Below are positions 1-64,000 of a DNA stretch of 64,000 nucleotides, one piece after another. Numbering within the stretch: position 1 is the stretch's first letter; each line of letters starts with the position of its first letter. A program made the position numbers and the translations under genes. This stretch comes from a virus. The DNA lies in the IMG/VR virus record IMGVR_UViG_3300044971_004534. The stretch is one strand, 5' to 3'. Under the pieces are notes generated by a model. That model saw nothing but the letters and a program-made list of their open reading frames with translations, made no database searches and was not told the DNA's origin.

Positions 1-2740
1 CACTGGTGTCTCAGTACACCAAGGTGCTGGTGCCTTTAATAGTACTCTTTCAGTGACAGGAGCTGCTACATTTGTTGATGATATAGCAGTAAACGGTGGA
101 GACATTACAAGTACTGCTACTACTTTTAATTTACTTAATTCTACAGTTACTGGTCTTAATCTAGGTGGCGCTGCTAACACGATTATTCTGGGTGGCACAG
201 GTGGTACTGCTACAATAAGAAATGCTGGTACAAATATCAACGGCACTCTCACCGTAACTGGCGTCTCAGTGCATCAAGGTGCTGGTGCCTTTAATAGTAC
301 TCTCACTGTAACTGGTGTAACGACATTACAAGGTGCATCAACATTGCAGGGTGCTGTGAACATGAACAGTACTCTCACTGTCACTGGTGTCTCAGTACAC
401 CAAGGTGCTGGTGCCTTTAATAGTACTCTTTCAGTGACAGGAGCTGCTACGTTTGTTGATGACATAGCTGTGAACGGTGGAGACATTACTTCTACGGCCA
501 CTACTTTTAATCTTTTGAATACTACTGTTACTGGTCTTAATATTGGTGGTGGTGCTAATACAGTCAATATAGGATCTACAACAGCTGTTATTAATCTTGG
601 TACTGGAACAACTGGTGCTACAGTTAACGTTAGAGGCAATCTTGTTGTTGATGGCTCAACCACTACAGTAAATTCCACTACTGTTACCATTGATGATTTG
701 AATATCGTTCTTGCAGATGGACAGACTACCACGAGTGCAGTAAATGGAGCTGGAATAACTCTTGGTTCTACTGGTATTAATTGGCAATATAATACAACTG
801 GAAACAACTGGGAATCAACTGAAAACATAAGTATTGCATCTGGTAAAACTTATAAAATTGCCAATACTTCAGTTCTATCTAATACAACTTTAGGTTCTAC
901 GATCACTTCGTCATCTTTGATTCAGGTCGGAACTATAGGAATTGGTACTTGGCAAGGTACTTCAATAAAATCAGACTACGGTGGGACTGGAATTACTTCC
1001 TATACTGCTGGAGATATGGTTTATTATGCTGCTGGAACTGCATTGACTAAGCTTGCTATTGGGTCAGCAAATCATGTTTTGACAGCAACCACATCAGCTC
1101 CAGTTTGGACTGCAAATAGCGGAACTGGCAGTGTCGTAAGGCAAGATTCTCCAACTTTAAATAGCGCCACTTTAACTAATCCTGTATTCACAAATATTAC
1201 AGGAACTTCTCTAACTCTAACTGGAGATCTTTATGTTAATGGCGGAGATATTGAGACCACAGCAACTACTTTTAATTTTATTACCAATACTTCATCTATA
1301 ATAAATATTGGAACTACATCTGGAAGTACAATTTCTATAGGAAGTGCAAGCGGCACTACTACAATTCGTAATGCTGGTACAAACATTAACGGTACTCTTA
1401 CTGTTACAGGTGTCTCAGTGCATCAAGGTGCCGGTTCGTTTAATAGTACTCTTACCGTAACCGGCGTCACCACATTGCAAGGTGCTTCTACGCTTCAGGG
1501 TGCAGTAAATGCTAACAGTACTCTCACTGTTACTGGTATCACAACACTTCAGGGTGCATCGACATTGCAGGGTGCTGTGAACATGAACAGTACTCTCACT
1601 GTCACTGGTGTCTCAGTACACCAAGGTGCTGGTGCCTTTAATAGTACTCTTTCAGTGACAGGAGCTGCTACATTTGTTGATGATATAGCAGTAAACGGTG
1701 GAGACATTACAAGTACTGCTACTACATTTAATTTATTAAATGCTACAGTTACAAATGCAAATGTGCTTGGTGCTGCAAATATTGTAGTTATAGGTGGAAC
1801 AGGCGGAACCTCTACTATAAGAAACGCTGGTACTAACATAAACGGAACTCTCACTGTGACAGGCGCTACAGTTATACAGGGTGCTTTGTCTGCCAATAGC
1901 ACTCTTACAGTAACTGGCGTTTCTACATTCCAAAGCGCTATTCTCGCAAATGGAGGTACAATTACTTCTAGTTCTACCACATTTAATTTATTAAACACTA
2001 CAGTTACAAATGCAAATGTGCTTGGCGCTGCTAATGTCATTGTTATGGGCGCAGCTGCTACTGGAACTGCTCATATTAGAAATAGTAACATTACACTGGG
2101 TAGTGCATCTGCCACTACCATGAGAACAGTTACTGGTTCTACTAACAATCTTTCAATTATTCCAAATGGTAATTTTGTAGTTACTCCTACAAGTAGTGTA
2201 GCAGGCTCTGGCACTACTGGATCTCTTACAATACAAAATGGAGGTCAAGGCGGCGCTACTTCTATCAGTGGAGCACCGCTTTTGCTTGGCGATTATACTG
2301 ATTCTGGTGGTAGTCCTCAGCCTGGTGAAATCAGAATTCTCGAATCAGGTGGTTCTAATTATACTGGATTTAAAGCTCAGGCAATGACTGCAGATTTGGT
2401 GTATACTCTTCCTTCCGCATTCCCTGCATCTAATGGACATGTACTTCAATCTACAACTGCTGGAGTTTTGTCATGGTCTGCTGCAGCATCATCTGCGTCT
2501 GTTGGCGTTACTGCAACAAGTGCAAGCTCAAGCTATAATCTTGTATTTACTGATGCATCTGCAACAAGTACATCTGCAACTTTGTTTATAGATGGTGGTA
2601 CAAACATACAGTATAATCCAAATACTGATTTGTTGACTCTTGCTGGAGACCTTGCTGTAAATGGTGGAGACATTACTTCTACAGCTACAACGTTCAATTT
2701 ACTCAATGCTACAGTAACTGGTCTCAATATGGGTGGAGCA
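1..2740. repeat. in-frame degenerate coding repeats of fibre gene 1, including perfect long copies
   Basis: Checked by eye: nt 1-123 are identical to 1603-1725, and nt 341-450 are identical to 1562-1671. Other copies (e.g. 382-450) are identical over shorter runs and then diverge at single positions. Confidence 0.9.
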
Positions 2741-3142
2741 GCAGCAACTATTAATATAGGAGCTTCTGGAGGAGACGTTACGGTTGCAGGTAATTTTTAC
2801 GCAGTTAAAAAGTCATTCTTGATTGACCATCCTTCTAAGAAAAACATGAAATTAGAATATGCATGTTTGGAAGGCCCAGAGAATGGAGTGTATATACGTG
2901 GAAGACTAGAAGGCAGTAAAGAAATAATTCTTCCATATTACTGGAAAGATCTTGTACATGAAGATTCTATTACTGTGCAATTGACTCCTATTGGAAGCTC
3001 TGACTCTCACTATGTTGTAAAATTTAATAATAAGAAAATAAAAATCAATAGTGATTCTGGAAATGTTCGTTGCTTCTATCTGGTGCAGGCTGAACGTAAG
3101 GATGTACCAAAAATTGAGGTGGAAAGAAAAATAGTAAAATAG
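2..3142 (+). CDS. giant repeat-containing tail fibre/adhesin-like protein (5'-truncated by window edge)
   Basis: The frame is open from nt 2 (TGVSVHQGAGAFNSTLSVTG..., i.e. mid-repeat) and stops at 3140-3142. The protein is T/G/N/S/V-rich. It has at least 6 copies of the cassette containing NGGDITSTATTFNLLN. It also carries a GEIRILESGGSNYTGFKA...LPSAFPASNGHVLQSTTAGVLSWS module and a distinct non-repeat C-terminal domain. The layout is typical of beta-helical phage fibres. Confidence 0.85.
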   Translation, partial: TGVSVHQGAGAFNSTLSVTGAATFVDDIAVNGGDITSTATTFNLLNSTVTGLNLGGAANTIILGGTGGTATIRNAGTNINGTLTVTGVSVHQGAGAFNSTLTVTGVTTLQGASTLQGAVNMNSTLTVTGVSVHQGAGAFNSTLSVTGAATFVDDIAVNGGDITSTATTFNLLNTTVTGLNIGGGANTVNIGSTTAVINLGTGTTGATVNVRGNLVVDGSTTTVNSTTVTIDDLNIVLADGQTTTSAVNGAGITLGSTGINWQYNTTGNNWESTENISIASGKTYKIANTSVLSNTTLGSTITSSSLIQVGTIGIGTWQGTSIKSDYGGTGITSYTAGDMVYYAAGTALTKLAIGSANHVLTATTSAPVWTANSGTGSVVRQDSPTLNSATLTNPVFTNITGTSLTLTGDLYVNGGDIETTATTFNFITNTSSIINIGTTSGSTISIGSASGTTTIRNAGTNINGTLTVTGVSVHQGAGSFNSTLTVTGVTTLQGASTLQGAVNANSTLTVTGITTLQGASTLQGAVNMNSTLTVTGVSVHQGAGAFNSTLSVTGAATFVDDIAVNGGDITSTATTFNLLNATVTNANVLGAANIVVIGGTGGTSTIRNAGTNINGTLTVTGATVIQGALSANSTLTVTGVSTFQSAILANGGTITSSSTTFNLLNTTVTNANVLGAANVIVMGAAATGTAHIRNSNITLGSASATTMRTVTGSTNNLSIIPNGNFVVTPTSSVAGSGTTGSLTIQNGGQGGATSISGAPLLLGDYTDSGGSPQPGEIRILESGGSNYTGFKAQAMTADLVYTLPSAFPASNGHVLQSTTAGVLSWSAAASSASVGVTATSASSSYNLVFTDASATSTSATLFIDGGTNIQYNPNTDLLTLAGDLAVNGGDITSTATTFNLLNATVTGLNMGGAAATINIGASGGDVTVAGNFYAVKKSFLIDHPSKKNMKLEYACLEGPENGVYIRGRLEGSKEIILPYYWKDLVHEDSITVQLTPIGSSDSHYVVKFNNKKIKINSDSGNVRCFYLVQAERKDVPKIEVERKIVK

Positions 3143-3178
3143 ACTATAGCGGTTGTTGATAGAAAGGTATTATTTTTC

Positions 3179-3874
3179 ATGGCTACTTTGTACAATCCCG
3201 GAATAGTAACTGATGGTTTAGTGATTTATTTTGATGCAGCAAACGTCAAAAGTTATTCTGTTGGAGGTACAAAATGGAATGATTTAACTGGAAATTTAAG
3301 AAACGCTACACTTGTTAATAGTCCTACTTTTAGTTCTACCAATGGTGGTGCATTTGATTTTGATGGAGTAGACGATCATGCGACTATAGATGCTTTTACT
3401 TACACCCCATATTGTTTAGACTTTTGGGTGTATAATAATTCTCAAATAAATGCCAATAATGGTAGCGTTGGTGGTCCTTCAACTTATCAAAGTTTGTTTA
3501 GAAATCTTTCTGGTTTAGGTTTAAATTTGGGTGGATGGGATGGAGTTATGACTAATGAGACTTTACACATTTTAAGTGGAGGAAAATATACCTATTTAAA
3601 TATAACTATTCCAGCTGGTTATCATAATTGGGTTTATAATTGGAATGGATCTAATTATGACATATGGGTTGATGGTGTCAAAAAAAATGCTATTGCATCC
3701 ACTTCCGGTCATGCAACGCTTAATTCTCAAAGTAGTACAAATTATATTTCATTTAATGCTGGTACGTATTATTTTTATGGCAAAATATTTGCAATAAAAA
3801 TTTATGGTTCTCAAATTAATGATGAACAAGTTATTAAAAATTTTAACGCTCTCAGAGGAAGGTTCGGTATCTAA
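3179..3874 (+). CDS. concanavalin A-like lectin/LamG-domain protein, paralogue 1
   Basis: N-terminus LYNPGIVTDGLVIYFDAANVKSY...WNDLTGN, then FDFDGVDDHATI, and C-terminus KIYGSQINDEQVIKNFNALRGRFGI. This is the hallmark layout of LamG (Laminin_G_3-type) phage proteins. Confidence 0.8.
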   Translation: MATLYNPGIVTDGLVIYFDAANVKSYSVGGTKWNDLTGNLRNATLVNSPTFSSTNGGAFDFDGVDDHATIDAFTYTPYCLDFWVYNNSQINANNGSVGGPSTYQSLFRNLSGLGLNLGGWDGVMTNETLHILSGGKYTYLNITIPAGYHNWVYNWNGSNYDIWVDGVKKNAIASTSGHATLNSQSSTNYISFNAGTYYFYGKIFAIKIYGSQINDEQVIKNFNALRGRFGI

Positions 3875-4545
3875 TGGCGCTTTCCCACTCACCTTCAATT
3901 GTTACTGAAGGTTTGATTTTGTGTTTAGATGCAGCAAACTTAAAAAGTTATCCTGGTACTGGCACTAATTGGTCTAATCTGACTGGATCTACTTCTGGAA
4001 CTTTGATAAACGGCGTTGGTTTTAGCAGTTCTAATGGAGGATTATTGACGTTTGATGGTACGAATGATTATGTAAATGTTCCGGGTTTATTTGACTTTTC
4101 TACAACCAATCAGCTAACTGTTTCTATATGGTGTAAATCTAATACTGCTCTATGGGATGATGTTGGTCAGTTAGTCTCAAAAAGAGATCAATTTATAATT
4201 CATCCAAGTTTAAATTCAAAAGATGTTATTTACTATGTCAGAGTTTCTACTCCGGCCTGGGCTCAACAAACAGTTGTTCCTAATTCTATAACTGTTTTTA
4301 ATAATTATGCCATGACTTACAATAGTGGAGACTTTAGGATATTTTTAAATGGATCTCAGTCAGGTCAACAATCTGTAGTGTCTACACTAAATTCTGATAC
4401 TGGAGATACTACTATTGGTAAAGATGATGGATTAGAGCGCTATCTAAACGGAGATGTTTCTAATGTTTTTATATACAACAGAGCTTTGTCTCCACAAGAA
4501 ATTTTACAAAATTTTAACGCTCTTCGTGGAAGGTTTGGTTTATAA
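3874..4545 (+). CDS. concanavalin A-like lectin/LamG-domain protein, paralogue 2
   Basis: TAATG overlap with the upstream gene. Motifs: SIVTEGLILCLDAANLKSYPGTGTNWSNLTG, LTFDGTNDYVNVP, FIYNRALSPQEILQNFNALRGRFGL. Confidence 0.85.
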   Translation: MALSHSPSIVTEGLILCLDAANLKSYPGTGTNWSNLTGSTSGTLINGVGFSSSNGGLLTFDGTNDYVNVPGLFDFSTTNQLTVSIWCKSNTALWDDVGQLVSKRDQFIIHPSLNSKDVIYYVRVSTPAWAQQTVVPNSITVFNNYAMTYNSGDFRIFLNGSQSGQQSVVSTLNSDTGDTTIGKDDGLERYLNGDVSNVFIYNRALSPQEILQNFNALRGRFGL

Positions 4546-5165
4546 TGGGAGTTCATTCTGGTCCCAACATAGTTCGCTCAAACTTAGCTATGTCTTTAGA
4601 CTCTAGAAATAGAAAGTCATTTTCTGGAGATACTTTTTACAATTTAATAGATTTGCAAAACTTGGGGAATCCATCTTGGTCTAATGGAGCTACTGCATTA
4701 ACAGTGATTGTAATCATAAGAATTATTGGATCTAATACGCAATATGCGTACCATCCCGTAAATAAATGGAATAGTGGAACTAATGACGCAAGTTTTGTAT
4801 TTTATCACTTTCAAAATTATTTAGGCACAGCTCCACAGAATGAAAATCTTCTAGGTTGGTACGCTAATGCAGGAGGTGTGTGGCAGGGAATTAGCGGTCA
4901 ATTTAAGGCAAGTCAAAACACAACATACTTTGTTGCTTTGCAGTACAGTTCTTCGTTAGGTGGTCAATTGTGGATAAATAGATCTAAAGTCGGAGTAAGG
5001 ACTGGCAGTGGTACTTTGGGGTCTGGTAGCAGCAATATATTAATAGATGGTAATGTTCTTGGAAGAAGTAATATACATAAGGTGGAAATGGTAAAATTTT
5101 ATAATAAAGACTTATCTGATAGTGAAATTACAAACATGTATGATTTACTAAAAAATCGATTATGA
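4545..5165 (+). CDS. divergent LamG-like protein, paralogue 3
   Basis: TAATG overlap with the upstream gene. Same architecture but diverged: NIVRSNLAMSLDSRNRKSF...WSNG...LWINRSKVG...VKFYNKDLSDSEITNMYDLLKNRL. Confidence 0.65.
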   Translation: MGVHSGPNIVRSNLAMSLDSRNRKSFSGDTFYNLIDLQNLGNPSWSNGATALTVIVIIRIIGSNTQYAYHPVNKWNSGTNDASFVFYHFQNYLGTAPQNENLLGWYANAGGVWQGISGQFKASQNTTYFVALQYSSSLGGQLWINRSKVGVRTGSGTLGSGSSNILIDGNVLGRSNIHKVEMVKFYNKDLSDSEITNMYDLLKNRL

Positions 5166-5317
5166 ATATAATAAGAAACGACAATTTTTTAATAAATTCT
5201 TCTATTAGTGAGCCAATCTATCAGGTAGTTGATTCTAATGGTAACGTGCTGTTCAATGGAGTAACAGAGCAAGAATGCATTTCATATTTAGATGAGTTGA
5301 ATCAAAATGGTCCTTAA
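5162..5317 (+). CDS. small hypothetical protein (51 aa, below the ORF-track length cut-off)
   Basis: ATG 5162-5164 overlaps the upstream stop (ATGA). My translation is MNIIRNDNFLINSSISEPIYQVVDSNGNVLFNGVTEQECISYLDELNQNGP, with stop at 5315-5317. It fills an otherwise empty 175-nt gap. Confidence 0.45.
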   Translation: MNIIRNDNFLINSSISEPIYQVVDSNGNVLFNGVTEQECISYLDELNQNGP

Positions 5318-5340
5318 AATGTTTTTGGAGTTTTAATTAA

Positions 5341-5595
5341 ATGTTATATGAAGATAGAAAATATTTAATTTTTAATGTTTCAGAAATTAATAAAATAATT
5401 TTTTCTGAAATTTTAGAAACTTCCGCTGATAGTATGAGAAAATCTTTAGATGGTAGTAAGACGTTTATCAAATGGGAAGGTTCTGATCCATCGTTTATTT
5501 CAACATTGTTAACAAAAGAAGGTCCGTATTCTCATTCTGAAATATTAAGTATTTTGTCAACTTCAGATTGGAAAGATTTTAACATAATAAATTAA
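5341..5595 (+). CDS. hypothetical protein (84 aa)
   Basis: ORF sits tightly between its neighbours, with GGAG 9 nt upstream. The pattern YLIFNVSEINKIIFSEILETSADSMRKSLDGSKTFIKWEG resembles small conserved marine-phage proteins I recall from memory (unverified). Confidence 0.65.
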   Translation: MLYEDRKYLIFNVSEINKIIFSEILETSADSMRKSLDGSKTFIKWEGSDPSFISTLLTKEGPYSHSEILSILSTSDWKDFNIIN

Positions 5596-5596
5596 T

Positions 5597-8500
5597 ATGG
5601 CAGACTCTGATAAAAATATCTCTATTATACCCAACAGGAGCCTTACTGGGCAGCCTCAGATCATATTCACTGGTCAGGGTAATGATCCTATTACTTTAAA
5701 AGTTTTAGACAGTACAATAGGATCATTGTCTTTTGAAGGTTCTGCTGGTCAGTTGTTGTCTATCACTGATTCTTTAAGCTCCGGTTCTATATTTAGTGTA
5801 AACGACATATCTGGTATTCCAAGCATAGATGTCAACGCTGACGGCACTGTTGCTCTTGCCCCTTATTCTGGAAATGTTGCCGTTGGTGTTACAAGCGCCT
5901 CTTATAAGTTGCATGTAAACGGAACTTTTTATGCAAATTCAGCTGCAACTTTTAATGGAAACATTATTTTAAGTAATGGAAATATTCAAACAACTACATC
6001 CATTTTTAATTTTGTTACAAATACTGCTTCTACTATCAATATAGGAACGACTTCTGGAAGTTCTGTTAATATTGCATCTACTACGGGTTCTACCACCATA
6101 AACAACTCGGCAATTGTTACTGGCAATATGACAGTTAATGGCGGCACTGTAACCAGTGCTGCTACTACGTTTAATCTTCTCAACACCACGGTTACCAATG
6201 CAAACGTTCTTGGAAGTGCTGACACAGTAGTGATTGGCTCAGCAAATGGCACCACTACGATAAGAAATGCTGGCACTAGAGTGAATGGAACTCTCACCGT
6301 TACTGGCGCTTCTACACTACAGGGTGCAGTAAATGCCAACAGCACTCTTACAGTCACTGGTGCAACCACATTGCAAGGTGCATCGACATTGCAGGGTGCT
6401 GTGAACATGAACAGTACTCTCACTGTGACCGGTGTCTCAGTGCATCAAGGTGCTGGTGCCTTTAACAGTACACTTTCGGTCACAGGTGCAGCAACATTTG
6501 TTGACGACATTGCAGTAAACGGTGGAGACATTACTTCTACTGCAACTACATTTAATTTATTAAATGCTACAGTTACAGGTCTTAATATTGGCGGTGGTGC
6601 TAACACTGTCTTGTTAGGTGGCACAGGTGGGACTACTACAATAAGAAATGCTGGCACTAACATTAATGGCACTCTTACCGTTACTGGTGTCACAACTCTT
6701 CAGGGCGCTTCTACGCTACAGGGTGCTGTAAATGCTAATAGTACTCTTACTGTAACCGGTGCAACAGTTTTACAAGGTGCTGTATCTCTTAATAATAATC
6801 TAACTGTTACCGGTGCTACAACTCTACAGGGTACTTTAGGTGTACTTGGAAACACTATTTCTAGTGCTTCTACTACTTTTAACTTACTTAATACTACCGT
6901 TACAAATGCTAACGTACTAGGTGCAGCAGACACAGTTGTGTTAGGCTCCGCTGGTGGCTCTACTACGATACGTAATGCTAGTACTAGAGTCAATGGAACT
7001 CTTACTGTTACAGGTGTCTCAGTGCATCAGGGTGCTGGTGCCTTTAACAGTACACTTTCGGTCACAGGTGCAGCAACATTTGTTGACGACATTGCAGTAA
7101 ACGGTGGAGACATTACAAGCACCGCAACTACGTTTAATCTTCTTAATTCAACAGTTACTGGTCTAAACATAGGTGGTGCTGCTAATACTGTAAATATAGG
7201 ATCTTCGTCTGCAATTATCAATCTTGGTACTGGAACAACTGGATCTACGGTTAACGTCAAGGGTAATCTTGTGGTTGATGGCGCAACTACCACAGTCAAT
7301 TCTACTACTGTCACAATAGACGATTTGAACATAGTTCTTGCGGATGGACAGACAACAACAAGTGCAGTAAATGGTGCTGGTATAACTCTTGGCTCTACCG
7401 GTATTAGTTGGCAATATAACACAACTGGAAATAACTGGGAGTCAACGGAAAATATTAGTATTGCATCCGGCGATACCTATAAAGTTGCTAACGTAACAGT
7501 GCTATCAGCTACTGCGCTTGGTTCAACAGTTACTGATTCTGCTTTAACTAGAGTAAATAGCTCTAATCTTACTCTAACTGGAGATTTAGAAGTAGCAGGT
7601 GGAGACATTACAAGTACTGCTACTACTTTCAATTTGCTTAACGCTACGGTTACAGGTCTCAATATAGGTGGCGCTGCTAATACTATAGTTCTAGGTGGTA
7701 CAGGCGGAGCTGCTACAATTCGTAATGCTGGTACAAATATCAACGGTACTCTTACTGTTACTGGCGTCTCAGTGCATCAAGGTGCTGGTGTATTTAATAG
7801 CACTCTCACTGTCACTGGTGTTTCTACGCTACAAGGTGCATCGACACTGCAGGGTGCAGTAAATGCCAACAGCACTCTGACTGTCACTGGTTCCACAACG
7901 CTACAGGGTGCTTCTACGCTCCAGGGTGCAGTAAATGCCAACAACACTCTTACGGTTACCGGTGTAACAACATTACAAGGTGCATCGACATTGCAGGGTG
8001 CAGTGAACATGAACAATACTCTTACTGTTACAGGTGTTTCAGTACATCAAGGCGCTGGACACTTTAATAGTACACTTTCAGTAACTGGCACTTCTTCTCT
8101 TATTGGAAATGTTACCGCAAGTGGAGATATTGCAGTCAATGGTGGAGACATTACTTCTACTGCTACTACATTTAATCTTCTGAATTCTACAGTTACGAAT
8201 GCAAATGTGCTTGGTGCTGCTAATACTATTTTGCTTGGTGGTACAGGTGGTAAAACTACTATTAGAAACGCATCAACTGCAGTTCATGGATCTTTTACTG
8301 TGAGTGGTGTTGCTAGCATTTTTGGTGGTGAATTAGGTATTGGAAGTACAGCGTCTTCTTATGCTAGCATATACATACCAGAGCAGATTTATCCTAATGG
8401 TTTTAGAATTCATGATACTGCAAATGACTCCAGTTCTTTGGCAATCGGTTTTTATCAAGATGTTGGTCCATTCCCATCGTCTGGATACATGACTATAGGC

Positions 8501-11488
8501 AACAGTTATTTTGGTTCTTATGATGTATTTCCCTTAAGTACACCTGCTTGGCCAGGCGATCCTGACATAGATGCAAATTTGACTTTAAATATTGGATTAG
8601 GAGGTACGGGTGCTGCTACCAATACTGGCTTTAGTGTTATAAAGACAATAAACATTGGAGGTAGTACTGGTACAGGAAATACTACTCTTATTAATATTGG
8701 ATCAGCAACTGGAACTTCGAATAATTTAACGGTAGTTCATGGAAATATGACTACTACTGGAAGTGTTGTAACTAGAAATTTGACAGTCCTTGGCGGCACT
8801 GTGACCAGTACTGCTACTACGTTTAATCTTCTCAATACCACTGTTACCAATGCAAACGTTCTCGGCGCTGCTAATACTATAGTTCTGGGTGGCACAGGTG
8901 GGACTGCTACAATTCGTAATGCTGGTACAAATATCAACGGTACTCTTACCGTTACAGGCGTCTCAGTGCATCAGGGTGCTGGAGTATTTAATAGCACTCT
9001 TACTGTTACAGGTGTAACAACATTACAAGGTGCTTCTACATTACAGGGTGCTGTAAACATGAACAGTACTTTGAACGTGACAAGTAGCGCTACTTTCTTA
9101 AGTATGACTGCAAAAGAAAATGCCAGCAATACGCGAATTTCAGCTAGTGTAAATAGTATACAGGGTTATTTTTCAAGTGAATCTAATCCAAGATTTGAAA
9201 TAAATCGCGACATGCTTTCTAGTGGTCAGGCTGGTATCGGTTTCAACGATACATCTGGAACAATTGCTGCATCCGGTGGAGCTATTGGAGTACCAATTAC
9301 TAGAGTGCTTGGATTATATACTAGCAACGGTTCATCTTTGGTGCAAAGAATGGCTATTGATCCAAATGGTGCAGTTAATATGCATGGCACTCTCACCGTC
9401 ACGGGTGCCTCAGTGCATCAGGGTGCTGGACACTTTAATAGCACACTTTCTGTAACTGGTACTTCTGCACTTATTGGAGACGTTACCGCAAGTGGAGACA
9501 TTGCTGTAAATGGTGGAGACATTACTTCTACTGCTACTACATTTAATCTTCTGAATTCTACAGTTACTGGTCTTAACATAGGTGGCGCATCTAATACGGT
9601 CATTCTGGGTGGCACAGGTGGCTCTGCAACTATAAGAAATGCTACAACTGCAATAAATGGCATTCTTACCGTAACTGGGGCTTCTACTTTTACTGGTGTG
9701 CTTAGTGCAACAACAATCACTTCTACGGATCTGTTATTAAGAACAGTTGGTGGAGACGAAGGCGGTCAACTTGAGCTGGGAACAGCTGCGACAAACTCTA
9801 CCCTGACTGGTGGCGCTGTTGTAATTGACGTATATCAAAATAAAGTTCGTTTCTTTGAAAAAGGAGCAGCATCTAGAGGATATTATATTGACATATCAGG
9901 TGGCGCAGCTGGCGCTGGTACAAATCTTGTGGGCGGCGGTGGTGGCACTCCAGGTGGCTCTACAACTCAAGTTCAATACAATAATGGTGGTGCATTTGCT
10001 GGCTCTGGAAACTTTACTTTTGATGGTTCAGGTATTAATGTAAATGGATTAATTTCCTCTGGACTTGGCATAACTACCACAGCGACTACTTTTAATTTTA
10101 TCACGAATACGGCATCAACTATAAATATAGGCACAACTTCTGGTAGTACTATTTCTATAGGAAGTGCAAGCGGTACCACTACAATTCGTAATGCTGGTAC
10201 AAATATTAATGGCACTTTTACTGTTACCGGTGTTTCTACTTTGCAAGGTGCTTCTACGCTACAGGGTGCTGTAAACATGAACAGTACTCTTACTGTCACA
10301 GGTGTCTCAGTCCATCAGGGTGCTGGACACTTTAATAGCACTTTAACTGTGAGCGGAGCTACGCAAATAGTATCTTCTGCTACTGGTACTGCCCCGTTTA
10401 CTATAACAGCGCCCTCTTTAGTTGATGGTGTTGGTGCATTAAGAATAAATGGATCGGAACCAGACATAAATCTTAATGATACTGATGGTGGATTTAATAC
10501 AATCACATTTGAAAATAACAGTAATGCTAGGGCGGCAATTGGAAGAGATTCTAATAATGCTTTTTATGTTGCCGTAAGAGATCCTTCTGTTGCTGGTGGT
10601 ACATGGAAGGGTGATGTGATTGTAGCAAATTCTTCTACTGGCAATGTTAATTTAGGATACAATTTAACTGTTACAGGTGCTACGGTTCTACAGGGTGCTG
10701 TAAGCATGAACAGTGCCCTTACTGTCACAGGTGGTACAGCTCTTATAGGAGGTATTTCTGGTAATTTAGGTGTTCAAGGAAATATATCATTGGGTACTGG
10801 CACTATTTCTAGCAGCTCTTCTACTATCGCTAATATTTTTAATTCAACTGTTACTAGTATATCTATAGGTGATGCTGCTAATGTTATAAACATAGGTTCT
10901 ACAAATGCAAATATTAATCTTGGTGGTGGTATCGTTGGCGCAACGGTAACTATGAATGGCGATTTAGTACAGAATGGTGATTCTGTAAGTTTATTTGGCG
11001 GTAACATGAGCGGACTTTTTACAAATACCAAGTCTGGAGTATTTACAGTTTTTACTGTATCTACTGGAGACTTATTTGCTATTGAGCCAGATCCTGCATC
11101 GTTAGGTCTTGAATTCGTTTTTGGTGGTGTCAGCAATACTTTTATAGGAGACTACAGTGCTCAGGGGAATAGCACTTATATTAAAGTAGATGATCAGAAT
11201 AACGTCATCAATTTTAATGCTCCGATTGGTTCAAATTTCGGCACTGTTATTACGAGTAACGATCACTTTGGAGTAAACTTACAAAAAGAAATCAGATTTT
11301 ATGATTTAGATAGCAGCAATTACGTAGGGTTTAAGTCTCCAGCAACAGTCACTGCAAATAATATATGGATATTGCCAGCTCAAGACGGCGCTGCTGGTCA
11401 ATTGTTAACAACTGACGGAGCCGATAACTTAACGTGGACAACGCCGCCTGCGTTAGATTTATTCTTATTCTCACAAGGTATTATTTAA
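5597..11488 (+). CDS. giant repeat-containing tail fibre/adhesin-like protein (1963 aa)
   Basis: Starts 1 nt after the upstream stop. The N-terminus is fibre-type: ISIIPNRSLTGQPQIIFTGQGNDPITLKV...LSFEGSAGQLLSITDSL...FSVNDISGIPSIDVNADGTV. It has about 11 copies of the same cassette as fibre 1, separated by unique inserts. C-terminal module: EIRFYDLDSSNYVGFKSPATVTANNIWILPAQDGAAGQLLTTDGADNLTW. Confidence 0.88.
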   Translation: MADSDKNISIIPNRSLTGQPQIIFTGQGNDPITLKVLDSTIGSLSFEGSAGQLLSITDSLSSGSIFSVNDISGIPSIDVNADGTVALAPYSGNVAVGVTSASYKLHVNGTFYANSAATFNGNIILSNGNIQTTTSIFNFVTNTASTINIGTTSGSSVNIASTTGSTTINNSAIVTGNMTVNGGTVTSAATTFNLLNTTVTNANVLGSADTVVIGSANGTTTIRNAGTRVNGTLTVTGASTLQGAVNANSTLTVTGATTLQGASTLQGAVNMNSTLTVTGVSVHQGAGAFNSTLSVTGAATFVDDIAVNGGDITSTATTFNLLNATVTGLNIGGGANTVLLGGTGGTTTIRNAGTNINGTLTVTGVTTLQGASTLQGAVNANSTLTVTGATVLQGAVSLNNNLTVTGATTLQGTLGVLGNTISSASTTFNLLNTTVTNANVLGAADTVVLGSAGGSTTIRNASTRVNGTLTVTGVSVHQGAGAFNSTLSVTGAATFVDDIAVNGGDITSTATTFNLLNSTVTGLNIGGAANTVNIGSSSAIINLGTGTTGSTVNVKGNLVVDGATTTVNSTTVTIDDLNIVLADGQTTTSAVNGAGITLGSTGISWQYNTTGNNWESTENISIASGDTYKVANVTVLSATALGSTVTDSALTRVNSSNLTLTGDLEVAGGDITSTATTFNLLNATVTGLNIGGAANTIVLGGTGGAATIRNAGTNINGTLTVTGVSVHQGAGVFNSTLTVTGVSTLQGASTLQGAVNANSTLTVTGSTTLQGASTLQGAVNANNTLTVTGVTTLQGASTLQGAVNMNNTLTVTGVSVHQGAGHFNSTLSVTGTSSLIGNVTASGDIAVNGGDITSTATTFNLLNSTVTNANVLGAANTILLGGTGGKTTIRNASTAVHGSFTVSGVASIFGGELGIGSTASSYASIYIPEQIYPNGFRIHDTANDSSSLAIGFYQDVGPFPSSGYMTIGNSYFGSYDVFPLSTPAWPGDPDIDANLTLNIGLGGTGAATNTGFSVIKTINIGGSTGTGNTTLINIGSATGTSNNLTVVHGNMTTTGSVVTRNLTVLGGTVTSTATTFNLLNTTVTNANVLGAANTIVLGGTGGTATIRNAGTNINGTLTVTGVSVHQGAGVFNSTLTVTGVTTLQGASTLQGAVNMNSTLNVTSSATFLSMTAKENASNTRISASVNSIQGYFSSESNPRFEINRDMLSSGQAGIGFNDTSGTIAASGGAIGVPITRVLGLYTSNGSSLVQRMAIDPNGAVNMHGTLTVTGASVHQGAGHFNSTLSVTGTSALIGDVTASGDIAVNGGDITSTATTFNLLNSTVTGLNIGGASNTVILGGTGGSATIRNATTAINGILTVTGASTFTGVLSATTITSTDLLLRTVGGDEGGQLELGTAATNSTLTGGAVVIDVYQNKVRFFEKGAASRGYYIDISGGAAGAGTNLVGGGGGTPGGSTTQVQYNNGGAFAGSGNFTFDGSGINVNGLISSGLGITTTATTFNFITNTASTINIGTTSGSTISIGSASGTTTIRNAGTNINGTFTVTGVSTLQGASTLQGAVNMNSTLTVTGVSVHQGAGHFNSTLTVSGATQIVSSATGTAPFTITAPSLVDGVGALRINGSEPDINLNDTDGGFNTITFENNSNARAAIGRDSNNAFYVAVRDPSVAGGTWKGDVIVANSSTGNVNLGYNLTVTGATVLQGAVSMNSALTVTGGTALIGGISGNLGVQGNISLGTGTISSSSSTIANIFNSTVTSISIGDAANVINIGSTNANINLGGGIVGATVTMNGDLVQNGDSVSLFGGNMSGLFTNTKSGVFTVFTVSTGDLFAIEPDPASLGLEFVFGGVSNTFIGDYSAQGNSTYIKVDDQNNVINFNAPIGSNFGTVITSNDHFGVNLQKEIRFYDLDSSNYVGFKSPATVTANNIWILPAQDGAAGQLLTTDGADNLTWTTPPALDLFLFSQGII
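5990..10350. repeat. in-frame degenerate coding repeats of fibre gene 2
   Basis: The motif ...TLTVTG(V/A)(S/T)xLQGA...VSVHQGAG(A/H/V)FNSTL(S/T)VTG...AVNGGDITSTATTFNLLN... recurs throughout. Nt 6449-6534 are identical to 7031-7116 (86 nt, checked by eye). Confidence 0.9.
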
Positions 11489-11503
11489 TAGGAGGTTATA
11501 TTT

Positions 11504-11887
11504 ATGGCAACTACTGCACAATACACAGCACAGCCACTAGTAGAATGTACTACTACTGTTAGTGCTGGTTCTACAACAATTTCAACTGCCTTGTCTACAA
11601 CTGCTGCTGCAGGTGTCGGTAAGCGTATTTTAAGAGTTTATTCCACAATTACTGGAACAAACACGGCTGGCAAATTAGGCTTGTATATTACTGCTAGCTC
11701 AAACGATTTTTTAATTGCAGAAAGAGCCGTTGCCGCAAATACTGTTAGCGCAACCGCTGCCGCTCTTCGTGTTGAATTCCCAGAAGCTGTTGGTTTAGTT
11801 TTACCAGGAGGTAGCACAACATCATTAAAATTAGTGAACGGCGTAAACGTCACTGTGAATAATGTTGTTGAGAGTGGACTTCTATGA
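11504..11887 (+). CDS. hypothetical Ala/Thr-rich protein (127 aa)
   Basis: Strong SD (TAGGAGG) 8 nt upstream of the ATG. ATGA overlap with the downstream glycine-rich gene. No motif recognised. Confidence 0.75.
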   Translation: MATTAQYTAQPLVECTTTVSAGSTTISTALSTTAAAGVGKRILRVYSTITGTNTAGKLGLYITASSNDFLIAERAVAANTVSATAAALRVEFPEAVGLVLPGGSTTSLKLVNGVNVTVNNVVESGLL

Positions 11888-12780
11888 ATCATGGATTTTA
11901 TGGATTTCCAAGTAAATTAAATTTATCAGAAAATCAAATTGAACAATTTGATTCCAGCGGTGCTTACCAAATATTGCCTGGAACAAAAAAGCTGTACATT
12001 TTTGCTGTCGGCGGCGGCGGTGGTGGTGGAGGTGGTGCTAGGCAATCTGGTAACGCGTATGGCGGCGGTGGTGGAGGAGGAGGAGTCATAGTTTTAAAAG
12101 AATTTTATGTTTCTGATTTAGGAGGTCCTGGTCAAACTCTCTTTATCACCATAGGTGCTGGAGGAAATGCTGGCATTGCTGCCACAGGAGACTCGTCTAA
12201 CGGAGGGAACGGCGGTGCTGGTGGCGCAACTTCGATCAGTATTGCAGGAAAACCTGGTATTTTAATTTATTGTCCTGGTGGAAATCTTGGTTCTGGTGGA
12301 ACTGGTGCTGCAGGCACTGCTGGTTCTGGACAAGCATGTTTTATTGATAATTATAGCGTTACTGGTGGCGCTGGCGGAAGCTCTGGTGGTGGAGTAACTG
12401 TAATCGCAGTATATAGTCATGGAGGTGCTGGTGGTGGTTTTAAAATAGGATCTGGTTTTACTGGAGGAGCTATTACATTACAAACTACGACAGTTTCAGG
12501 CATTATGTCATCTTTAACTGCTAGAGCTAGTAATATTTATGCTGGTGGAACTGCAGATTCTGCAACAAAACCTTTTGATTCGTATCAGCATATTCTAGGT
12601 ATTATGTCTCCTGGATTTGGTGGTCCAGGAGGTGGGGCTGGTACTGTTGCTTCAAATGCTGGTGGCAATGGCTTCCGTGGTAGTGGCGGTGGCGGTGGCG
12701 GTGGTTCTCAAAATGGTGTTGCAGCAAGTGCTGGTGGTCGTGGTGGTGATGGTTATGTTGCTATATTAGCGATATATTAA
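11884..12780 (+). CDS. glycine-rich protein, paralogue 1 (candidate polyglycine-II adhesin)
   Basis: About one third Gly. Conserved N-terminus MNHGFYGFP...FDSSGAYQILPG..LYIFAVGGGGGGGGG and C-terminus GGNGFRGSGGGGGGG...GGRGGDGYVAILAIY. The layout resembles the Pfam Gly_rich family and gp38-type adhesins. Confidence 0.8.
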   Translation: MNHGFYGFPSKLNLSENQIEQFDSSGAYQILPGTKKLYIFAVGGGGGGGGGARQSGNAYGGGGGGGGVIVLKEFYVSDLGGPGQTLFITIGAGGNAGIAATGDSSNGGNGGAGGATSISIAGKPGILIYCPGGNLGSGGTGAAGTAGSGQACFIDNYSVTGGAGGSSGGGVTVIAVYSHGGAGGGFKIGSGFTGGAITLQTTTVSGIMSSLTARASNIYAGGTADSATKPFDSYQHILGIMSPGFGGPGGGAGTVASNAGGNGFRGSGGGGGGGSQNGVAASAGGRGGDGYVAILAIY

Positions 12781-12794
12781 TATGGAGGTTTATT

Positions 12795-12980
12795 ATGAGA
12801 TGGGCAATTATTAATTTAGAAAATAACATAGTAGAAAATGTAATAATTTGGGATGGAAATGGTCAAATATATCCTTTTGACGCTGCTCAATTGATTCAAC
12901 TGCAAGAAGATGAGCGATGTGAAATGGGTTCTCTTTATGATCCGAATTCTTCTCCAAGATTTATAGAACAACAGGTATGA
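12795..12980 (+). CDS. small hypothetical protein (61 aa)
   Basis: SD GGAGG 7 nt upstream. ATGA overlap with the next glycine-rich gene. Confidence 0.65.
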   Translation: MRWAIINLENNIVENVIIWDGNGQIYPFDAAQLIQLQEDERCEMGSLYDPNSSPRFIEQQV

Positions 12981-13915
12981 ATCAAGGTTTTTTTAGTACA
13001 TTCCCTGCAAACACTTTGCAAAATATTCAGTTGCAAGATGTAGCGCTTTTTGACTCCAGTGGTGCTTATCTAATTCGGCCAGGAGTCAGGATGCTTTTTA
13101 TTTACTTAGTTGGCGGTGGCGGTGGCGGTGGCGGTGGCGGTCGTTATGCTTCTGGAACAACTGCTTTTGGCGGCGGCGGCGGTGGTGCTGGGGCTGGCAT
13201 GTATGCTTATTTTTTGACCGAAGATTTGGGTGGCCCAAATACTCTTTTGTATATCACTATTGGTGCTGGAGGCACAAGCGGTGCAACTGCTACTGGTGAC
13301 GGAACTGCCGGAGGTAACGGAGGCAGTGGTAATCCTACGTCTATTACGATAAATGGATGGCCAGGAACTTTAATGTCTGCTCTTGGCGGCGGTGGTGGTT
13401 TTGGTGGTGCTACTGGTGGTGGTGCGGCTGGTGGAACAACTCCAAATTCTTTTTATGGGTGGTTGCAACCAGTTTCAAATCCTGGTGCTGGTGGAGGCTC
13501 AACTGGCAATGGAGCTAGCGTTACTGCTGGTAGTATACTCAGCGGCCATGCGGGAGCTGGTGGTGGAGGCAAGAATGGAGCTGGCACCATATACAGTGGT
13601 GGTTCTATAGTTAATCCTGGCGCTACGACTGGCGGCTTTGCTAACCCAAATTTTGCTCGTGCTTCAAATATACTTGCAGGAGGAGGAACTGGTACTGCTG
13701 GTGCAACAAACTTGCAATATCATTTGTCTGGTGTTTTCAGTGGAGGATTGGGTGGCGCAGGTGGTGGTGGAGCAACTGCAGCAGCGGGCGGTGCAGGTGG
13801 CAATGGCTTTCGCGGCGGTGGCGGTGGTGGCGGTGGTGGGTGTCAAAACGGTTTTTCTTCTGGTATTGGAGGTCGTGGCGGGAATGGCTACGTTGCAATT
13901 TGGGCGATAAGGTGA
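12977..13915 (+). CDS. glycine-rich protein, paralogue 2
   Basis: MNQGFFSTFP...FDSSGAYLIRPG..LFIYLVGGGGGGGGGGR...GGNGFRGGGGGGGGG...GGRGGNGYVAIWAIR. Collinear with paralogues 1 and 3. Confidence 0.8.
   Translation: MNQGFFSTFPANTLQNIQLQDVALFDSSGAYLIRPGVRMLFIYLVGGGGGGGGGGRYASGTTAFGGGGGGAGAGMYAYFLTEDLGGPNTLLYITIGAGGTSGATATGDGTAGGNGGSGNPTSITINGWPGTLMSALGGGGGFGGATGGGAAGGTTPNSFYGWLQPVSNPGAGGGSTGNGASVTAGSILSGHAGAGGGGKNGAGTIYSGGSIVNPGATTGGFANPNFARASNILAGGGTGTAGATNLQYHLSGVFSGGLGGAGGGGATAAAGGAGGNGFRGGGGGGGGGCQNGFSSGIGGRGGNGYVAIWAIR
13112..13141. repeat. perfect (GGCGGT)x5 hexanucleotide tract encoding poly-Gly
   Basis: Read directly from the sequence. Similar imperfect GGY tracts occur near 12008-12045, 12677-12705, 13812-13840, 14046-14070 and 14803-14830. 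Confidence 0.9.
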
Positions 13916-13918
13916 TTT

Positions 13919-14902
13919 ATGAATAATGGATTTTTTAGTTTTCCTGGAATAGTTGATACTCGTTTCATTGAAGCTGTTCAGTTTGATACAACTGGAATAT
14001 ATTATATTCCGGCAAAAGCGCGGACTCTTTTAATATATGCTATTGGTGGCGGTGGCGGTGGTGGTGGTGGATTTCGTGGTGCTTCTCTTGGAAATGCTGC
14101 TGGCGGCGGTGGTGGCAGTGGTGGGAGCTGGACTTTGTATAGATTATTTTTAGATGAATTTAGAAATTTTTCAGGCAACAATGCTTCTAGTGCATATAGT
14201 TTTTCAGCTTTGCAAATAGCTATTGGTGCAGGTGGTGGTGGAGGAAACGGCTCCGCGTCTGACGGTGGTGCGGCAACAGCTGGTTCAACGGGTGGTACTA
14301 CAACAGTTTCTTTTTTATCTTCTCGTGGAAATATAGTTTTTGTAATTGGGGGGCTTGGTGGTGGCGCAGGCACTGCTACTGCTCCAGCTGGTGGTGCAGC
14401 TAGAATAGCAGCAACGTGGGGATATCATACCGTAAGTGCAATGGGCGGCGTTGGAGGATCTGGGGCTACTTCTAAGCCCTCCAACGTATCTGTTGGTCAT
14501 CCTCAACAAACTCAAATTTTATGGAATGGCGGTGGGGGTGGTGGTGGATTTATAAATTCTAGCGGATTAGCTGCTGCGGGAGCTGATATTACTTTGTACA
14601 ACGCAGCAGTATTTACTACTTTTGGAACTCCTGGACTCGCTAGATCTACAACAATTGCTACTGGAGGGACAAATGCTGGAGTGGCTGGTCAAAATGCTCC
14701 ATTTTTTAACATTTGTGGTAAGCTTTCTCCTGGCTTTGGCGGCGCAGGAGGTGGAGGGGCCGCACTTGGTAGTGCTTCAAATGGAGGTAGAGGTTATCGT
14801 GGCGGTGGCGGTGGTGGAGGAGGCGGTTCAAAGTCTGGAGTTACTGCTGGAAATGGAGCTACAGGCGGCAACGGTTATGTATGCATTGTAGCTTTTGAAT
14901 AA
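13919..14902 (+). CDS. glycine-rich protein, paralogue 3
   Basis: MNNGFFSFPG...FDTTGIYYIPA..LLIYAIGGGGGGGGG...GGRGYRGGGGGGGGG...GGNGYVCIVAFE. Confidence 0.8.
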   Translation: MNNGFFSFPGIVDTRFIEAVQFDTTGIYYIPAKARTLLIYAIGGGGGGGGGFRGASLGNAAGGGGGSGGSWTLYRLFLDEFRNFSGNNASSAYSFSALQIAIGAGGGGGNGSASDGGAATAGSTGGTTTVSFLSSRGNIVFVIGGLGGGAGTATAPAGGAARIAATWGYHTVSAMGGVGGSGATSKPSNVSVGHPQQTQILWNGGGGGGGFINSSGLAAAGADITLYNAAVFTTFGTPGLARSTTIATGGTNAGVAGQNAPFFNICGKLSPGFGGAGGGGAALGSASNGGRGYRGGGGGGGGGSKSGVTAGNGATGGNGYVCIVAFE

Positions 14903-15468
14903 TGCTTAAAAAAAGTTTAAAAGATTTTTACCCTACATCTGAATCAAATGGCTATGGTCTTGAAAAGTCTTTTAAGCGTTTTAATTTTTTAAAAGGCATT
15001 GACTTTAACTCTGTTCTTGACGTTGGTTCTGGACCGTGTTTATTGCATCAATGGTTAATTAAGCACCAAAAAAATGTTGTGTATGAGGCAGTAGATATTA
15101 GAGAAGACTCTACAAAGTTGTGTAACTGTAAGACCTATACAAGCATCCCTCAAAATGGATTATATGAGCTAGTATGTTTGTTTGGAACTGTTACATTTAA
15201 TATCAACCATGATGAAAATGAAAATAAAAAAATATTAAAATTGCTTATTAGTGATTGCATTAACAAATCATCTAAATATGTAGTTTTGACCGTTTTCAAA
15301 GATTTATCAAAAAAAATATTTCCACACAGTATTAATAAGCTTCATGTACGTTTTTCTAAAGAAGAAATTTTTGAAATGTTTATACATGAAAAAATCAAAG
15401 AAGTCAAAATTCATGAAAGAGATGATTTAGATCGTGATGAATATTTTGTTATTGCTAAAGTTGATTAG
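14902..15468 (+). CDS. class I SAM-dependent methyltransferase-like protein
   Basis: TAATG overlap with the upstream gene. Motif I-like VLDVGSGPC, followed by an acidic beta-2 end (YEAVDIRED) and LVCLFGTV. Assignment is from motifs only. Confidence 0.5.
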   Translation: MLKKSLKDFYPTSESNGYGLEKSFKRFNFLKGIDFNSVLDVGSGPCLLHQWLIKHQKNVVYEAVDIREDSTKLCNCKTYTSIPQNGLYELVCLFGTVTFNINHDENENKKILKLLISDCINKSSKYVVLTVFKDLSKKIFPHSINKLHVRFSKEEIFEMFIHEKIKEVKIHERDDLDRDEYFVIAKVD

Positions 15469-15491
15469 TTTTTTGCCGATATAGTTTTACT

Positions 15492-16268
15492 ATGGCAAAA
15501 AAGAAAACAAAGAAAACGTCTCAGTCTACAGTGGAGTCAAAAGATCCTGCACAAAGAAAAGTAATGATTGCTACTCCTGCATACGATGGTAGAATCGATG
15601 CTTGGTACAATCATAGCTTGCTCTTAACTGAAAGAGCTTGTGCAAAAAATAACATCTTGATAGATCCAATTTATGTTTGTTATGATGCGCTTGTTGAAAA
15701 GGCTCGTAATGACCTTTTTGCGTATGCATACGAAAATAATTATGACGATTTGGTGTATATTGATGCAGATATATCCTGGGACCCACAACAGTTTCTGAGA
15801 CTTTTAAGTCACCCTGTTGATTTTGTTGCAGGTATTTATCCAAAGAAATCTGAGATTGAAGACTTTCCAGTTAATTTGATTGGTGAAATTTCTATTCAAA
15901 ATGGACTAATGGAGGTTGCTTCTGTCCCAACTGGATTCTTGCGTCTTAGCAAGAATGCTATAAATATATTATGGAAAGCATGTCCTCCATATACTATTAG
16001 TCAAGATCCCAAAGTGTTTAAGCATGTTTTTCAAACTGGGGTGTTAGGTGGAAGATATATTAGTGAAGACATATTAACATGTCTTAAGTGGAGAGAATTG
16101 GGAAATAAGGTTTATTTAGATCCATTTATTTCTGTTGCTCATAGTGGACATCGTACATGGCGTAATAATTTTATGGACTTCTTAAATAAAAATGCAGTAA
16201 GAAATGTTCCACAGTCTGCAGTAGCTGCACAAATTTCTCAAGTACAACAAAATTCTCAAGGACAATAA
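15492..16268 (+). CDS. putative glycosyltransferase (GT-A-like, DxD)
   Basis: VMIATPAYDGRI..., DxD-like LVYIDADISW, GIYPKK, PTGFLRLSKNAI, ISEDILTCLKWRELGNKVYLDP. The pattern resembles GT-A glycosyltransferases. Confidence 0.55.
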   Translation: MAKKKTKKTSQSTVESKDPAQRKVMIATPAYDGRIDAWYNHSLLLTERACAKNNILIDPIYVCYDALVEKARNDLFAYAYENNYDDLVYIDADISWDPQQFLRLLSHPVDFVAGIYPKKSEIEDFPVNLIGEISIQNGLMEVASVPTGFLRLSKNAINILWKACPPYTISQDPKVFKHVFQTGVLGGRYISEDILTCLKWRELGNKVYLDPFISVAHSGHRTWRNNFMDFLNKNAVRNVPQSAVAAQISQVQQNSQGQ

Positions 16269-16318
16269 AATAGTAAAAATAAAGTAGGTAAAATTATAGT
16301 TTTATTTTAAAAAACTAT

Positions 16319-16675
16319 GTGGAATATATATATCACATAGTTATTCCAAAAAATCAAGCAACTAGAGTAAATGATTGCTTTAGTAAACTTTGTAAAACTA
16401 AATCTAAACCTTTTATTTTAAATTTAGCAGCAAAAAGTGTTTATAAAGCCACGCATGTGGGTGCTTTTGGAATTTCTGAAGAAGAACTAAAGATATTTGA
16501 AGTTGTTCTTCAACTTGATAGTCCCGGTGTTTTTTGGTGGAAAGTATCTTCAAAAGATAGTCGCTTGGATGACTGTAATGATGCAGATTGTTTTGTGTAT
16601 TTAGGCGAAAAACTAGAATACAAGCAATTGTTTAAAAAAGCAGGCTTCATCTATTTGAATCAAGAAAATGAGTAA
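16319..16675 (+). CDS. hypothetical protein (118 aa, GTG start); sits where a small terminase would be expected
   Basis: Overlaps the terL start by 8 nt. No DNA-binding or small-terminase motif recognised, so the call rests on position only. Confidence 0.5.
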   Translation: MEYIYHIVIPKNQATRVNDCFSKLCKTKSKPFILNLAAKSVYKATHVGAFGISEEELKIFEVVLQLDSPGVFWWKVSSKDSRLDDCNDADCFVYLGEKLEYKQLFKKAGFIYLNQENE

Positions 16676-18539
16676 AGCAGGAAGACCAAAGAAAAAATCT
16701 GATCTTTTTTTTGACCTTGAAGGTCTTAAGGAAGCAGTCAAAAATGTTCCAGTGACAGCATCTGATGCTGGTCACGTTCCTAGTATTATTGAATTTATAG
16801 AGTCTGACAAGTATCTTGGTCTTCCTCATAGAAAGCCTACTTCAATTGACCTGTACCCATTTCAGCGCATCATGCTAAAAGCGTTTTATGCTGGGAGTAT
16901 AGGTAATCAAAATATTGGTCTCTCAGAAGAAGAGCTTGCTTTATGTAAAGAAAATAATTTTGAAGATGAAGACACAAGTGATATTTTTATAAAAAAAGAC
17001 AATGGTATAACAAAAAGTGAATTAGTTCTTGTATGGGGGCGCAGAAGCGGCAAAGACTTTATAGTTTCAATACTTGCTTGTTACGAGGCAGCTAAGCTTT
17101 TAGAATCTCCTGAAGGTGATCCTTACAAGCTATATAATTTAGGGTCAGGTGCTCCATTTACTATTTTGACTGTTGCAAATAGCTCTGCTCAGGCTCAAGT
17201 TCTTTTTAATGAAATAAAAGATAAGATTATCAATAGTCCATATTTCGCAGACAAAATTGTTGCTTCAGGCATTCTTGCAGACCAAATACATCTTCTAACA
17301 CCAGCTGATAAGGTAAAGAACGTTGAGCTCGCTGCTCGAGGACTTCCAACAAGTCCTGGGTCTGTTATTATCAGATGCGGTCACAGCAATTCTGACTCTC
17401 TCGCTGGTATATCTTGCTATTGTTTGCTGCTTGACGAAATTGGTTTGTACAAACAAACTGCTGGCAGTAGCGGTGGTGAAAGTATTTATAGAACGCTTGC
17501 ACCTGCAACTGCAACATATGTTCGCAAAGAAAAAAACATAGATCCTTATGGCAATGAGAAGCTTCAAGATGTGTATGATGGCAAAATAATATGCATTAGT
17601 TCTCCACGCGGTAAAGAGGGTGTGTTCTATGAGTTATATAGAAAAAGCTCTTCTGTATCTCATCGTGTTATGTGTAAATTGCCAACTTGGAAAGTAAATC
17701 CAAATCAAACAGTAGAGCTTTTGCGTGAAAAATTTGCTAACATGACTGAAGAAGAGTTTATGATGGAGTTTGGCGCAGAATTTAGCGGCACTGCTGGTCA
17801 AACATTCTTTACAAGAGATATGGTTGAAAGATCTTTTGGTAGTAGTATAAAGCTTAGGGATCATGGAGAGGGAGGCTTTAGCTATTTCTGTCATTTAGAT
17901 CCAGCAACATCTTCTCACAATTATGCATTATGTGTTTGTCACCGAGAGATGTTTATTAATCCACAAACAAATAAAACAGATTTTAAAATTAAAGTGGATC
18001 ATTTAAAATATTGGCAACCTAAAGAGGGTAAGCCAATATTAACAGAAGAAGTTGATAATTATATTATTGCATTAAGTAAAAGGTTCAATTTTGAACTTGT
18101 TACATTTGATCAGTGGAACTCTCAGCACAGTATTGATCATTTGAAAAAACATAGTGTTCCAGCAAAAATGACAAGGTTTACAAAAAGATATAAAATTATT
18201 ATATATGATAATTTATATGATTTATGTTCAGCAGGTCGTTTAGAAATCCCAGATCACGAGTTGCTAAAAAATGAAATGCTGTATTTGCAGCGAAGATATA
18301 CTCCTACTGGATATAGAGTTTTTGCTAAAAAAGACGGTCTAGTAAAGACTGATGACCTTGTGGATGCATTGGCTGGAGCTGCATACGCGTGTATGCATGA
18401 TAGTGTTGTAAGATTGCCTCAAGGAAGATTGGTTAGTTTATCAGTAAATCCAGTAGGAGAAGGAGTGGTTTTTAGGAGTATGTCGGGTGTGCCTATAGGT
18501 CATTCTCTTCAGCAACAAAAATGGAGCAAAAGGTTCTAA
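16668..18539 (+). CDS. terL: terminase large subunit
   Basis: Walker A-like VWGRRSGKDF, Walker B CYCLLLDEIGLY, and upstream Q-motif-like LYPFQ. The C-terminal RNase H-like nuclease part has FCHLDPATSSHNYALCVCH and KTDDLVDALAGAAY. At 623 aa the size is typical. Confidence 0.9.
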   Translation: MSKAGRPKKKSDLFFDLEGLKEAVKNVPVTASDAGHVPSIIEFIESDKYLGLPHRKPTSIDLYPFQRIMLKAFYAGSIGNQNIGLSEEELALCKENNFEDEDTSDIFIKKDNGITKSELVLVWGRRSGKDFIVSILACYEAAKLLESPEGDPYKLYNLGSGAPFTILTVANSSAQAQVLFNEIKDKIINSPYFADKIVASGILADQIHLLTPADKVKNVELAARGLPTSPGSVIIRCGHSNSDSLAGISCYCLLLDEIGLYKQTAGSSGGESIYRTLAPATATYVRKEKNIDPYGNEKLQDVYDGKIICISSPRGKEGVFYELYRKSSSVSHRVMCKLPTWKVNPNQTVELLREKFANMTEEEFMMEFGAEFSGTAGQTFFTRDMVERSFGSSIKLRDHGEGGFSYFCHLDPATSSHNYALCVCHREMFINPQTNKTDFKIKVDHLKYWQPKEGKPILTEEVDNYIIALSKRFNFELVTFDQWNSQHSIDHLKKHSVPAKMTRFTKRYKIIIYDNLYDLCSAGRLEIPDHELLKNEMLYLQRRYTPTGYRVFAKKDGLVKTDDLVDALAGAAYACMHDSVVRLPQGRLVSLSVNPVGEGVVFRSMSGVPIGHSLQQQKWSKRF

Positions 18540-18540
18540 A

Positions 18541-19257
18541 ATGTTTAACTTAAAAAAATGGGTCAAATCGTTGTTTGTAGAAAATTCTCAAGTAAAAACT
18601 GCAAGTCTTGCTTCAGATCTTGAGCAGCACAGAAAAGATCAGGGTACTGGAGTGTCTGAAACTCCAGAAATTGCAGAAAGCATTCTTGACAGGGTTGAGT
18701 CTTCTGATGGAGATGCAATAATTGAAAGCAAAATGAATAAAGAAAACAAGTCTGATTCTCAAACGCTAGAAGCTCAAATGGAAGACAAGCTAAAATATTC
18801 TGTTAGAAAAAATGATAACGTTAGAGATGAAGTTCCTCGTATTAACATAGCCACTGAAATGCATGATCAAGCTTATCGTGACGCATATGCAAAAGCTGAA
18901 AAAAATCTAACTAAACAAAAAGATCTGTTTGAAAAATATATAGGTAAAAAAGGTTCCAAGCAAGTTCCTGGCAATGTTGCTTCATCTGCTTCTGGTTTAC
19001 CTAATTCTCCAGATCGTTTTGTTAATTTTGATGGTGTGCCTACTGAAGACGTAAAAAAGAACCTTTCCAATATTGAAGAGTCATCTTCAGTTAAATCTAT
19101 GCACACAATTGGCGATCTAGATTCTGTTAAGAAACTGGATGCTGCAGCCTTTTATGTTGCATACAAGGCTGCATCTGCAGGCAGAGAGTTGAATGCGGAA
19201 GAAAATACTTTAATAGAATCTATTATTAGTAAAAAGAGAGAATTGCTCAATACATGA
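18541..19257 (+). CDS. hypothetical acidic protein (238 aa)
   Basis: Starts 1 nt after the terL stop. Charged and low-complexity. No motif recognised. Confidence 0.7.
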   Translation: MFNLKKWVKSLFVENSQVKTASLASDLEQHRKDQGTGVSETPEIAESILDRVESSDGDAIIESKMNKENKSDSQTLEAQMEDKLKYSVRKNDNVRDEVPRINIATEMHDQAYRDAYAKAEKNLTKQKDLFEKYIGKKGSKQVPGNVASSASGLPNSPDRFVNFDGVPTEDVKKNLSNIEESSSVKSMHTIGDLDSVKKLDAAAFYVAYKAASAGRELNAEENTLIESIISKKRELLNT

Positions 19258-19694
19258 AAAAGATTGCTAGAAGAGGAACTGGGTGGCCTGCAGCATTTGA
19301 GCATCCTCTTGATAGAAAAGATCCGTATAAGCGGTATGTTGGCCCTAACTCTGGAGAGTCTCCTAAGCTGACTAGGCTAGGAGATCAGGGTTTTCCAGAC
19401 GAGGCTCCAGATGCATCTGGTTCTATTGGAGGTGCCAGCATTTTTGACCACGAATCCCCGCACAAGCATCCATGGACTGATTTCGATCCTGATGACCCAT
19501 TCGAATCTTTTGTTGATAGAGACCAGGGTAGACTTCCATATGGAGAGAGTGGCCAGGAATTGAACTTCACGACTAATGACGGCCCATTATCCAGAACGTT
19601 TAGAATATTTACCTTAATAGCTGACGATAATAGAGATAGCAAGCCTGAACAGCTATCTGGTAATCTTGCTAAGAAAAGGATAAGTAAACTATGA
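19254..19694 (+). CDS. hypothetical protein (146 aa), Pro/Asp/Gly-rich
   Basis: ATGA overlaps at both ends. Composition looks disordered. Confidence 0.7.
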   Translation: MKKIARRGTGWPAAFEHPLDRKDPYKRYVGPNSGESPKLTRLGDQGFPDEAPDASGSIGGASIFDHESPHKHPWTDFDPDDPFESFVDRDQGRLPYGESGQELNFTTNDGPLSRTFRIFTLIADDNRDSKPEQLSGNLAKKRISKL

Positions 19695-20266
19695 GATTTA
19701 AAACAACTGAAAAAATTGCTGGAGAGATAGTCCTTGGAGGTTTAAACCTTGTTTTAAAACGTGGTGTATTTTTTGACCTCACAAAAGACAAAATTGGCCA
19801 TCATGAATTAGTATGGGCAATACATCATGGGTATGTTGAAGCTGTTGATCAAGATGCTCAAAATGCTGCTAGCGCAGAAAAGAAAGTCTATACTAATAAG
19901 TCTAGAAAGATTATAGTTTCACAATTTTTGAAGCGTCCACTCAATTCTGGAGACAGCATTGTATTGCTGAAGGATGATCCTACATGCGTTGAGCTTGACA
20001 AGCTTGTAATTAGTGGCTTGCTGGTCTGTGAAGGGGTTGCTTCTGAATCAGCTCCTGCTGCTGCTAAACCAGCTTCTTCAGAACAAGTAAAAAAATCTAC
20101 TGAAAGTAGAAAAAGTTTTAAGAAAAAGCCAGCTGCAAAAAAAGAAGATAAAAAGGATAATAGCTCAGAATCTTCAAAAATAACCTCGGATGTCCAGTCT
20201 ACTCCGCTCGTTTCAGAAAAGAAAACGATCTTTGTAGGCTCAAACAACGAGGAGCTTGATCTTTGA
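19691..20266 (+). CDS. hypothetical protein with Lys-rich tail (191 aa)
   Basis: The N-terminal ~55 aa resemble the N-termini of ORFs 39483 and 49046 (see findings). The C-terminus is KKSTESRKSFKKKPAAKKEDKKD. Confidence 0.7.
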   Translation: MRFKTTEKIAGEIVLGGLNLVLKRGVFFDLTKDKIGHHELVWAIHHGYVEAVDQDAQNAASAEKKVYTNKSRKIIVSQFLKRPLNSGDSIVLLKDDPTCVELDKLVISGLLVCEGVASESAPAAAKPASSEQVKKSTESRKSFKKKPAAKKEDKKDNSSESSKITSDVQSTPLVSEKKTIFVGSNNEELDL

Positions 20267-20401
20267 TCAAATTAAATTCTGATACATTTAAAAATAAAAT
20301 TAAAAAAGTAAAAAACAACAATAAGAAAAAGTTGTGTCGTTATTTTACTTTACTGTATCCCAAGGAGTATGCTTCTGACTTAGTTGGAAGAAAATGTAAC
20401 G

Positions 20402-21187
20402 ATGCATGAAGCAAAGCTCCAAGCAATACAGGTAGAGTTAAACTTTTATGGATATGCCATAAATGGTTCTGAAATCGCATCTTTAGAAAGTAATTATTCA
20501 GAGAACATAGATTTATTTTGTCAACGACTGACTGATATTCAAAAAGATCAATTAAAAAAATTAAAAGAAGAGTGGGAAAAGGTAGAAACTAATGTTAAAG
20601 CAATAGCTGGTGGCATATCAGTGCAGGGACTGCGTGTTTTGCAAAAATGTTTTAATTACATTAAAAGTAAAAGTCAGCATGCAGTTTTAAAAGACAGATC
20701 CTGTGTTAAACACATTAGAAAACTTTCATGCTTAGCTGCTGACCGTATGAGTCATTCTACTGCAGAACAAGCTGCCGTTGTGTTATCAAAAATTGAATTA
20801 TACGAATATAACGTCAAAAAATTAGGTTACATAAAGTATTTAATAAAATCATATTTAAAATATCAATCTGCTTCTCAAGTCAAGATCGCAACTGGTGTTG
20901 ATATCAATTCCTCCATACAAGGGCCTTATTCAAACCTAGACCTGCCAATGCAGGAAAGAGTTTTTAGATGGAGTGATGTTGATGAAGAAACGTATGCTAG
21001 ACAAGACGCAAAACAAAAGCAGCGTAGGTATCAGATGGGCTTAGAAGACAATTCTTCAAGCGATGCTAAAGTGGGGTTTTATTGGCGAGAACTAAGGAAT
21101 GAGCCTTATGCTTTTCGTTCAGGTTCTGAGGAAATGGGGTATGAAACTTCATATCCATATCGTGCAAATCTGTGGGGTAATCCATGA
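20402..21187 (+). CDS. hypothetical protein (261 aa from first ATG; the ORF track starts at TTG 20384)
   Basis: Follows the largest non-coding gap in the window (117 nt). First in-frame ATG is at 20402. Confidence 0.7.
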   Translation: MHEAKLQAIQVELNFYGYAINGSEIASLESNYSENIDLFCQRLTDIQKDQLKKLKEEWEKVETNVKAIAGGISVQGLRVLQKCFNYIKSKSQHAVLKDRSCVKHIRKLSCLAADRMSHSTAEQAAVVLSKIELYEYNVKKLGYIKYLIKSYLKYQSASQVKIATGVDINSSIQGPYSNLDLPMQERVFRWSDVDEETYARQDAKQKQRRYQMGLEDNSSSDAKVGFYWRELRNEPYAFRSGSEEMGYETSYPYRANLWGNP

Positions 21188-21585
21188 AAAAAACAAGTCA
21201 GTCTTCTCTTATTGATTTTTTAGTTAATAATAAAAGTATTAATGTTAGTAATTTAAATGCTATTAGCATATACTCAAAACAGGCAAAAAATCTCTATTCT
21301 CTTTTTGTTGCATCTGTTAATGGCGAGTCAAATATTAAAATAGCAAAGCCAATGAGTATGCACACGACCGATTTTGTAGAGTTGCAGCTTGCTGGCTTGA
21401 TTAAAGGGGATGTTAATAATGCAACAGTTACAGCAAATGGTGCTAAGCTTTTAGAAAAAATGATACTTTCAGATGACGATTGTACATTTGCACTTAAAAC
21501 TAATGTTGGTTCAAGGCAAATGGGCAAATTAAGTCAAGAGAATTTTCAAGTACCTAAAAGAGGCAACTCAATATTTAGATCATGA
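21184..21585 (+). CDS. hypothetical protein (133 aa)
   Basis: ATGA overlap with the upstream gene. Confidence 0.65.
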   Translation: MKKTSQSSLIDFLVNNKSINVSNLNAISIYSKQAKNLYSLFVASVNGESNIKIAKPMSMHTTDFVELQLAGLIKGDVNNATVTANGAKLLEKMILSDDDCTFALKTNVGSRQMGKLSQENFQVPKRGNSIFRS

Positions 21586-21791
21586 TGCATTTAAGTTACA
21601 AATATAACAGCGAGAGAGATAGGGTTTTGTGTTTAGATTTTTTGCGGCACAGTGGTTTTTGGAATGATATTGAAATAGATGTTTCTAGATCTGTAACAAA
21701 AAGACTTGTTATTTCTATAGAAGATGGCGATGTCGATGATTTTACTATAAGGGCAAAGTACAAGGGTTTTAAGTTTAATGAAATCGAGTAA
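21582..21791 (+). CDS. hypothetical protein (69 aa)
   Basis: ATGA overlap with the upstream gene. Confidence 0.55.
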   Translation: MMHLSYKYNSERDRVLCLDFLRHSGFWNDIEIDVSRSVTKRLVISIEDGDVDDFTIRAKYKGFKFNEIE

Positions 21792-22611
21792 TACTAAAAA
21801 AATCTTTGTTGAAGTTGCTAAAACGCCTGATCAAGTCAGTCGTGGGCTTATGTTTAGAAAATCTTTAGATAAAGATAGTGGGATGTTATTTGTTTTTGAT
21901 CATCCTAAGCCCTTAAGTTTTTGGGGCATGAATACTTTTATGCCTTTAGACATAGCTTTTATAGACGAGGGTGGAACTATTCGCGACATAAAAAGAATCA
22001 AAGAGCATGATTTAACGAGCGTTAAGTCGTCATGTCCATGCAAGTATGCTTTGGAGGTAGAGGACGGATGGTTTAAGTCGAATGGCTTTTCTGTAGGAGA
22101 CTATTGTGAGCCGTTGCTTAAAAAATTTGACAACGCAGTCATAGTTGTAAAAAATATTAAAACTGCACAAAAAGAAGAAAAAGAAGAAGAAAGCAATGAT
22201 GCTCCTGTTGAAGACGAGAAAGAAGTTTTAGAACAAAAGCCTAAACAAGATATTAAAAAACCATTAGTGCCTGAAAAGCAGAAGCCTGTTATTGTTGCTC
22301 CTGTTTCTGCGCCAGCTCAACAAGTTGTTTTAAATATTCCTAAGTTTGGTAGTGTTTTTGAAGCATTGCGTTGGTCTATGAGCAATAATCAGGTAATGAG
22401 AATAACATACCACACAGAAAAAGGTCATACTGTAACAAAAGACATTGAGCCTCATAGAATATTTTTTTCCAGAAATAGTAAAAGACAAGTTTTAAAAGCA
22501 TATGATGAGACCGCAGATCATCCAAGCCAATATATTATAATGAATATAGTTTCATATGGCTTTCCTGGAAGGAAGTTTCTTCCTAAATCAATATTATTAA
22601 CACGGAGATAG
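21778..22611 (+). CDS. DUF192-domain protein with charged linker and WYL-like C-terminal domain
   Basis: N-terminus VEVAKTPDQVSRGLMFRKSL..DSGMLFVFDHPKPLSFWGMNTFMPLDIAFIDEGGTI...KYALEVEDGWF...GFSVGD matches the DUF192 (COG1430) pattern well. The C-terminus MRITYHTEKGHTVTKDIEPHRIFFS...VLKAYDE...QYIIMNIVSY is tentatively WYL/Sm-like. Confidence 0.75.
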   Translation: MKSSNTKKIFVEVAKTPDQVSRGLMFRKSLDKDSGMLFVFDHPKPLSFWGMNTFMPLDIAFIDEGGTIRDIKRIKEHDLTSVKSSCPCKYALEVEDGWFKSNGFSVGDYCEPLLKKFDNAVIVVKNIKTAQKEEKEEESNDAPVEDEKEVLEQKPKQDIKKPLVPEKQKPVIVAPVSAPAQQVVLNIPKFGSVFEALRWSMSNNQVMRITYHTEKGHTVTKDIEPHRIFFSRNSKRQVLKAYDETADHPSQYIIMNIVSYGFPGRKFLPKSILLTRR

Positions 22612-23219
22612 TGTTTATGATTAATTTAATAAAAGATATTATTTTGACTGCACAAAGTTTAGACGTAAAGGGTCTTACCAAGCATGCTTCACAGCTTGAT
22701 GGTATTGCTGAATCTTTGACTATGGTTAAACAGGCTCAATATGATGGAGTTCAAGGCTATTGGATTCGCAATGGTAGATGCTTTGACAATTGCTATAGAG
22801 AAAAAAGGACTAAAGAAGCTAAGAAGAGCGCTCAGGAAATTTGGACAGAATGTCATTCTGAGTGGGTTGATTCATTGATGTCAAATAGTTCAGAATGGGA
22901 TAAGTATGCAAAAAATGACTCAAATTCTTTAATAAAAGTTGCTAAATCAGAAACTACAAATGTTTCAGACGAAGTTTTAAAAACTGAGATTCAAGAAAAA
23001 ATAGCTTCAGGCTTACAAATTTCAGACGCTGTTCCAATGACTGTTGCTGAAAGAATGTTTAGTATTCCATGGAAACTTGCTCAAGTAAGCAATGAAGTTG
23101 TTGAAATAGCTCGTGAAGTTTCGGAAACAGATCCAGCTATATCTGAAAAACTTTATGATTTTGCAGATCAAATTCGTCAAGAAAGTTTACATAATTACAG
23201 AGACTGCCTTTTATCATAA
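22611..23219 (+). CDS. hypothetical protein (GTG 22611 or ATG 22617)
   Basis: Tightly abuts the upstream stop. No motif recognised. Confidence 0.7.
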   Translation: MFMINLIKDIILTAQSLDVKGLTKHASQLDGIAESLTMVKQAQYDGVQGYWIRNGRCFDNCYREKRTKEAKKSAQEIWTECHSEWVDSLMSNSSEWDKYAKNDSNSLIKVAKSETTNVSDEVLKTEIQEKIASGLQISDAVPMTVAERMFSIPWKLAQVSNEVVEIAREVSETDPAISEKLYDFADQIRQESLHNYRDCLLS

Positions 23220-23273
23220 AGGAAAATTTATAAATACTAATTAATAAAAAGGACCATTTGGAGGAACAATTAT

Positions 23274-23984
23274 ATGCAATTCTTTTCTAACAAAATTTAC
23301 GTTAACGGATCACAAAAGTCATTTCAAGATTTGATTGATGGAGTTAAGGGTAACTCTATGACAAAGACAGCTTCTGCCGCTGAAGCACCTGTGAAGGAAG
23401 CTGGTAAAGAGGCCATGATGGAAAAGACTACTAAGGGTGATAAAATGCCAAAGGAAGTTTTAGAGCACTTTAAGGGTAAGTCTGGAGCATCAGGCAAGTC
23501 TGGAAAGTCAGGTGAGGCCAAGAAGTCAGGCACATCTGGTAAGTCTGGAGCATCAGGCAAGTCTGGTCTAACTGCAGCTCAGAAAAAGCTTCCTGCTGCA
23601 CTTCAGCAAGCTATTCTTGATAAGAAAAAGGCAGAAACTGAAGATCAGGGTCTCAAAATTGCTAGTATCGAAAAGGTCAATGACAACGAAGTTGTTTTGA
23701 CATTAGCTACTGCTCATGAAGCTGGGTGGGCTCACGCAGAGACAAAGAGTGAAGACGGCGAAGAAGTTGTGATAGATGATTCTGAAGAAAGCAAGAGCGG
23801 TAAGAGCGGTAAGAGCGGTAAGAGCGGCAAGGAGTCTTGCTGGTCTGGCAAGATGGCTTCAGAGCAGCCTAAGTTTGTAAAAATCGCTAATCTTACTGAA
23901 AAGCAAAAATCCCATTTCCGCAAGTATTGGGACAACGTTTGGCCAAAGGATTTTATTGAAGCTCTTTTGTCTGTTCAAAACTAA
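23274..23984 (+). CDS. hypothetical (S-G-K)n repeat protein (236 aa)
   Basis: Strong SD (GGAGG) 9 nt upstream. Two blocks: GKSGASGKSGKSGEAKKSGTSGKSGASGKSG and SKSGKSGKSGKSGKE. Confidence 0.8.
   Translation: MQFFSNKIYVNGSQKSFQDLIDGVKGNSMTKTASAAEAPVKEAGKEAMMEKTTKGDKMPKEVLEHFKGKSGASGKSGKSGEAKKSGTSGKSGASGKSGLTAAQKKLPAALQQAILDKKKAETEDQGLKIASIEKVNDNEVVLTLATAHEAGWAHAETKSEDGEEVVIDDSEESKSGKSGKSGKSGKESCWSGKMASEQPKFVKIANLTEKQKSHFRKYWDNVWPKDFIEALLSVQN
23793..23828. repeat. tandem 9-nt repeat (AAGAGCGGY)x4 encoding KSG repeats; also a 29-nt direct repeat 23475-23503 = 23538-23566
   Basis: Read directly from the sequence. Confidence 0.9.
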
Positions 23985-23995
23985 GGAGTTTTAAT

Positions 23996-24604
23996 ATGGC
24001 TATATTGCCTGTAGGTATTAGAAAAGAAATGCAGACGCAGATGTTCAGGACGGCGCAAGTAGCGCCTCCTGAACCTGCTTCTGCTTATATGCAAGGCAGT
24101 ACGCCAGCTCCTGCTGTTCCAGTATCTCCTGCTCCTTCTGATTCTGAGCCACAAACTCTTGATGATAAAAACATAAGAGATTTTGTAACAGATATCTTGG
24201 TAAATCGTCTTGGAGTTCCAGAGCGAACTGTTGATAAAAAACTAGAAAACCTTGTTAGCTATTCTATTTCTTCAAATGGTGATATGAATGGGTTTTTTAT
24301 TATTCCGGTTCATACTGGCCAAAAGAAGGTTTCTCTTGCAGAGGCCAAGCAGATTGTTTCAGAATTTTGTACCGCATTTAGTGTAGAATGTGAAATTGAA
24401 CACGGTAAAAATTTTAAAGTATCTTTTAAAAGTGTTCCAAAGACTGATGTTCAGGAGCCTACTGAAGAAGGTAGTTTGAAATTTGTTCCTGATGAAAAAG
24501 GAACTGTGCAAAAGAAGGTTGCTTCTAGTATTTTTGCAGAGCAATTTGAAATGAGAAAAACTATGCTAGCAGATACTTTAAAGAGATTGGGATATACAAA
24601 ATGA
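23996..24604 (+). CDS. hypothetical protein (202 aa)
   Basis: SD AAGGAG 7 nt upstream. Pro/Ala-rich N-terminus. Confidence 0.75.
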   Translation: MAILPVGIRKEMQTQMFRTAQVAPPEPASAYMQGSTPAPAVPVSPAPSDSEPQTLDDKNIRDFVTDILVNRLGVPERTVDKKLENLVSYSISSNGDMNGFFIIPVHTGQKKVSLAEAKQIVSEFCTAFSVECEIEHGKNFKVSFKSVPKTDVQEPTEEGSLKFVPDEKGTVQKKVASSIFAEQFEMRKTMLADTLKRLGYTK

Positions 24605-25245
24605 TTTTTAAAAACAAAGACGCTAGCAAATCTTCAATTTTTCAAGACACTGCTTCGCAAGAAAAAAGCACGCCTGTTGACCCAGCTGTGTTGGAAAGTT
24701 TTTTTAGAAAACAGACAAGTAAAAAAGCTTCTCAGTCTGATGGTACATTATTAAATAATAAAATTACTAGAAGTTCTTCTTCAAGTGATGCTAGCGTACC
24801 TTCTGACAATTATGTCGGGAAGTATTCTTCTAGATCTATATTTTCTCCAGAATCAGTGGCTACGGACAAGATTACTACTTTAAAGTCTCAGGCTCAATCT
24901 GAATTTTTGCCTAATTTAAAGCAAAGCGTTTCAGAAGAAATTGCAGAAGATTTGTCTAGGTTTAAAGGTAATTTTTCTCCAGCATCTAAGAACGCTGGTT
25001 CTCATGGTCATGTTCGTAAAGATCGTGTCAGTATTTTTGACAAAGATGTATTTGAGAGAATTGATGATAAAGTGCAGGTTGAAGAAAAAGTAGCTGCAGT
25101 AGAAGAAAAAAAGATATCTAAATCTTTACGCTCTACTGATATAGTTGATTCTTTATGGTCAAAAATTTCTTCTCCTCAGCCTGAAAAATCTAAGTCTTCT
25201 CGAGAAAAAGCAATAGACAAACTTTTTGGAGATAAAGATGCCTAA
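24601..25245 (+). CDS. hypothetical Ser/Lys-rich protein (214 aa)
   Basis: ATGA overlap with the upstream gene. Low-complexity sequence. Confidence 0.7.
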   Translation: MIFKNKDASKSSIFQDTASQEKSTPVDPAVLESFFRKQTSKKASQSDGTLLNNKITRSSSSSDASVPSDNYVGKYSSRSIFSPESVATDKITTLKSQAQSEFLPNLKQSVSEEIAEDLSRFKGNFSPASKNAGSHGHVRKDRVSIFDKDVFERIDDKVQVEEKVAAVEEKKISKSLRSTDIVDSLWSKISSPQPEKSKSSREKAIDKLFGDKDA

Positions 25246-26233
25246 ATTCAATTTATCTAAATTTGCACAAAAGCAGATAGAGATGACTTCTCCTCCTGTA
25301 GTTCAGGGGGCTGAAGAGTTTAGCGATTTGGAAATGACTAAGGAGCCACAGTCAGATGCTGGTTTGCTTATGTCTCCTGGTAAAGATATTGATACAGATA
25401 TCGAAACCATATCAGTTCCTGTGTTTGAGAATCATGTACAAATGTACGAAAAATTAAAATCTTTTTCATCTGGAGATATTAAGTCTTCAATGAATTCTGC
25501 ATGGAATGAATATTTTTCTCAATCTGTCGGGTCAACAGAAATAGCTGACGACTTTAAGGCTGGACTTTCTCAATTTTTTGAAGTTCCATCTGATTCAGAA
25601 GATGCAGTAGATATTGCTAACAGACTGTTTGATATGTACGCAAAAATACATCCACCAAAGAACGAGGAAAGTGAAATGGACATAGCTACCGCAAGTACAT
25701 TGCATGTTATGAAAATAGCTAAAGAAATTGCTGCTTCTCAAAAGAAGCAAAGTTCTTCTCAAACTTTTAATTTAACAAAGACTGCTCAGCATAAGAGTAT
25801 TATGCATAGTTCTATTATATCAGGCCCTAGTCAAACTTCTTTGAGTCCATTTAGTAGAGATATACAGAGTGGTCTTCATCTTATTGAACAAAATAAAGGT
25901 TTTGGATTAAAAATTGATGATGTTTTAGATATTGATTTTGAGGCAATATGGCGTGGTAACGTTATGGATAAGTATAATTCTCCATATCGAGACGAAGAAG
26001 GAAATTATGTTGGTGGTTACATTAACAGAAGATTTGAAGTAAATCGCAACATCCCAAAGGGTAACAATTTGCAATTGCTTCCAGGTACTCGCAGCCGTCC
26101 TTGGTTGCCTCAATATTCAACACTGGAGTCCAGAATGGAAGTTTTGAGAGGCAATGAGGACAAGCTTGTTAATCCAGCAACATTTAATAAATTGTCCATA
26201 GGTCCATTTAACTTAAAAAAAAAGAACAGTTGA
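25238..26233 (+). CDS. hypothetical protein (331 aa from ATG 25238; the ORF track starts at TTG 25226)
   Basis: GGAGA lies 5 nt upstream of ATG 25238. There is an 8-nt overlap with the upstream gene. Confidence 0.7.
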   Translation: MPKFNLSKFAQKQIEMTSPPVVQGAEEFSDLEMTKEPQSDAGLLMSPGKDIDTDIETISVPVFENHVQMYEKLKSFSSGDIKSSMNSAWNEYFSQSVGSTEIADDFKAGLSQFFEVPSDSEDAVDIANRLFDMYAKIHPPKNEESEMDIATASTLHVMKIAKEIAASQKKQSSSQTFNLTKTAQHKSIMHSSIISGPSQTSLSPFSRDIQSGLHLIEQNKGFGLKIDDVLDIDFEAIWRGNVMDKYNSPYRDEEGNYVGGYINRRFEVNRNIPKGNNLQLLPGTRSRPWLPQYSTLESRMEVLRGNEDKLVNPATFNKLSIGPFNLKKKNS

Positions 26234-26451
26234 GTCTTAAAACTGCTGCCGGTCAAGGGTCTTCTTCATTTAATAGAGCCCTAGACCGTGCTTTCTCTTT
26301 TATGAAACCCGATAAAGGTAATATATATTCTAGACAGAAAAAAATCTGTCCAGTATGTAAGTCTGACAATTCTGCTGATTCTTCTAAAAATCAGAATAAA
26401 TGCGTTAATTGCGGGTTTGACTTAGGTAAAGTTCAAGTAACAAGAGTGTAA
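26230..26451 (+). CDS. small zinc-ribbon protein (73 aa, TTG start)
   Basis: CPVC-x17-CVNC four-Cys ribbon. Sits immediately upstream of the portal gene. Confidence 0.5.
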   Translation: MSLKTAAGQGSSSFNRALDRAFSFMKPDKGNIYSRQKKICPVCKSDNSADSSKNQNKCVNCGFDLGKVQVTRV

Positions 26452-26456
26452 AATAA

Positions 26457-28739
26457 ATGGCAAAATCAAACGGTAAAGAACAGGAAATAAACAAGACTGC
26501 CTCCAATGAAGTTTTTGATGGACGCAAGTACGCTAACTCTGCAGCTGTATCTTTGCCTTTGACTAAAGCAGCTCAATATGTTGGAGGCAGCGCTAGTACC
26601 ATATTTACGCAGCCTATGTTTTTTAGTCCGCTGCATACTCCACAAAATTGGCAGATTGCCAGTAAGAGAAAAGAAGTTTACCAGTGGGCTAGATTTTATT
26701 ATGAAAACGAGCCAAAAGCAGCAGCAGGCATAGATTTTTATGCTGGCTTTCCAATGAATGGCTTTAATTTGGAATGCAAAGATAAAAAAGTACTAGCTTA
26801 TTTTGAGCATTTAACAGAAAAACTTAATCTTGAATATTGGTTAAGAAAAATTAGTCATGAGTATTTTTTACTCGGAGACGTTTTTGTATTTACTGAAATA
26901 GAGTGTCCTGTCTGTCGCGGTCTGGGCCATCTTCCCAACGGCAACATATGTAATCACCCAGATGGTACAATTAAGCGTTTGTTGATTTTAAATCCAGATT
27001 TTATTGAGGTGCAGAACACGCAGTTAGCAGATGAACCAACAGTTGCTCTTATTCCAGATGATGATTTAAAAAGAGTGGTCGCTCAGAAAAAACCCAAAAA
27101 TGTTTATGACCGCATTCCTGATTCGATCAAAGAGTACGTTTTATCAGGTAGGCCAATTCCTCTTAGTCCAAGATGCATAAGTCATATTAGACATAAGGGT
27201 TCTCCATACGGAACTTATGGAGAAAGTCTGTTGAGAAGATTGTTTACCATTATATCTTATAAAACAAAATTAATGACAGCTAACTGGATTATGGCTGAAA
27301 GGCATATATTGCCTGTTAGAGTTGTTAAGGTTGGAAACGCTGAACGTCCAGCTTCTGAATTTGATATTGCAGATGTTCAGGGTCAGCTTGCTGCAGTTGC
27401 AAACGATCCTAATTTAACTATTGTGACTCATCATGCATTTGAAATGGACTTTATTGGTGCTACTGGCAAAATTCATGACATATCCAATCAGTTAGAAATG
27501 ATTGGTAAAGAAATGCTTGATGGATTGATGTTGCCGCAAACTCTTCTTAATGGAGAAATGGCTGCATATAGTGCAGCAGCAGTTGGTGTTGAAACTTTGA
27601 TACGTAGACTTGAAACTTGGCGTATGGAACTTTCGTCTTGGGTTGAGAAAAATATATTTTTACCAGTCGCTCAGATGCAAGGTTTTGTTGACACTCAAAA
27701 GAGTAAGTTGGTAGGGGACACTGTATGGTTAACTCCCAAAATTAAGTGGAATGATTTGCGGTTACGAGACAATAGTCAGTATCTGCAAAGCTTAATGCAG
27801 TTGCATGATAAGGGCCTCATATCTACTCAAAAGCTTTTAACTGAATTTAACATTGATTTTGATCAAGAAGTTAATAGGCTTCGTGAAGAGCAGATTACTG
27901 CAGGTAAGGGCGGTCAGGTTCTTGGCGGTGCTGGAGATGCTGGCGGCGGCATGGGTGGTTTAGATTTAGGTCTTGGCGGACCTCCCGGTGGTGGCGGTGG
28001 GTTAGATCTTGGTCTTGGCGGCGGTGGCATGCCTCCTGGCCTTGCAGGGCCAGGTCCTGGCGGCGCACCTGGAGCAGCACCACCACCTGGTGGCGGAGCT
28101 CCTCCAGCTCCACCTATGGGGGCCATGGCTAGCGACGAAAATGATGACATGACAAAGGTTGCACAGCTTTCTCTAATGAATGATCCCAGTCAGCAATCTG
28201 TAGATCCATCCATGAGAGTCTACAAGAGAGGCAAGCAGCCAAAACAAAAAAAATCTGATGAACCAACAGTTGAAAATAAGCAAATATTTTTGACTAAACC
28301 AGAGCAGAAGCTTTTCAGCATCGTTAAGTCTCTTAATGTTCCATTGAGATTATTTGCTCAATATGAATTTAAGGTTCCAGGTGAGCAAAACGCATATCTA
28401 CTAGATTTTGCCTTCCCGGATATCATGCTAAACTTTGAAGCAGATGGAGATTTTTGGCATTCTGATGCCAGTGCCGTTGAGAGAGATAAGCAGAGAGACA
28501 TGAAGTTGGCGAGCATGGGGTGGCGTGTGGTAAGAATTAAAGAAAGTGCATTAAATACTAATGTTGAATTAGTTACTCAAATTATTGTGAATAATATTAA
28601 AGACACTATTGCTCAGCGTAAAGCTTTAATGGCCAAGCGTGCTAGTGTTAATGCAGAAGATAGTATTTACTATGAAGATGGAGATGAATTAAAGATTTCT
28701 TACCAAAATTTGATTTATGATAACAGTGACAATTCATAA
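26457..28739 (+). CDS. portal protein with C-terminal Gly/Pro linker and DUF559/Vsr-like endonuclease domain
   Basis: 760 aa. Sits directly upstream of the protease/scaffold, decoration and capsid genes. The N-terminal ~480 aa are portal-like in size and pattern (YQWARFYYENEPKAAAGIDFYAGFPMNGF...). The C-terminus YLLDFAFPDIMLNFEADGDFWHSDASAVERDKQRDMKLASMGWRVVRIKE matches the DUF559 layout. Confidence 0.75.
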   Translation: MAKSNGKEQEINKTASNEVFDGRKYANSAAVSLPLTKAAQYVGGSASTIFTQPMFFSPLHTPQNWQIASKRKEVYQWARFYYENEPKAAAGIDFYAGFPMNGFNLECKDKKVLAYFEHLTEKLNLEYWLRKISHEYFLLGDVFVFTEIECPVCRGLGHLPNGNICNHPDGTIKRLLILNPDFIEVQNTQLADEPTVALIPDDDLKRVVAQKKPKNVYDRIPDSIKEYVLSGRPIPLSPRCISHIRHKGSPYGTYGESLLRRLFTIISYKTKLMTANWIMAERHILPVRVVKVGNAERPASEFDIADVQGQLAAVANDPNLTIVTHHAFEMDFIGATGKIHDISNQLEMIGKEMLDGLMLPQTLLNGEMAAYSAAAVGVETLIRRLETWRMELSSWVEKNIFLPVAQMQGFVDTQKSKLVGDTVWLTPKIKWNDLRLRDNSQYLQSLMQLHDKGLISTQKLLTEFNIDFDQEVNRLREEQITAGKGGQVLGGAGDAGGGMGGLDLGLGGPPGGGGGLDLGLGGGGMPPGLAGPGPGGAPGAAPPPGGGAPPAPPMGAMASDENDDMTKVAQLSLMNDPSQQSVDPSMRVYKRGKQPKQKKSDEPTVENKQIFLTKPEQKLFSIVKSLNVPLRLFAQYEFKVPGEQNAYLLDFAFPDIMLNFEADGDFWHSDASAVERDKQRDMKLASMGWRVVRIKESALNTNVELVTQIIVNNIKDTIAQRKALMAKRASVNAEDSIYYEDGDELKISYQNLIYDNSDNS

Positions 28740-28803
28740 TATATTCCTACATTGAAAAGGAAAAATAATATATTTTATCAAATGAATATGTTACAAGGCT
28801 ATT

Positions 28804-29217
28804 ATGATCAAATCTGCTGCTAAAAGAATAAAAGATAGAAACATTAATTGGCGTGAGGCTTATTCCGAACGTACAGCACCTTTACACAAGCGTTATACTG
28901 AGCAGGTAGGTCCCGGTTCATATCGCAGATGGGAAGGTCATGACTATACTACAAATAGTGACTATTATGTTGTTTGTAGTCCTGCGCAGACTAAGTATGG
29001 CGAAAAGGCATATTTTGCCGGTATTAAAAAGTTACCACCTCTTGCTGTTAGAGATGTAGTAAAAACATATTCTCCTTATGGAAAATATTTTAACAACATG
29101 TCTTCTGCTTTATCTTTTTTAAAAGAAAAGTATGGCATACCATGGCCAAAAGGTCAAATTAATTACACCACAGACCATATTCAAAATATTGAGATACCTA
29201 GATTTGTAAAGGCATAA
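28804..29217 (+). CDS. hypothetical protein (137 aa)
   Basis: ORF lies between the portal and the giant head gene. No motif recognised. Confidence 0.7.
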   Translation: MIKSAAKRIKDRNINWREAYSERTAPLHKRYTEQVGPGSYRRWEGHDYTTNSDYYVVCSPAQTKYGEKAYFAGIKKLPPLAVRDVVKTYSPYGKYFNNMSSALSFLKEKYGIPWPKGQINYTTDHIQNIEIPRFVKA

Positions 29218-29219
29218 AA

Positions 29220-32200
29220 ATGGATAAATTTACAATAACAACTGAAAGACAAATAGAAGCTCTTAACGTCCCATCTAATTGGGATGAAATAAATCTATCT
29301 CCTATTACCAAATTTGCTTCAAAAGAAAAATCATTTGAGGATCACGTAAAAGCAATAGATCTTGGTGGTTTTGATATTTTAGCAGCTATTAAAGATAATC
29401 CAGATCATTTGTTTGTAAAAGTTTTTGCAATTAAAAAAGATGAAGTTAATGACAACGGAGACTATTTTAGTGAAAATGAACTGAAAAAAGCTGCTAAAAC
29501 TTTCATAGGTGTTCCTGTATTTGTAAATCATCAAAACGATGACGTAGAAAAGGCACGTGGTAAAGTTGTTCATGCTTGGTGGGATGAAGATCGTGGAGGT
29601 ATTTATACAATTAATATGGTTGACAAGGTTGCTTATCCACGCTTGGCCAGAGGCATTGAGGCTGGATACGTAACTGGAAGCAGTATGGGTTGCAGTGTTA
29701 AGTACAGTTGCTGTTCTGTTTGTCACACTCGTGCTGCTAATGCTAAGGAATACTGTTCTCATATTAAAGAGCGTAAAAAGAAAAATTTTACTGGTGAGCA
29801 TGAGTGCGAATATCATAAAAGTGCAAATGCTGGAGATGAACCATGTCCTGTTTGTGGATGTGAAAAGGGCAAGAAGAAATTAAACAAATATGCAAGTCAG
29901 CAGATTTTTGAACATAATTACGGTGTTAAATTCATAGAAGACAGCTTTGTTGTTAATCCTGCGTGTCATGATTGTCTTGTAAGTGACATTATAAATCCAA
30001 CTGGGTTGCTTAAAAAGGTAGCTGATCTTAGAGAAACTCTTGCTAAAATTGGCACATCAATGGATAGCGATTCTTCTTTTGGCATGGAATGTTCTTCTGG
30101 CCAGTGTAGTCTTCACAAGGCTGCTGGAAAGCAAGAAATTAATGAATTAAATGATGCCATGAACCAGCTTGAAAGAGTTGCGCGTTCGATGATGGCTCAA
30201 AAAAGCAAGGTAAGTTTAGAATATGTGTCAGACATAGTTAAAGTTTGTTCTGATATTCAGAAAATATCAGATGAATTAGTTGAAATGGGCTATGCAGTTT
30301 TGCCAAGTCCTACTGAGTCTCAGATAGCATACGGTACAAATGCTCCTGCAAGTCCTATGACTAAGCCTCAGTCTGCTGTGCAAATGCCAGTTTCTGCTAT
30401 GCCTCAGCCTTCTTCTGCTGCTGTGCCATCAGTTCAGCCAAGTATGGCTATGCCAGCACAAACGGCAGCGCCCATGTTAAAATCTGTGCCTATGGCAGCT
30501 AATCCTCAGATCCAAGAATTTGGAGATGAGGTTGGAAGGGTAACAAAGCCAAATTTTATTCCAGTAAAAGCAGATTCCGCAAAGGATTTTATTAAAATAT
30601 CTAATAGTATAACAAATAGGCTAAATAGTCTAGCTAATCGTATATACATTAACGGAGAATTTATGTCAGAAAATTCAGGATACAAGTTCACACAAGGTGA
30701 TGATACAATAGTTATTTCTTCAGACAATGATGGAGAAACTCATATAGCACATCTTAAGGGTGATCGCTTAATGAAATGGTCCAGCATAGATTCTTTCGAT
30801 GCAGATACTCAAAACATGATTAATCATGATCCAAAACAGGCAGCTCGTAAAATTTTAAATTCATACTTGAACAATACTTCAGAGGAGTCAATTACATCCA
30901 TGGAAAGCTCAAATCAAAACAAAGTTGCACAGGCACGTACCGGTGACGCACATGAAGTCACTACAGAGGCACAGCTCTCTGGCGTAAAGGGAATTCATGC
31001 TCGCAAGGGAGAGGCTCCCACTGCCACCACTGAAAGTAAGGAGCAGCTCGGTGCTGCTAAGTCTTACAGTGATGTTGGCGGAACTTCAGCCACTCCTCGT
31101 CAAGGTACTGCATACGAAACAGTTGTTGAAGCTACTTTGAACTCCAAGACCGGAGGATTCATGGCTCGTTGGGGATCTTTCCCTGAAGTAATTACAGAAG
31201 CTCAATGGAACGACATTAGTAGAGAGGTCTTTGCAAACATTCCATCTGATTGGACTTCTGTTGCCAAACAGGGTCAGCTTGAAATGTTGCAGAAGACATT
31301 TAGTTGGACTGAGCCAACCGTAACCACTGAAGGTCAGCTTGCTGGCAAGTCCATGAAGAAGGCTTCTGCTCAAGATCTTATTAAGCAGGCACAGGGAGCA
31401 ATCGCTGATGCAATGGCTTTCTATGGAGTTGGTGCCGAAGACATTCAAAACACAGTTGATTTTATCACCTCTGACTCTTCAAGACAAAATAAAGCAAAGA
31501 TTGTTGTTGCCATGAATGCAGCTCCATGGGCTGTTGAGTCTCGTAAGGTAAACAATAGTCGTCTTGCAAATTTCTCTAAGGTTGCATCTGAAGTGTATGG
31601 AGTTGAGCCCGTTGATGCTGTGCTTGCTGCAGTTGGTGATAATCTAGAATCTTCTTCAGCTGAAGAAGTTCTTTCTGCTCTTGCTTTCGTTGCTAACAAC
31701 AAGTTGGCAATGCAGCAAGCAGAAGAATTAGCAGTTGAAAGATATGAAAACGCAACATCTGAATCTTCAGAAGATGATTCCGACATGTTCCGCAAGGCAT
31801 TTAGTGAAATGTCCTTGCCAGAGGACGGAATCATCAAGGTTTGCATGAGTGCAGAAGACGATCTTGGCATGGAGGTTTCCTCTGGCAAAGACTTCATCGA
31901 AGCAGTGCACAAGTTTGCTCAGACCATGGTGAACGAAAACCTTGGTCAAAACGTAGACATTATTCCAGTCGCAGTTGATGTTGATGAGGACAATGGTCTT
32001 GTTGAAGCAACTTGCAAAATTGCTTCCAAGGTTACCGATCAGGAAAAGGCAGCTTTTGAAAAGTGGGCTTCTTCTGTCCCTGCAGAAAAGGTAGTTGCTG
32101 AGGAGTCATCTCAAACTAAGAGAGCTTCTTTGCTTGCTGATTTAGACAAGCTCGAAAAGCAGGCTCAGCTTGCTGGTGGTCAAATGCCAGCTGGATTGAA

Positions 32201-34991
32201 TCCTGCAGGTATGGGCATGGGCATGCAGTTGCCTGGTGGAGCTCCTCCAGCTGGTGCTCCAGGAGTTGAGGCTTTAACTGCAGGCGCTCCTGTTGATCCC
32301 GCAGCTGCTGCTCCAATGGGTGCAGATCCTTTGGCTGGTGGTGATATGGGCGGTGAGGCAGAAGAAAGTAAGCCAAAGCCACCAGGCGCAGTTTGCGTTG
32401 TCTGCGGTGGACAGGATGTTGATGTTCTTGGCGGTAAGTCCAAGTGCAATGGTCCTGGATGCGGCTTAAATTATACAATCAAGATTGTACCTGATGCATC
32501 TTTACTTGACAAGATCACAGATGGTGATGTTGATCAAGAAGACGTTACTGCAAGTCCAGAGTCTCCAGAAAAGGGATTGGGTGGCGAAGGTGCAATGTCT
32601 CCTGCTCCAGACATGGGTATGGGCGCTCCAGCTCCTGGCGGCATGCCAGGAATGGGTGGAATGGCAGTTGCGGCTTCTACCAAAATCAGCGCAGATACCA
32701 TGAAGAAGTTTGCTTCTAAGGGCGAGCTTGGCAGTATCAGTCCAATCAGTGGTGAACGTAACACCGTCAAGTTAGATAAGGAGCACTGGCAGTGCCTTGA
32801 TAGTGGTCAAATCTATAAGGTCAGACTTGCTGCAAAGACTGACGATCCAAAGCATGTTTATGCTCAATGGGAATGGGCTCCTGTCGCTAAGCAAGCCTCT
32901 TGCACTCCATGTGAGCGCAAGAAGAATGCAATAATCAAGGCTCTTTCTGCAGTTGGTATTTCAGAGGACTCTTTTGATGGAATGTCAATGCAGGATAAGG
33001 CAGCTGCTCTTAACACCATCAATGATAAGGGTCTTCTTGGAACTATCAAAGAAGCATCTTCTGATGACGTTAAGGGATTCTTCAAGCAAGCATTTACTGT
33101 TCATGGTGAATTCCCAATGTCAAGATGCATTGAAAAGCTTGCAAACAGATACGGTGAGAATGCGCTCGCACTAAGTGGTCCATGTGAGGGTAAGAATCTC
33201 GCAGAATGTGTTTGCGGATCTTTGTCTGACGAAAACGTCTATACAACTAAGCTTGCTAACAAGATCGCATCTGCTTGGTCAGAGCGTGATGCAATGCATG
33301 AGTGCGTAGAAGATTTTGTCAGAAGTGGTCTAGTTTTGAATAAGGCTGCTCAGGCATGTGAAGATCTTAAGTCTAAGTACGTGTCTGCAGAAGAAATTTA
33401 TGCAGAAACTCTTTCTGAAGATCAGTCCATCAAGTCTGCTATGGGTGATGGAGAAATGGATGAAGAAGATCCATTTGACTCTGAAGATTTCTCTGATTCT
33501 CCTGAGGGAGACGAAGGTGAAATGCCAGAGATGTCTGGTATGGATTCTGGCGAGGATATGGAAGAAGATCTTGACATGGATGAGCCAACTGAAGAAGAAA
33601 TGCCAGAAGGCTACCGCGACGAATCAGATGATGAAGGTTTCGATTTAGATATTGAATTCGAAAACACTGATTCGTCTGATATGGGTGAGGATGCAGATCT
33701 TGATGTTGAAATAGAAATGCCAGAATCAGAAGAAGGCATGGAGCCAGAATCTGAAGAGTCAGAAATGTCCGAAATGCCAGAACAAGAGGAGGGCGAAATG
33801 GATACAGCAGAAGATACCGAAGGTCCATCTATGATGGAAGAGTCTGATATGATGAAGGAAGCTCCAAAGAGCGCTTCTCAGAATGATGAGATAGAGCGCC
33901 TTGAAAAGGAAGCTCATTCTCTTCGTCGTGGACGTATAGTCGGTGTCAATAAGTTAAACATTGATATTGACTCTATACGTGCTGCTCTTAACAAGCAAGC
34001 CAAGTCTGGCAAGCTCGAACAAACAAGTGCACAAGACGTTGTCGGTGCAGTTGCAAACGGCAAGCCACACAAGGATAGCACTCAAGAGGGCTTCTCAGCC
34101 GAATCTCCCGATGTTCCAAGCAATGGCGGTAAGCCATTGGCTGCTGAGCACGGAGAGGGATTCAAGGAAAGTGCTCCAGAAATTCCATACGGTGATGGTC
34201 AGTTTGAAGGCGAGCCAAACAAGGGTGAAATGCAAAATGCAATCACTGGCGGACAGGCTGGTCAAGGCAAGGATCACACTGGAAAGTATCGCAAGGCTTC
34301 CAACATGTTCGATCAAGCTTTGTCTAAGTTAGCAAAAGACATGGGCTTGTCCGTTCACACCGTGCAGGACGATGCTGATCTAGGTCAGATAGCCAACGGT
34401 AAGCCACACAAGGACAGCACTCAAGAAGGTTTCTCTGCCGAAACTCCTGATGTTCCAGAAAATGGAGGCAAGCCTCTTTCTTCTGAGAAGGGTGAGGGCT
34501 TCAAGGTAGATTCTCCAAGTATCCCAGCCGGAGATGGTCAGCTTGGCCATGAATCTGAGCTTGGACTTGAGGGCGAAAAGCAAAATCAAATCACCGGTGG
34601 TCAAAACGGCCAGGGTGGTGCACAAAACTATAAATCTAAGAAGGCCAGTAGTGCCAACAAAGAGGTTGCAATTAAGCTTGCTGCCAAAATGGTAGAAAAC
34701 GGCATAATCAAAGCCGACCAGATGCCAGCAAAGCTCGCGGAGTTGCAGAGATACGAGGTATCTCAGCTTCGTGACCTCGAAAAGGCGATGTTTAATCGCC
34801 CAAGCGCTACCAAGGGTCTGAAGGTTGCATCGAGTGGAGTTGAGCAGCCACTCGTAATCAACGAAGTAAGCAGTCACAAAAATGCTTCGTCTGATCTGAA
34901 AGGTAAAATTGCTTCTCTATTCCGTCTCCAACAGCAGGTCGAGATGGCAGATGAGAGCGAGGCTGCTAAGTTACGTAATGCATTCAAATGA
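29220..34991 (+). CDS. giant head protein (1923 aa): N-terminal prohead serine protease-like domain fused to a scaffold/internal-protein-like low-complexity region
   Basis: The N-terminus DEVNDNGDYFSENELKKAAKTFIGVPVFVNHQND...RLARGIEAGYVTGSSMGCSV resembles the His/Ser motifs of HK97 gp4 / T4 gp21-type prohead proteases. It is followed by Cys clusters, P/A/M-rich and G/P/M-rich linkers, a very acidic block, and a 113-aa tandem duplication. It occupies the position of protease plus scaffold. Confidence 0.6.
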   Translation: MDKFTITTERQIEALNVPSNWDEINLSPITKFASKEKSFEDHVKAIDLGGFDILAAIKDNPDHLFVKVFAIKKDEVNDNGDYFSENELKKAAKTFIGVPVFVNHQNDDVEKARGKVVHAWWDEDRGGIYTINMVDKVAYPRLARGIEAGYVTGSSMGCSVKYSCCSVCHTRAANAKEYCSHIKERKKKNFTGEHECEYHKSANAGDEPCPVCGCEKGKKKLNKYASQQIFEHNYGVKFIEDSFVVNPACHDCLVSDIINPTGLLKKVADLRETLAKIGTSMDSDSSFGMECSSGQCSLHKAAGKQEINELNDAMNQLERVARSMMAQKSKVSLEYVSDIVKVCSDIQKISDELVEMGYAVLPSPTESQIAYGTNAPASPMTKPQSAVQMPVSAMPQPSSAAVPSVQPSMAMPAQTAAPMLKSVPMAANPQIQEFGDEVGRVTKPNFIPVKADSAKDFIKISNSITNRLNSLANRIYINGEFMSENSGYKFTQGDDTIVISSDNDGETHIAHLKGDRLMKWSSIDSFDADTQNMINHDPKQAARKILNSYLNNTSEESITSMESSNQNKVAQARTGDAHEVTTEAQLSGVKGIHARKGEAPTATTESKEQLGAAKSYSDVGGTSATPRQGTAYETVVEATLNSKTGGFMARWGSFPEVITEAQWNDISREVFANIPSDWTSVAKQGQLEMLQKTFSWTEPTVTTEGQLAGKSMKKASAQDLIKQAQGAIADAMAFYGVGAEDIQNTVDFITSDSSRQNKAKIVVAMNAAPWAVESRKVNNSRLANFSKVASEVYGVEPVDAVLAAVGDNLESSSAEEVLSALAFVANNKLAMQQAEELAVERYENATSESSEDDSDMFRKAFSEMSLPEDGIIKVCMSAEDDLGMEVSSGKDFIEAVHKFAQTMVNENLGQNVDIIPVAVDVDEDNGLVEATCKIASKVTDQEKAAFEKWASSVPAEKVVAEESSQTKRASLLADLDKLEKQAQLAGGQMPAGLNPAGMGMGMQLPGGAPPAGAPGVEALTAGAPVDPAAAAPMGADPLAGGDMGGEAEESKPKPPGAVCVVCGGQDVDVLGGKSKCNGPGCGLNYTIKIVPDASLLDKITDGDVDQEDVTASPESPEKGLGGEGAMSPAPDMGMGAPAPGGMPGMGGMAVAASTKISADTMKKFASKGELGSISPISGERNTVKLDKEHWQCLDSGQIYKVRLAAKTDDPKHVYAQWEWAPVAKQASCTPCERKKNAIIKALSAVGISEDSFDGMSMQDKAAALNTINDKGLLGTIKEASSDDVKGFFKQAFTVHGEFPMSRCIEKLANRYGENALALSGPCEGKNLAECVCGSLSDENVYTTKLANKIASAWSERDAMHECVEDFVRSGLVLNKAAQACEDLKSKYVSAEEIYAETLSEDQSIKSAMGDGEMDEEDPFDSEDFSDSPEGDEGEMPEMSGMDSGEDMEEDLDMDEPTEEEMPEGYRDESDDEGFDLDIEFENTDSSDMGEDADLDVEIEMPESEEGMEPESEESEMSEMPEQEEGEMDTAEDTEGPSMMEESDMMKEAPKSASQNDEIERLEKEAHSLRRGRIVGVNKLNIDIDSIRAALNKQAKSGKLEQTSAQDVVGAVANGKPHKDSTQEGFSAESPDVPSNGGKPLAAEHGEGFKESAPEIPYGDGQFEGEPNKGEMQNAITGGQAGQGKDHTGKYRKASNMFDQALSKLAKDMGLSVHTVQDDADLGQIANGKPHKDSTQEGFSAETPDVPENGGKPLSSEKGEGFKVDSPSIPAGDGQLGHESELGLEGEKQNQITGGQNGQGGAQNYKSKKASSANKEVAIKLAAKMVENGIIKADQMPAKLAELQRYEVSQLRDLEKAMFNRPSATKGLKVASSGVEQPLVINEVSSHKNASSDLKGKIASLFRLQQQVEMADESEAAKLRNAFK
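34053..34625. repeat. diverged tandem duplication, period 339 nt (113 aa)
   Basis: ANGKPHKDSTQEGFSAE(S/T)PDVP(S/E)NGGKPL...GEGFK...P.GDGQ...ITGGQ.GQG occurs twice, with copies starting at 34053 and 34392. Confidence 0.85.
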
Positions 34992-35021
34992 CTTGCAAAT
35001 TAATTCTTAAGGAGAATAAAA

Positions 35022-35591
35022 ATGGCTTTAATTGAAGTTTTTCACACAATAGCAACCCAGCTCCCCACCACTGCTACAGACATTGTTGAGGGCATGGGCG
35101 TTAAGCTCAGTGCAAATTCAGGCGCTGAGTCCTCAGTAGTTAGAAAGAGTTCTAACACTGACATCGTGTTTGGTATAGCAGGAGACAGCGCAAAAAGCAC
35201 TGGTCCAAATAAGCCCTATGGAGCTTCTTTGGTTGTAAATGCTGCTGGCGGCACTCGTGCAACTCAAAACCGTGTCTCTGATTTCTTTAATGAGACTGTT
35301 GGTTCTGGAAAGATGACTGTTTATACTGGTATTGGAGAATTTTACACTGACCAGTATGACACAGGTCAGTCTTATACAGCTGGTGCAGCTCTTTACTGCA
35401 ACGGTAATGGTAAGTTGACCAGTGTGTCTTCTAGCATGGGCAATCAGATTGGATACATAATTGACGGGCCACGCGCTTATCCAAGCGGTGTTCCTGGCGT
35501 AGACGACGGTGGCGTTGCTGGAAACACTGCTGCAGTTAATGGCAGCTTGTCTCTTGGCACCTTCCTCCGTTTCTACATGAACGTTCAGTAA
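35022..35591 (+). CDS. head decoration-like protein (DUF2190-like pattern), 189 aa
   Basis: SD AAGGAG upstream. Lies between the scaffold-like and capsid genes, as D does in lambda. The pattern IVFGIAGDSA...KMTVYTGIGEFYTD...YTAGAALYCNGNGKLTS is tentatively DUF2190-like. Confidence 0.45.
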   Translation: MALIEVFHTIATQLPTTATDIVEGMGVKLSANSGAESSVVRKSSNTDIVFGIAGDSAKSTGPNKPYGASLVVNAAGGTRATQNRVSDFFNETVGSGKMTVYTGIGEFYTDQYDTGQSYTAGAALYCNGNGKLTSVSSSMGNQIGYIIDGPRAYPSGVPGVDDGGVAGNTAAVNGSLSLGTFLRFYMNVQ

Positions 35592-35655
35592 TTTTATATT
35601 GGTATTCTTGTTGAGATCAATATAACAAAATAAAACTTTGAAAGGATATACAAAC

Positions 35656-36528
35656 ATGTCACTAAATAAAGATGGTTTGACCTATGATGAAAAGGAGGCA
35701 GTGATTGCCCAAGCCCTCGCAACCGAGGAAGGCCGCACTGCTCTCGCACAGGCCATGGTGGAGCCAATCCGCCGTTCACTAGAGTATCAGGCTGTAGGCC
35801 GCAAGCTTCTCATGGTAGATGAGCTCCCACAAGGCGCTCTTCCCCGCTATGAGCGCGATGTTGCCTCTACAGCAACTGTTATTGCCCGTCAGGGTGCAGT
35901 TCCCGATCAGATTCAGGAAGGCGAGGAAGTCCTCGTTCCAACTTTTGAGATCGCTGCTCACCCAACAATTCGTTTGAGCGAGATCAAGGCACGTCGCTTC
36001 TATATCGTTGACCGTGCTCAGATCAAGGCAAAGGAAGCCATTCAGAAGGAAGAAGATCGCAATATCTTCAGCGCTCTGATTGCTGCTGCTGATGCTCGCA
36101 ATGATCAAGTCGTTGGTAACACCGGTGACTTGACCACTGATTCGCTCAACGTTGCATACCGTTTGATTGAGACTCACGATCTTGTCGCAAGCAAGGTTGT
36201 TGCTCACCCCCTTCAGTATGCTCGTTTCCGCGTGTTTGGTAAGACCTTCTATGATGAGGCTACCACTCGTGAAATCCTCACCACCGGTCTCTATGGTCAC
36301 CTCTGGACTGCTGACATCCACGTCAGCTCCCAGCTTGACGCTCAGACCGTATTGGTGTGCGCTTCTCCCGACACTGTCGGTGCCTTCCCCATCCGCCAGG
36401 ACATCACAGTCCTTCCAGCAGATGATCCAAAGAAGCTCCGTCTTGGTTGGGTAATCTACGAAGAAGTCGGCATCGTTGTTATGAACGATTACGCCATCTC
36501 GAAGATCGAAGTTTACCGTGCATCCTAA
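35656..36528 (+). CDS. major capsid protein (HK97-fold candidate), 290 aa
   Basis: It occupies the last position of the head module. AAGGA lies 9 nt upstream of ATG 35656 (the ORF track starts at TTG 35638). GC and C-ending codon use are markedly elevated. The strongest terminator in the window follows it. The sequence pattern is capsid/encapsulin-like (RKLLMVDELPQGALPRYERD..., VGAFPIRQDITVLPADD). Confidence 0.75.
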   Translation: MSLNKDGLTYDEKEAVIAQALATEEGRTALAQAMVEPIRRSLEYQAVGRKLLMVDELPQGALPRYERDVASTATVIARQGAVPDQIQEGEEVLVPTFEIAAHPTIRLSEIKARRFYIVDRAQIKAKEAIQKEEDRNIFSALIAAADARNDQVVGNTGDLTTDSLNVAYRLIETHDLVASKVVAHPLQYARFRVFGKTFYDEATTREILTTGLYGHLWTADIHVSSQLDAQTVLVCASPDTVGAFPIRQDITVLPADDPKKLRLGWVIYEEVGIVVMNDYAISKIEVYRAS

Positions 36529-36558
36529 TAGCTAGGTAAATATAGGGTTTTTTAAATC

Positions 36559-36596
36559 GCAACCCGCTCTCCGAAAGGAGGGCGGGTTGCTTTTTA
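36559..36596 (+). terminator. rho-independent terminator
   Basis: The 14-nt stem GCAACCCGCTCTCC (36559-36572) pairs with GGAGGGCGGGTTGC (36577-36590) with one G-U pair. The loop is GAAA and a TTTTT tract follows. Confidence 0.9.
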
Positions 36597-36615
36597 TGTA
36601 TTAATATATACTTCT

Positions 36616-38184
36616 ATGAATTGGTATAAAGTTGCTGACAAAATATCTAAATCTATTCAGTTAACTCCTGAAGAGCATGCTATATTTAATGTAATTAAGG
36701 CTGGCAGAGATGCATACGCTTCAGGTGTTCAATTGAGGATCGCTGGAGGATGGGTTAGGGACAGGTTGCTTGGCAAAGTATCTGACGACATAGATATCGC
36801 TGTTAGCGGAGGTGATGGCAACTCTGTGGCAGAAGCCGTTAGACGTTATGATATTGAACAAAATGCAGGCAAGCACACAAAAGATCCTTACGCAGTAAGT
36901 TTAGAAAAAACTCAACCGGGTGAAAAGAAAACAAGTGCTGGACTAAAAGTAGGCGCTATAGATATTAATGGAATTAAGGTAGAATTTGTGCCTATGCGCA
37001 CAGAGATTTATAATCCTACCAGTAGAGTTCCAGAAATATCTGCAACAAATGATCCTACAGAAGACGTAAAAAGAAGGGATTTAACAATTAATGCAATTTA
37101 TTATAATATTGATACTGGTAAAATCGAAGACTATGTAGGCGGGGTAAAAGATTTAGAAAATGGTATTTTAAGAACGCCAGTTGATCCTGTAGTAACTTTA
37201 AAAGAAGATCCGTTAAGAGCATTAAGGGCATTGCGTTTTTTATCTCAAATGTATGGCTTTGAGCTTGATGAACAGTTGGTTGAAGCATTGAAGCATCCAG
37301 AAGTTCATAAGTCTTATCTTGATAAAGTCGCTCCAGAGCGTGCAAGAAAAGAACTTGAAAAGCTAGTTCTTGGTAAGCGTCCTGCTGATGCTATAAGGCA
37401 TTTCTTTTCAAGTGGTCTGTATTTACCAGTCTTTCATCATAAAAAACTTTATGGATTTAAGCCTATTCATATGGATCAAAACAACCCTCATCATCAGTAT
37501 AATTTGCTTGAGCATACTGTTCATGTAGTAAAAAATTTAAATAATATGCTCATTGATGCTGGAGTTTCAGACAAAGAAAGAATGGTTGCTGTTATGGCAG
37601 CTATATTCCATGATTTTGGTAAAATGGACCCAAATATTGTGCGTCCAAGTAAAAGCAACCCTAATGCTTCTTCTTATCCAGGTCATGAGAATGTCTCTGC
37701 TGAACTTGCTGTAGAAATACTGAAGAGACTTGGTTTTGGAAATGAAAGAGAATTAATATCTAAAGTTGTTCAAGAACATATGCGTCCTCATGGAGAAATG
37801 CAAAGTCCAAAATCTATTGGTAAATTTTTACGAGATTTTGAGTCGATGAGTATTGGCGATGATTCCAAAACAAGATTGTGGTGGTTGACTTTTATGCATG
37901 CGATAGCAGATTCTATGAGTAAAGGTGGAGTTGATTATGATGAGGAAGTCAAGGGGAAGCATGATCAAATCAAGACAATCGAAAAGTTTATTGAAGAAAG
38001 ATCTAAGGTGGGCACTAAGCCGCTTTTGAATGGAAAAGAAATTATGGATTTGTTTCCTGATAAAAATCCTAAAACTGGATTTATAAATGTAATGCAAAAT
38101 GCTTTAGCTGAAGCTCAAGATAGTGGTGAAATAAAAGACAAGAATGAAGCAAAAAATTTCTTGCTAAAACAGTTTTCTCAATAA
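36616..38184 (+). CDS. cca: CCA-adding enzyme / tRNA nucleotidyltransferase (class II polymerase-beta head + HD domain)
   Basis: Motifs: RIAGGWVRDRLLGKVSDDIDIAV, RRDLTINAIYYN, DPLRALRALRF, and the HD motif IFHDFGK. Confidence 0.9.
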   Translation: MNWYKVADKISKSIQLTPEEHAIFNVIKAGRDAYASGVQLRIAGGWVRDRLLGKVSDDIDIAVSGGDGNSVAEAVRRYDIEQNAGKHTKDPYAVSLEKTQPGEKKTSAGLKVGAIDINGIKVEFVPMRTEIYNPTSRVPEISATNDPTEDVKRRDLTINAIYYNIDTGKIEDYVGGVKDLENGILRTPVDPVVTLKEDPLRALRALRFLSQMYGFELDEQLVEALKHPEVHKSYLDKVAPERARKELEKLVLGKRPADAIRHFFSSGLYLPVFHHKKLYGFKPIHMDQNNPHHQYNLLEHTVHVVKNLNNMLIDAGVSDKERMVAVMAAIFHDFGKMDPNIVRPSKSNPNASSYPGHENVSAELAVEILKRLGFGNERELISKVVQEHMRPHGEMQSPKSIGKFLRDFESMSIGDDSKTRLWWLTFMHAIADSMSKGGVDYDEEVKGKHDQIKTIEKFIEERSKVGTKPLLNGKEIMDLFPDKNPKTGFINVMQNALAEAQDSGEIKDKNEAKNFLLKQFSQ

Positions 38185-38187
38185 ATT

Positions 38188-39435
38188 TTATAATCCAAAT
38201 CTTGCTTTTGTTGCATTGTAGTTGCTTGTAATTTCTGCAGCACTTAATGCTCTATTATAAACATAAAATGCTCCTACTTTCATTACAGGGTATGGAGTAC
38301 CTTCCTGTATGCTCTGACCTATTCTTAAAGAGGCGTCGTTGTTTGGAATACTGTTTTCTGCATTATTTACAGAAACAACATTTGTTGTATCCACGTAAGC
38401 TTTTGGAGACCCTCCAAAGTCTATCACGGCAGTAAACAAATGCCACGTATTTAAACTCCAAACATTGTTTGCACTGTTATATCCACCATTTACAGTCAGT
38501 CCATTCATTTGCAGTCTTAAGACATTGTTTGTTTGTATTGCAAGACTGTAACCATCATAGTCCTTAGTCACTCCATATTGTTTTCCAAACAATCCATCTC
38601 CTGCTGTGAATGAGGATATTTTTGCCCATATTTGAATGGTCAGTTCTCCAGTTGTTGATCCTCTCAGTGCTGCGTTGTCAGCTATATTGACATAGTCGTT
38701 ATCTCCATCAAAGCTAATTACCCCTCCATCTTCGTTAACAAATGTTGGTCCGTTTGTTAATGTACCGTTGTATCCTCCAACTATATCTGTCCACGTTGTT
38801 CCAGACCCAGGATAGCTTGCAGAATTACTTGCGTCTAAGTGCAATATCAAGCCGCTAGTAACTGCTGGGCTATAAGACGAAGACGCAGATTCAATATCAA
38901 TTAAGGCTACAGGAGAAAAGCCGTCTGAGTATTCTCCACACAATATTAGCTTGTGTCCAAACATAAATTTCTTAAAAGCTCTTGGCTGTTGTTCCGTTGT
39001 TACTATGGCTAAAGAATGGTCTTCATCAAGTAGCCATTGCATACCAGAATAGTCTGTGGACTTATTCATTGGAACATAGTCTAAATCCGTAAGTTTTTGT
39101 AAATGCAATATATAATCATTTAGTCCATTTGTGGCAACTTGCACTGAGCATCCATTTAATACAGTTTTGTCAGTAAGAGTGCCAAAGCTGCCTTGTAACC
39201 CAGTAATTGCTTGTACATCTACTACTCTTAAAGCTGATTTTCCATTTACCATTCTATAGGCAAGCATTGGGATGCCGCTTATTGGATATCTGTCAGTATC
39301 ATAATAGTGTGAGCTTATTTCGCTACATGTTAGCTTTTTTACATTGTCCGTGAGGCTTTCTAGCGTTCTTATTTTTGATGAACCTAGCATCATAAAGCCT
39401 TTTGTATAGCTTGTTGTGTCGTATGTATATGCCAT
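38188..39435 (-). CDS. two-domain protein with C-terminal LamG domain (415 aa); only minus-strand gene in the window
   Basis: The C-terminal half GLILHLDASNSASYPGSGTTWTDIVGGYNGTLTNGPTF...ISFDGDNDYVNI...FYVYNRALSAAEITSNYNATKARFGL is paralogous to the 3179-5165 genes. Its stop lies 3 nt from the stop of cca (convergent). Confidence 0.85.
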   Translation of the reverse strand: MAYTYDTTSYTKGFMMLGSSKIRTLESLTDNVKKLTCSEISSHYYDTDRYPISGIPMLAYRMVNGKSALRVVDVQAITGLQGSFGTLTDKTVLNGCSVQVATNGLNDYILHLQKLTDLDYVPMNKSTDYSGMQWLLDEDHSLAIVTTEQQPRAFKKFMFGHKLILCGEYSDGFSPVALIDIESASSSYSPAVTSGLILHLDASNSASYPGSGTTWTDIVGGYNGTLTNGPTFVNEDGGVISFDGDNDYVNIADNAALRGSTTGELTIQIWAKISSFTAGDGLFGKQYGVTKDYDGYSLAIQTNNVLRLQMNGLTVNGGYNSANNVWSLNTWHLFTAVIDFGGSPKAYVDTTNVVSVNNAENSIPNNDASLRIGQSIQEGTPYPVMKVGAFYVYNRALSAAEITSNYNATKARFGL

Positions 39436-39482
39436 AAGGATTATTATAAAAAAATATATCTTAAACCTTTCGATAAAGGACT

Positions 39483-40841
39483 ATGAAGATTCAGAATCGC
39501 ACAGGTCATTCTGTCTATATTTCTGATATTGATAGAAATTTTTCTCCAACTGAAATAGTTAATTTTTATGAATTATCAAAACAAGATTTATTAAAAAGTA
39601 CTTCACTTAGAAAATTAATACGTTCTGGAGCTTTTTATCCCGTTGAATGGGATGTCAATTCAACTCTTGAATCTTCTCTTCAAAAAGAAAGTGAGCAATT
39701 TTATCAGGCTATGGTAAAAGAAAAAAATAAAGAAAGCAACGGAATATTATTAAGAGGCCAGTTTTTAGATTACAGTGGATATGGCAAGGTGAATAGAAAT
39801 CTTGCTATATGCTTAAAAAAACGAGGGGTAAATATTTCCGTTAATGCTATTGATCATGCTCACCCAAGGCTAATAGGAAATGATCTAATAATAGGATCAA
39901 GTTTTTCTTATACTCACAGTACAGTTTCTGATGTTGTGATAGACAGTATTGTTCCGTCTTTTGATACTGCTCGTGGTAAGAAGAAATCAATTTTATACAC
40001 CACTGTTGAATCTTATACAATACCACAAAACTTTTCAGATATATTTAAAAAGTATGATGAGATATGGACTACCTCTAATTTTTGCAAGAGTGTAATTTCT
40101 CAACATTTTAGCGGTCCTATATCGGTAGTGCCTGGAATCGTAGATTCTCAGACTTATTGCATTGATGGAAATAGGGCAGATATACGTAATCAGTCTAAGA
40201 GCTTTAAATTTATTAGTGTCTTTAATTGGAACTACAGAAAAGGACCTGATGCATTGTTAAAAGCTTACTGTAAGGCATTTTCTAATAGTGATGATGTTTC
40301 TTTAATACTTGTCTGTCGCAAAAAAAGGATATCTGGTCCAGCTAGTGGTGTTAAAGACGAAGTTGAAAAAACTATTAATGATTTAAATTTAAAAAATCCA
40401 CCTCACATTATGCGTGTTACTAAAGAATTAAATGAAGATGGCATAGCCAGTCTTTATAGGGCTTGTAATGCCTTTGTACTTCCCTCTAGGGGCGAAGGTT
40501 ACGGCCTGCCCTACTTGGAGGCAAGCCTTTGTGGTCTGCCTGTGATTGGCACTAATGTAAGTGCAGTTGCAGACATTTTAAACACAAAAAATAGTTTATT
40601 ATTAGATATAGACCGTCTTTCAAAGGTTCCTCAAAATGCAACTGGTGCTTATTTTTGGGACGATCATATTATGGCAGATTTAACTTCTGAATCTTTTATT
40701 AATAGTCTTGCGGATGGTATGAAAGATATGTATATTCATTATAAAAAATATGTCGAAAAAAATAAAGATCTTCAAAAATTTGCTATACAGCATGCATCTG
40801 CGGATAAAGTTTTTAGCATAATAAAGGAAAGAATAAATTGA
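39483..40841 (+). CDS. GT4-type (GT-B) glycosyltransferase with an extra N-terminal ~60-aa module
   Basis: E-x7-E region VLPSRGEGYGLPYLEASLCGLPVIGTNVSAVADIL. The size and layout are those of GT4 enzymes. Confidence 0.85.
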   Translation: MKIQNRTGHSVYISDIDRNFSPTEIVNFYELSKQDLLKSTSLRKLIRSGAFYPVEWDVNSTLESSLQKESEQFYQAMVKEKNKESNGILLRGQFLDYSGYGKVNRNLAICLKKRGVNISVNAIDHAHPRLIGNDLIIGSSFSYTHSTVSDVVIDSIVPSFDTARGKKKSILYTTVESYTIPQNFSDIFKKYDEIWTTSNFCKSVISQHFSGPISVVPGIVDSQTYCIDGNRADIRNQSKSFKFISVFNWNYRKGPDALLKAYCKAFSNSDDVSLILVCRKKRISGPASGVKDEVEKTINDLNLKNPPHIMRVTKELNEDGIASLYRACNAFVLPSRGEGYGLPYLEASLCGLPVIGTNVSAVADILNTKNSLLLDIDRLSKVPQNATGAYFWDDHIMADLTSESFINSLADGMKDMYIHYKKYVEKNKDLQKFAIQHASADKVFSIIKERIN

Positions 40842-41428
40842 TAGCCATATTTGATTATAGTGAAGACAAGGTTGTGCTTATAGGCGACAAAACTTATCGT
40901 ATTAGTTTTGAAGAATTTAATCGCATAGAGAACAAATTGAGAGCTATTGGACTTTTGGTTTTAAACGGTCGTGACTCTCATATCGCAACAAGTGTTGTCA
41001 AGCAGCCATCTTTGCTGTCAGGTAATGAACGTCTTGTTTCAGAGCAACAAAGTGGTCAAAAAGAATATATTGGTTCAGCTAGTGGTAAATGTGTTATAGT
41101 GAATGGTCTTGAGCCAAAAATACAGTTCATGGGACTAGATGACATAAAATCTATTGGTAGTATCTCTTCCACTTATGGCTCCATTCCAGAGGCTATATCT
41201 ATACTTATAAAAAATGGTCAACTTGTTTTGCTTAATGATGCTGAAAAAGCAGAACGATTGGAAAAAATGAAACAAAAAATGGCAGTAAAAGGCAAATCAA
41301 TCAAGCAGGCGAGCAGTAAGTCTGTAAGATTATCTGAAAATGCTATGGAAGATTCTGGCTATGAAGATTCTTCTGATGTTGATGTAGAAGATAGAGTTAT
41401 GAGAAACGCAGTAAAAATAGATTTATAA
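40838..41428 (+). CDS. hypothetical protein (196 aa)
   Basis: Overlaps the upstream stop. No motif recognised. Confidence 0.65.
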   Translation: MIAIFDYSEDKVVLIGDKTYRISFEEFNRIENKLRAIGLLVLNGRDSHIATSVVKQPSLLSGNERLVSEQQSGQKEYIGSASGKCVIVNGLEPKIQFMGLDDIKSIGSISSTYGSIPEAISILIKNGQLVLLNDAEKAERLEKMKQKMAVKGKSIKQASSKSVRLSENAMEDSGYEDSSDVDVEDRVMRNAVKIDL

Positions 41429-41429
41429 A

Positions 41430-42143
41430 ATGAAAAAGATACTACTATCATTGCCTCAAGTTGAATGGTCATGCTTTCTGGCGTCATATTTGCAAAACAT
41501 TTTGCAAATATACTATGCAACACCGGTTGATTTTGATTTGCTTGAAAAAAATTCTATTGATGAAATAACTTTTCCATATATAGGCGGTAAAAATCAAATC
41601 GTTAATTATTGTGAAATTCAAAAGTCATATGACTTGGTTGTGGACTTAGATCCTGATCCGTTGTTTTCTAAGTTTTTAAATAATAAATATGGGAATGTTG
41701 AAAGTATACAGAATTGCTTATATAATTCAGGTGAAATTTCTATATGGGAATCTGTTGCTAATCATTTTTCTGTACCGTTTTTAGAGCCAAAATTTTCTAT
41801 AAAAATTAAAAATAAGACTCGTAAAAATCGTTCTATATCTGGTGTTGCGATAAAAAATAACAATTTAAGGTCATATGTCAAAAATGCTTTTTTTATTGAA
41901 GACAACAGATTGTGGCATGTTCCCGTAAGACAAAATTTGATTAAAAGATATGATGAGTGTAATACTGTAGAAAGTATTGTTACTGATGATATCTTCTGTG
42001 CTTTATCAGGTTTTGCAATGAATAAAGATGTAATATTTTTAAGGCTTAATGAGTGCACTCCAAATATTCATATAAAAGATAAAATACATATACAAGATAT
42101 TGGAGATTTTATTAATGCAGCTCATACTAAAGAAGCCAATTGA
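41430..42143 (+). CDS. hypothetical protein (237 aa)
   Basis: Starts 1 nt after the upstream stop. No motif recognised. Confidence 0.65.
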   Translation: MKKILLSLPQVEWSCFLASYLQNILQIYYATPVDFDLLEKNSIDEITFPYIGGKNQIVNYCEIQKSYDLVVDLDPDPLFSKFLNNKYGNVESIQNCLYNSGEISIWESVANHFSVPFLEPKFSIKIKNKTRKNRSISGVAIKNNNLRSYVKNAFFIEDNRLWHVPVRQNLIKRYDECNTVESIVTDDIFCALSGFAMNKDVIFLRLNECTPNIHIKDKIHIQDIGDFINAAHTKEAN

Positions 42144-42954
42144 TAGGAAAAAATCTGTAAAAAGCGTTAAAGAACCCATTAGGTATTTACCAACTAATTT
42201 TGGATTTCATATACCTAATGTGAATCCTGGGAATGTTAAAGTCGCTGTTTTGGACACAGGAGTTCCAGCTCATAGCGATATGTCAAATATAGGATGTCAT
42301 TCTGAACTTTCATTTGTAGATCTTTTATCTTCAAAATCTACAGTATGGGATGAGCATGGTCATGCTACGATAGTTACTGGGATACTCGCTGGGTCTAATC
42401 CAAGCACCATCATGGGTATGGCTCCATCTGCAAGATATTATTTCTGTAAGGTGATGGACGATTTTGGAGATGGAGACACAAACAATTTAACAGCCGGAAT
42501 AATATGGTCAATTACTAATAACGTTGATATTATTTTGATATGCGCTGGCTCTCCAATTTATGACAGATATTTAGAAAAAGTGATTAAAAAAGCAGTAGAT
42601 GTTGGATGCATAGTTATAGCTTCATCTGGCAAGGAGGTAACTAGGGGAAATAAAATATTATATCCAGCAGCATTTGACGGTGTTATATGTTGTAGTTCTT
42701 CCAAGGAACCAAGCTCTCAATTTGTTCCTGATAAAAATAAGCTCTATGTTGATGTGAATGCAAGTAACACGTGGTCTACTTTTCCGTCAGATTCTTATAT
42801 GAAAACTTCTGGTAGTAGTATTGCAGCGTCTATTGTTTGTGGGTGTAGTATTAATCTTCTTGGAGATTGCCGCATGAGGAATATTCCTATTAATAGTGTA
42901 GCAGACTTTATGCAGAAGATGGATAGTTCTTTTAGGGGTGAATCATATGGCTAA
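42115..42954 (+). CDS. subtilisin-like serine protease (peptidase S8)
   Basis: Catalytic triad motifs appear in order: VAVLDTGV (Asp), HGHATIVTGILAG (His), TSGSSIAASIVCG (Ser). ATG 42115 has GGAG upstream (the ORF track starts at TTG 42100). No obvious signal peptide. Confidence 0.85.
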   Translation: MQLILKKPIDRKKSVKSVKEPIRYLPTNFGFHIPNVNPGNVKVAVLDTGVPAHSDMSNIGCHSELSFVDLLSSKSTVWDEHGHATIVTGILAGSNPSTIMGMAPSARYYFCKVMDDFGDGDTNNLTAGIIWSITNNVDIILICAGSPIYDRYLEKVIKKAVDVGCIVIASSGKEVTRGNKILYPAAFDGVICCSSSKEPSSQFVPDKNKLYVDVNASNTWSTFPSDSYMKTSGSSIAASIVCGCSINLLGDCRMRNIPINSVADFMQKMDSSFRGESYG

Positions 42955-43762
42955 TCTTGTATTTACTTTTACCACACAATATCCAGGTAGCTACTACGCC
43001 CTTGTTCATGATCATAAAAATATGTTTGTCAGTAGAATAACTGGTAACGCTGAATTTGTTTTTGGTAACATATCTAATTATTGTTTTTCTTTAACGCGTG
43101 GTAATTTAAATACTTATACAACAAATGTTTCTTCAGATAAGCTTGGAACTGGTGTCTATACTTTTAGAATTTATAACAAAAACGGAAGTTCTTTTGATCC
43201 TGAAAAAGATGAGTTAGTTTCAGTAGGGCAAACGGGCTGGAATGCTGCTTTATCCTTACAGACTAATCCTAATGATATTATTAGTTCTATTGATGCATAT
43301 GAAAAGCGTCAGGATAATATATTTAGATTAGAAATACTATTAGATTCTGTTCAGCTAGGACTGCGTAACAATGAAACTGGTTTTGCAAGAATAGATTTTG
43401 ATGAAATAACTTCGTCAATGAAAATAAAATCCTTTTGGAAATTACAAACTGGTATTATTCCTAGTCGTATTAGCTTGAGGGGGCCAGCAGCATTAGGTGC
43501 AAGAGCAAACCCTGTTTTATCTATTAATATTCCAAACAATGCGTCAAAGCTAGATAGTATTCAGCAGGTAGATAATGCCGTAGCTTCTTTGTTGGCTTCT
43601 AAGAATTTTTATGTCACTATAGATACTTCTGCCTTTCCAAATGGTAGAATAGGGGGATATCCAATTTATTCTCCTTCTTCTATTTCTACACGTTCTGGCA
43701 CTGTAGCTTTTAGAATTGCATCTAGCAATACTTCAACAGGAGTTTCTTTCAGGACTTCATAA
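42947..43762 (+). CDS. hypothetical protein (tentative CHRD-like C-terminal motif)
   Basis: ATG 42947 overlaps the end of the protease gene. FYVTIDTSAFPNGRIGGYPI resembles the CHRD signature YVNVHT..fP.GeIRGq. This similarity is weak and tentative. Confidence 0.6.
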   Translation: MANLVFTFTTQYPGSYYALVHDHKNMFVSRITGNAEFVFGNISNYCFSLTRGNLNTYTTNVSSDKLGTGVYTFRIYNKNGSSFDPEKDELVSVGQTGWNAALSLQTNPNDIISSIDAYEKRQDNIFRLEILLDSVQLGLRNNETGFARIDFDEITSSMKIKSFWKLQTGIIPSRISLRGPAALGARANPVLSINIPNNASKLDSIQQVDNAVASLLASKNFYVTIDTSAFPNGRIGGYPIYSPSSISTRSGTVAFRIASSNTSTGVSFRTS

Positions 43763-43770
43763 ATATTAGT

Positions 43771-44781
43771 ATGACTACATACGGACAAATAGCAGAAAAT
43801 GTTGGAAATTTCTCTCAAGGCACTATTAACAGTCTTTTCTTGAAAGTTACCGACATAGACGGCAAGGCTAAGGCTGCAGAGGATGTAAAGATAAGTATTA
43901 CTAAAGACGACGCATATGCTGATCCTGTTGTGGATTTGGCAATAGCATCTACAGTGCAAGACGGATATTATTTTTATGAATGGTCTATAGCTAGCGATGC
44001 CCCTGCTGGCAACTATACTGTTACATGGACTTATTTATTAGATGATGAAGAAAAAATTACTATTCAATCTGTTATCGTAAATGAAAAACCAACTGCTGAA
44101 AATGCATATTGGGGCGTAGTTAATGATCTAAGAATTGCTCTTGAGTTTCATATTCGTTCTGCTATGAATATTCCTATTTATTTTGAACAGGCTAAGCCAA
44201 GTAGAAATAAAACAAATTATAAATTTACATTTCCCAGATGGAATCAAAGTGCTGGCGTTAAAGTATACAGAAATCAAGAAATTGTAGAATCTGGCGTTAC
44301 TATAAATTATTTTAAGGGAGAAGTAATTTTTGACAATCCCTTGTCTACATATGATGTAGTAAATTGTGATTATAATTTTAGATGGTTTGATGATGGTCAA
44401 TTATATCAATTTTTGCAAAACGGTCTTAATAGATATAATCACTATCCAGCAGTTTCTTATTACGCTTTAAATTCAATGCCAGAAAGAGCTTACACTCCGG
44501 TCATATATGGAGCTGTGGTTGACGCTCTTAGGGAAATGATGATGTCTTTGCAGTTCCAAGAGCCACAGCTTGTCTTTGGTTCTGTAGAAAGAGCTCAAAG
44601 TGTGTTTGGAAACCTTGACACATTAAAGAAAAATTACGAAGAAAGTCTTAAGTCCATGCTTGATACCAAGAAGAATGGACCTTACACTGGATTGACAAAG
44701 ATGATTGTCGTTCCTGAGTACACGCTGCCTGGAGGCAGAAGTCGTTGGTTTAGATACATGTTCACAGGTTCAAATATTTAA
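43771..44781 (+). CDS. hypothetical virion/neck-region protein (336 aa)
   Basis: Has a beta-sandwich-like segment DGYYFYEWSIASDAPAGNYTVTWTY. No family recognised. Confidence 0.7.
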   Translation: MTTYGQIAENVGNFSQGTINSLFLKVTDIDGKAKAAEDVKISITKDDAYADPVVDLAIASTVQDGYYFYEWSIASDAPAGNYTVTWTYLLDDEEKITIQSVIVNEKPTAENAYWGVVNDLRIALEFHIRSAMNIPIYFEQAKPSRNKTNYKFTFPRWNQSAGVKVYRNQEIVESGVTINYFKGEVIFDNPLSTYDVVNCDYNFRWFDDGQLYQFLQNGLNRYNHYPAVSYYALNSMPERAYTPVIYGAVVDALREMMMSLQFQEPQLVFGSVERAQSVFGNLDTLKKNYEESLKSMLDTKKNGPYTGLTKMIVVPEYTLPGGRSRWFRYMFTGSNI

Positions 44782-44782
44782 T

Positions 44783-45064
44783 ATGTTTACAAAAGATAAT
44801 ATAAGAAATGCGTTAATGGATAAAAATGTAACATTTTTTGTGTTACCTACTAAAGCCATAAAAGATCATATTATTAAATGTGATGATCCAGACATTAATG
44901 GATTGTCGCAAGAAGTTAAGAGTATATTTTTGGAAGGGAAGGGGCTGACGGTAGAAAATAAAATGGTTGCAGATTATATGGATGGAATGCTTGACTCAAA
45001 AAATCACAAAATAATATCTTTATGTGAAATAAGAGTTTTGCAAGACAGAGTACCTGTAATTTAA
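44783..45064 (+). CDS. hypothetical protein (93 aa from ATG 44783)
   Basis: The ORF-track start 44705 lies inside the upstream gene. ATG 44783 sits 1 nt after the upstream stop. Confidence 0.6.
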   Translation: MFTKDNIRNALMDKNVTFFVLPTKAIKDHIIKCDDPDINGLSQEVKSIFLEGKGLTVENKMVADYMDGMLDSKNHKIISLCEIRVLQDRVPVI

Positions 45065-45075
45065 AAAAAATAGTT

Positions 45076-45489
45076 ATGGTCATTACTGGGAAAAAAGACC
45101 CGATTATATTCAAGGACTATGGAGAATATTTCCATTTTACTCGCCCCTTGAGTCTTTATCAAAAAACTAAACTGTTTGATAGCTTTAGACACGATTTACG
45201 TTATCTACTTGAGAGTAGCTATTTAGAAGATGGATGGGCTGAAGTCGTAGAGATGAATTTACTGGAGCACAAAATAGAGTCTATTAAAAAACAGTTTAAT
45301 AAAGATCTTTATCAGATGAAATTAAAAATAAACTCAGGATTTAAAATTAGAGTAAAACAGACATTTTGGAATTTTGTACAACAAGAACTTTCTGACATAT
45401 CAGAAAGTCGTAAAAAACATATTTTGGGCAACATATCGTATAGTCATGACCCAAAAGATTTGCGTTGGATTATTATTGAAAAGAGGTAA
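45076..45489 (+). CDS. hypothetical protein (137 aa)
   Basis: ORF with no motif recognised. Confidence 0.65.
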   Translation: MVITGKKDPIIFKDYGEYFHFTRPLSLYQKTKLFDSFRHDLRYLLESSYLEDGWAEVVEMNLLEHKIESIKKQFNKDLYQMKLKINSGFKIRVKQTFWNFVQQELSDISESRKKHILGNISYSHDPKDLRWIIIEKR

Positions 45490-45493
45490 ATTT

Positions 45494-46198
45494 ATGAGCA
45501 AGAATACGAAGGCTAAGAAGAAGGCTGCACAGGAGCTGAAAACTGGCACTTATGTGTACAGTGCTTTTAAGCCAAGAGATTCGTTTCAGCAATCTGCAGT
45601 AGATACTGTTTTGTCAAACCCAGTTTCCGTGCTTTATGGTGTTGCAGGCACTGGTAAAACGACGGTGGCAGTTGGTTGTGCGCTCAGAATGTTAATGGCT
45701 GGCGAAATAGACACTATTGTCGTGACCAGGCCATACGTAACCGCTGGTGAAAAGCTTGGTTTTTTACCAGGTAATATTGAAGAAAAGTTTGACCCGTTTG
45801 TAATGCCAATTAAGATGATATTAGAAAAACTTGTTGGCAAAGCTACTGCTGGTAGATACTTTGCTAGCAATAAGGTCATGATACTCCCTCTTGCATATAT
45901 GAGAGGCATGACTTTTGAGAAGTCTTTTGTGATTATGGATGAAGCTCAAAACAGTAGTTGTGAACAAATGCATCTTTTATTAACTCGTTTAGGTAAAGAC
46001 AGTAAAATATGTATTGCTGGTGACGAGTTCCAGACAGACCTTGAAAAGAGCTCTAAGAATGGCTTGACTGATGCGCTTCATAGGTTAAAGGGTATAGAAG
46101 GCATTGGAATGTTTGAGTTCCCTCCAGAGAGCTGCCAAAGACATGCTCTAGTGTCTCAAATTGACTCTAAATACAAAAACTATAAACCATCTAAGTAA
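45494..46198 (+). CDS. phoH: PhoH-like ATPase
   Basis: Walker A YGVAGTGKTTVAVG, Walker B FVIMDEAQN, and GDEFQTDL. ATG 45494 chosen (MSKNTKAKKK...); the ORF-track start 45374 overlaps the upstream gene. Confidence 0.9.
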   Translation: MSKNTKAKKKAAQELKTGTYVYSAFKPRDSFQQSAVDTVLSNPVSVLYGVAGTGKTTVAVGCALRMLMAGEIDTIVVTRPYVTAGEKLGFLPGNIEEKFDPFVMPIKMILEKLVGKATAGRYFASNKVMILPLAYMRGMTFEKSFVIMDEAQNSSCEQMHLLLTRLGKDSKICIAGDEFQTDLEKSSKNGLTDALHRLKGIEGIGMFEFPPESCQRHALVSQIDSKYKNYKPSK

Positions 46199-46273
46199 TT
46201 GTCGTTTACTGTTATACGCAAAAACCTGCAGGGGTATTGGCTATTATTTTCGAAATAAATTTAGGTAATTTAT

Positions 46274-48865
46274 ATGAGTACTCCATTTAATTTAATAAAA
46301 TTAGCTCAAAGTATAAGCGAATTAGAGGCAGAGGCTAGGCAGATAATTGCTCGCCTCGGCGTCAAAGCTGCCTCTAAGGACAAACGCTTACAGGAGATAA
46401 TTCTGCTGCTACAAACAAAAGAAAGTCCTCGTGCTGAGGCTATTGCTGACAGTTTAACCAGTGATCTATATTCTGAGGAGCTTGTGCCAGAGCAGCGCTC
46501 TGTAGAACAAGTAGCTCAAGAAAGAGGTTTAAGAGAAAAGCATTGGAGCGTCGTTCTGCTTGGAGAATTGAACAAGGTGGCTGGTTCATTAAAGGGAAAA
46601 ATTATTAGTGATATCAAGAGCATAAATACCGAGCCATATAAAAACTGTGCAAACGCAAGCGCTCTTCGATGGGTTCAATATAATGCTGGTCGTAAGGGTC
46701 ATGGTAGTATCTATGCTAACGCTATTGACACATTGGCAAATGATACTAATCCAGTCTTTGAGATGGATGATTTTTTTGGATATCATCCGCCAATTGTTGC
46801 TACTTATTACGCTTTGCATCCAGAAATACTCAAGTCTATCTCTCAATCTATGTATGACAGAATGCTGTCTTATGGCATTTCTGATGTGTCTGAAGGGGTA
46901 AGTAGCGTCCAGCGAGTTGATTTATTAAAATATCGTGAAAATATTTTGCAAAACTGGGGTGCCTTAAGCTCTAACAAGGGTGGAATCCCCCTCCATTGGA
47001 CATCATATCGAGATGAATCAAATAGCTTTTTTACATTTGGACAAATATTAATTAAAGACTTTACTCATAGATTGTCTCAGCAAGATCCTGAAGCAATGTG
47101 TATTTTATTTGAAAAGCTCTACAGGCACGTTACAAGGCTGGTCAGCGTGGAGATGAGTAAGGCTAAAGGCGACAGGGGTGCAGGCGAAGAAGGACAAGAT
47201 ATCGTAGAATTGGGTAAATCAGATTTTTCTTCAGCACAATCTGAACTAGTTGGCAATGAACAAAGACGCCAAGCTATGGAAGCAAATTTGCAATATGCTT
47301 TAGACGAGTCAGTTTTTTCTAATGGTACTAAATCCTTTGTCAAGCAAATAGAATTTTTGGAAACATATAAGTCTTACTTTAGTAGTCTTTTGTCAGTTAT
47401 GGATAGTAGCAGAGATCCTGAATCATTTAAGATTATCTTAAGTTTATCAAATGATGTAGAAAGTGCCATTTCTAATTTTGTTTATCAATACGTAGACTCG
47501 CTTACGAATGCGCATAAATATTCTTTAGAGTATAGAGAAAATAAAGGTATAACAATTTTAGATTTATCATTTGACAAAATGCTTAAATCTAATGCTCGCA
47601 AGGATGGTAAGCACTTTATTGTAAAATTTTCTGGCTCTAATGGTTATGTAAATATAAATGCAAAATTTATCGATAATGGTAAAAAGATCAAAAAAGAACT
47701 TGTTGATATTTCTAGTGGTAGACTTTTAGGAATATTTAAAGAGTTGTCTCTAATTGAATTTGATGGATTAGAAATAAAAATTTCACCTAAACAGATGTTG
47801 TCATTAACCAAGCAGGGAGATGACAATGAAAATGATTTGTTAAATTCTCTTGGTGATGTTTTTGAGATGTATGGCGAGCTAAATACGCCAGCAGAAAATA
47901 AAAAATTATCTCAGGCAGTATTTCAGAAGCCTTTTTATAGCGTAAAGCCAGAGCTGATACAACATTATCAGCAGCAAAATGCAATACCAATGTTGGCTTC
48001 AATATGTAGGGGCTTTTTTTATGAACATCCAGAGTTAATAGACAAAGTAATTGTTGGTATTAAAAATACTGGTAGCAAATCTCTAAGTGCACAAGAAAAA
48101 ATCATAGATTGGAAAAAATCATTTCCCAATCAGTATAATGCATTTGAAAGTGTATATGTACTTATATCAAATCATTTAATTAACAAGATTAGATTATTAA
48201 AAGAAAAAGTTAATTTAACTGATGAGGCTATAGAATGTTTTTATACAATTGGAAATTCAGCTTTAATTTCTGAAATTGAAAAATTATCTGTCTCTTTAAA
48301 AACAGAATCCGATCCAGATAAAAGGAAGGCAATATCTGATCTTATTGCTTCTCATAAAGAAGCTCAAAAAGTTTTTGATAATTTATTTATAGGATTAAAT
48401 CAGTCAGGTTTTAAAAGTGAAGGAAGCGTAGACGTTGATTCTAAGTGGCTTACCAGTGCAATCGGGAGTCTTTGGAAAGACGGAGAAATATCTAATTTAA
48501 TTGATAGTATAGAATATAAAGAAAAAATTATTCCTGAAATTACTTCATATATAAATAACCTAGACGATCTTCAAGTTATAGATTTAGCTGCTACAGCATA
48601 TCGTGGTCTAACATATAACATGACTAAGAAAGAATGCATGGACATTCTTCCAAAAATGAGGGGTATTTTAAGTAAATACGGATTAGAGTCTGGTGACGAA
48701 AAAGTTGCAGCAATCTTTTCTTTGTTGTCTTCTTCGTGTCCCATAGAGGCAAAACCAAAAACTGCAAATTCGCATTTCTCCTACAAATACGCAAATGTCG
48801 GTAATCATATTTATGAAATAAAAGATTGGATTAAAGCATTTGGAAGAAAAGCATATACAGAATAA
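46274..48865 (+). CDS. large hypothetical protein (863 aa)
   Basis: Long uninterrupted ORF after a 75-nt gap. Composition suggests a mainly helical protein. No catalytic motif recognised. Confidence 0.8.
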   Translation: MSTPFNLIKLAQSISELEAEARQIIARLGVKAASKDKRLQEIILLLQTKESPRAEAIADSLTSDLYSEELVPEQRSVEQVAQERGLREKHWSVVLLGELNKVAGSLKGKIISDIKSINTEPYKNCANASALRWVQYNAGRKGHGSIYANAIDTLANDTNPVFEMDDFFGYHPPIVATYYALHPEILKSISQSMYDRMLSYGISDVSEGVSSVQRVDLLKYRENILQNWGALSSNKGGIPLHWTSYRDESNSFFTFGQILIKDFTHRLSQQDPEAMCILFEKLYRHVTRLVSVEMSKAKGDRGAGEEGQDIVELGKSDFSSAQSELVGNEQRRQAMEANLQYALDESVFSNGTKSFVKQIEFLETYKSYFSSLLSVMDSSRDPESFKIILSLSNDVESAISNFVYQYVDSLTNAHKYSLEYRENKGITILDLSFDKMLKSNARKDGKHFIVKFSGSNGYVNINAKFIDNGKKIKKELVDISSGRLLGIFKELSLIEFDGLEIKISPKQMLSLTKQGDDNENDLLNSLGDVFEMYGELNTPAENKKLSQAVFQKPFYSVKPELIQHYQQQNAIPMLASICRGFFYEHPELIDKVIVGIKNTGSKSLSAQEKIIDWKKSFPNQYNAFESVYVLISNHLINKIRLLKEKVNLTDEAIECFYTIGNSALISEIEKLSVSLKTESDPDKRKAISDLIASHKEAQKVFDNLFIGLNQSGFKSEGSVDVDSKWLTSAIGSLWKDGEISNLIDSIEYKEKIIPEITSYINNLDDLQVIDLAATAYRGLTYNMTKKECMDILPKMRGILSKYGLESGDEKVAAIFSLLSSSCPIEAKPKTANSHFSYKYANVGNHIYEIKDWIKAFGRKAYTE

Positions 48866-49046
48866 TCATAAAATATCTTGCGTTTGTGCTTTATGTGGTA
48901 AACAAACTGACGCAAATATATCGCTTGAATTTAATTTTTTACAACGAAAAATATATTGGTATTGTGGTGAATGTCATAAAATGAATGACATAGATTTTCA
49001 AGCCTTAAAAGAAATACAACCACTTCCTAGAATGAGGTTAAGCTAA
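48840..49046 (+). CDS. small zinc-ribbon protein (68 aa, TTG start)
   Basis: CVCALC-x24-CGEC pattern. Overlaps the upstream ORF by 26 nt. TAATG junction with the next gene. Confidence 0.4.
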   Translation: MEEKHIQNNHKISCVCALCGKQTDANISLEFNFLQRKIYWYCGECHKMNDIDFQALKEIQPLPRMRLS

Positions 49047-49555
49047 TGTATGCAATAGTAAATACTTCTGGGAGACATTTGAGTTTGCAAGATTTGAGAG
49101 TAATGCTTTCTCCAAGAGAAAGAATAGATTTAGATTCTGTGTGTGACCGTAGAGAAATAGAAGCAAGTACTCATTTAAAGCATGCGCTGAAAAAAGGCTA
49201 TGTAAAGGTTGTTGTCAAAGACAAGGAGGGTCATGATTTTAGTGTTCCTCAAACTCAGTCTGGAATTACTAAAGATGATTTAAATAAAATAAAATCAGAG
49301 ATAGCCAGCATTATACAGGATGCGATTAAGTCCATGCCATCTTCTACAGTTGTGGTTCAAGGTGGTGTTGTTGATAAAAACGCCGATCATGTTGATCACG
49401 GCATTGAAATGTCAGACGAAGTTCTTGATCACATTCATAAAAAAGCAGTTGATCGTTTAATGAACAATACTGAAAAAACAGTAGATGTTAAGCCGGTACA
49501 TGGTTCTAATTTAAATATCAAAAAGAATCTTGATGAGTTAGAAGATTTACTATAA
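49046..49555 (+). CDS. hypothetical protein (169 aa) sharing an N-terminal module with ORFs 39483 and 19691
   Basis: See the finding on the shared N-terminal module. Confidence 0.7.
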   Translation: MYAIVNTSGRHLSLQDLRVMLSPRERIDLDSVCDRREIEASTHLKHALKKGYVKVVVKDKEGHDFSVPQTQSGITKDDLNKIKSEIASIIQDAIKSMPSSTVVVQGGVVDKNADHVDHGIEMSDEVLDHIHKKAVDRLMNNTEKTVDVKPVHGSNLNIKKNLDELEDLL

Positions 49556-49568
49556 ACAGGAGATACGC

Positions 49569-50624
49569 ATGTCAATATCAGCAGGTTACGATGTCGGTAC
49601 TATGTTCTGTCAAATGGCCAAATCTGGCAAGTCAGGTGATGCTGTTTTTTCTACGATAAGGAATGCGTTTGTTGAAATACCAGAGTCGGAAGATGTGGAA
49701 GAAATACTTTCAAGAAACGGATGGCAATGGGTTAGAGACGGTAAAAGTGTTTTTGTTATAGGAGAAGATAGCGTTCAAGTTGCTAAGCTATTTCCTGGGA
49801 AGGTAGAAATAAGGCGTCCTCTACAAGACGGAGTGTTGAACAAAAACGAAGAAAAGAAGAATATTGTTCTTGCTTCTATCATTGAAAGTCAGCTTGGTAA
49901 AGCTCCAGATGAAGAATCTATTGTTACTACCTGCATTTCTTCTCCTTGTGTTGACAGTAGTGGAGACAGCACATTCCATGCTGCTAGATTAAAAAGCATG
50001 TTTTCCAGACTGGGCTGGAACGTTAAGGTAATTGAGGAAGCTCTCGCTGTTGTATTAAGCGAGCGTCCATGTGTGATAGAAGACGATGGTACAGAAATCC
50101 CATACTCTGGCATAGGCATGAGCTTTGGCGCAGGTCGAGCTAATTGCATGCTTGCTTTTAAGGGCATGCCAATACTTGGCATGAGTGTATCTCGTTCTGG
50201 TGATTGGATAGATCGCATGGTCAGTGAACAGACTGGCGTGCCAATCGCTCAAGTAATGGAGGCAAAAGAAAGACGACTTGATTTTAATAAAATCGACATG
50301 GATGATGATGTGCTATTTGCCTTAGATGCCTACTACGATGCAATGCTTAAGCACGTTTTTTCTTTATTTGCCAAGAAGTTCAAGGAAGTCAAGGCAGAAT
50401 TTAGCAAACCTCTTGATGTTGTGGTGGCTGGTGGAACTAGTATGCCATCTGGTTTTGAAAAGAAAGTAGAATCAGCTATACGTTCATATGACCTACCTTT
50501 TAAGGTAAATTGTGTCAGAAAGAGTAAAGATCCAAGGAATGCGGTTGTTGCTGGCCTGTTGACTCAGGCTGAAATAGTAAGAAGAAAGCTAGAGAAAGGT
50601 CAAATATCAAAGGATAGCATTTAA
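49569..50624 (+). CDS. actin-fold ATPase (ParM/MreB/Hsp70-NBD superfamily)
   Basis: Motifs in order: phosphate-1 ISAGYDVGTMF, connect VIEEALAVVLSE, phosphate-2 GIGMSFGAGRANCM, adenosine DVVVAGGTSMPSGF. At 351 aa it is the size of a nucleotide-binding domain. Confidence 0.7.
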   Translation: MSISAGYDVGTMFCQMAKSGKSGDAVFSTIRNAFVEIPESEDVEEILSRNGWQWVRDGKSVFVIGEDSVQVAKLFPGKVEIRRPLQDGVLNKNEEKKNIVLASIIESQLGKAPDEESIVTTCISSPCVDSSGDSTFHAARLKSMFSRLGWNVKVIEEALAVVLSERPCVIEDDGTEIPYSGIGMSFGAGRANCMLAFKGMPILGMSVSRSGDWIDRMVSEQTGVPIAQVMEAKERRLDFNKIDMDDDVLFALDAYYDAMLKHVFSLFAKKFKEVKAEFSKPLDVVVAGGTSMPSGFEKKVESAIRSYDLPFKVNCVRKSKDPRNAVVAGLLTQAEIVRRKLEKGQISKDSI

Positions 50625-51349
50625 TGGGATACGCCACACCTCAATTAGTACAAAGAGTATTGACTCAGTCTCTTACTTCAGCTACCCAGCCTACTTTAAC
50701 TGGTAAGGGTCAGCTTATGAATTTTGGTGCCACTTTAGATAAGAATTTAATAAGTGATGATATTATGAATCAGCATATTAATATTGCTGATACATTCATT
50801 AACGGAGTTCTTAGTGTTCTTTACAAGACGCCACTTAAAGAAATAGCTGATATTGAATGCAAATTGGCCGTTGATATAGATGTATATGGTTCAGAGGTTA
50901 TACTTGTTTCTCCACAAGCAAATGTTTTTGTGCCTGGAGATGTAATAGTTATTACTGATGGTACTTATGATGAAAAAAGAACGGTATCTGAAATTTCTAG
51001 TGACAACATACTGAAATTTACTGACAATATTACTGGTATGTTTTCTGCAGATATTACAAGAGTCTTGCGCGTAAGATTTCCTGATCCCATTCCAAATACT
51101 AGTGCACGTCTGGCTGCAGCGAGTATTTATGATCGATATTTTTCTTCACAGTCAACTGTTCAAAATTCAGAATTTGGAAAACTATTAAGAAATCAAGTCA
51201 AAATTGATTTAAATAATATAATGAATGGAAGGACCGTTCTGCATGGTCAGCATAGAATAGGCGACAGATTTGTCAATTCTCACCTTAAGGATAGATATGG
51301 ATTGAGAAATATTGAGAGTGATGGATCAAGAGACATTGGAGACTTATAA
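50624..51349 (+). CDS. head-tail connector-like protein (tentative DUF1320/gp36-like N-terminus)
   Basis: TAATG junction. MGYATPQLVQRVL...DDIMNQHINIADTFINGVLSVLYKTPL resembles the ...Y.lPl pattern of Mu gp36-type proteins. Tentative. Confidence 0.4.
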   Translation: MGYATPQLVQRVLTQSLTSATQPTLTGKGQLMNFGATLDKNLISDDIMNQHINIADTFINGVLSVLYKTPLKEIADIECKLAVDIDVYGSEVILVSPQANVFVPGDVIVITDGTYDEKRTVSEISSDNILKFTDNITGMFSADITRVLRVRFPDPIPNTSARLAAASIYDRYFSSQSTVQNSEFGKLLRNQVKIDLNNIMNGRTVLHGQHRIGDRFVNSHLKDRYGLRNIESDGSRDIGDL

Positions 51350-51597
51350 TGAGTAATGAAAATCTAAAATCTCAGCTTATGGCATTGCAAAACCAGCTTA
51401 GCAAGATTTCTGCGCAATCTGGGTCTACATCAATGTCGCCTCCAGTATTCTCAAGTAGAGAGGAAGCCGCTAAGTCCAAGCCATTTGTAGATGATTCTAA
51501 AATAGAAATGAACGAAGCTGCTTTGACTGAAAAGGTGAGTGCTATAGTTATGGATGCAGTAGAAAAAGAGTTGTCAAAAATTTTTAGCAAGTACTGA
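51349..51597 (+). CDS. hypothetical protein (82 aa)
   Basis: TAATG junction with the upstream gene. Confidence 0.6.
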   Translation: MSNENLKSQLMALQNQLSKISAQSGSTSMSPPVFSSREEAAKSKPFVDDSKIEMNEAALTEKVSAIVMDAVEKELSKIFSKY

Positions 51598-51599
51598 TT

Positions 51600-52502
51600 A
51601 TGGAAGAAGTATTAGACAGTTTAAGAAAAATTATCAACAGATGGGTAAACACAGAATCAGTGATTACCGAAGATGTCATCGTTAATGATGTTCTATTAAA
51701 AGTTAATAATTCTCTTAGATTTAGAGAGGGTGATGAAGTTTTAATTGTTGACAATAGAGATGAATTTGAGCATCCATTATATGTGAAGAGCATTCCTGAT
51801 GAGACTACTGTGGAACTTAATACTCCTGTGCGTTTTAATTGGAACGTTGCAAATAGTGCGAAGCTTAAAAAATCAGTAGCTGGCAGATTTGTGCAAGGTG
51901 TATATCTAGGAGATCCTAATACTATACCAAGATTTCCTGCTATCACAGTCGTTGGTGAGAATCAAAATTCAAACTGGACAACTTTAGAAAGCACTACGGA
52001 AACTTATGATGTTAGCATAAATTGCTACATAGAAGACAGCACTTTAGAAGATGGATATCGCGCTTTAATGAGGCTGACAAAATTAATTGAATTTGGTTTA
52101 AAAAGAAATATGTTTCCTTTAGTTGGTGAGAGATCTCACACTAGTCTTACAGCTGCAGCAGAACCAAATGATTTATATTTAAAGGTAGAAAGCACAGATG
52201 GTATGGTTGCTGAGCAGTTAATACTTTTAGAAAGTAACTTTGCTGCAGAGCAAGTCATTATCAAAAGCATTATAGATGAAACAACTATAGAATTAGTTCA
52301 GGGTCCATACTTCTCATATCCAATGGTGAACGATCCAAGAGCAATTATTGTAACAAGATTTTTGTATAAATGTTGGCCAAAAAGTATTAATTATGGATTT
52401 GTACACAAAGACACATTATTAAAGGCTAGCAAGATTAGTTGGAGTGGAGAAGAAATTCAGCAACACGGCTCAATTGGATGGTGGGATACTCCGAGAAATT
52501 AA
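51600..52502 (+). CDS. hypothetical neck/tail-completion-region protein (300 aa)
   Basis: Call rests on position. NTIPRFPAITVVGENQ...YDVSINCYIED weakly resembles tail-completion proteins. Confidence 0.6.
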   Translation: MEEVLDSLRKIINRWVNTESVITEDVIVNDVLLKVNNSLRFREGDEVLIVDNRDEFEHPLYVKSIPDETTVELNTPVRFNWNVANSAKLKKSVAGRFVQGVYLGDPNTIPRFPAITVVGENQNSNWTTLESTTETYDVSINCYIEDSTLEDGYRALMRLTKLIEFGLKRNMFPLVGERSHTSLTAAAEPNDLYLKVESTDGMVAEQLILLESNFAAEQVIIKSIIDETTIELVQGPYFSYPMVNDPRAIIVTRFLYKCWPKSINYGFVHKDTLLKASKISWSGEEIQQHGSIGWWDTPRN

Positions 52503-52503
52503 T

Positions 52504-53649
52504 ATGAAAATATTAATTATTGGCCCCTCTCCTTACATGAAGCACGATCCAGGATTGATGGTAAACGATTTTATTAAACTTGCTAGTAAAGATCGTCAAG
52601 TTTTTGGTTGTTTCTATCATCACGATTTTTCTAAGTTGCCTCTAGAAAACACTAATGAGTTTCATTATGGCTCTGGATCAGTAGATGCAAAATGGATAGA
52701 CAATTCTCAAGAAAATGCAGCAGTAATTGCTGCTTATGATGCAATCATGGAATGGGAAATCGATTGCATAGTTAGTTTTGGTAGTTATATAGAAGCAGAT
52801 TTTATTAGAGCAGCTAAAGAAACTTCTGGTAGAGAGATTGCCTGGCATCATGTGCTTACCATGGCTAATCATGTTCACGATGTACGATACGCTGAAACTT
52901 TTAATAATATAGATTTTATATATAGCTTTTCTGAATCCCAATTAGAGAATATAGTATCAACGCTTGGAGTTTTAAAAGATAAACTGTGCGTTTTAGAAAA
53001 ACCATGTAAAGTAACCAGTTCAAATTCTGAAAAGACTGTTGATATTTTATGTGGTGGATGGAATACAGAGTCGTATAATTTTAAGTCTATTTTTGAATCT
53101 GTCGCTGGGTTAAGCGCATCTTTCAAGTGTTTAACAAATTACTATGAATATGGAGATTATGATCTTGAAGCAATGAAGAACTGCTATTTTAATAATCAAG
53201 AAATATATCCGTCTGATTTTGCTAGCCTATTTGAAAAACCCGCATATGAGCAATGGGATCATTTCATTGAAAATTGTAAAATTTTTATTGACATGAGTAT
53301 GAGTCAAGGGTCCTGTAGTACTGCAAAAACTGCTCACGCAAGTGGTGCGTTTTGTTTTCTTATAGACACTCCAAGACACAGAGAGTTGTCTCGTTATTTT
53401 AGTAATATTAGATTGATAAAATCTTCTGTTTTTTTTAGTTCCTCTGGCATCAAAATGTATGTTCCAGATCATTTAGATTTGCATATGCAATTAGTTGAGT
53501 ATCTTTCTAATAGCTCTAATTTGTCTAGAAAATACGATATTTACGATAATTATGACAAAAAAGAAGGGAAGGATTTAGAATATTTATTAAATAACATAAT
53601 ACAAGCAGATTCTGCAGGAAGGTGTATAGGGATAGAATCAATAACATAA
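52504..53649 (+). CDS. glycosyltransferase-like protein (possible GT-B fold), 381 aa
   Basis: ATG 52504 gives MKILIIGPSPY..., a typical GT-B N-terminus. No clear E-x7-E motif. Weak assignment. Confidence 0.3.
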   Translation: MKILIIGPSPYMKHDPGLMVNDFIKLASKDRQVFGCFYHHDFSKLPLENTNEFHYGSGSVDAKWIDNSQENAAVIAAYDAIMEWEIDCIVSFGSYIEADFIRAAKETSGREIAWHHVLTMANHVHDVRYAETFNNIDFIYSFSESQLENIVSTLGVLKDKLCVLEKPCKVTSSNSEKTVDILCGGWNTESYNFKSIFESVAGLSASFKCLTNYYEYGDYDLEAMKNCYFNNQEIYPSDFASLFEKPAYEQWDHFIENCKIFIDMSMSQGSCSTAKTAHASGAFCFLIDTPRHRELSRYFSNIRLIKSSVFFSSSGIKMYVPDHLDLHMQLVEYLSNSSNLSRKYDIYDNYDKKEGKDLEYLLNNIIQADSAGRCIGIESIT

Positions 53650-53668
53650 GGTGGAGGAATGAACCAAA

Positions 53669-54055
53669 ATGGCAAGCATTTCGTTTGAAAAATACAAAAT
53701 TATATCAGACAACTTAGGGGAAGCCCGTACTTCTATCCTTGCAGCAATAGATAAAATGTTTTCTGCAGTCTACGAAGTAGCGGTATTAGATGACGTTCAG
53801 CAAACTCTAGATTTATTGCAGCCCATGTTCGCTGCATATCAGTTGGCAGATCAGACTCTTCGTAGCATTAATAACTTTACTTCCGCCGTCACCGCATTAA
53901 ATAATCACGTTGTTCGCAGGAATGCATCCTACGATACAGTAAATGATTTCTTAGATGCAAATAATGCAGATTCGCCTGCAAACAATCTAGATGCACAATT
54001 TGTTGACATGTCAAACACTTTAGGCTATGACATCAATGCATCTTATTCTGAATAA
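53669..54055 (+). CDS. hypothetical protein (128 aa)
   Basis: GGTGGAGG upstream. Composition suggests a helical protein. Confidence 0.7.
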   Translation: MASISFEKYKIISDNLGEARTSILAAIDKMFSAVYEVAVLDDVQQTLDLLQPMFAAYQLADQTLRSINNFTSAVTALNNHVVRRNASYDTVNDFLDANNADSPANNLDAQFVDMSNTLGYDINASYSE

Positions 54056-54081
54056 ATCATTAATACAAACTGAGGAGTAAT

Positions 54082-55191
54082 ATGCCAGTAGAAGGACAAC
54101 CATCATTTAGCGTTCCTCCGCCACTAGGACTAGCAGATCCAACTGCACGTCCAGCTTATGCTGGATATTCTGGCTTTGTTACTTATGAAGCCAATCTTGG
54201 CGGTGCTTTAAATAAATACCTTATTCGTGCAGATAGTTGCACATTAAAAGGCACTCAAAACATAGATACTATTAGAGATATTGACGGTTCTATTGACTCT
54301 ACAAGATATGCTCTTAAGCCATTTGAGCTTAATGGAGACATTAGCTTTAAGTTAGATTCAGCTCCAGACAGTGTTGGGTATCAGGCATTTTCTCGTATTT
54401 ATAGAGACACGGTTGAGCGTAGCTCAGATGGTCGTCTTAAGATAAGAGAAGTTCCTGGTTGCAGAAATATGCTTGTTCGTTATAATGGCGAGGTTTCATA
54501 TAGATACTTAGATCTAGTTCCCAGTAGAATGACCATTACCTGCAACGCTGGAGATGCCCTTAACGTTCAGGTGTCTTTCATGGGAAGAGGCCGTGAGGGT
54601 CCATTTGATGGCACTAGCGCCATTATGGGAGATGGGTTGGGTTCTTCCGTTGGAGGAAAGGTTAACGTTGCTCCTGTCCGTGTAGTAACTTATAATGACG
54701 TTACGATTGACATTGAGCAGTCTCCAATCGCTACCGGAGTCGTTGTTAATACTCCTCCAAACATTACAAGACTCCCCCTTGTGAAAAGTTTTTCTGTTAC
54801 AATAGACAATCAGGTTGAGGCAGTCCATACATTGAGTGGAACCTTGGCTGCTTATGATCTGGTTGCCAAGAAGCGTCAGATCACTGGTAGAATAGATTTC
54901 TTGGGCAGAAATAGGGATATAGCAGACTATGCTATGTATAACGAAATTGGTCAGACTTCTCGCGCCAATTTACTATTCAATGTAAGATTTGGTAACGTCA
55001 CCAAGACATTATTTAAACTTCGTGGAGTGGTGTTTAAGCTTGAGTCTATGGATTTAACAAATGATGTACTGAATTCATCTATGGACTTTATGGCTCTTGG
55101 AGATCAGGCCTTCAATTACGAGGCAATATCAGCTTTAGAGACTCCAGGCACGAACGCTAACGGCGCTCAGCACCCATATCCATTCATTTGA
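54082..55191 (+). CDS. major tail (tube) protein candidate
   Basis: SD GAGGAG upstream. Sits immediately upstream of the frameshifting chaperone pair and the tape measure. The pattern ADSCTLKGTQNIDTIRDIDGS..RYALKPFELNGDISFKLD is tail-tube-like. Confidence 0.6.
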   Translation: MPVEGQPSFSVPPPLGLADPTARPAYAGYSGFVTYEANLGGALNKYLIRADSCTLKGTQNIDTIRDIDGSIDSTRYALKPFELNGDISFKLDSAPDSVGYQAFSRIYRDTVERSSDGRLKIREVPGCRNMLVRYNGEVSYRYLDLVPSRMTITCNAGDALNVQVSFMGRGREGPFDGTSAIMGDGLGSSVGGKVNVAPVRVVTYNDVTIDIEQSPIATGVVVNTPPNITRLPLVKSFSVTIDNQVEAVHTLSGTLAAYDLVAKKRQITGRIDFLGRNRDIADYAMYNEIGQTSRANLLFNVRFGNVTKTLFKLRGVVFKLESMDLTNDVLNSSMDFMALGDQAFNYEAISALETPGTNANGAQHPYPFI

Positions 55192-55226
55192 TAATGTCGA
55201 TATAGCATTGAGGCTATATTCGAATT

Positions 55227-55634
55227 GTGAAAAATGTAACATTGCATCAAAAAGCAAAGGTTTACTTGGAAAACGGCTCTTTTGTCTATGCCAAAGAGCT
55301 TTTTTCTCCAATTGAAGAACCGGTTCCTGAGAATATTTATGTCTTTGATATTGAAGCAGAATGGACTTTTCCTACTGCAACTACAAGGGCAAAAATGTTA
55401 AAACAGGTAGAAATTTTTGACCCAATTAAGATTGAAATTGGCTATGACCTATTAGCTTACAAAAACGTGTTTATAGAAACGTTTTTAAAATCTTGGCGAA
55501 TACGTGGACCGGATACTGATATTTCTAATAAAGATACTTCATTGGAAGATCTTCCATGTGATTTTGTAGATATTATGTATGACAAAATTTACAATCTCAC
55601 TCGAAAGGCTGAAGATGAACTGGGAAAAGTATAG
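55227..55634 (+). CDS. tail assembly chaperone (G-like), GTG start
   Basis: Lies between the tail tube and tape measure genes. Ends ...CTG GGA AAA GTA TAG with a slippery heptamer. Confidence 0.75.
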   Translation: MKNVTLHQKAKVYLENGSFVYAKELFSPIEEPVPENIYVFDIEAEWTFPTATTRAKMLKQVEIFDPIKIEIGYDLLAYKNVFIETFLKSWRIRGPDTDISNKDTSLEDLPCDFVDIMYDKIYNLTRKAEDELGKV

Positions 55635-55861
55635 AGGCACTTCGGAGCATACTGACTGGTAAAAAAATATCTGAAGTGCCAGAAGCTTGTAGAGAGTATA
55701 TTATAGTGCAAGATGTTGGTTGGACTCTGGACTATATTAGATCTTTAGATGAGAATGAAAAAGAATTTTTCTATCTTATGGCTTTAATGAAATTGCATTA
55801 CAAAAATTTTGACATCGTTAATATGATGTATATGAGTTCAACAGGAAAATCTTTAATATAA
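55227..55861 (+). CDS. tail assembly chaperone frameshift product (GT-like; joins 55227-55628 with 55628-55861 in the -1 frame, about 211 aa)
   Basis: The ORF-track entry 55676..55861 is the downstream part of this -1 frame. (55676-55227) mod 3 = 2, which is the -1 frame. Confidence 0.65.
55622..55628 (+). promoter_or_regulatory. -1 programmed ribosomal frameshift slippery heptamer G GGA AAA
   Basis: It is X XXY YYZ in the zero frame of ORF 55227. The -1 frame is open from 55619 to the stop at 55859-55861. The zero-frame stop lies 3 nt downstream. A small C(UUCG)G hairpin, GCACTTCGGAGC (55637-55648), follows an 8-nt spacer. Confidence 0.75.
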
Positions 55862-55871
55862 AGGAGAAAAT

Positions 55872-56255
55872 ATGGGAATTTTTATAACAGATAATGACAG
55901 TTTTGATATCACATTTTTTTGTGGCGAATTGAATGGAGATATCGCTTGTGTTGGTTCTGAATCTGAAGCAAAAGAAAAATTTACTAATAATGCTTTTGAA
56001 AAACATATAGTTACTTTTAAGAAAATGAATTACGGTACTTTAAAGAAAGTTCAAGCAGCATGCATGCAGGATTCTGATGGAAAGTTTTCTTTTAACCCAA
56101 TAAAGTTTAGAGCAGAAAGATTTTCACAGTCATTGAAAAAGTGGTCATTTAAAGATGCTTCGGGCAATCCAGTGCCGGTTACCCCTCAAGCTTTAGACAA
56201 TCTTTCTAGCTCAATTGCCTTTTATTTAATGGATGAATTTGATAAGAAAGTATAA
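55872..56255 (+). CDS. hypothetical protein (127 aa) between chaperone and tape measure
   Basis: SD AAGGAG 5 nt upstream. Confidence 0.75.
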   Translation: MGIFITDNDSFDITFFCGELNGDIACVGSESEAKEKFTNNAFEKHIVTFKKMNYGTLKKVQAACMQDSDGKFSFNPIKFRAERFSQSLKKWSFKDASGNPVPVTPQALDNLSSSIAFYLMDEFDKKV

Positions 56256-56263
56256 GATAAACT

Positions 56264-58861
56264 ATGGCTAATTTTGCTGAATTAGGTAAGCTCTTAGAAA
56301 CTAATGCTGTTCAAGCATTAAAATTAGTTTCTAATATATCTGGCGTTGACACCAGCATTACTGGGCTTATGAACAAAATTCAAGGCATTAATCAGCAACT
56401 GTATGGTTTATCTGTTGCTAATACTGTAGTCGGTAAAGATTTTGAGCAATTAAAAACTCAAGTAACAGGAGTTATGAGGCAGTTTAATTTTACTGCTGAT
56501 TCTGTTATTTCAATGCAGAAAACCTTAATGACGGGCTTTCGTGAGCCAATTAGTGATATTGAAGGTTTTCAAAATATTTTAGCTAGATCTCGTCAGGTAT
56601 TTGGCAACAATGAGGCTGCGGCTAAGGCTTTTATTGAGCAGCTTGCGCATCTTGATAAAAATGCTGTAGGATTAAGAAATAATTTTCTTGAGCTTGTCCA
56701 GGTCCTTGGTAAAACAGAGGGTTTAAAAACAGGCACTCAAGCAGAAATAGAAAGAGGAGCTGCATTAAAAGAATTAACTAAGTCACAAATTGAAGGCAGA
56801 TATTTGCTTGGCGAAATTGATAGAGAGCAGTATTTAAACTATATCAAAATAATGGAGGGTAAAAATCAAGAAGAAGAAAAGCTTCTTCGAATGACTGAAA
56901 AAGTTCAGCAAAGTAGGCAGGCTACTTCTGCAATGGAAGCTGTATTTGTTAGTAAGGGAGACTCTGAAGCGCTTGCAGAGATGCTTGGAACCTTAAACAA
57001 TTTCGGCTCTGCAGTTGCTGCATCTGGCATTGATGCTCTTACTGGACAATTGCAAAAATTACAAGAGACTCGTACAAATATGGGCGCCAGTGAAATGGGG
57101 AAGCAGTCTCAAGAAATAGTTAAATCTATAGTAGAGCAGGCAAAAGATGAAGCTCAGATTAGAGAAAAGCTTACGGAAGCAGGTATTAAAGATTCTGAAA
57201 TATCAAAAATACTTAAAGACAATTATGAATTAATTGCTAAGAAAAAAGAAGACGAAGAGCGTACTGCGCAACAGATTCAGGCTATTCAGAATAAAACTTT
57301 AACTACTGAACAATACAGGGCAATTATTACTGATCAGCTTGCGCAAAGAACAGAAACACTTAAGCGAAATTATTTTATAATGAAGGACACTATTCTTGCA
57401 TCTGTTGATGCAATGAAAACTTTTTCAGAAATATCTGCATATTCTGGCGCTAAAATAGACATGTCTGCAATGGGTTTGTCTCCAGACAAAATGATTGATA
57501 ATGCACAAAAAGCTTACGATATGGCAATGGAAAGAGTCGCAGCTATAAGGCAAAAGGTTTCGGCACAACAATCTGCTCAAGCAGCTTTAGATCCTAAAGA
57601 TGTAGAGAAAAACGTCAAAGAAGCGGAAAAAATTATTACTATGAGCCAAAGTATTGTAGATGGCTTTAGAAAAGATGGAAATCAAAAAGCAGCAGATGAT
57701 GAGCAAAAGAGATTAGATGGAATGAAGCAGCAACTAGATACATATAGGACATCTCAAAAGATAGAAGATTTAAAGTTTTTAACAAGCACAGCTGAAAGTA
57801 AAAATGAAGCAAATCGTCAAGAGGCAGAGGCAAATAAGATTCACACTGACTCCACAAAATTACTTGCTCAAACTCTGTCAGATGCCGCCAATAATGCAAC
57901 TATTTACCATAAAATAAATTTAGAAAAATTACAAGCTGAATCTGCAGTCATGCAGAGTCAAATAGCTCTGATGGACAGCTTTGCTGTTGGTATTGGTGCT
58001 AGCGCCGCAGCTCGTGAAAAGGCTGCCAGAAATCTAATAGAACAAGCTAAGCAAGAAGAAGAAATAGTAAAAAGACTGACTGAAGAAAGAAATAAAGCAT
58101 TAAAAGCCGCTGCAGAAGCAGATGATCCTGTCAAGAAAGCTACTCTTGAGTCTGAGGCTGCAAAGCGTGCTATTGAAATAAATAAGCATCTTGCTGACAG
58201 AAACAATTTAAATAAGCAAGCTCTTGATCAGTTACAGAAACTTAGAGAAGGTTATTTGGATGCCATAACTTCTATGGAATCTGGTGCGGGTATGTTTACT
58301 GAAATTGTTGTTGATCAAAATAAAAATCTTGGTGCATTGATTAGAACTACCGAAGAAGTACCTCGTGTTTTAAGAACTGGCGCTGGTAGCGGCGGTATTA
58401 CTCAAGCCAGTCAATTTGGACCTGGAGGTTTAGTCGGCGGATTTGGACCTAAGAGTGAGGAATATAGCAAGCATGTCATAACAAGTATGGATGACATTCA
58501 AAAACTTGTTCAAAATTTACCGGAGCAAATAGGGCAGAACTTGGCGCTTGCTGGTCGTGATCGTCCAGAACGGGCAGGTCAAATAGTGGAGGCAGCTACT
58601 CCTGGCCAAGCTGGTACTATTGTTGCTCCTGGTGGGAATCCTGCTGTTCCAGGTGTTAATGTGGAAGGTCCTCCATCTCCATCTTCTATGACTGCAAGCA
58701 ACCAGAGTGGCGCTGCAGCTACTGCTGTAGCTTCTAACATTGATATGTCTAATATGGTTAAAGAAATATCAACTACTATACAGCGTGGCGTCGTAGATGC
58801 TGTTAAAAAGGGAATGTCTGCAGCCGTAAGTGAACTAGCAAAGCAAACTGCGCCTGAATAA
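56264..58861 (+). CDS. tail tape measure protein (865 aa)
   Basis: Lies downstream of the G/GT pair. The sequence is long, Ala/Glu/Lys/Gln-rich and coiled-coil-like, with a Gly/Pro-rich C-terminal part. Confidence 0.8.
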   Translation: MANFAELGKLLETNAVQALKLVSNISGVDTSITGLMNKIQGINQQLYGLSVANTVVGKDFEQLKTQVTGVMRQFNFTADSVISMQKTLMTGFREPISDIEGFQNILARSRQVFGNNEAAAKAFIEQLAHLDKNAVGLRNNFLELVQVLGKTEGLKTGTQAEIERGAALKELTKSQIEGRYLLGEIDREQYLNYIKIMEGKNQEEEKLLRMTEKVQQSRQATSAMEAVFVSKGDSEALAEMLGTLNNFGSAVAASGIDALTGQLQKLQETRTNMGASEMGKQSQEIVKSIVEQAKDEAQIREKLTEAGIKDSEISKILKDNYELIAKKKEDEERTAQQIQAIQNKTLTTEQYRAIITDQLAQRTETLKRNYFIMKDTILASVDAMKTFSEISAYSGAKIDMSAMGLSPDKMIDNAQKAYDMAMERVAAIRQKVSAQQSAQAALDPKDVEKNVKEAEKIITMSQSIVDGFRKDGNQKAADDEQKRLDGMKQQLDTYRTSQKIEDLKFLTSTAESKNEANRQEAEANKIHTDSTKLLAQTLSDAANNATIYHKINLEKLQAESAVMQSQIALMDSFAVGIGASAAAREKAARNLIEQAKQEEEIVKRLTEERNKALKAAAEADDPVKKATLESEAAKRAIEINKHLADRNNLNKQALDQLQKLREGYLDAITSMESGAGMFTEIVVDQNKNLGALIRTTEEVPRVLRTGAGSGGITQASQFGPGGLVGGFGPKSEEYSKHVITSMDDIQKLVQNLPEQIGQNLALAGRDRPERAGQIVEAATPGQAGTIVAPGGNPAVPGVNVEGPPSPSSMTASNQSGAAATAVASNIDMSNMVKEISTTIQRGVVDAVKKGMSAAVSELAKQTAPE

Positions 58862-58864
58862 AAT

Positions 58865-61800
58865 ATGGGTGATACCTATTCTAGTATTCTTAATCCAGAT
58901 TTAAGGCGAAGATTACGAGGCTTTTCAGCTTATTATCTTGGCGACTTGGTTCCACTGGGTTTTATTAAACCGTTTGAGGTTTTAAACTTAAGCGCTTCTC
59001 AAGAGCCATTGCCAAATTCTTATGAATTAAGCATTGATGGCTCTAATGTTCCTAATTCAGATCCGGTGACTCCAAAATATTTATTTAAATTTACTTCAAG
59101 TGAAGATGACTTAAAAGATCAAGATGGTCAGCCGTTGCAGCCTGATGAAAATGGAAAAATAGAAAAAGTATATGCAGTATATTTAGAATATGTGTGGCTT
59201 AGCAATACACGAGTTACGGATTCTCAGGGTCAGTATTCTATCGGAGGTTTTGGCATCCCGAGTAGTGGGCGTGTTATCTCAAAAAGAATACATGTAGTTA
59301 ATGATAAAAAATTTATTCCAGGCAATCAGGCAGTGTCTGGTGACGACTTGTATGTCATACCATCTGTTGAAGGGACAGGGATTGCTGGTGCAACGGCAAA
59401 AAAAGCTGTTAGCATTGAAGTTATCCCAGTATTTTTGGCTGATAAGGATAAGTATGCCGGTAAAATTTTGGGTCCATTTTTTGAGGAACCCAGATTTGGC
59501 GCAGCTAAAGTATCACTTTTGCCATCTAGAGCTTTGAGTTTGTGGCTTGGATTTGGTGGCGGTATAGACCTGCAAAGAGCGTTTGATCCAGGTGCGGCAG
59601 TTGAGGGATTTGCTGGTTTGGTTTTTGGTGCTGGATTGCTTGACCTACTTGCTGGCGCGACTGCTATCACATTGAGGATTACCTCTCCAGCTGTGTACAG
59701 GCCCTATACCATAAAAAACGGATATTCAATAGTTAATTCTTCCCAAACAATCTTTGATCAAGAAGTCACAATAACTTTTAATGATTTATTTGAAAGACAA
59801 GATGGTCAAGATGCTGGTTACAAAAAGAAGTTTATTGAGGGTGACAATTATGTACTAGTCAATAAGTCTTTAGGCGATAGTTTTGATTTTATATCTAATG
59901 TATTTGGTGTGTTTTTAAAGCCATTTGAATTTGAAGACTTGGAAAAAAGATATATAGGCAAAGGTCTCACTGATTCTACTGATCCTCGAGATGGAGTTTC
60001 GCAAACCAAATTTTTGTCTAAAGAGCCATGTGGTTTTGCTATCGTTAAAGATAAGATAATAACAAACATGTTTATGCGTCAGGTAAAAAAATTTAGAGGC
60101 CCAACAACCTCTATTCCAGAAGAGCAAATTCCTGGAGGTTCCGCACAAATTCAAATTTTTATACCAAAATCAAAAATATCACTAAATACAAGTTCTTTTC
60201 AACCACTTAAACTGTATGTAACTTATGAAATTGTAAAAGGTCCACAAATTAGACAGACAAATTCTTACAAACTTTTTGCAACTGCTGCTTCTGGTGTAGC
60301 TAATGTGGATGCTAAATCTTTTTATCAAAATCATGCTTTTGTTTATGATAAATTTTATGTAAGACCTGATGTCAAATACAATTTTGCAGAATCAGCAAAT
60401 AGATTTCCAATTATTGTCAATAACTTTGATTTTAGTGCCATAGCAAATTTGCGTGGCGTACCTGCTTTGTACGATTTTTCTGTCCCGCCAGAAGAATTTA
60501 AAGTTAGTCAAAATGTATTTAATGGATCAGACCCTGATGGAGATATTCCAAAAGTTACTGTCGGCACATATAGATTGGCAGCTAGAAGCGTTCAGGAAAG
60601 AAGTGACAATTTCATGCTTGCAGAAGGCATATTTGTTGCCGCCAATAACCTTGTACAAGATGGCACAAATTTGGGTGGAGGTATTGGCTATATAGATGGT
60701 GTAGGAAATTTTACTTTATTAATAAGTAAAAATGATATAGCTGACAAAGAATGGTGGCGCGACAATTTTGAAGCTCCTAACAATACTATTTTTGTTAATA
60801 GTTATCTAGATGATGGACCATCTATAATAGCAGTAAAATATGACAGGTCGTTGATTTCAAATAGTATGTTTACGGATGATGAAAAAATAGGATATGATTC
60901 TGTATTGGCAGATGCTTTAATGACTATCGAAAAGAAAAGTGATGGAGGATTTGGTGTAGGGATTTGTTTACTTGATTTTTTAAATGTTCAAAACTTTAAT
61001 CTTAAAAATGAAGTTTCTAGTTTTAAAAAATATGCATCTGAAATACAATCTGAAGAAGATAGCCAGTTATACTATGACTTATCTGAGGCTATATTCAGTG
61101 GTGTTGTTAATCCGAATTGGACTTTAAATATAATACAAATTTTACCACCCAGTTTGAGTTCAACTGGTCAAGAGACTGGTCGAGCCACAATAGTGGGAGA
61201 AAATTTTTGTTTTGATGTTTCTCCAATAGACATTAGTAGAAATGGCAGAGTGTTCTGGGAAGGAATGAGTGGCGTAAATGCCGCTTTGGGTGTTCAGCCA
61301 TATGAGCAGTTATGGATCAGGAGTAACGCTTATGATGTTAAGCTTGGCTTTGCTGCAGACTTAAAAAAATATATAGGATTATACGCGCAGTCTTATAACG
61401 GTAAGGTTAGAATATTTTCTGCCGATATGCCATCATTTGTTTTTAATAACTCTAATCCTGCTTTAGGTTTTGAGAATAACCAGGAAGTAATTGATGCTAA
61501 CAAGTCAGTTACTTCTTATAAATATCAAGACAGAAAATGGTTTGGTCTGCCTGTTGACAAAATGCCATTTCATCAATATGGTGGAGAGCTTGTGTCTAGT
61601 GAAGACTCTGGTTTTTATCAAGAGAACAAAGATGGTATTATTAATTATAAAGAATTGATATGGTCTTCTGGTGAAAGTATTGGGATTAAATATGAAACCC
61701 CAGCTGAAAATGGAGGGCAATTTGCATCTTTAACTTTTGATTCTGTTTACAGAGTAAGCTATATATCTATTAGCTTTAAGCCATTTGGAGATTCTAAAAG

Positions 61801-63541
61801 TAAAATTTCAAATGATAATTATTATTACAATATTGGCTTTGACGAGCCTCAGGGTGAAAGTTTTATAAAAAAAGAAGCAATTTCTTATGCTTATATGATG
61901 GGTGTTGGTGGAAGTAAAAACAATGGTCTATTATCAGAAGTCAACATTTATAACTGCGAATGTCAAAAAATGTATTTTTCAGGTCCATTTTTTGAAAAAT
62001 TTAAAAATGTAAAACCATTTTACATTAAGGTAAGAGTGTTTGAGGTAGACAACTATGACAAGTTTGTCTTTACTGCAAATGATTGTTTTCCTGCAATTGA
62101 TGGATATTCTCAGGGATATGTTGGGTTTTTAAATCTTAAAAATGGATCACCATCACTAGACGCATATATGACTGGAGATCACAATAGAAGATGGAAGTTA
62201 ATTAGAAACATTTTTCAATCTTTTGTTAATGAAAATATTTTTCAATGTGTTTTAAAGTCTGATCCACGAGGAAGTAAACTGTATTTTATGTTTTCTTTGA
62301 ATGGAAATTTATTGTGTAAACCTATTGATAGTTGGATGCTTTCAAAAACTAAATACTATGATCAGGGTATTGTGAGTAGTAATATATTTAATATAAGCAT
62401 TAGTACAGACAAATCAGTTATTGCCTTATCTCCTGTAGTCTATCACATTATACAGGGTCTTGATCAGTATTCTGAAAATCCTCAAGAATTTGACAATATC
62501 GCTAGACTTCAATCTGCTTATGTTGTACAGGCTAGATATACAGATAATGAATTTTTGTTAAAAGAAAATATTAATACTACTATATGTCAAAATATAAAAT
62601 TTAAAGGCGAATCTGAAAAGGCAAATCAATCATCTAGCTCAACAAGTAATAATCGTTCAATAATACAGATTGGGGATTATACTGTTAATATACCATCTTC
62701 TTCTTTTGGTTTATCAAAACTTTTTTATCCAAGAATAAATGTTCCTGCAATACCGATTATTGATGAAAACAATATAGATGATGATTGGGCTGTGAATCAG
62801 CCATATACTTTTGAAGTTATAGGAAATGGATCATTAGTAGCATTTTTATTAAAAGACGGATTTGTTCATATGAAGTGGAGTCAAAATGGACAAAATTGGA
62901 GTAACATTTTTAACATGAGCAGACTGTTTGGTTTTAGGCCCATTAAATGGGGAGTAAATGATCAAGATAGTTTTATTGACACAGAAAAAAATGAATACTT
63001 TCCTGGCTCGGCAGTTTCTATAGACAATATTTCTAGCTGCTATGATTTCCAATCTGGTAAGCTTACACTATTTTACATGATAGGCAACGCTATATTCGGT
63101 CAAAATTTTGATCTCTCTTCTTTTCAGGGGCTCAATAGCAGTAATAGTGTAGTCAAATATATGCAAACAAAAAATAATCCTAAGCATTCGCCCTACCATC
63201 CTTATTATGTAGTTGGAGAAATGCCATCAGGGATGGTAGAGGCCATAAGAGCAGGTAATAGTTTTGTTAATTTTGGCTTGATATCAGACGTAAATAGTCA
63301 AAGAATATCAGGTTTATCTCAGCTTGAAAAAAATATTGGAAGCAATGAGTCTATTATAAATTCATATTCTAATCTTAAAACCAACGGTAAGGCACCTGGT
63401 GCTTGTTACGTAGGTAATGACGTAATAAGGTTATATTATGAAGATGATAGTAATATTATAAGAGGCGTTACAATCACAAATAGTATTGTAAAGCCCGATC
63501 TTTTAACGATAAGTGATTCTGTTTTTTCGGAGCTTAATTAA
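58865..63541 (+). CDS. large distal tail/tip protein (1558 aa)
   Basis: Sits immediately downstream of the tape measure, where Dit/Tal-type proteins are encoded. No catalytic motif recognised. Has a hydrophobic Gly-rich segment near nt 59530-59680. Confidence 0.65.
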   Translation: MGDTYSSILNPDLRRRLRGFSAYYLGDLVPLGFIKPFEVLNLSASQEPLPNSYELSIDGSNVPNSDPVTPKYLFKFTSSEDDLKDQDGQPLQPDENGKIEKVYAVYLEYVWLSNTRVTDSQGQYSIGGFGIPSSGRVISKRIHVVNDKKFIPGNQAVSGDDLYVIPSVEGTGIAGATAKKAVSIEVIPVFLADKDKYAGKILGPFFEEPRFGAAKVSLLPSRALSLWLGFGGGIDLQRAFDPGAAVEGFAGLVFGAGLLDLLAGATAITLRITSPAVYRPYTIKNGYSIVNSSQTIFDQEVTITFNDLFERQDGQDAGYKKKFIEGDNYVLVNKSLGDSFDFISNVFGVFLKPFEFEDLEKRYIGKGLTDSTDPRDGVSQTKFLSKEPCGFAIVKDKIITNMFMRQVKKFRGPTTSIPEEQIPGGSAQIQIFIPKSKISLNTSSFQPLKLYVTYEIVKGPQIRQTNSYKLFATAASGVANVDAKSFYQNHAFVYDKFYVRPDVKYNFAESANRFPIIVNNFDFSAIANLRGVPALYDFSVPPEEFKVSQNVFNGSDPDGDIPKVTVGTYRLAARSVQERSDNFMLAEGIFVAANNLVQDGTNLGGGIGYIDGVGNFTLLISKNDIADKEWWRDNFEAPNNTIFVNSYLDDGPSIIAVKYDRSLISNSMFTDDEKIGYDSVLADALMTIEKKSDGGFGVGICLLDFLNVQNFNLKNEVSSFKKYASEIQSEEDSQLYYDLSEAIFSGVVNPNWTLNIIQILPPSLSSTGQETGRATIVGENFCFDVSPIDISRNGRVFWEGMSGVNAALGVQPYEQLWIRSNAYDVKLGFAADLKKYIGLYAQSYNGKVRIFSADMPSFVFNNSNPALGFENNQEVIDANKSVTSYKYQDRKWFGLPVDKMPFHQYGGELVSSEDSGFYQENKDGIINYKELIWSSGESIGIKYETPAENGGQFASLTFDSVYRVSYISISFKPFGDSKSKISNDNYYYNIGFDEPQGESFIKKEAISYAYMMGVGGSKNNGLLSEVNIYNCECQKMYFSGPFFEKFKNVKPFYIKVRVFEVDNYDKFVFTANDCFPAIDGYSQGYVGFLNLKNGSPSLDAYMTGDHNRRWKLIRNIFQSFVNENIFQCVLKSDPRGSKLYFMFSLNGNLLCKPIDSWMLSKTKYYDQGIVSSNIFNISISTDKSVIALSPVVYHIIQGLDQYSENPQEFDNIARLQSAYVVQARYTDNEFLLKENINTTICQNIKFKGESEKANQSSSSTSNNRSIIQIGDYTVNIPSSSFGLSKLFYPRINVPAIPIIDENNIDDDWAVNQPYTFEVIGNGSLVAFLLKDGFVHMKWSQNGQNWSNIFNMSRLFGFRPIKWGVNDQDSFIDTEKNEYFPGSAVSIDNISSCYDFQSGKLTLFYMIGNAIFGQNFDLSSFQGLNSSNSVVKYMQTKNNPKHSPYHPYYVVGEMPSGMVEAIRAGNSFVNFGLISDVNSQRISGLSQLEKNIGSNESIINSYSNLKTNGKAPGACYVGNDVIRLYYEDDSNIIRGVTITNSIVKPDLLTISDSVFSELN

Positions 63542-64000
63542 TGGTTGATGCTACTAACGGATGGGACAGTTCTGGCTACGTTGTCCCGCATAGCGCTGGT
63601 GTTGTGCGGATGGAAGTTACTATATTTCCAAATACAGTTCCTATTAGAAGTAGAATAAGACAGCATTATGCATATCAGTTTAACTCTTCTACTTTGGGTC
63701 AGGTTCAAACTAATGATATGAAAATTTTGGAAACAGTTGATGATGGAAATGCGTCAATAGGCATAACTTTCAAAAAGAATACAAATTATTTTCATACTGT
63801 ATGTGGTTTTTTGTTTACTGGTGAGGTTGCTGGAGTCAGCTCAGATGCAATTGAGTCTGCAAGTGGTAACGTTACAAAAGATCCATCTTATAACCCTAGA
63901 CTATCTAATGGCCGTTGGTTTTCAGACGATGGCGCTGATAGCTGTTATCCTACTGCTGCTGATTTGGTGAAAATGGAGCACCAAATATTTATTTTATCAG
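63541..64000 (+). CDS. hypothetical tail-region protein (3'-truncated by window edge)
   Basis: TAATG junction with the upstream gene. My translation MVDATNGWDSSGYVVPHSAGVVRMEVTIFPN... has no stop up to nt 64000. Confidence 0.6.
   Translation, partial: MVDATNGWDSSGYVVPHSAGVVRMEVTIFPNTVPIRSRIRQHYAYQFNSSTLGQVQTNDMKILETVDDGNASIGITFKKNTNYFHTVCGFLFTGEVAGVSSDAIESASGNVTKDPSYNPRLSNGRWFSDDGADSCYPTAADLVKMEHQIFILS

What the first reader, a model, noticed from the sequence alone, without database searches (positions are those of the whole stretch)
49569..50624. Actin-fold ATPase encoded among head-tail joining genes
Seen: the 351-aa ORF carries the actin/Hsp70/sugar-kinase signatures in canonical order:
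- phosphate-1: ISAGYDVGTMF (D-x-G-T);
- connect: VIEEALAVVLSE (compare the E-P-x-A-A of MreB/Hsp70);
- phosphate-2: GIGMSFGAGRANCM;
- adenosine: DVVVAGGTSMPSGF.

Its size equals a bare nucleotide-binding domain, with no Hsp70 substrate-binding domain.

Established: bacterial actin homologues (ParM/Alp families) segregate plasmids and some plasmid-like prophages. Phage cytoskeletal elements are best known from tubulin PhuZ. Actin-like genes in phages are uncommon.

Inference: it may be a filament former for genome or virion positioning, a plasmid-prophage segregation motor, or an Hsp70-like assembly chaperone. Its location among late genes is unusual for a partition system, and I saw no ParR-like adaptor or centromere repeats next to it.
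Basis: partly seen in the sequence, partly recalled or inferred. Interest (0 to 1): 0.65.

Follow-up and report, generated by a model that had tools for sequence, protein, structure and literature searches.

The report
Huge-phage actin inside virion-assembly operon
The 351-aa ORF is a genuine actin-fold protein of the recently named Volactin family, and it is a highly conserved core gene of a ~400-kb "huge" phage, wedged between neck and tail genes, so it is probably an undescribed phage-encoded actin cytoskeleton.

Summary
Observation confirmed. ORF 49569-50624 (+) carries the four quoted motifs at the stated places. It matches Pfam PF25216 Volactin end to end (3e-56, 191.7 bits against a 35-bit cutoff). 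Its AlphaFold model (pLDDT 90) is a four-subdomain actin fold closest to MreB, MamK, BeeR and actin.

It is not ParM, MreB, MamK or Hsp70 by their family models. The canonical phosphate-2 Asp is a Ser. That is the signature of the family as sampled (141 of 150 representatives, and the archaeal and bacterial members aligned), not decay.

The window is the morphogenesis region of a ~401-kb phage (TerL, portal, protease, capsid, tail tube). The gene is translationally coupled to a Mu-gp36-type adaptor-like gene. The order p68-p169-actin-p241-p300-tube is kept in the 39 related loci compared (33 complete), and it is the most conserved gene in that block (55-88% identity).

A second huge-phage clade (2,822 proteins, contigs up to 673 kb) and cellular relatives exist. 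Inteins sit in its nucleotide loops.

No centromere repeats or recognisable ParR were found. I found no publication describing it.

Best reading: a filament-forming NTPase that organises late virion assembly or positioning. The function is inferred, not shown.

The parts
49569..50624 (+). Volactin-family actin-fold NTPase gene (351 aa)
   Evidence: ORF. PF25216 at 3e-56. AF2 pLDDT 90.4. Foldseek to MreB/MamK/BeeR/actin. 30.7-33.4% identity over 94-95% of its length to haloarchaeal homologs.
49558..49562 (+). Shine-Dalgarno AGGAG, 6-nt spacer to the ATG
   Evidence: Read directly from the sequence.
49590..49601 (+). Phosphate-1 loop D8-V-G10-T11
   Evidence: Invariant in both phage clades. D in 143 of 143 aligned representatives.
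50034..50039 (+). Connect-1 E156-E157 (catalytic Glu position, as in MreB 'IEEP')
   Evidence: E157 invariant in A2/A3. E in 140 of 147 representatives. The equivalence to the MreB catalytic Glu is by motif alignment, which is inference.
50121..50144 (+). Phosphate-2 loop S185-F-G187-A-G189-R-A-N192 (Ser replaces the canonical Asp); intein insertion hot-spot in relatives
   Evidence: S in 141 of 150, G187 in 150 of 151, N192 in 145 representatives. Shared with archaeal and bacterial members. In P0241 the intein lies between the S185 and F186 equivalents.
50199..50213 (+). G211-D212-W-I-D215 motif (MreB/Hsp70-type G-D-x-x-D)
   Evidence: Invariant. About 133 of 137 aligned representatives.
50427..50441 (+). 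Adenosine loop A287-G288-G289-T290-S291
   Evidence: G288 and G289 in 135 of 135 aligned representatives.
50064..50099 (+). Lineage-specific insert (res ~166-177, RPCVIEDDGTEIPY) of which 8 residues are absent from clade 2, archaeal and bacterial members
   Evidence: Alignments.
48840..49046 (+). p68, small CxxC...CxxC zinc-ribbon protein, conserved upstream partner; TAATG overlap with p169
   Evidence: ORF. Found in 37 of 39 related loci. Junction read.
49046..49555 (+). p169, conserved upstream neighbour with an N-terminal ~60-aa domain, a variable helical/disordered middle and a conserved C-terminal IHKK..DELEDLL helix; candidate adaptor or scaffold
   Evidence: Alignment A5. Found in 37 of 39 loci. 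AF2 pLDDT 62, isolated helices. No PDB or Pfam identity.
50624..51349 (+). p241, Mu gp36/DUF1320-type head-tail adaptor-like protein; start overlaps the actin stop (TAATG)
   Evidence: Pfam 1.3e-4. phrog_195 at 2.4e-4. 13 of 23 orthologs hit Mu_Gp36. Junction read.
51349..51597 (+). p82, small ORF of the operon
   Evidence: Positional equivalents of 84-93 aa in relatives.
51600..52502 (+). p300, conserved, weak tail-completion/terminator-like
   Evidence: Tail_completion_gp17 at 0.021. Of 23 orthologs, 3 hit gp17, 1 hits a tail terminator and 14 hit K1-lyase_Rider.
52444..53649 (+). Glycosyltransferase-like gene inside the tail block
   Evidence: Orthologs carry PF00534.
54082..55191 (+). Tail tube protein
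   Evidence: PF18906 at 5.1e-12.
46274..48865 (+). p863, large variable protein opening the operon (860-1234 aa in relatives, poorly conserved)
35638..36528 (+). Major capsid protein (context: shows that the actin does not occupy the capsid role)
   Evidence: phrog_2522 at 1.1e-63.
26457..28739 (+). Portal protein (context)
   Evidence: phrog_16240 at 2.1e-44.
16668..18539 (+). Terminase large subunit (context)
   Evidence: phrog_2 at 1.3e-28.

Best explanation
The gene encodes a Volactin-family bacterial/archaeal-type actin: a four-subdomain actin fold with an intact, family-typical nucleotide site. It is a vertically inherited core gene of a lineage of huge (about 170 to over 500 kb) tailed phages.

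It is made late, from the same tightly packed operon as the neck and tail proteins, and is translationally coupled to the adaptor-like gene.

The most likely mechanism is nucleotide-dependent polymerisation into dynamic filaments that spatially organise virion morphogenesis. Examples would be capturing, positioning or moving very large capsids and long tails so that heads and tails can join in a crowded cytoplasm. The conserved upstream p169 (C-terminal amphipathic acidic helix) and/or the p68 zinc ribbon may act as the filament adaptor.

Shown: fold, family, motif conservation, phage origin, conserved synteny, core-gene status. Inferred: polymerisation, timing, cargo and partner.
For: Family and fold:
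- PF25216 at 3e-56.
- Confident AF2 model.
- All top-50 PDB structural neighbours are actin-family proteins (MreB/Mbl, MamK, BeeR filament, actin), not Hsp70 or sugar kinases.
- The founding member, volactin, forms dynamic filaments in vivo (PMC10869688).

Nucleotide site under selection:
- D8/G10/T11, E157, S185-x-G-x-G-x-x-N, G-D-x-x-D and G-G-T are invariant across phage clades that are only ~29% identical.
- They are near-universal in 150 representatives and shared with archaeal and bacterial members.
- Inteins are inserted exactly in the phosphate-2 loop and next to G-D-x-x-D.

Phage and morphogenesis context:
- TerL, portal, protease, MCP and tube all lie on the + strand.
- TAATG overlaps with the neighbours and a strong SD.
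- The order p68-p169-actin-p241-p300-tube is kept in the 39 loci compared, 33 of them carrying all six genes, and in a lineage at 47% identity.

Core-gene status:
- Actin is 55-88% identical, against tube 24-85% (24-44% outside the closest relative L009), p241 31-78% and p169 25-58% in the same loci.
- Only the MCP is more conserved (68-96%).

Restriction to phages:
- Only 1 close hit in 185,579 species genomes, and that is a 7.6-kb contig carrying the phage block.
- The identical protein occurs on contigs up to 401 kb.
Against: No experiment exists on any phage member, and no cultured phage in INPHARED carries the gene.

Polymerisation is extrapolated from one haloarchaeal relative at roughly 31-33% identity.

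The phosphate-2 Asp that is canonical in actin/MreB/ParM/Hsp70 is a Ser, so hydrolysis kinetics are unknown.

p169 has no recognisable fold, and its model is poor (pLDDT 62), so its partner role is speculative.

The neck/tail linkage could not be extended to the second phage clade. Its neighbours show no homology to p169 or p241, and a lineage at ~33% identity has a different context.

Gene position in a late operon is only indirect evidence for a role in assembly.
Confidence: 0.45

Rival explanations
1. Genome positioning or segregation motor (ParM/AlpC/salactin-like). Filaments would push or anchor the huge phage chromosome, for example to position replication or packaging sites, or to maintain the genome as an episome in a carrier state.
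For: Characterised phage/prophage and plasmid actins do this (AlpAC of CGP3, PMC4446434). AlpA and AlpC are co-transcribed in one alpAC operon, a precedent for an operon-encoded adaptor such as p169.

Some cellular Volactin-family members are fused to a ParB-type HTH DNA-binding domain (P0311, P0292).

Salactin, another haloarchaeal actin, aids DNA partitioning (cited in PMC10869688).

Haloarchaeal homologs lie on 360-990-kb megaplasmids.
Against: There are no iterons or centromere-like repeats in or around the operon, and no intergenic space to hold them.

There is no Pfam ParM/StbA hit at E<=0.1.

p68 and p169 show no recognisable DNA-binding fold.

The gene is embedded in late structural genes, whereas alpAC are early genes.

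The phage proteins lack the ParB-HTH extension.
Confidence: 0.2
2. Non-polymerising actin-fold ATPase acting as an assembly chaperone for the neck or tail. This would be functionally like the Hsp70 homolog that closteroviruses use for virion 'tail' assembly.
For: The position is immediately upstream of, and coupled to, adaptor-like and tail-completion-like genes.

The best BFVD structural matches are viral Hsp70 homologs.

The non-canonical phosphate-2 Ser could signal a slow, switch-like ATPase.
Against: The BFVD result probably reflects library content. In the PDB search, filament-forming actins outrank Hsp70 nucleotide-binding domains.

There is no substrate-binding domain and no Pfam HSP70 hit.

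The Ser is shared with the archaeal and bacterial family members aligned here, in a family whose founder polymerises; volactin's own sequence was not examined.

The high conservation (55-88%) is more typical of polymer-forming proteins than of dedicated phage chaperones.
Confidence: 0.15
3. Host-cell remodelling factor. A phage actin would alter host shape, size or division, as volactin and MreB act on cell shape, to accommodate very large virions or delay division until lysis.
For: The family founder controls the rod-to-disk transition (PMC10869688).

The Halogeometricum homolog lies near RdfA and an SMC-like shape gene.

The family is restricted to very large phage genomes.
Against: Host-takeover genes are usually early and not embedded in structural operons. 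No membrane-targeting helix or RodZ-like partner was identified, though this was not tested specifically. Synteny with neck and tail genes is conserved over long evolutionary distance.
Confidence: 0.12
4. Structural component of the virion itself, for example a neck- or tail-associated appendage built from an actin-fold protein.
For: The gene sits inside the structural operon. Its conservation is second only to the MCP. It has a strong SD.
Against: I know of no precedent for an actin-fold virion protein in tailed phages (own knowledge). The conserved nucleotide-hydrolysis site and the intein targeting argue for an enzyme or polymer with turnover. The same family exists in cells without virions.
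Confidence: 0.05

Closest known systems
Volactin (VolA, HVO_2015) of Haloferax volcanii; Pfam PF25216
   Same: Same Pfam family, well above threshold. Same length class. Haloarchaeal family members are 31-33% identical over ~95% of the length and share every signature motif, including the phosphate-2 Ser. Volactin forms dynamic, ParM-like unstable filaments in vivo (PMC10869688).
   Different: The window protein is encoded by a huge tailed phage, not a cell. It sits in a late neck/tail operon rather than near shape genes. Its lineage has an 8-residue insert after connect-1, 'IEE' instead of 'INE', and a C-terminal extension. The cell-shape function cannot be transferred. HVO_2015 itself was not available for direct comparison.
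PhuZ tubulin spindle of nucleus-forming jumbo phages (Chimalliviridae)
   Same: A phage-encoded cytoskeletal polymer in very large phages that positions replication and assembly structures and traffics capsids (PMC7950403, PMC8314001). It is the nearest functional analogue of the proposed role.
   Different: PhuZ has the tubulin/FtsZ GTPase fold, not actin, and is unrelated in sequence. PhuZ is not in the neck/tail operon. No chimallin or PhuZ was seen in this window; the rest of the genome was not examined.
Phage, prophage and plasmid actins: AlpC/AlpA (CGP3 prophage), ParM/ParR/parC, Alp7A, Alp12 (own knowledge for the last three)
   Same: Actin-fold NTPases encoded by mobile elements. AlpC and its adaptor AlpA are co-transcribed, a precedent for an operon-encoded adaptor such as p169.
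   Different: They are different subfamilies (no ParM/StbA Pfam hit). Those systems have a DNA-binding adaptor plus a centromere and are early or maintenance genes. Here there are no repeats, no recognisable DNA-binding partner, and a late structural context.
MreB, MamK and BeeR (bacterial actin filaments)
   Same: Best structural neighbours (Foldseek E about 1e-13, TM 0.53-0.70). Weak sequence echoes in the subdomain IA/IB region.
   Different: Sequence identity is 13-18%. Scores are far below the family cutoffs: MreB 16.9 against 293 bits, MamK 25.5 against 400 bits. Phosphate-2 is S-x-G-x-G instead of D-x-G-x-G.
Closterovirus Hsp70h and giant-virus Hsp70 or actin-related proteins
   Same: Viral actin/Hsp70-superfamily proteins. 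Hsp70h takes part in virion tail assembly (own knowledge). They are the top BFVD structural matches.
   Different: Those are eukaryotic-virus proteins, mostly with a C-terminal substrate-binding domain. TM normalised to the target is only 0.26-0.38. There is no sequence relationship.

Membership tests
Volactin family (Pfam PF25216) | Full-length match to the family HMM above the gathering score (35 bits) | tested here: met
   191.7 bits, E=3e-56, residues 5-334 against profile positions 3-321 of 321.
Volactin family (Pfam PF25216) | Shares signature motifs with cellular (archaeal and bacterial) members: DxGT, RRPxxxG, conserved His137, (I/N)E..A, S-F-G-A-G-x-x-N, GGDWID, GGTS..GF | tested here: met
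   Alignment with Halogeometricum, Haloarcula and bacterial L126 proteins. Residue frequencies in 150 representatives.
Volactin family (Pfam PF25216) | Forms dynamic filaments in vivo and influences the rod-to-disk cell-shape transition | not testable with these tools
   Known only for HVO_2015 (PMC10869688).
Actin/ASKHA superfamily fold | Two RNase-H-like domains with subdomains IA/IB/IIA/IIB around a nucleotide cleft | tested here: met
   AF2 pLDDT 90.4, pTM 0.90. Foldseek probability 1.00 to MreB, MamK, BeeR and actin.
Actin/ASKHA superfamily fold | Phosphate-1 D-x-G-(T/S), connect-1 acidic residue, adenosine G-G | tested here: met
   D8-V-G10-T11, E157 and G288-G289 are invariant.
Actin/ASKHA superfamily fold | Canonical phosphate-2 Asp (D-x-G-x-G) | tested here: not met
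   The position is Ser185: S in 141 of 150 representatives, D in 2. It is a family-wide substitution, so it lowers 'canonical actin ATPase site', not 'actin fold'.
ParM/Alp partition systems (ParMRC-type) | Membership of the ParM/StbA-type actin subfamilies | tested here: not met
   No ParM/StbA family among the Pfam hits at E<=0.1. No ParM among the top 50 PDB structural matches.
ParM/Alp partition systems (ParMRC-type) | Adjacent DNA-binding adaptor (ParR/AlpA/AlfB-like) | tested here: inconclusive
   Conserved neighbours p68 (zinc ribbon) and p169 have no recognisable DNA-binding domain. The p169 model is low-confidence.
ParM/Alp partition systems (ParMRC-type) | Centromere-like repeat array next to the operon | tested here: not met
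   No such arrays in 44-56 kb. Window tandem repeats lie within coding genes elsewhere. Gene junctions overlap.
MreB | Score above the curated family cutoffs | tested here: not met
   Pfam MreB_Mbl 18 bits against 27. NCBIfam PRK13927 16.9 against 293.
MamK | Score above the NCBIfam cutoff | tested here: not met
   25.5 bits against 400. Profile against the PDB MamK sequence gives E=0.12.
Hsp70/DnaK | Hsp70 nucleotide-binding domain signature plus C-terminal substrate-binding domain | tested here: not met
   No PF00012 hit. The protein ends at residue 351 with only a helix after subdomain IA.
Phage cytoskeleton of PhuZ type | Tubulin/FtsZ GTPase fold | tested here: not met
   The fold is actin-like. 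The comparison is functional only.

The most novel reading that the evidence does not exclude
Huge phages outside the nucleus-forming group possess their own actin cytoskeleton. It is an ancient, intein-targeted core morphogenesis gene that polymerises late in infection. Through the co-encoded p169/p68 it would capture giant capsids and/or tails to drive head-tail joining or virion positioning. That would make it an actin counterpart of the PhuZ tubulin spindle, present in at least two lineages of the largest known phages (up to 673 kb).
Probability: 0.3. Interest if true: 0.85.

Novelty: new variant of a known kind. Interest (0 to 1): 0.68.

Why it matters
Phage-encoded cytoskeletons are so far known mainly from PhuZ tubulin in nucleus-forming jumbo phages and from a few ParM/Alp-type partition actins.

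This is instead an actin of the Volactin family that is a conserved core gene of uncultured huge phages. It has hundreds to thousands of cluster representatives at 90% identity, on contigs from 170 to over 670 kb. It is embedded in the virion-assembly operon and is second only to the capsid protein in conservation.

None of the papers I could search describes it, including Al-Shayeb 2020, the jumbo-phage reviews of 2020, 2021 and 2026, and all 17 papers that mention volactin.

If it polymerises, it offers a concrete handle on how very large virions are assembled in a crowded cytoplasm where such particles barely diffuse.

It also shows that the Volactin family, described for haloarchaeal cell shape, spans archaea, bacteria (including ParB-HTH and BY-kinase fusions) and phages. 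All of them share an unusual Ser-type phosphate-2 site that is worth biochemical study.

Tried and rejected
1. Hypothesis that the ORF occupies the capsid-protein slot (large protein, scaffold-like protein, X, adaptor). Rejected: the true portal, protease and MCP lie 13-23 kb upstream.

2. Sequence search against the PDB with the single protein and with a profile gave only insignificant MamK/MreB echoes. PHROGs has no family for it.

3. The 'MCP' tblastn hits just upstream of the actin in L008, L020 and L023 are only a 32-aa N-terminal motif in a 74-aa mini-ORF next to an inserted HNH endonuclease, not a capsid gene.

4. The Jug-phage preprint (360-402 kb genomes; 'actin-like' occurs only in a reference title) has no statement about this gene in the sections read or in the two held supplements. 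I do not equate the window with Jug phages.

5. Centromere or iteron search: nothing. The promoter and terminator scans gave no interpretable sites: promoter-like sites were at the shuffle expectation and terminator-like sites were weak.

6. p169 identity: the profile against the PDB gave only a designed coiled coil. The model built with database homologs is low-confidence (pLDDT 62), so I ran no further search on it.

7. Neighbours of clade-2 actins (LR756511, LR745208) show no homology to p169 or p241 by phmmer or hhalign. Their Pfam and PHROG annotation is nearly empty.

8. Names for out-clade relatives are almost all unnamed metagenomic proteins.

9. HVO_2015 itself could not be retrieved. 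Haloarchaeal megaplasmid paralogs served as archaeal comparators.
Full report
THE OBSERVATION. The ORF is real: 49569-50624, + strand, 351 aa, ATG start. An AGGAG Shine-Dalgarno precedes it by 6 nt. The resemblance is not chance. The protein matches Pfam PF25216 'Volactin' over its whole length (E=3e-56, 191.7 bits, gathering score 35). It has only sub-threshold echoes of Actin, MreB_Mbl and DDR. NCBIfam gives far-sub-threshold MamK and MreB hits (25.5 against 400 bits, 16.9 against 293 bits). PHROGs has no family for it, and sequence searches of the PDB find nothing significant.

STRUCTURE. An AlphaFold2 model built on 32 homologs is confident (pLDDT 90.4, pTM 0.90). Foldseek places it with MreB/Mbl, MamK, the BeeR filament and eukaryotic or Plasmodium actin (probability 1.00, E about 1e-13, TM 0.53-0.70). 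All top-50 PDB matches are actin-family proteins; neither ParM nor Hsp70 nucleotide-binding domains appear among them. Against predicted viral structures, the best matches are closterovirus and giant-virus Hsp70 homologs. I attribute that to what the library contains.

THE NUCLEOTIDE SITE. This is not decay.
- Across two phage clades that are only ~29% identical, D8, G10, T11, E157, E165, S185, G187, G189, N192, G211, D212, D215, G288, G289, G295 and F296 are invariant.
- In the 150 best representatives of an exhaustive search, Ser occupies that position in 141 and Asp in 2. The other site residues are near-universal.
- Haloarchaeal and bacterial family members share the same motifs.
- Several relatives carry a LAGLIDADG intein inserted exactly between the S185 and F186 equivalents (GIGIS|C...HN|CGAGRINC). 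Others carry one around residues 203-209, a few residues before G-D-x-x-D.

Inteins characteristically home into functionally critical motifs. That is established knowledge and serves here as supporting inference.

WHAT THE WINDOW IS. Almost all genes are on the + strand, and the window is a phage morphogenesis region.
- TerL 16668-18539.
- Portal 26457-28739, a 1923-aa protein with an N-terminal head-maturation protease domain at 29220-34991, and the major capsid protein 35638-36528 (phrog_2522, 1e-63).
- Auxiliary genes: a CCA-adding enzyme, glycosyltransferases, an S8 protease and PhoH.
- The block p863-p68-p169-ACTIN-p241-p82-p300-GT-p128-tail tube (PF18906, 5e-12), followed by 865-aa and 1558-aa proteins.

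The identical actin protein is found on contigs up to 401,021 bp, and the identical p169 on a 406,100-bp contig. So this is a 'huge phage'.

I first suspected that the ORF sat in the capsid slot. Finding the true MCP upstream rejects that. The junctions p68/p169 and actin/p241 are TAATG overlaps, so the actin is translationally coupled within one operon with neck and tail genes.

The downstream p241 is adaptor-like. It hits Pfam Mu_Gp36 at 1.3e-4 and phrog_195 'head-tail adaptor' at 2.4e-4. Of 23 orthologs, 13 independently hit Mu_Gp36, which is the only family hit, and the top but insignificant profile match in the PDB is a DUF1320 protein. p300 has only scattered tail-completion and terminator echoes.

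CONSERVATION AND DISTRIBUTION. The first homolog search returned 565 cluster representatives at the 90% identity level, typically ~60% identical and many on 170-465-kb contigs. IMG/VR holds 35 loci on contigs up to 548 kb. Among 185,579 cellular species genomes, the clade-specific patterns found one hit: a 7.6-kb contig binned in an Asgard MAG that carries the phage block.

In the 39 related loci compared, the order p68-p169-actin-p241-p300-(GT)-p128-tube is kept; 33 carry all six genes, and the rest lack a detectable p68 or p169 or end before the later genes. The actin is the most conserved gene of the block: 55-88% identity, against tube 24-85% (24-44% outside the closest relative L009), p241 31-78%, p300 34-76% and p169 25-58%. 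On the same viral contigs only the MCP is more conserved (68-96%). Synteny persists in a lineage at 47% identity.

THE WIDER FAMILY.
- Two deposited huge-phage genomes (LR756511.1, 595 kb; LR745208.1, 485 kb) encode homologs at 28-29% identity that match Volactin even better (3e-67 and 2e-68).
- LR756511's protein heads a second clade of 2,822 cluster representatives on contigs up to 673 kb.
- The neighbours of these clade-2 genes are not homologous to p169 or p241, so the neck/tail linkage is shown only for the window's lineage.
- The exhaustive search counts 1,339 representatives at 50% identity (422 at E<=1e-30).
- These include intein-bearing forms, a tandem double-Volactin, Planctomycetota proteins fused to Wzz/BY-kinase domains, and ParB-HTH::Volactin fusions next to a stand-alone paralog in a bacterial chromosome.
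- Haloarchaeal megaplasmids encode homologs at 31-33% identity over ~95% of the length. One lies about 5 kb from an SMC-related protein and RdfA, which carry the names of the cell-shape factors identified in the same H. volcanii study as volactin (PMC10869688).

PARTITION-SYSTEM TEST. No iteron or centromere-like arrays occur in or near the operon. The conserved upstream p169 has a ~60-aa N-terminal domain, a variable middle, and a conserved C-terminal helix ending DELE(G/D)LL. Its AF2 model is low-confidence (pLDDT 62) and shows isolated helices separated by disordered linkers. It matches nothing in the PDB, Pfam, PHROGs or NCBIfam. It could be a filament adaptor: AlpA is co-transcribed with AlpC in the alpAC operon, and, from my own knowledge, ParR and other partners bind actins through terminal helices. 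That is inference only.

MECHANISM. Shown:
- an actin fold of the Volactin family;
- a conserved, family-typical nucleotide site;
- a phage core gene inside a late morphogenesis operon.

Inferred: nucleotide-dependent polymerisation, by analogy with volactin's dynamic filaments and with the filament-forming structural neighbours, and a role in organising assembly or positioning of very large virion parts. I give this 0.45.

Rivals:
- genome positioning or segregation, 0.20;
- assembly chaperone, 0.15;
- host-shape remodelling, 0.12;
- virion component, 0.05.

NOVELTY. Phage and prophage actins are known (AlpC, PMC4446434; ParM/Alp-type from my own knowledge), and the Pfam family exists. I found no description of Volactin-type actins in huge phages. 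The only paper containing both 'volactin' and 'phage' is a Haloferax volcanii motility and cell-shape study. Al-Shayeb 2020 mentions only PhuZ tubulin. Jumbo-phage reviews of 2020 and 2021 name only cellular actins such as MreB or do not discuss phage actins, and the 2026 review does not contain the word. I rate it a new variant of a known kind, with interest 0.68.

Noticed in passing
relatives P0241, P0242, P0246, P0245, P0265 and others (not in the window): Many Volactin-family genes, in the window's clade and in others, are interrupted by inteins (Hint, LAGLIDADG and intein-splicing domains). One site is exactly in the phosphate-2 loop and a second is near residues 203-209. The window copy is intein-free.
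   Followed up: partly
L020 6524-7993 (also L023, L008): Between p169 and the actin gene, some relatives carry an inserted 304-aa HNH/zinc-ribbon endonuclease plus a 74-aa mini-ORF that copies the N-terminus of the major capsid protein (aa 14-45, 56% identity). This looks like a homing-endonuclease footprint.
   Followed up: partly
window 26457-28739: The portal protein (phrog_16240) has an extra C-terminal region of about 135 aa that matches HNH/homing endonucleases (phrog_559, 13076, 3339). It could be a fusion, an intein-like insertion or a read-through.
   Followed up: no
window 29220-34991: A 1923-aa ORF whose N-terminus (aa ~47-193) is a head-maturation protease domain. Its GC content is 42-48%, against ~35% in the flanks. 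It may be a giant protease-scaffold or internal-protein fusion.
   Followed up: no
window 5597-15468: A cluster of fibre-like genes with coding tandem repeats (72-nt and 54-nt periods in the 1963-aa ORF) and Gly-rich GGTGGC-type repeats. GC skew peaks at 0.31 at 12-14 kb. Laminin_G_3 and Gly_rich_2 domains are present.
   Followed up: no
window 36616-46198 and 52444-53649: The morphogenesis region is interspersed with non-structural genes: a CCA-adding tRNA nucleotidyltransferase, two glycosyltransferases (one between tail-completion-like and tube genes, conserved in relatives), a subtilisin S8 protease and PhoH. p336 (43771-44781) has no annotation but is the second most conserved protein of the block (43-77% identity).
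   Followed up: partly
window 38188-39435 (-): The only sizeable minus-strand gene in the window. Its C-terminal half matches virion structural protein families (phrog_24074, phrog_8510).
   Followed up: no
L008 (JBECUL010000084.1, 'Ca. Asgardarchaeum abyssi' MAG, 7.6 kb): The only close hit in 185,579 cellular genomes carries the phage block p68-p169-actin-p241-p300-tube. It is most likely a mis-binned huge-phage fragment rather than an archaeal gene.
   Followed up: partly
L126 6860-10676 (bacterial chromosome contig, 247 kb): A stand-alone Volactin paralog is followed by an 891-aa ParB-HTH::Volactin fusion in a cellular context (McsB/McsA-like genes, OMP decarboxylase, RND and T2SS genes). 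Planctomycetota also have a Volactin::Wzz::BY-kinase fusion (P0357). These suggest DNA- and envelope-linked roles for bacterial Volactins.
   Followed up: partly
L131 (Halogeometricum borinquense pHBOR01, 240431-241618): The haloarchaeal Volactin homolog is annotated 'cell division protein FtsA'. It lies about 5 kb from an archaea-specific SMC-related protein and rod-determining factor RdfA, and it has a long Ser/Thr-rich C-terminal tail.
   Followed up: no
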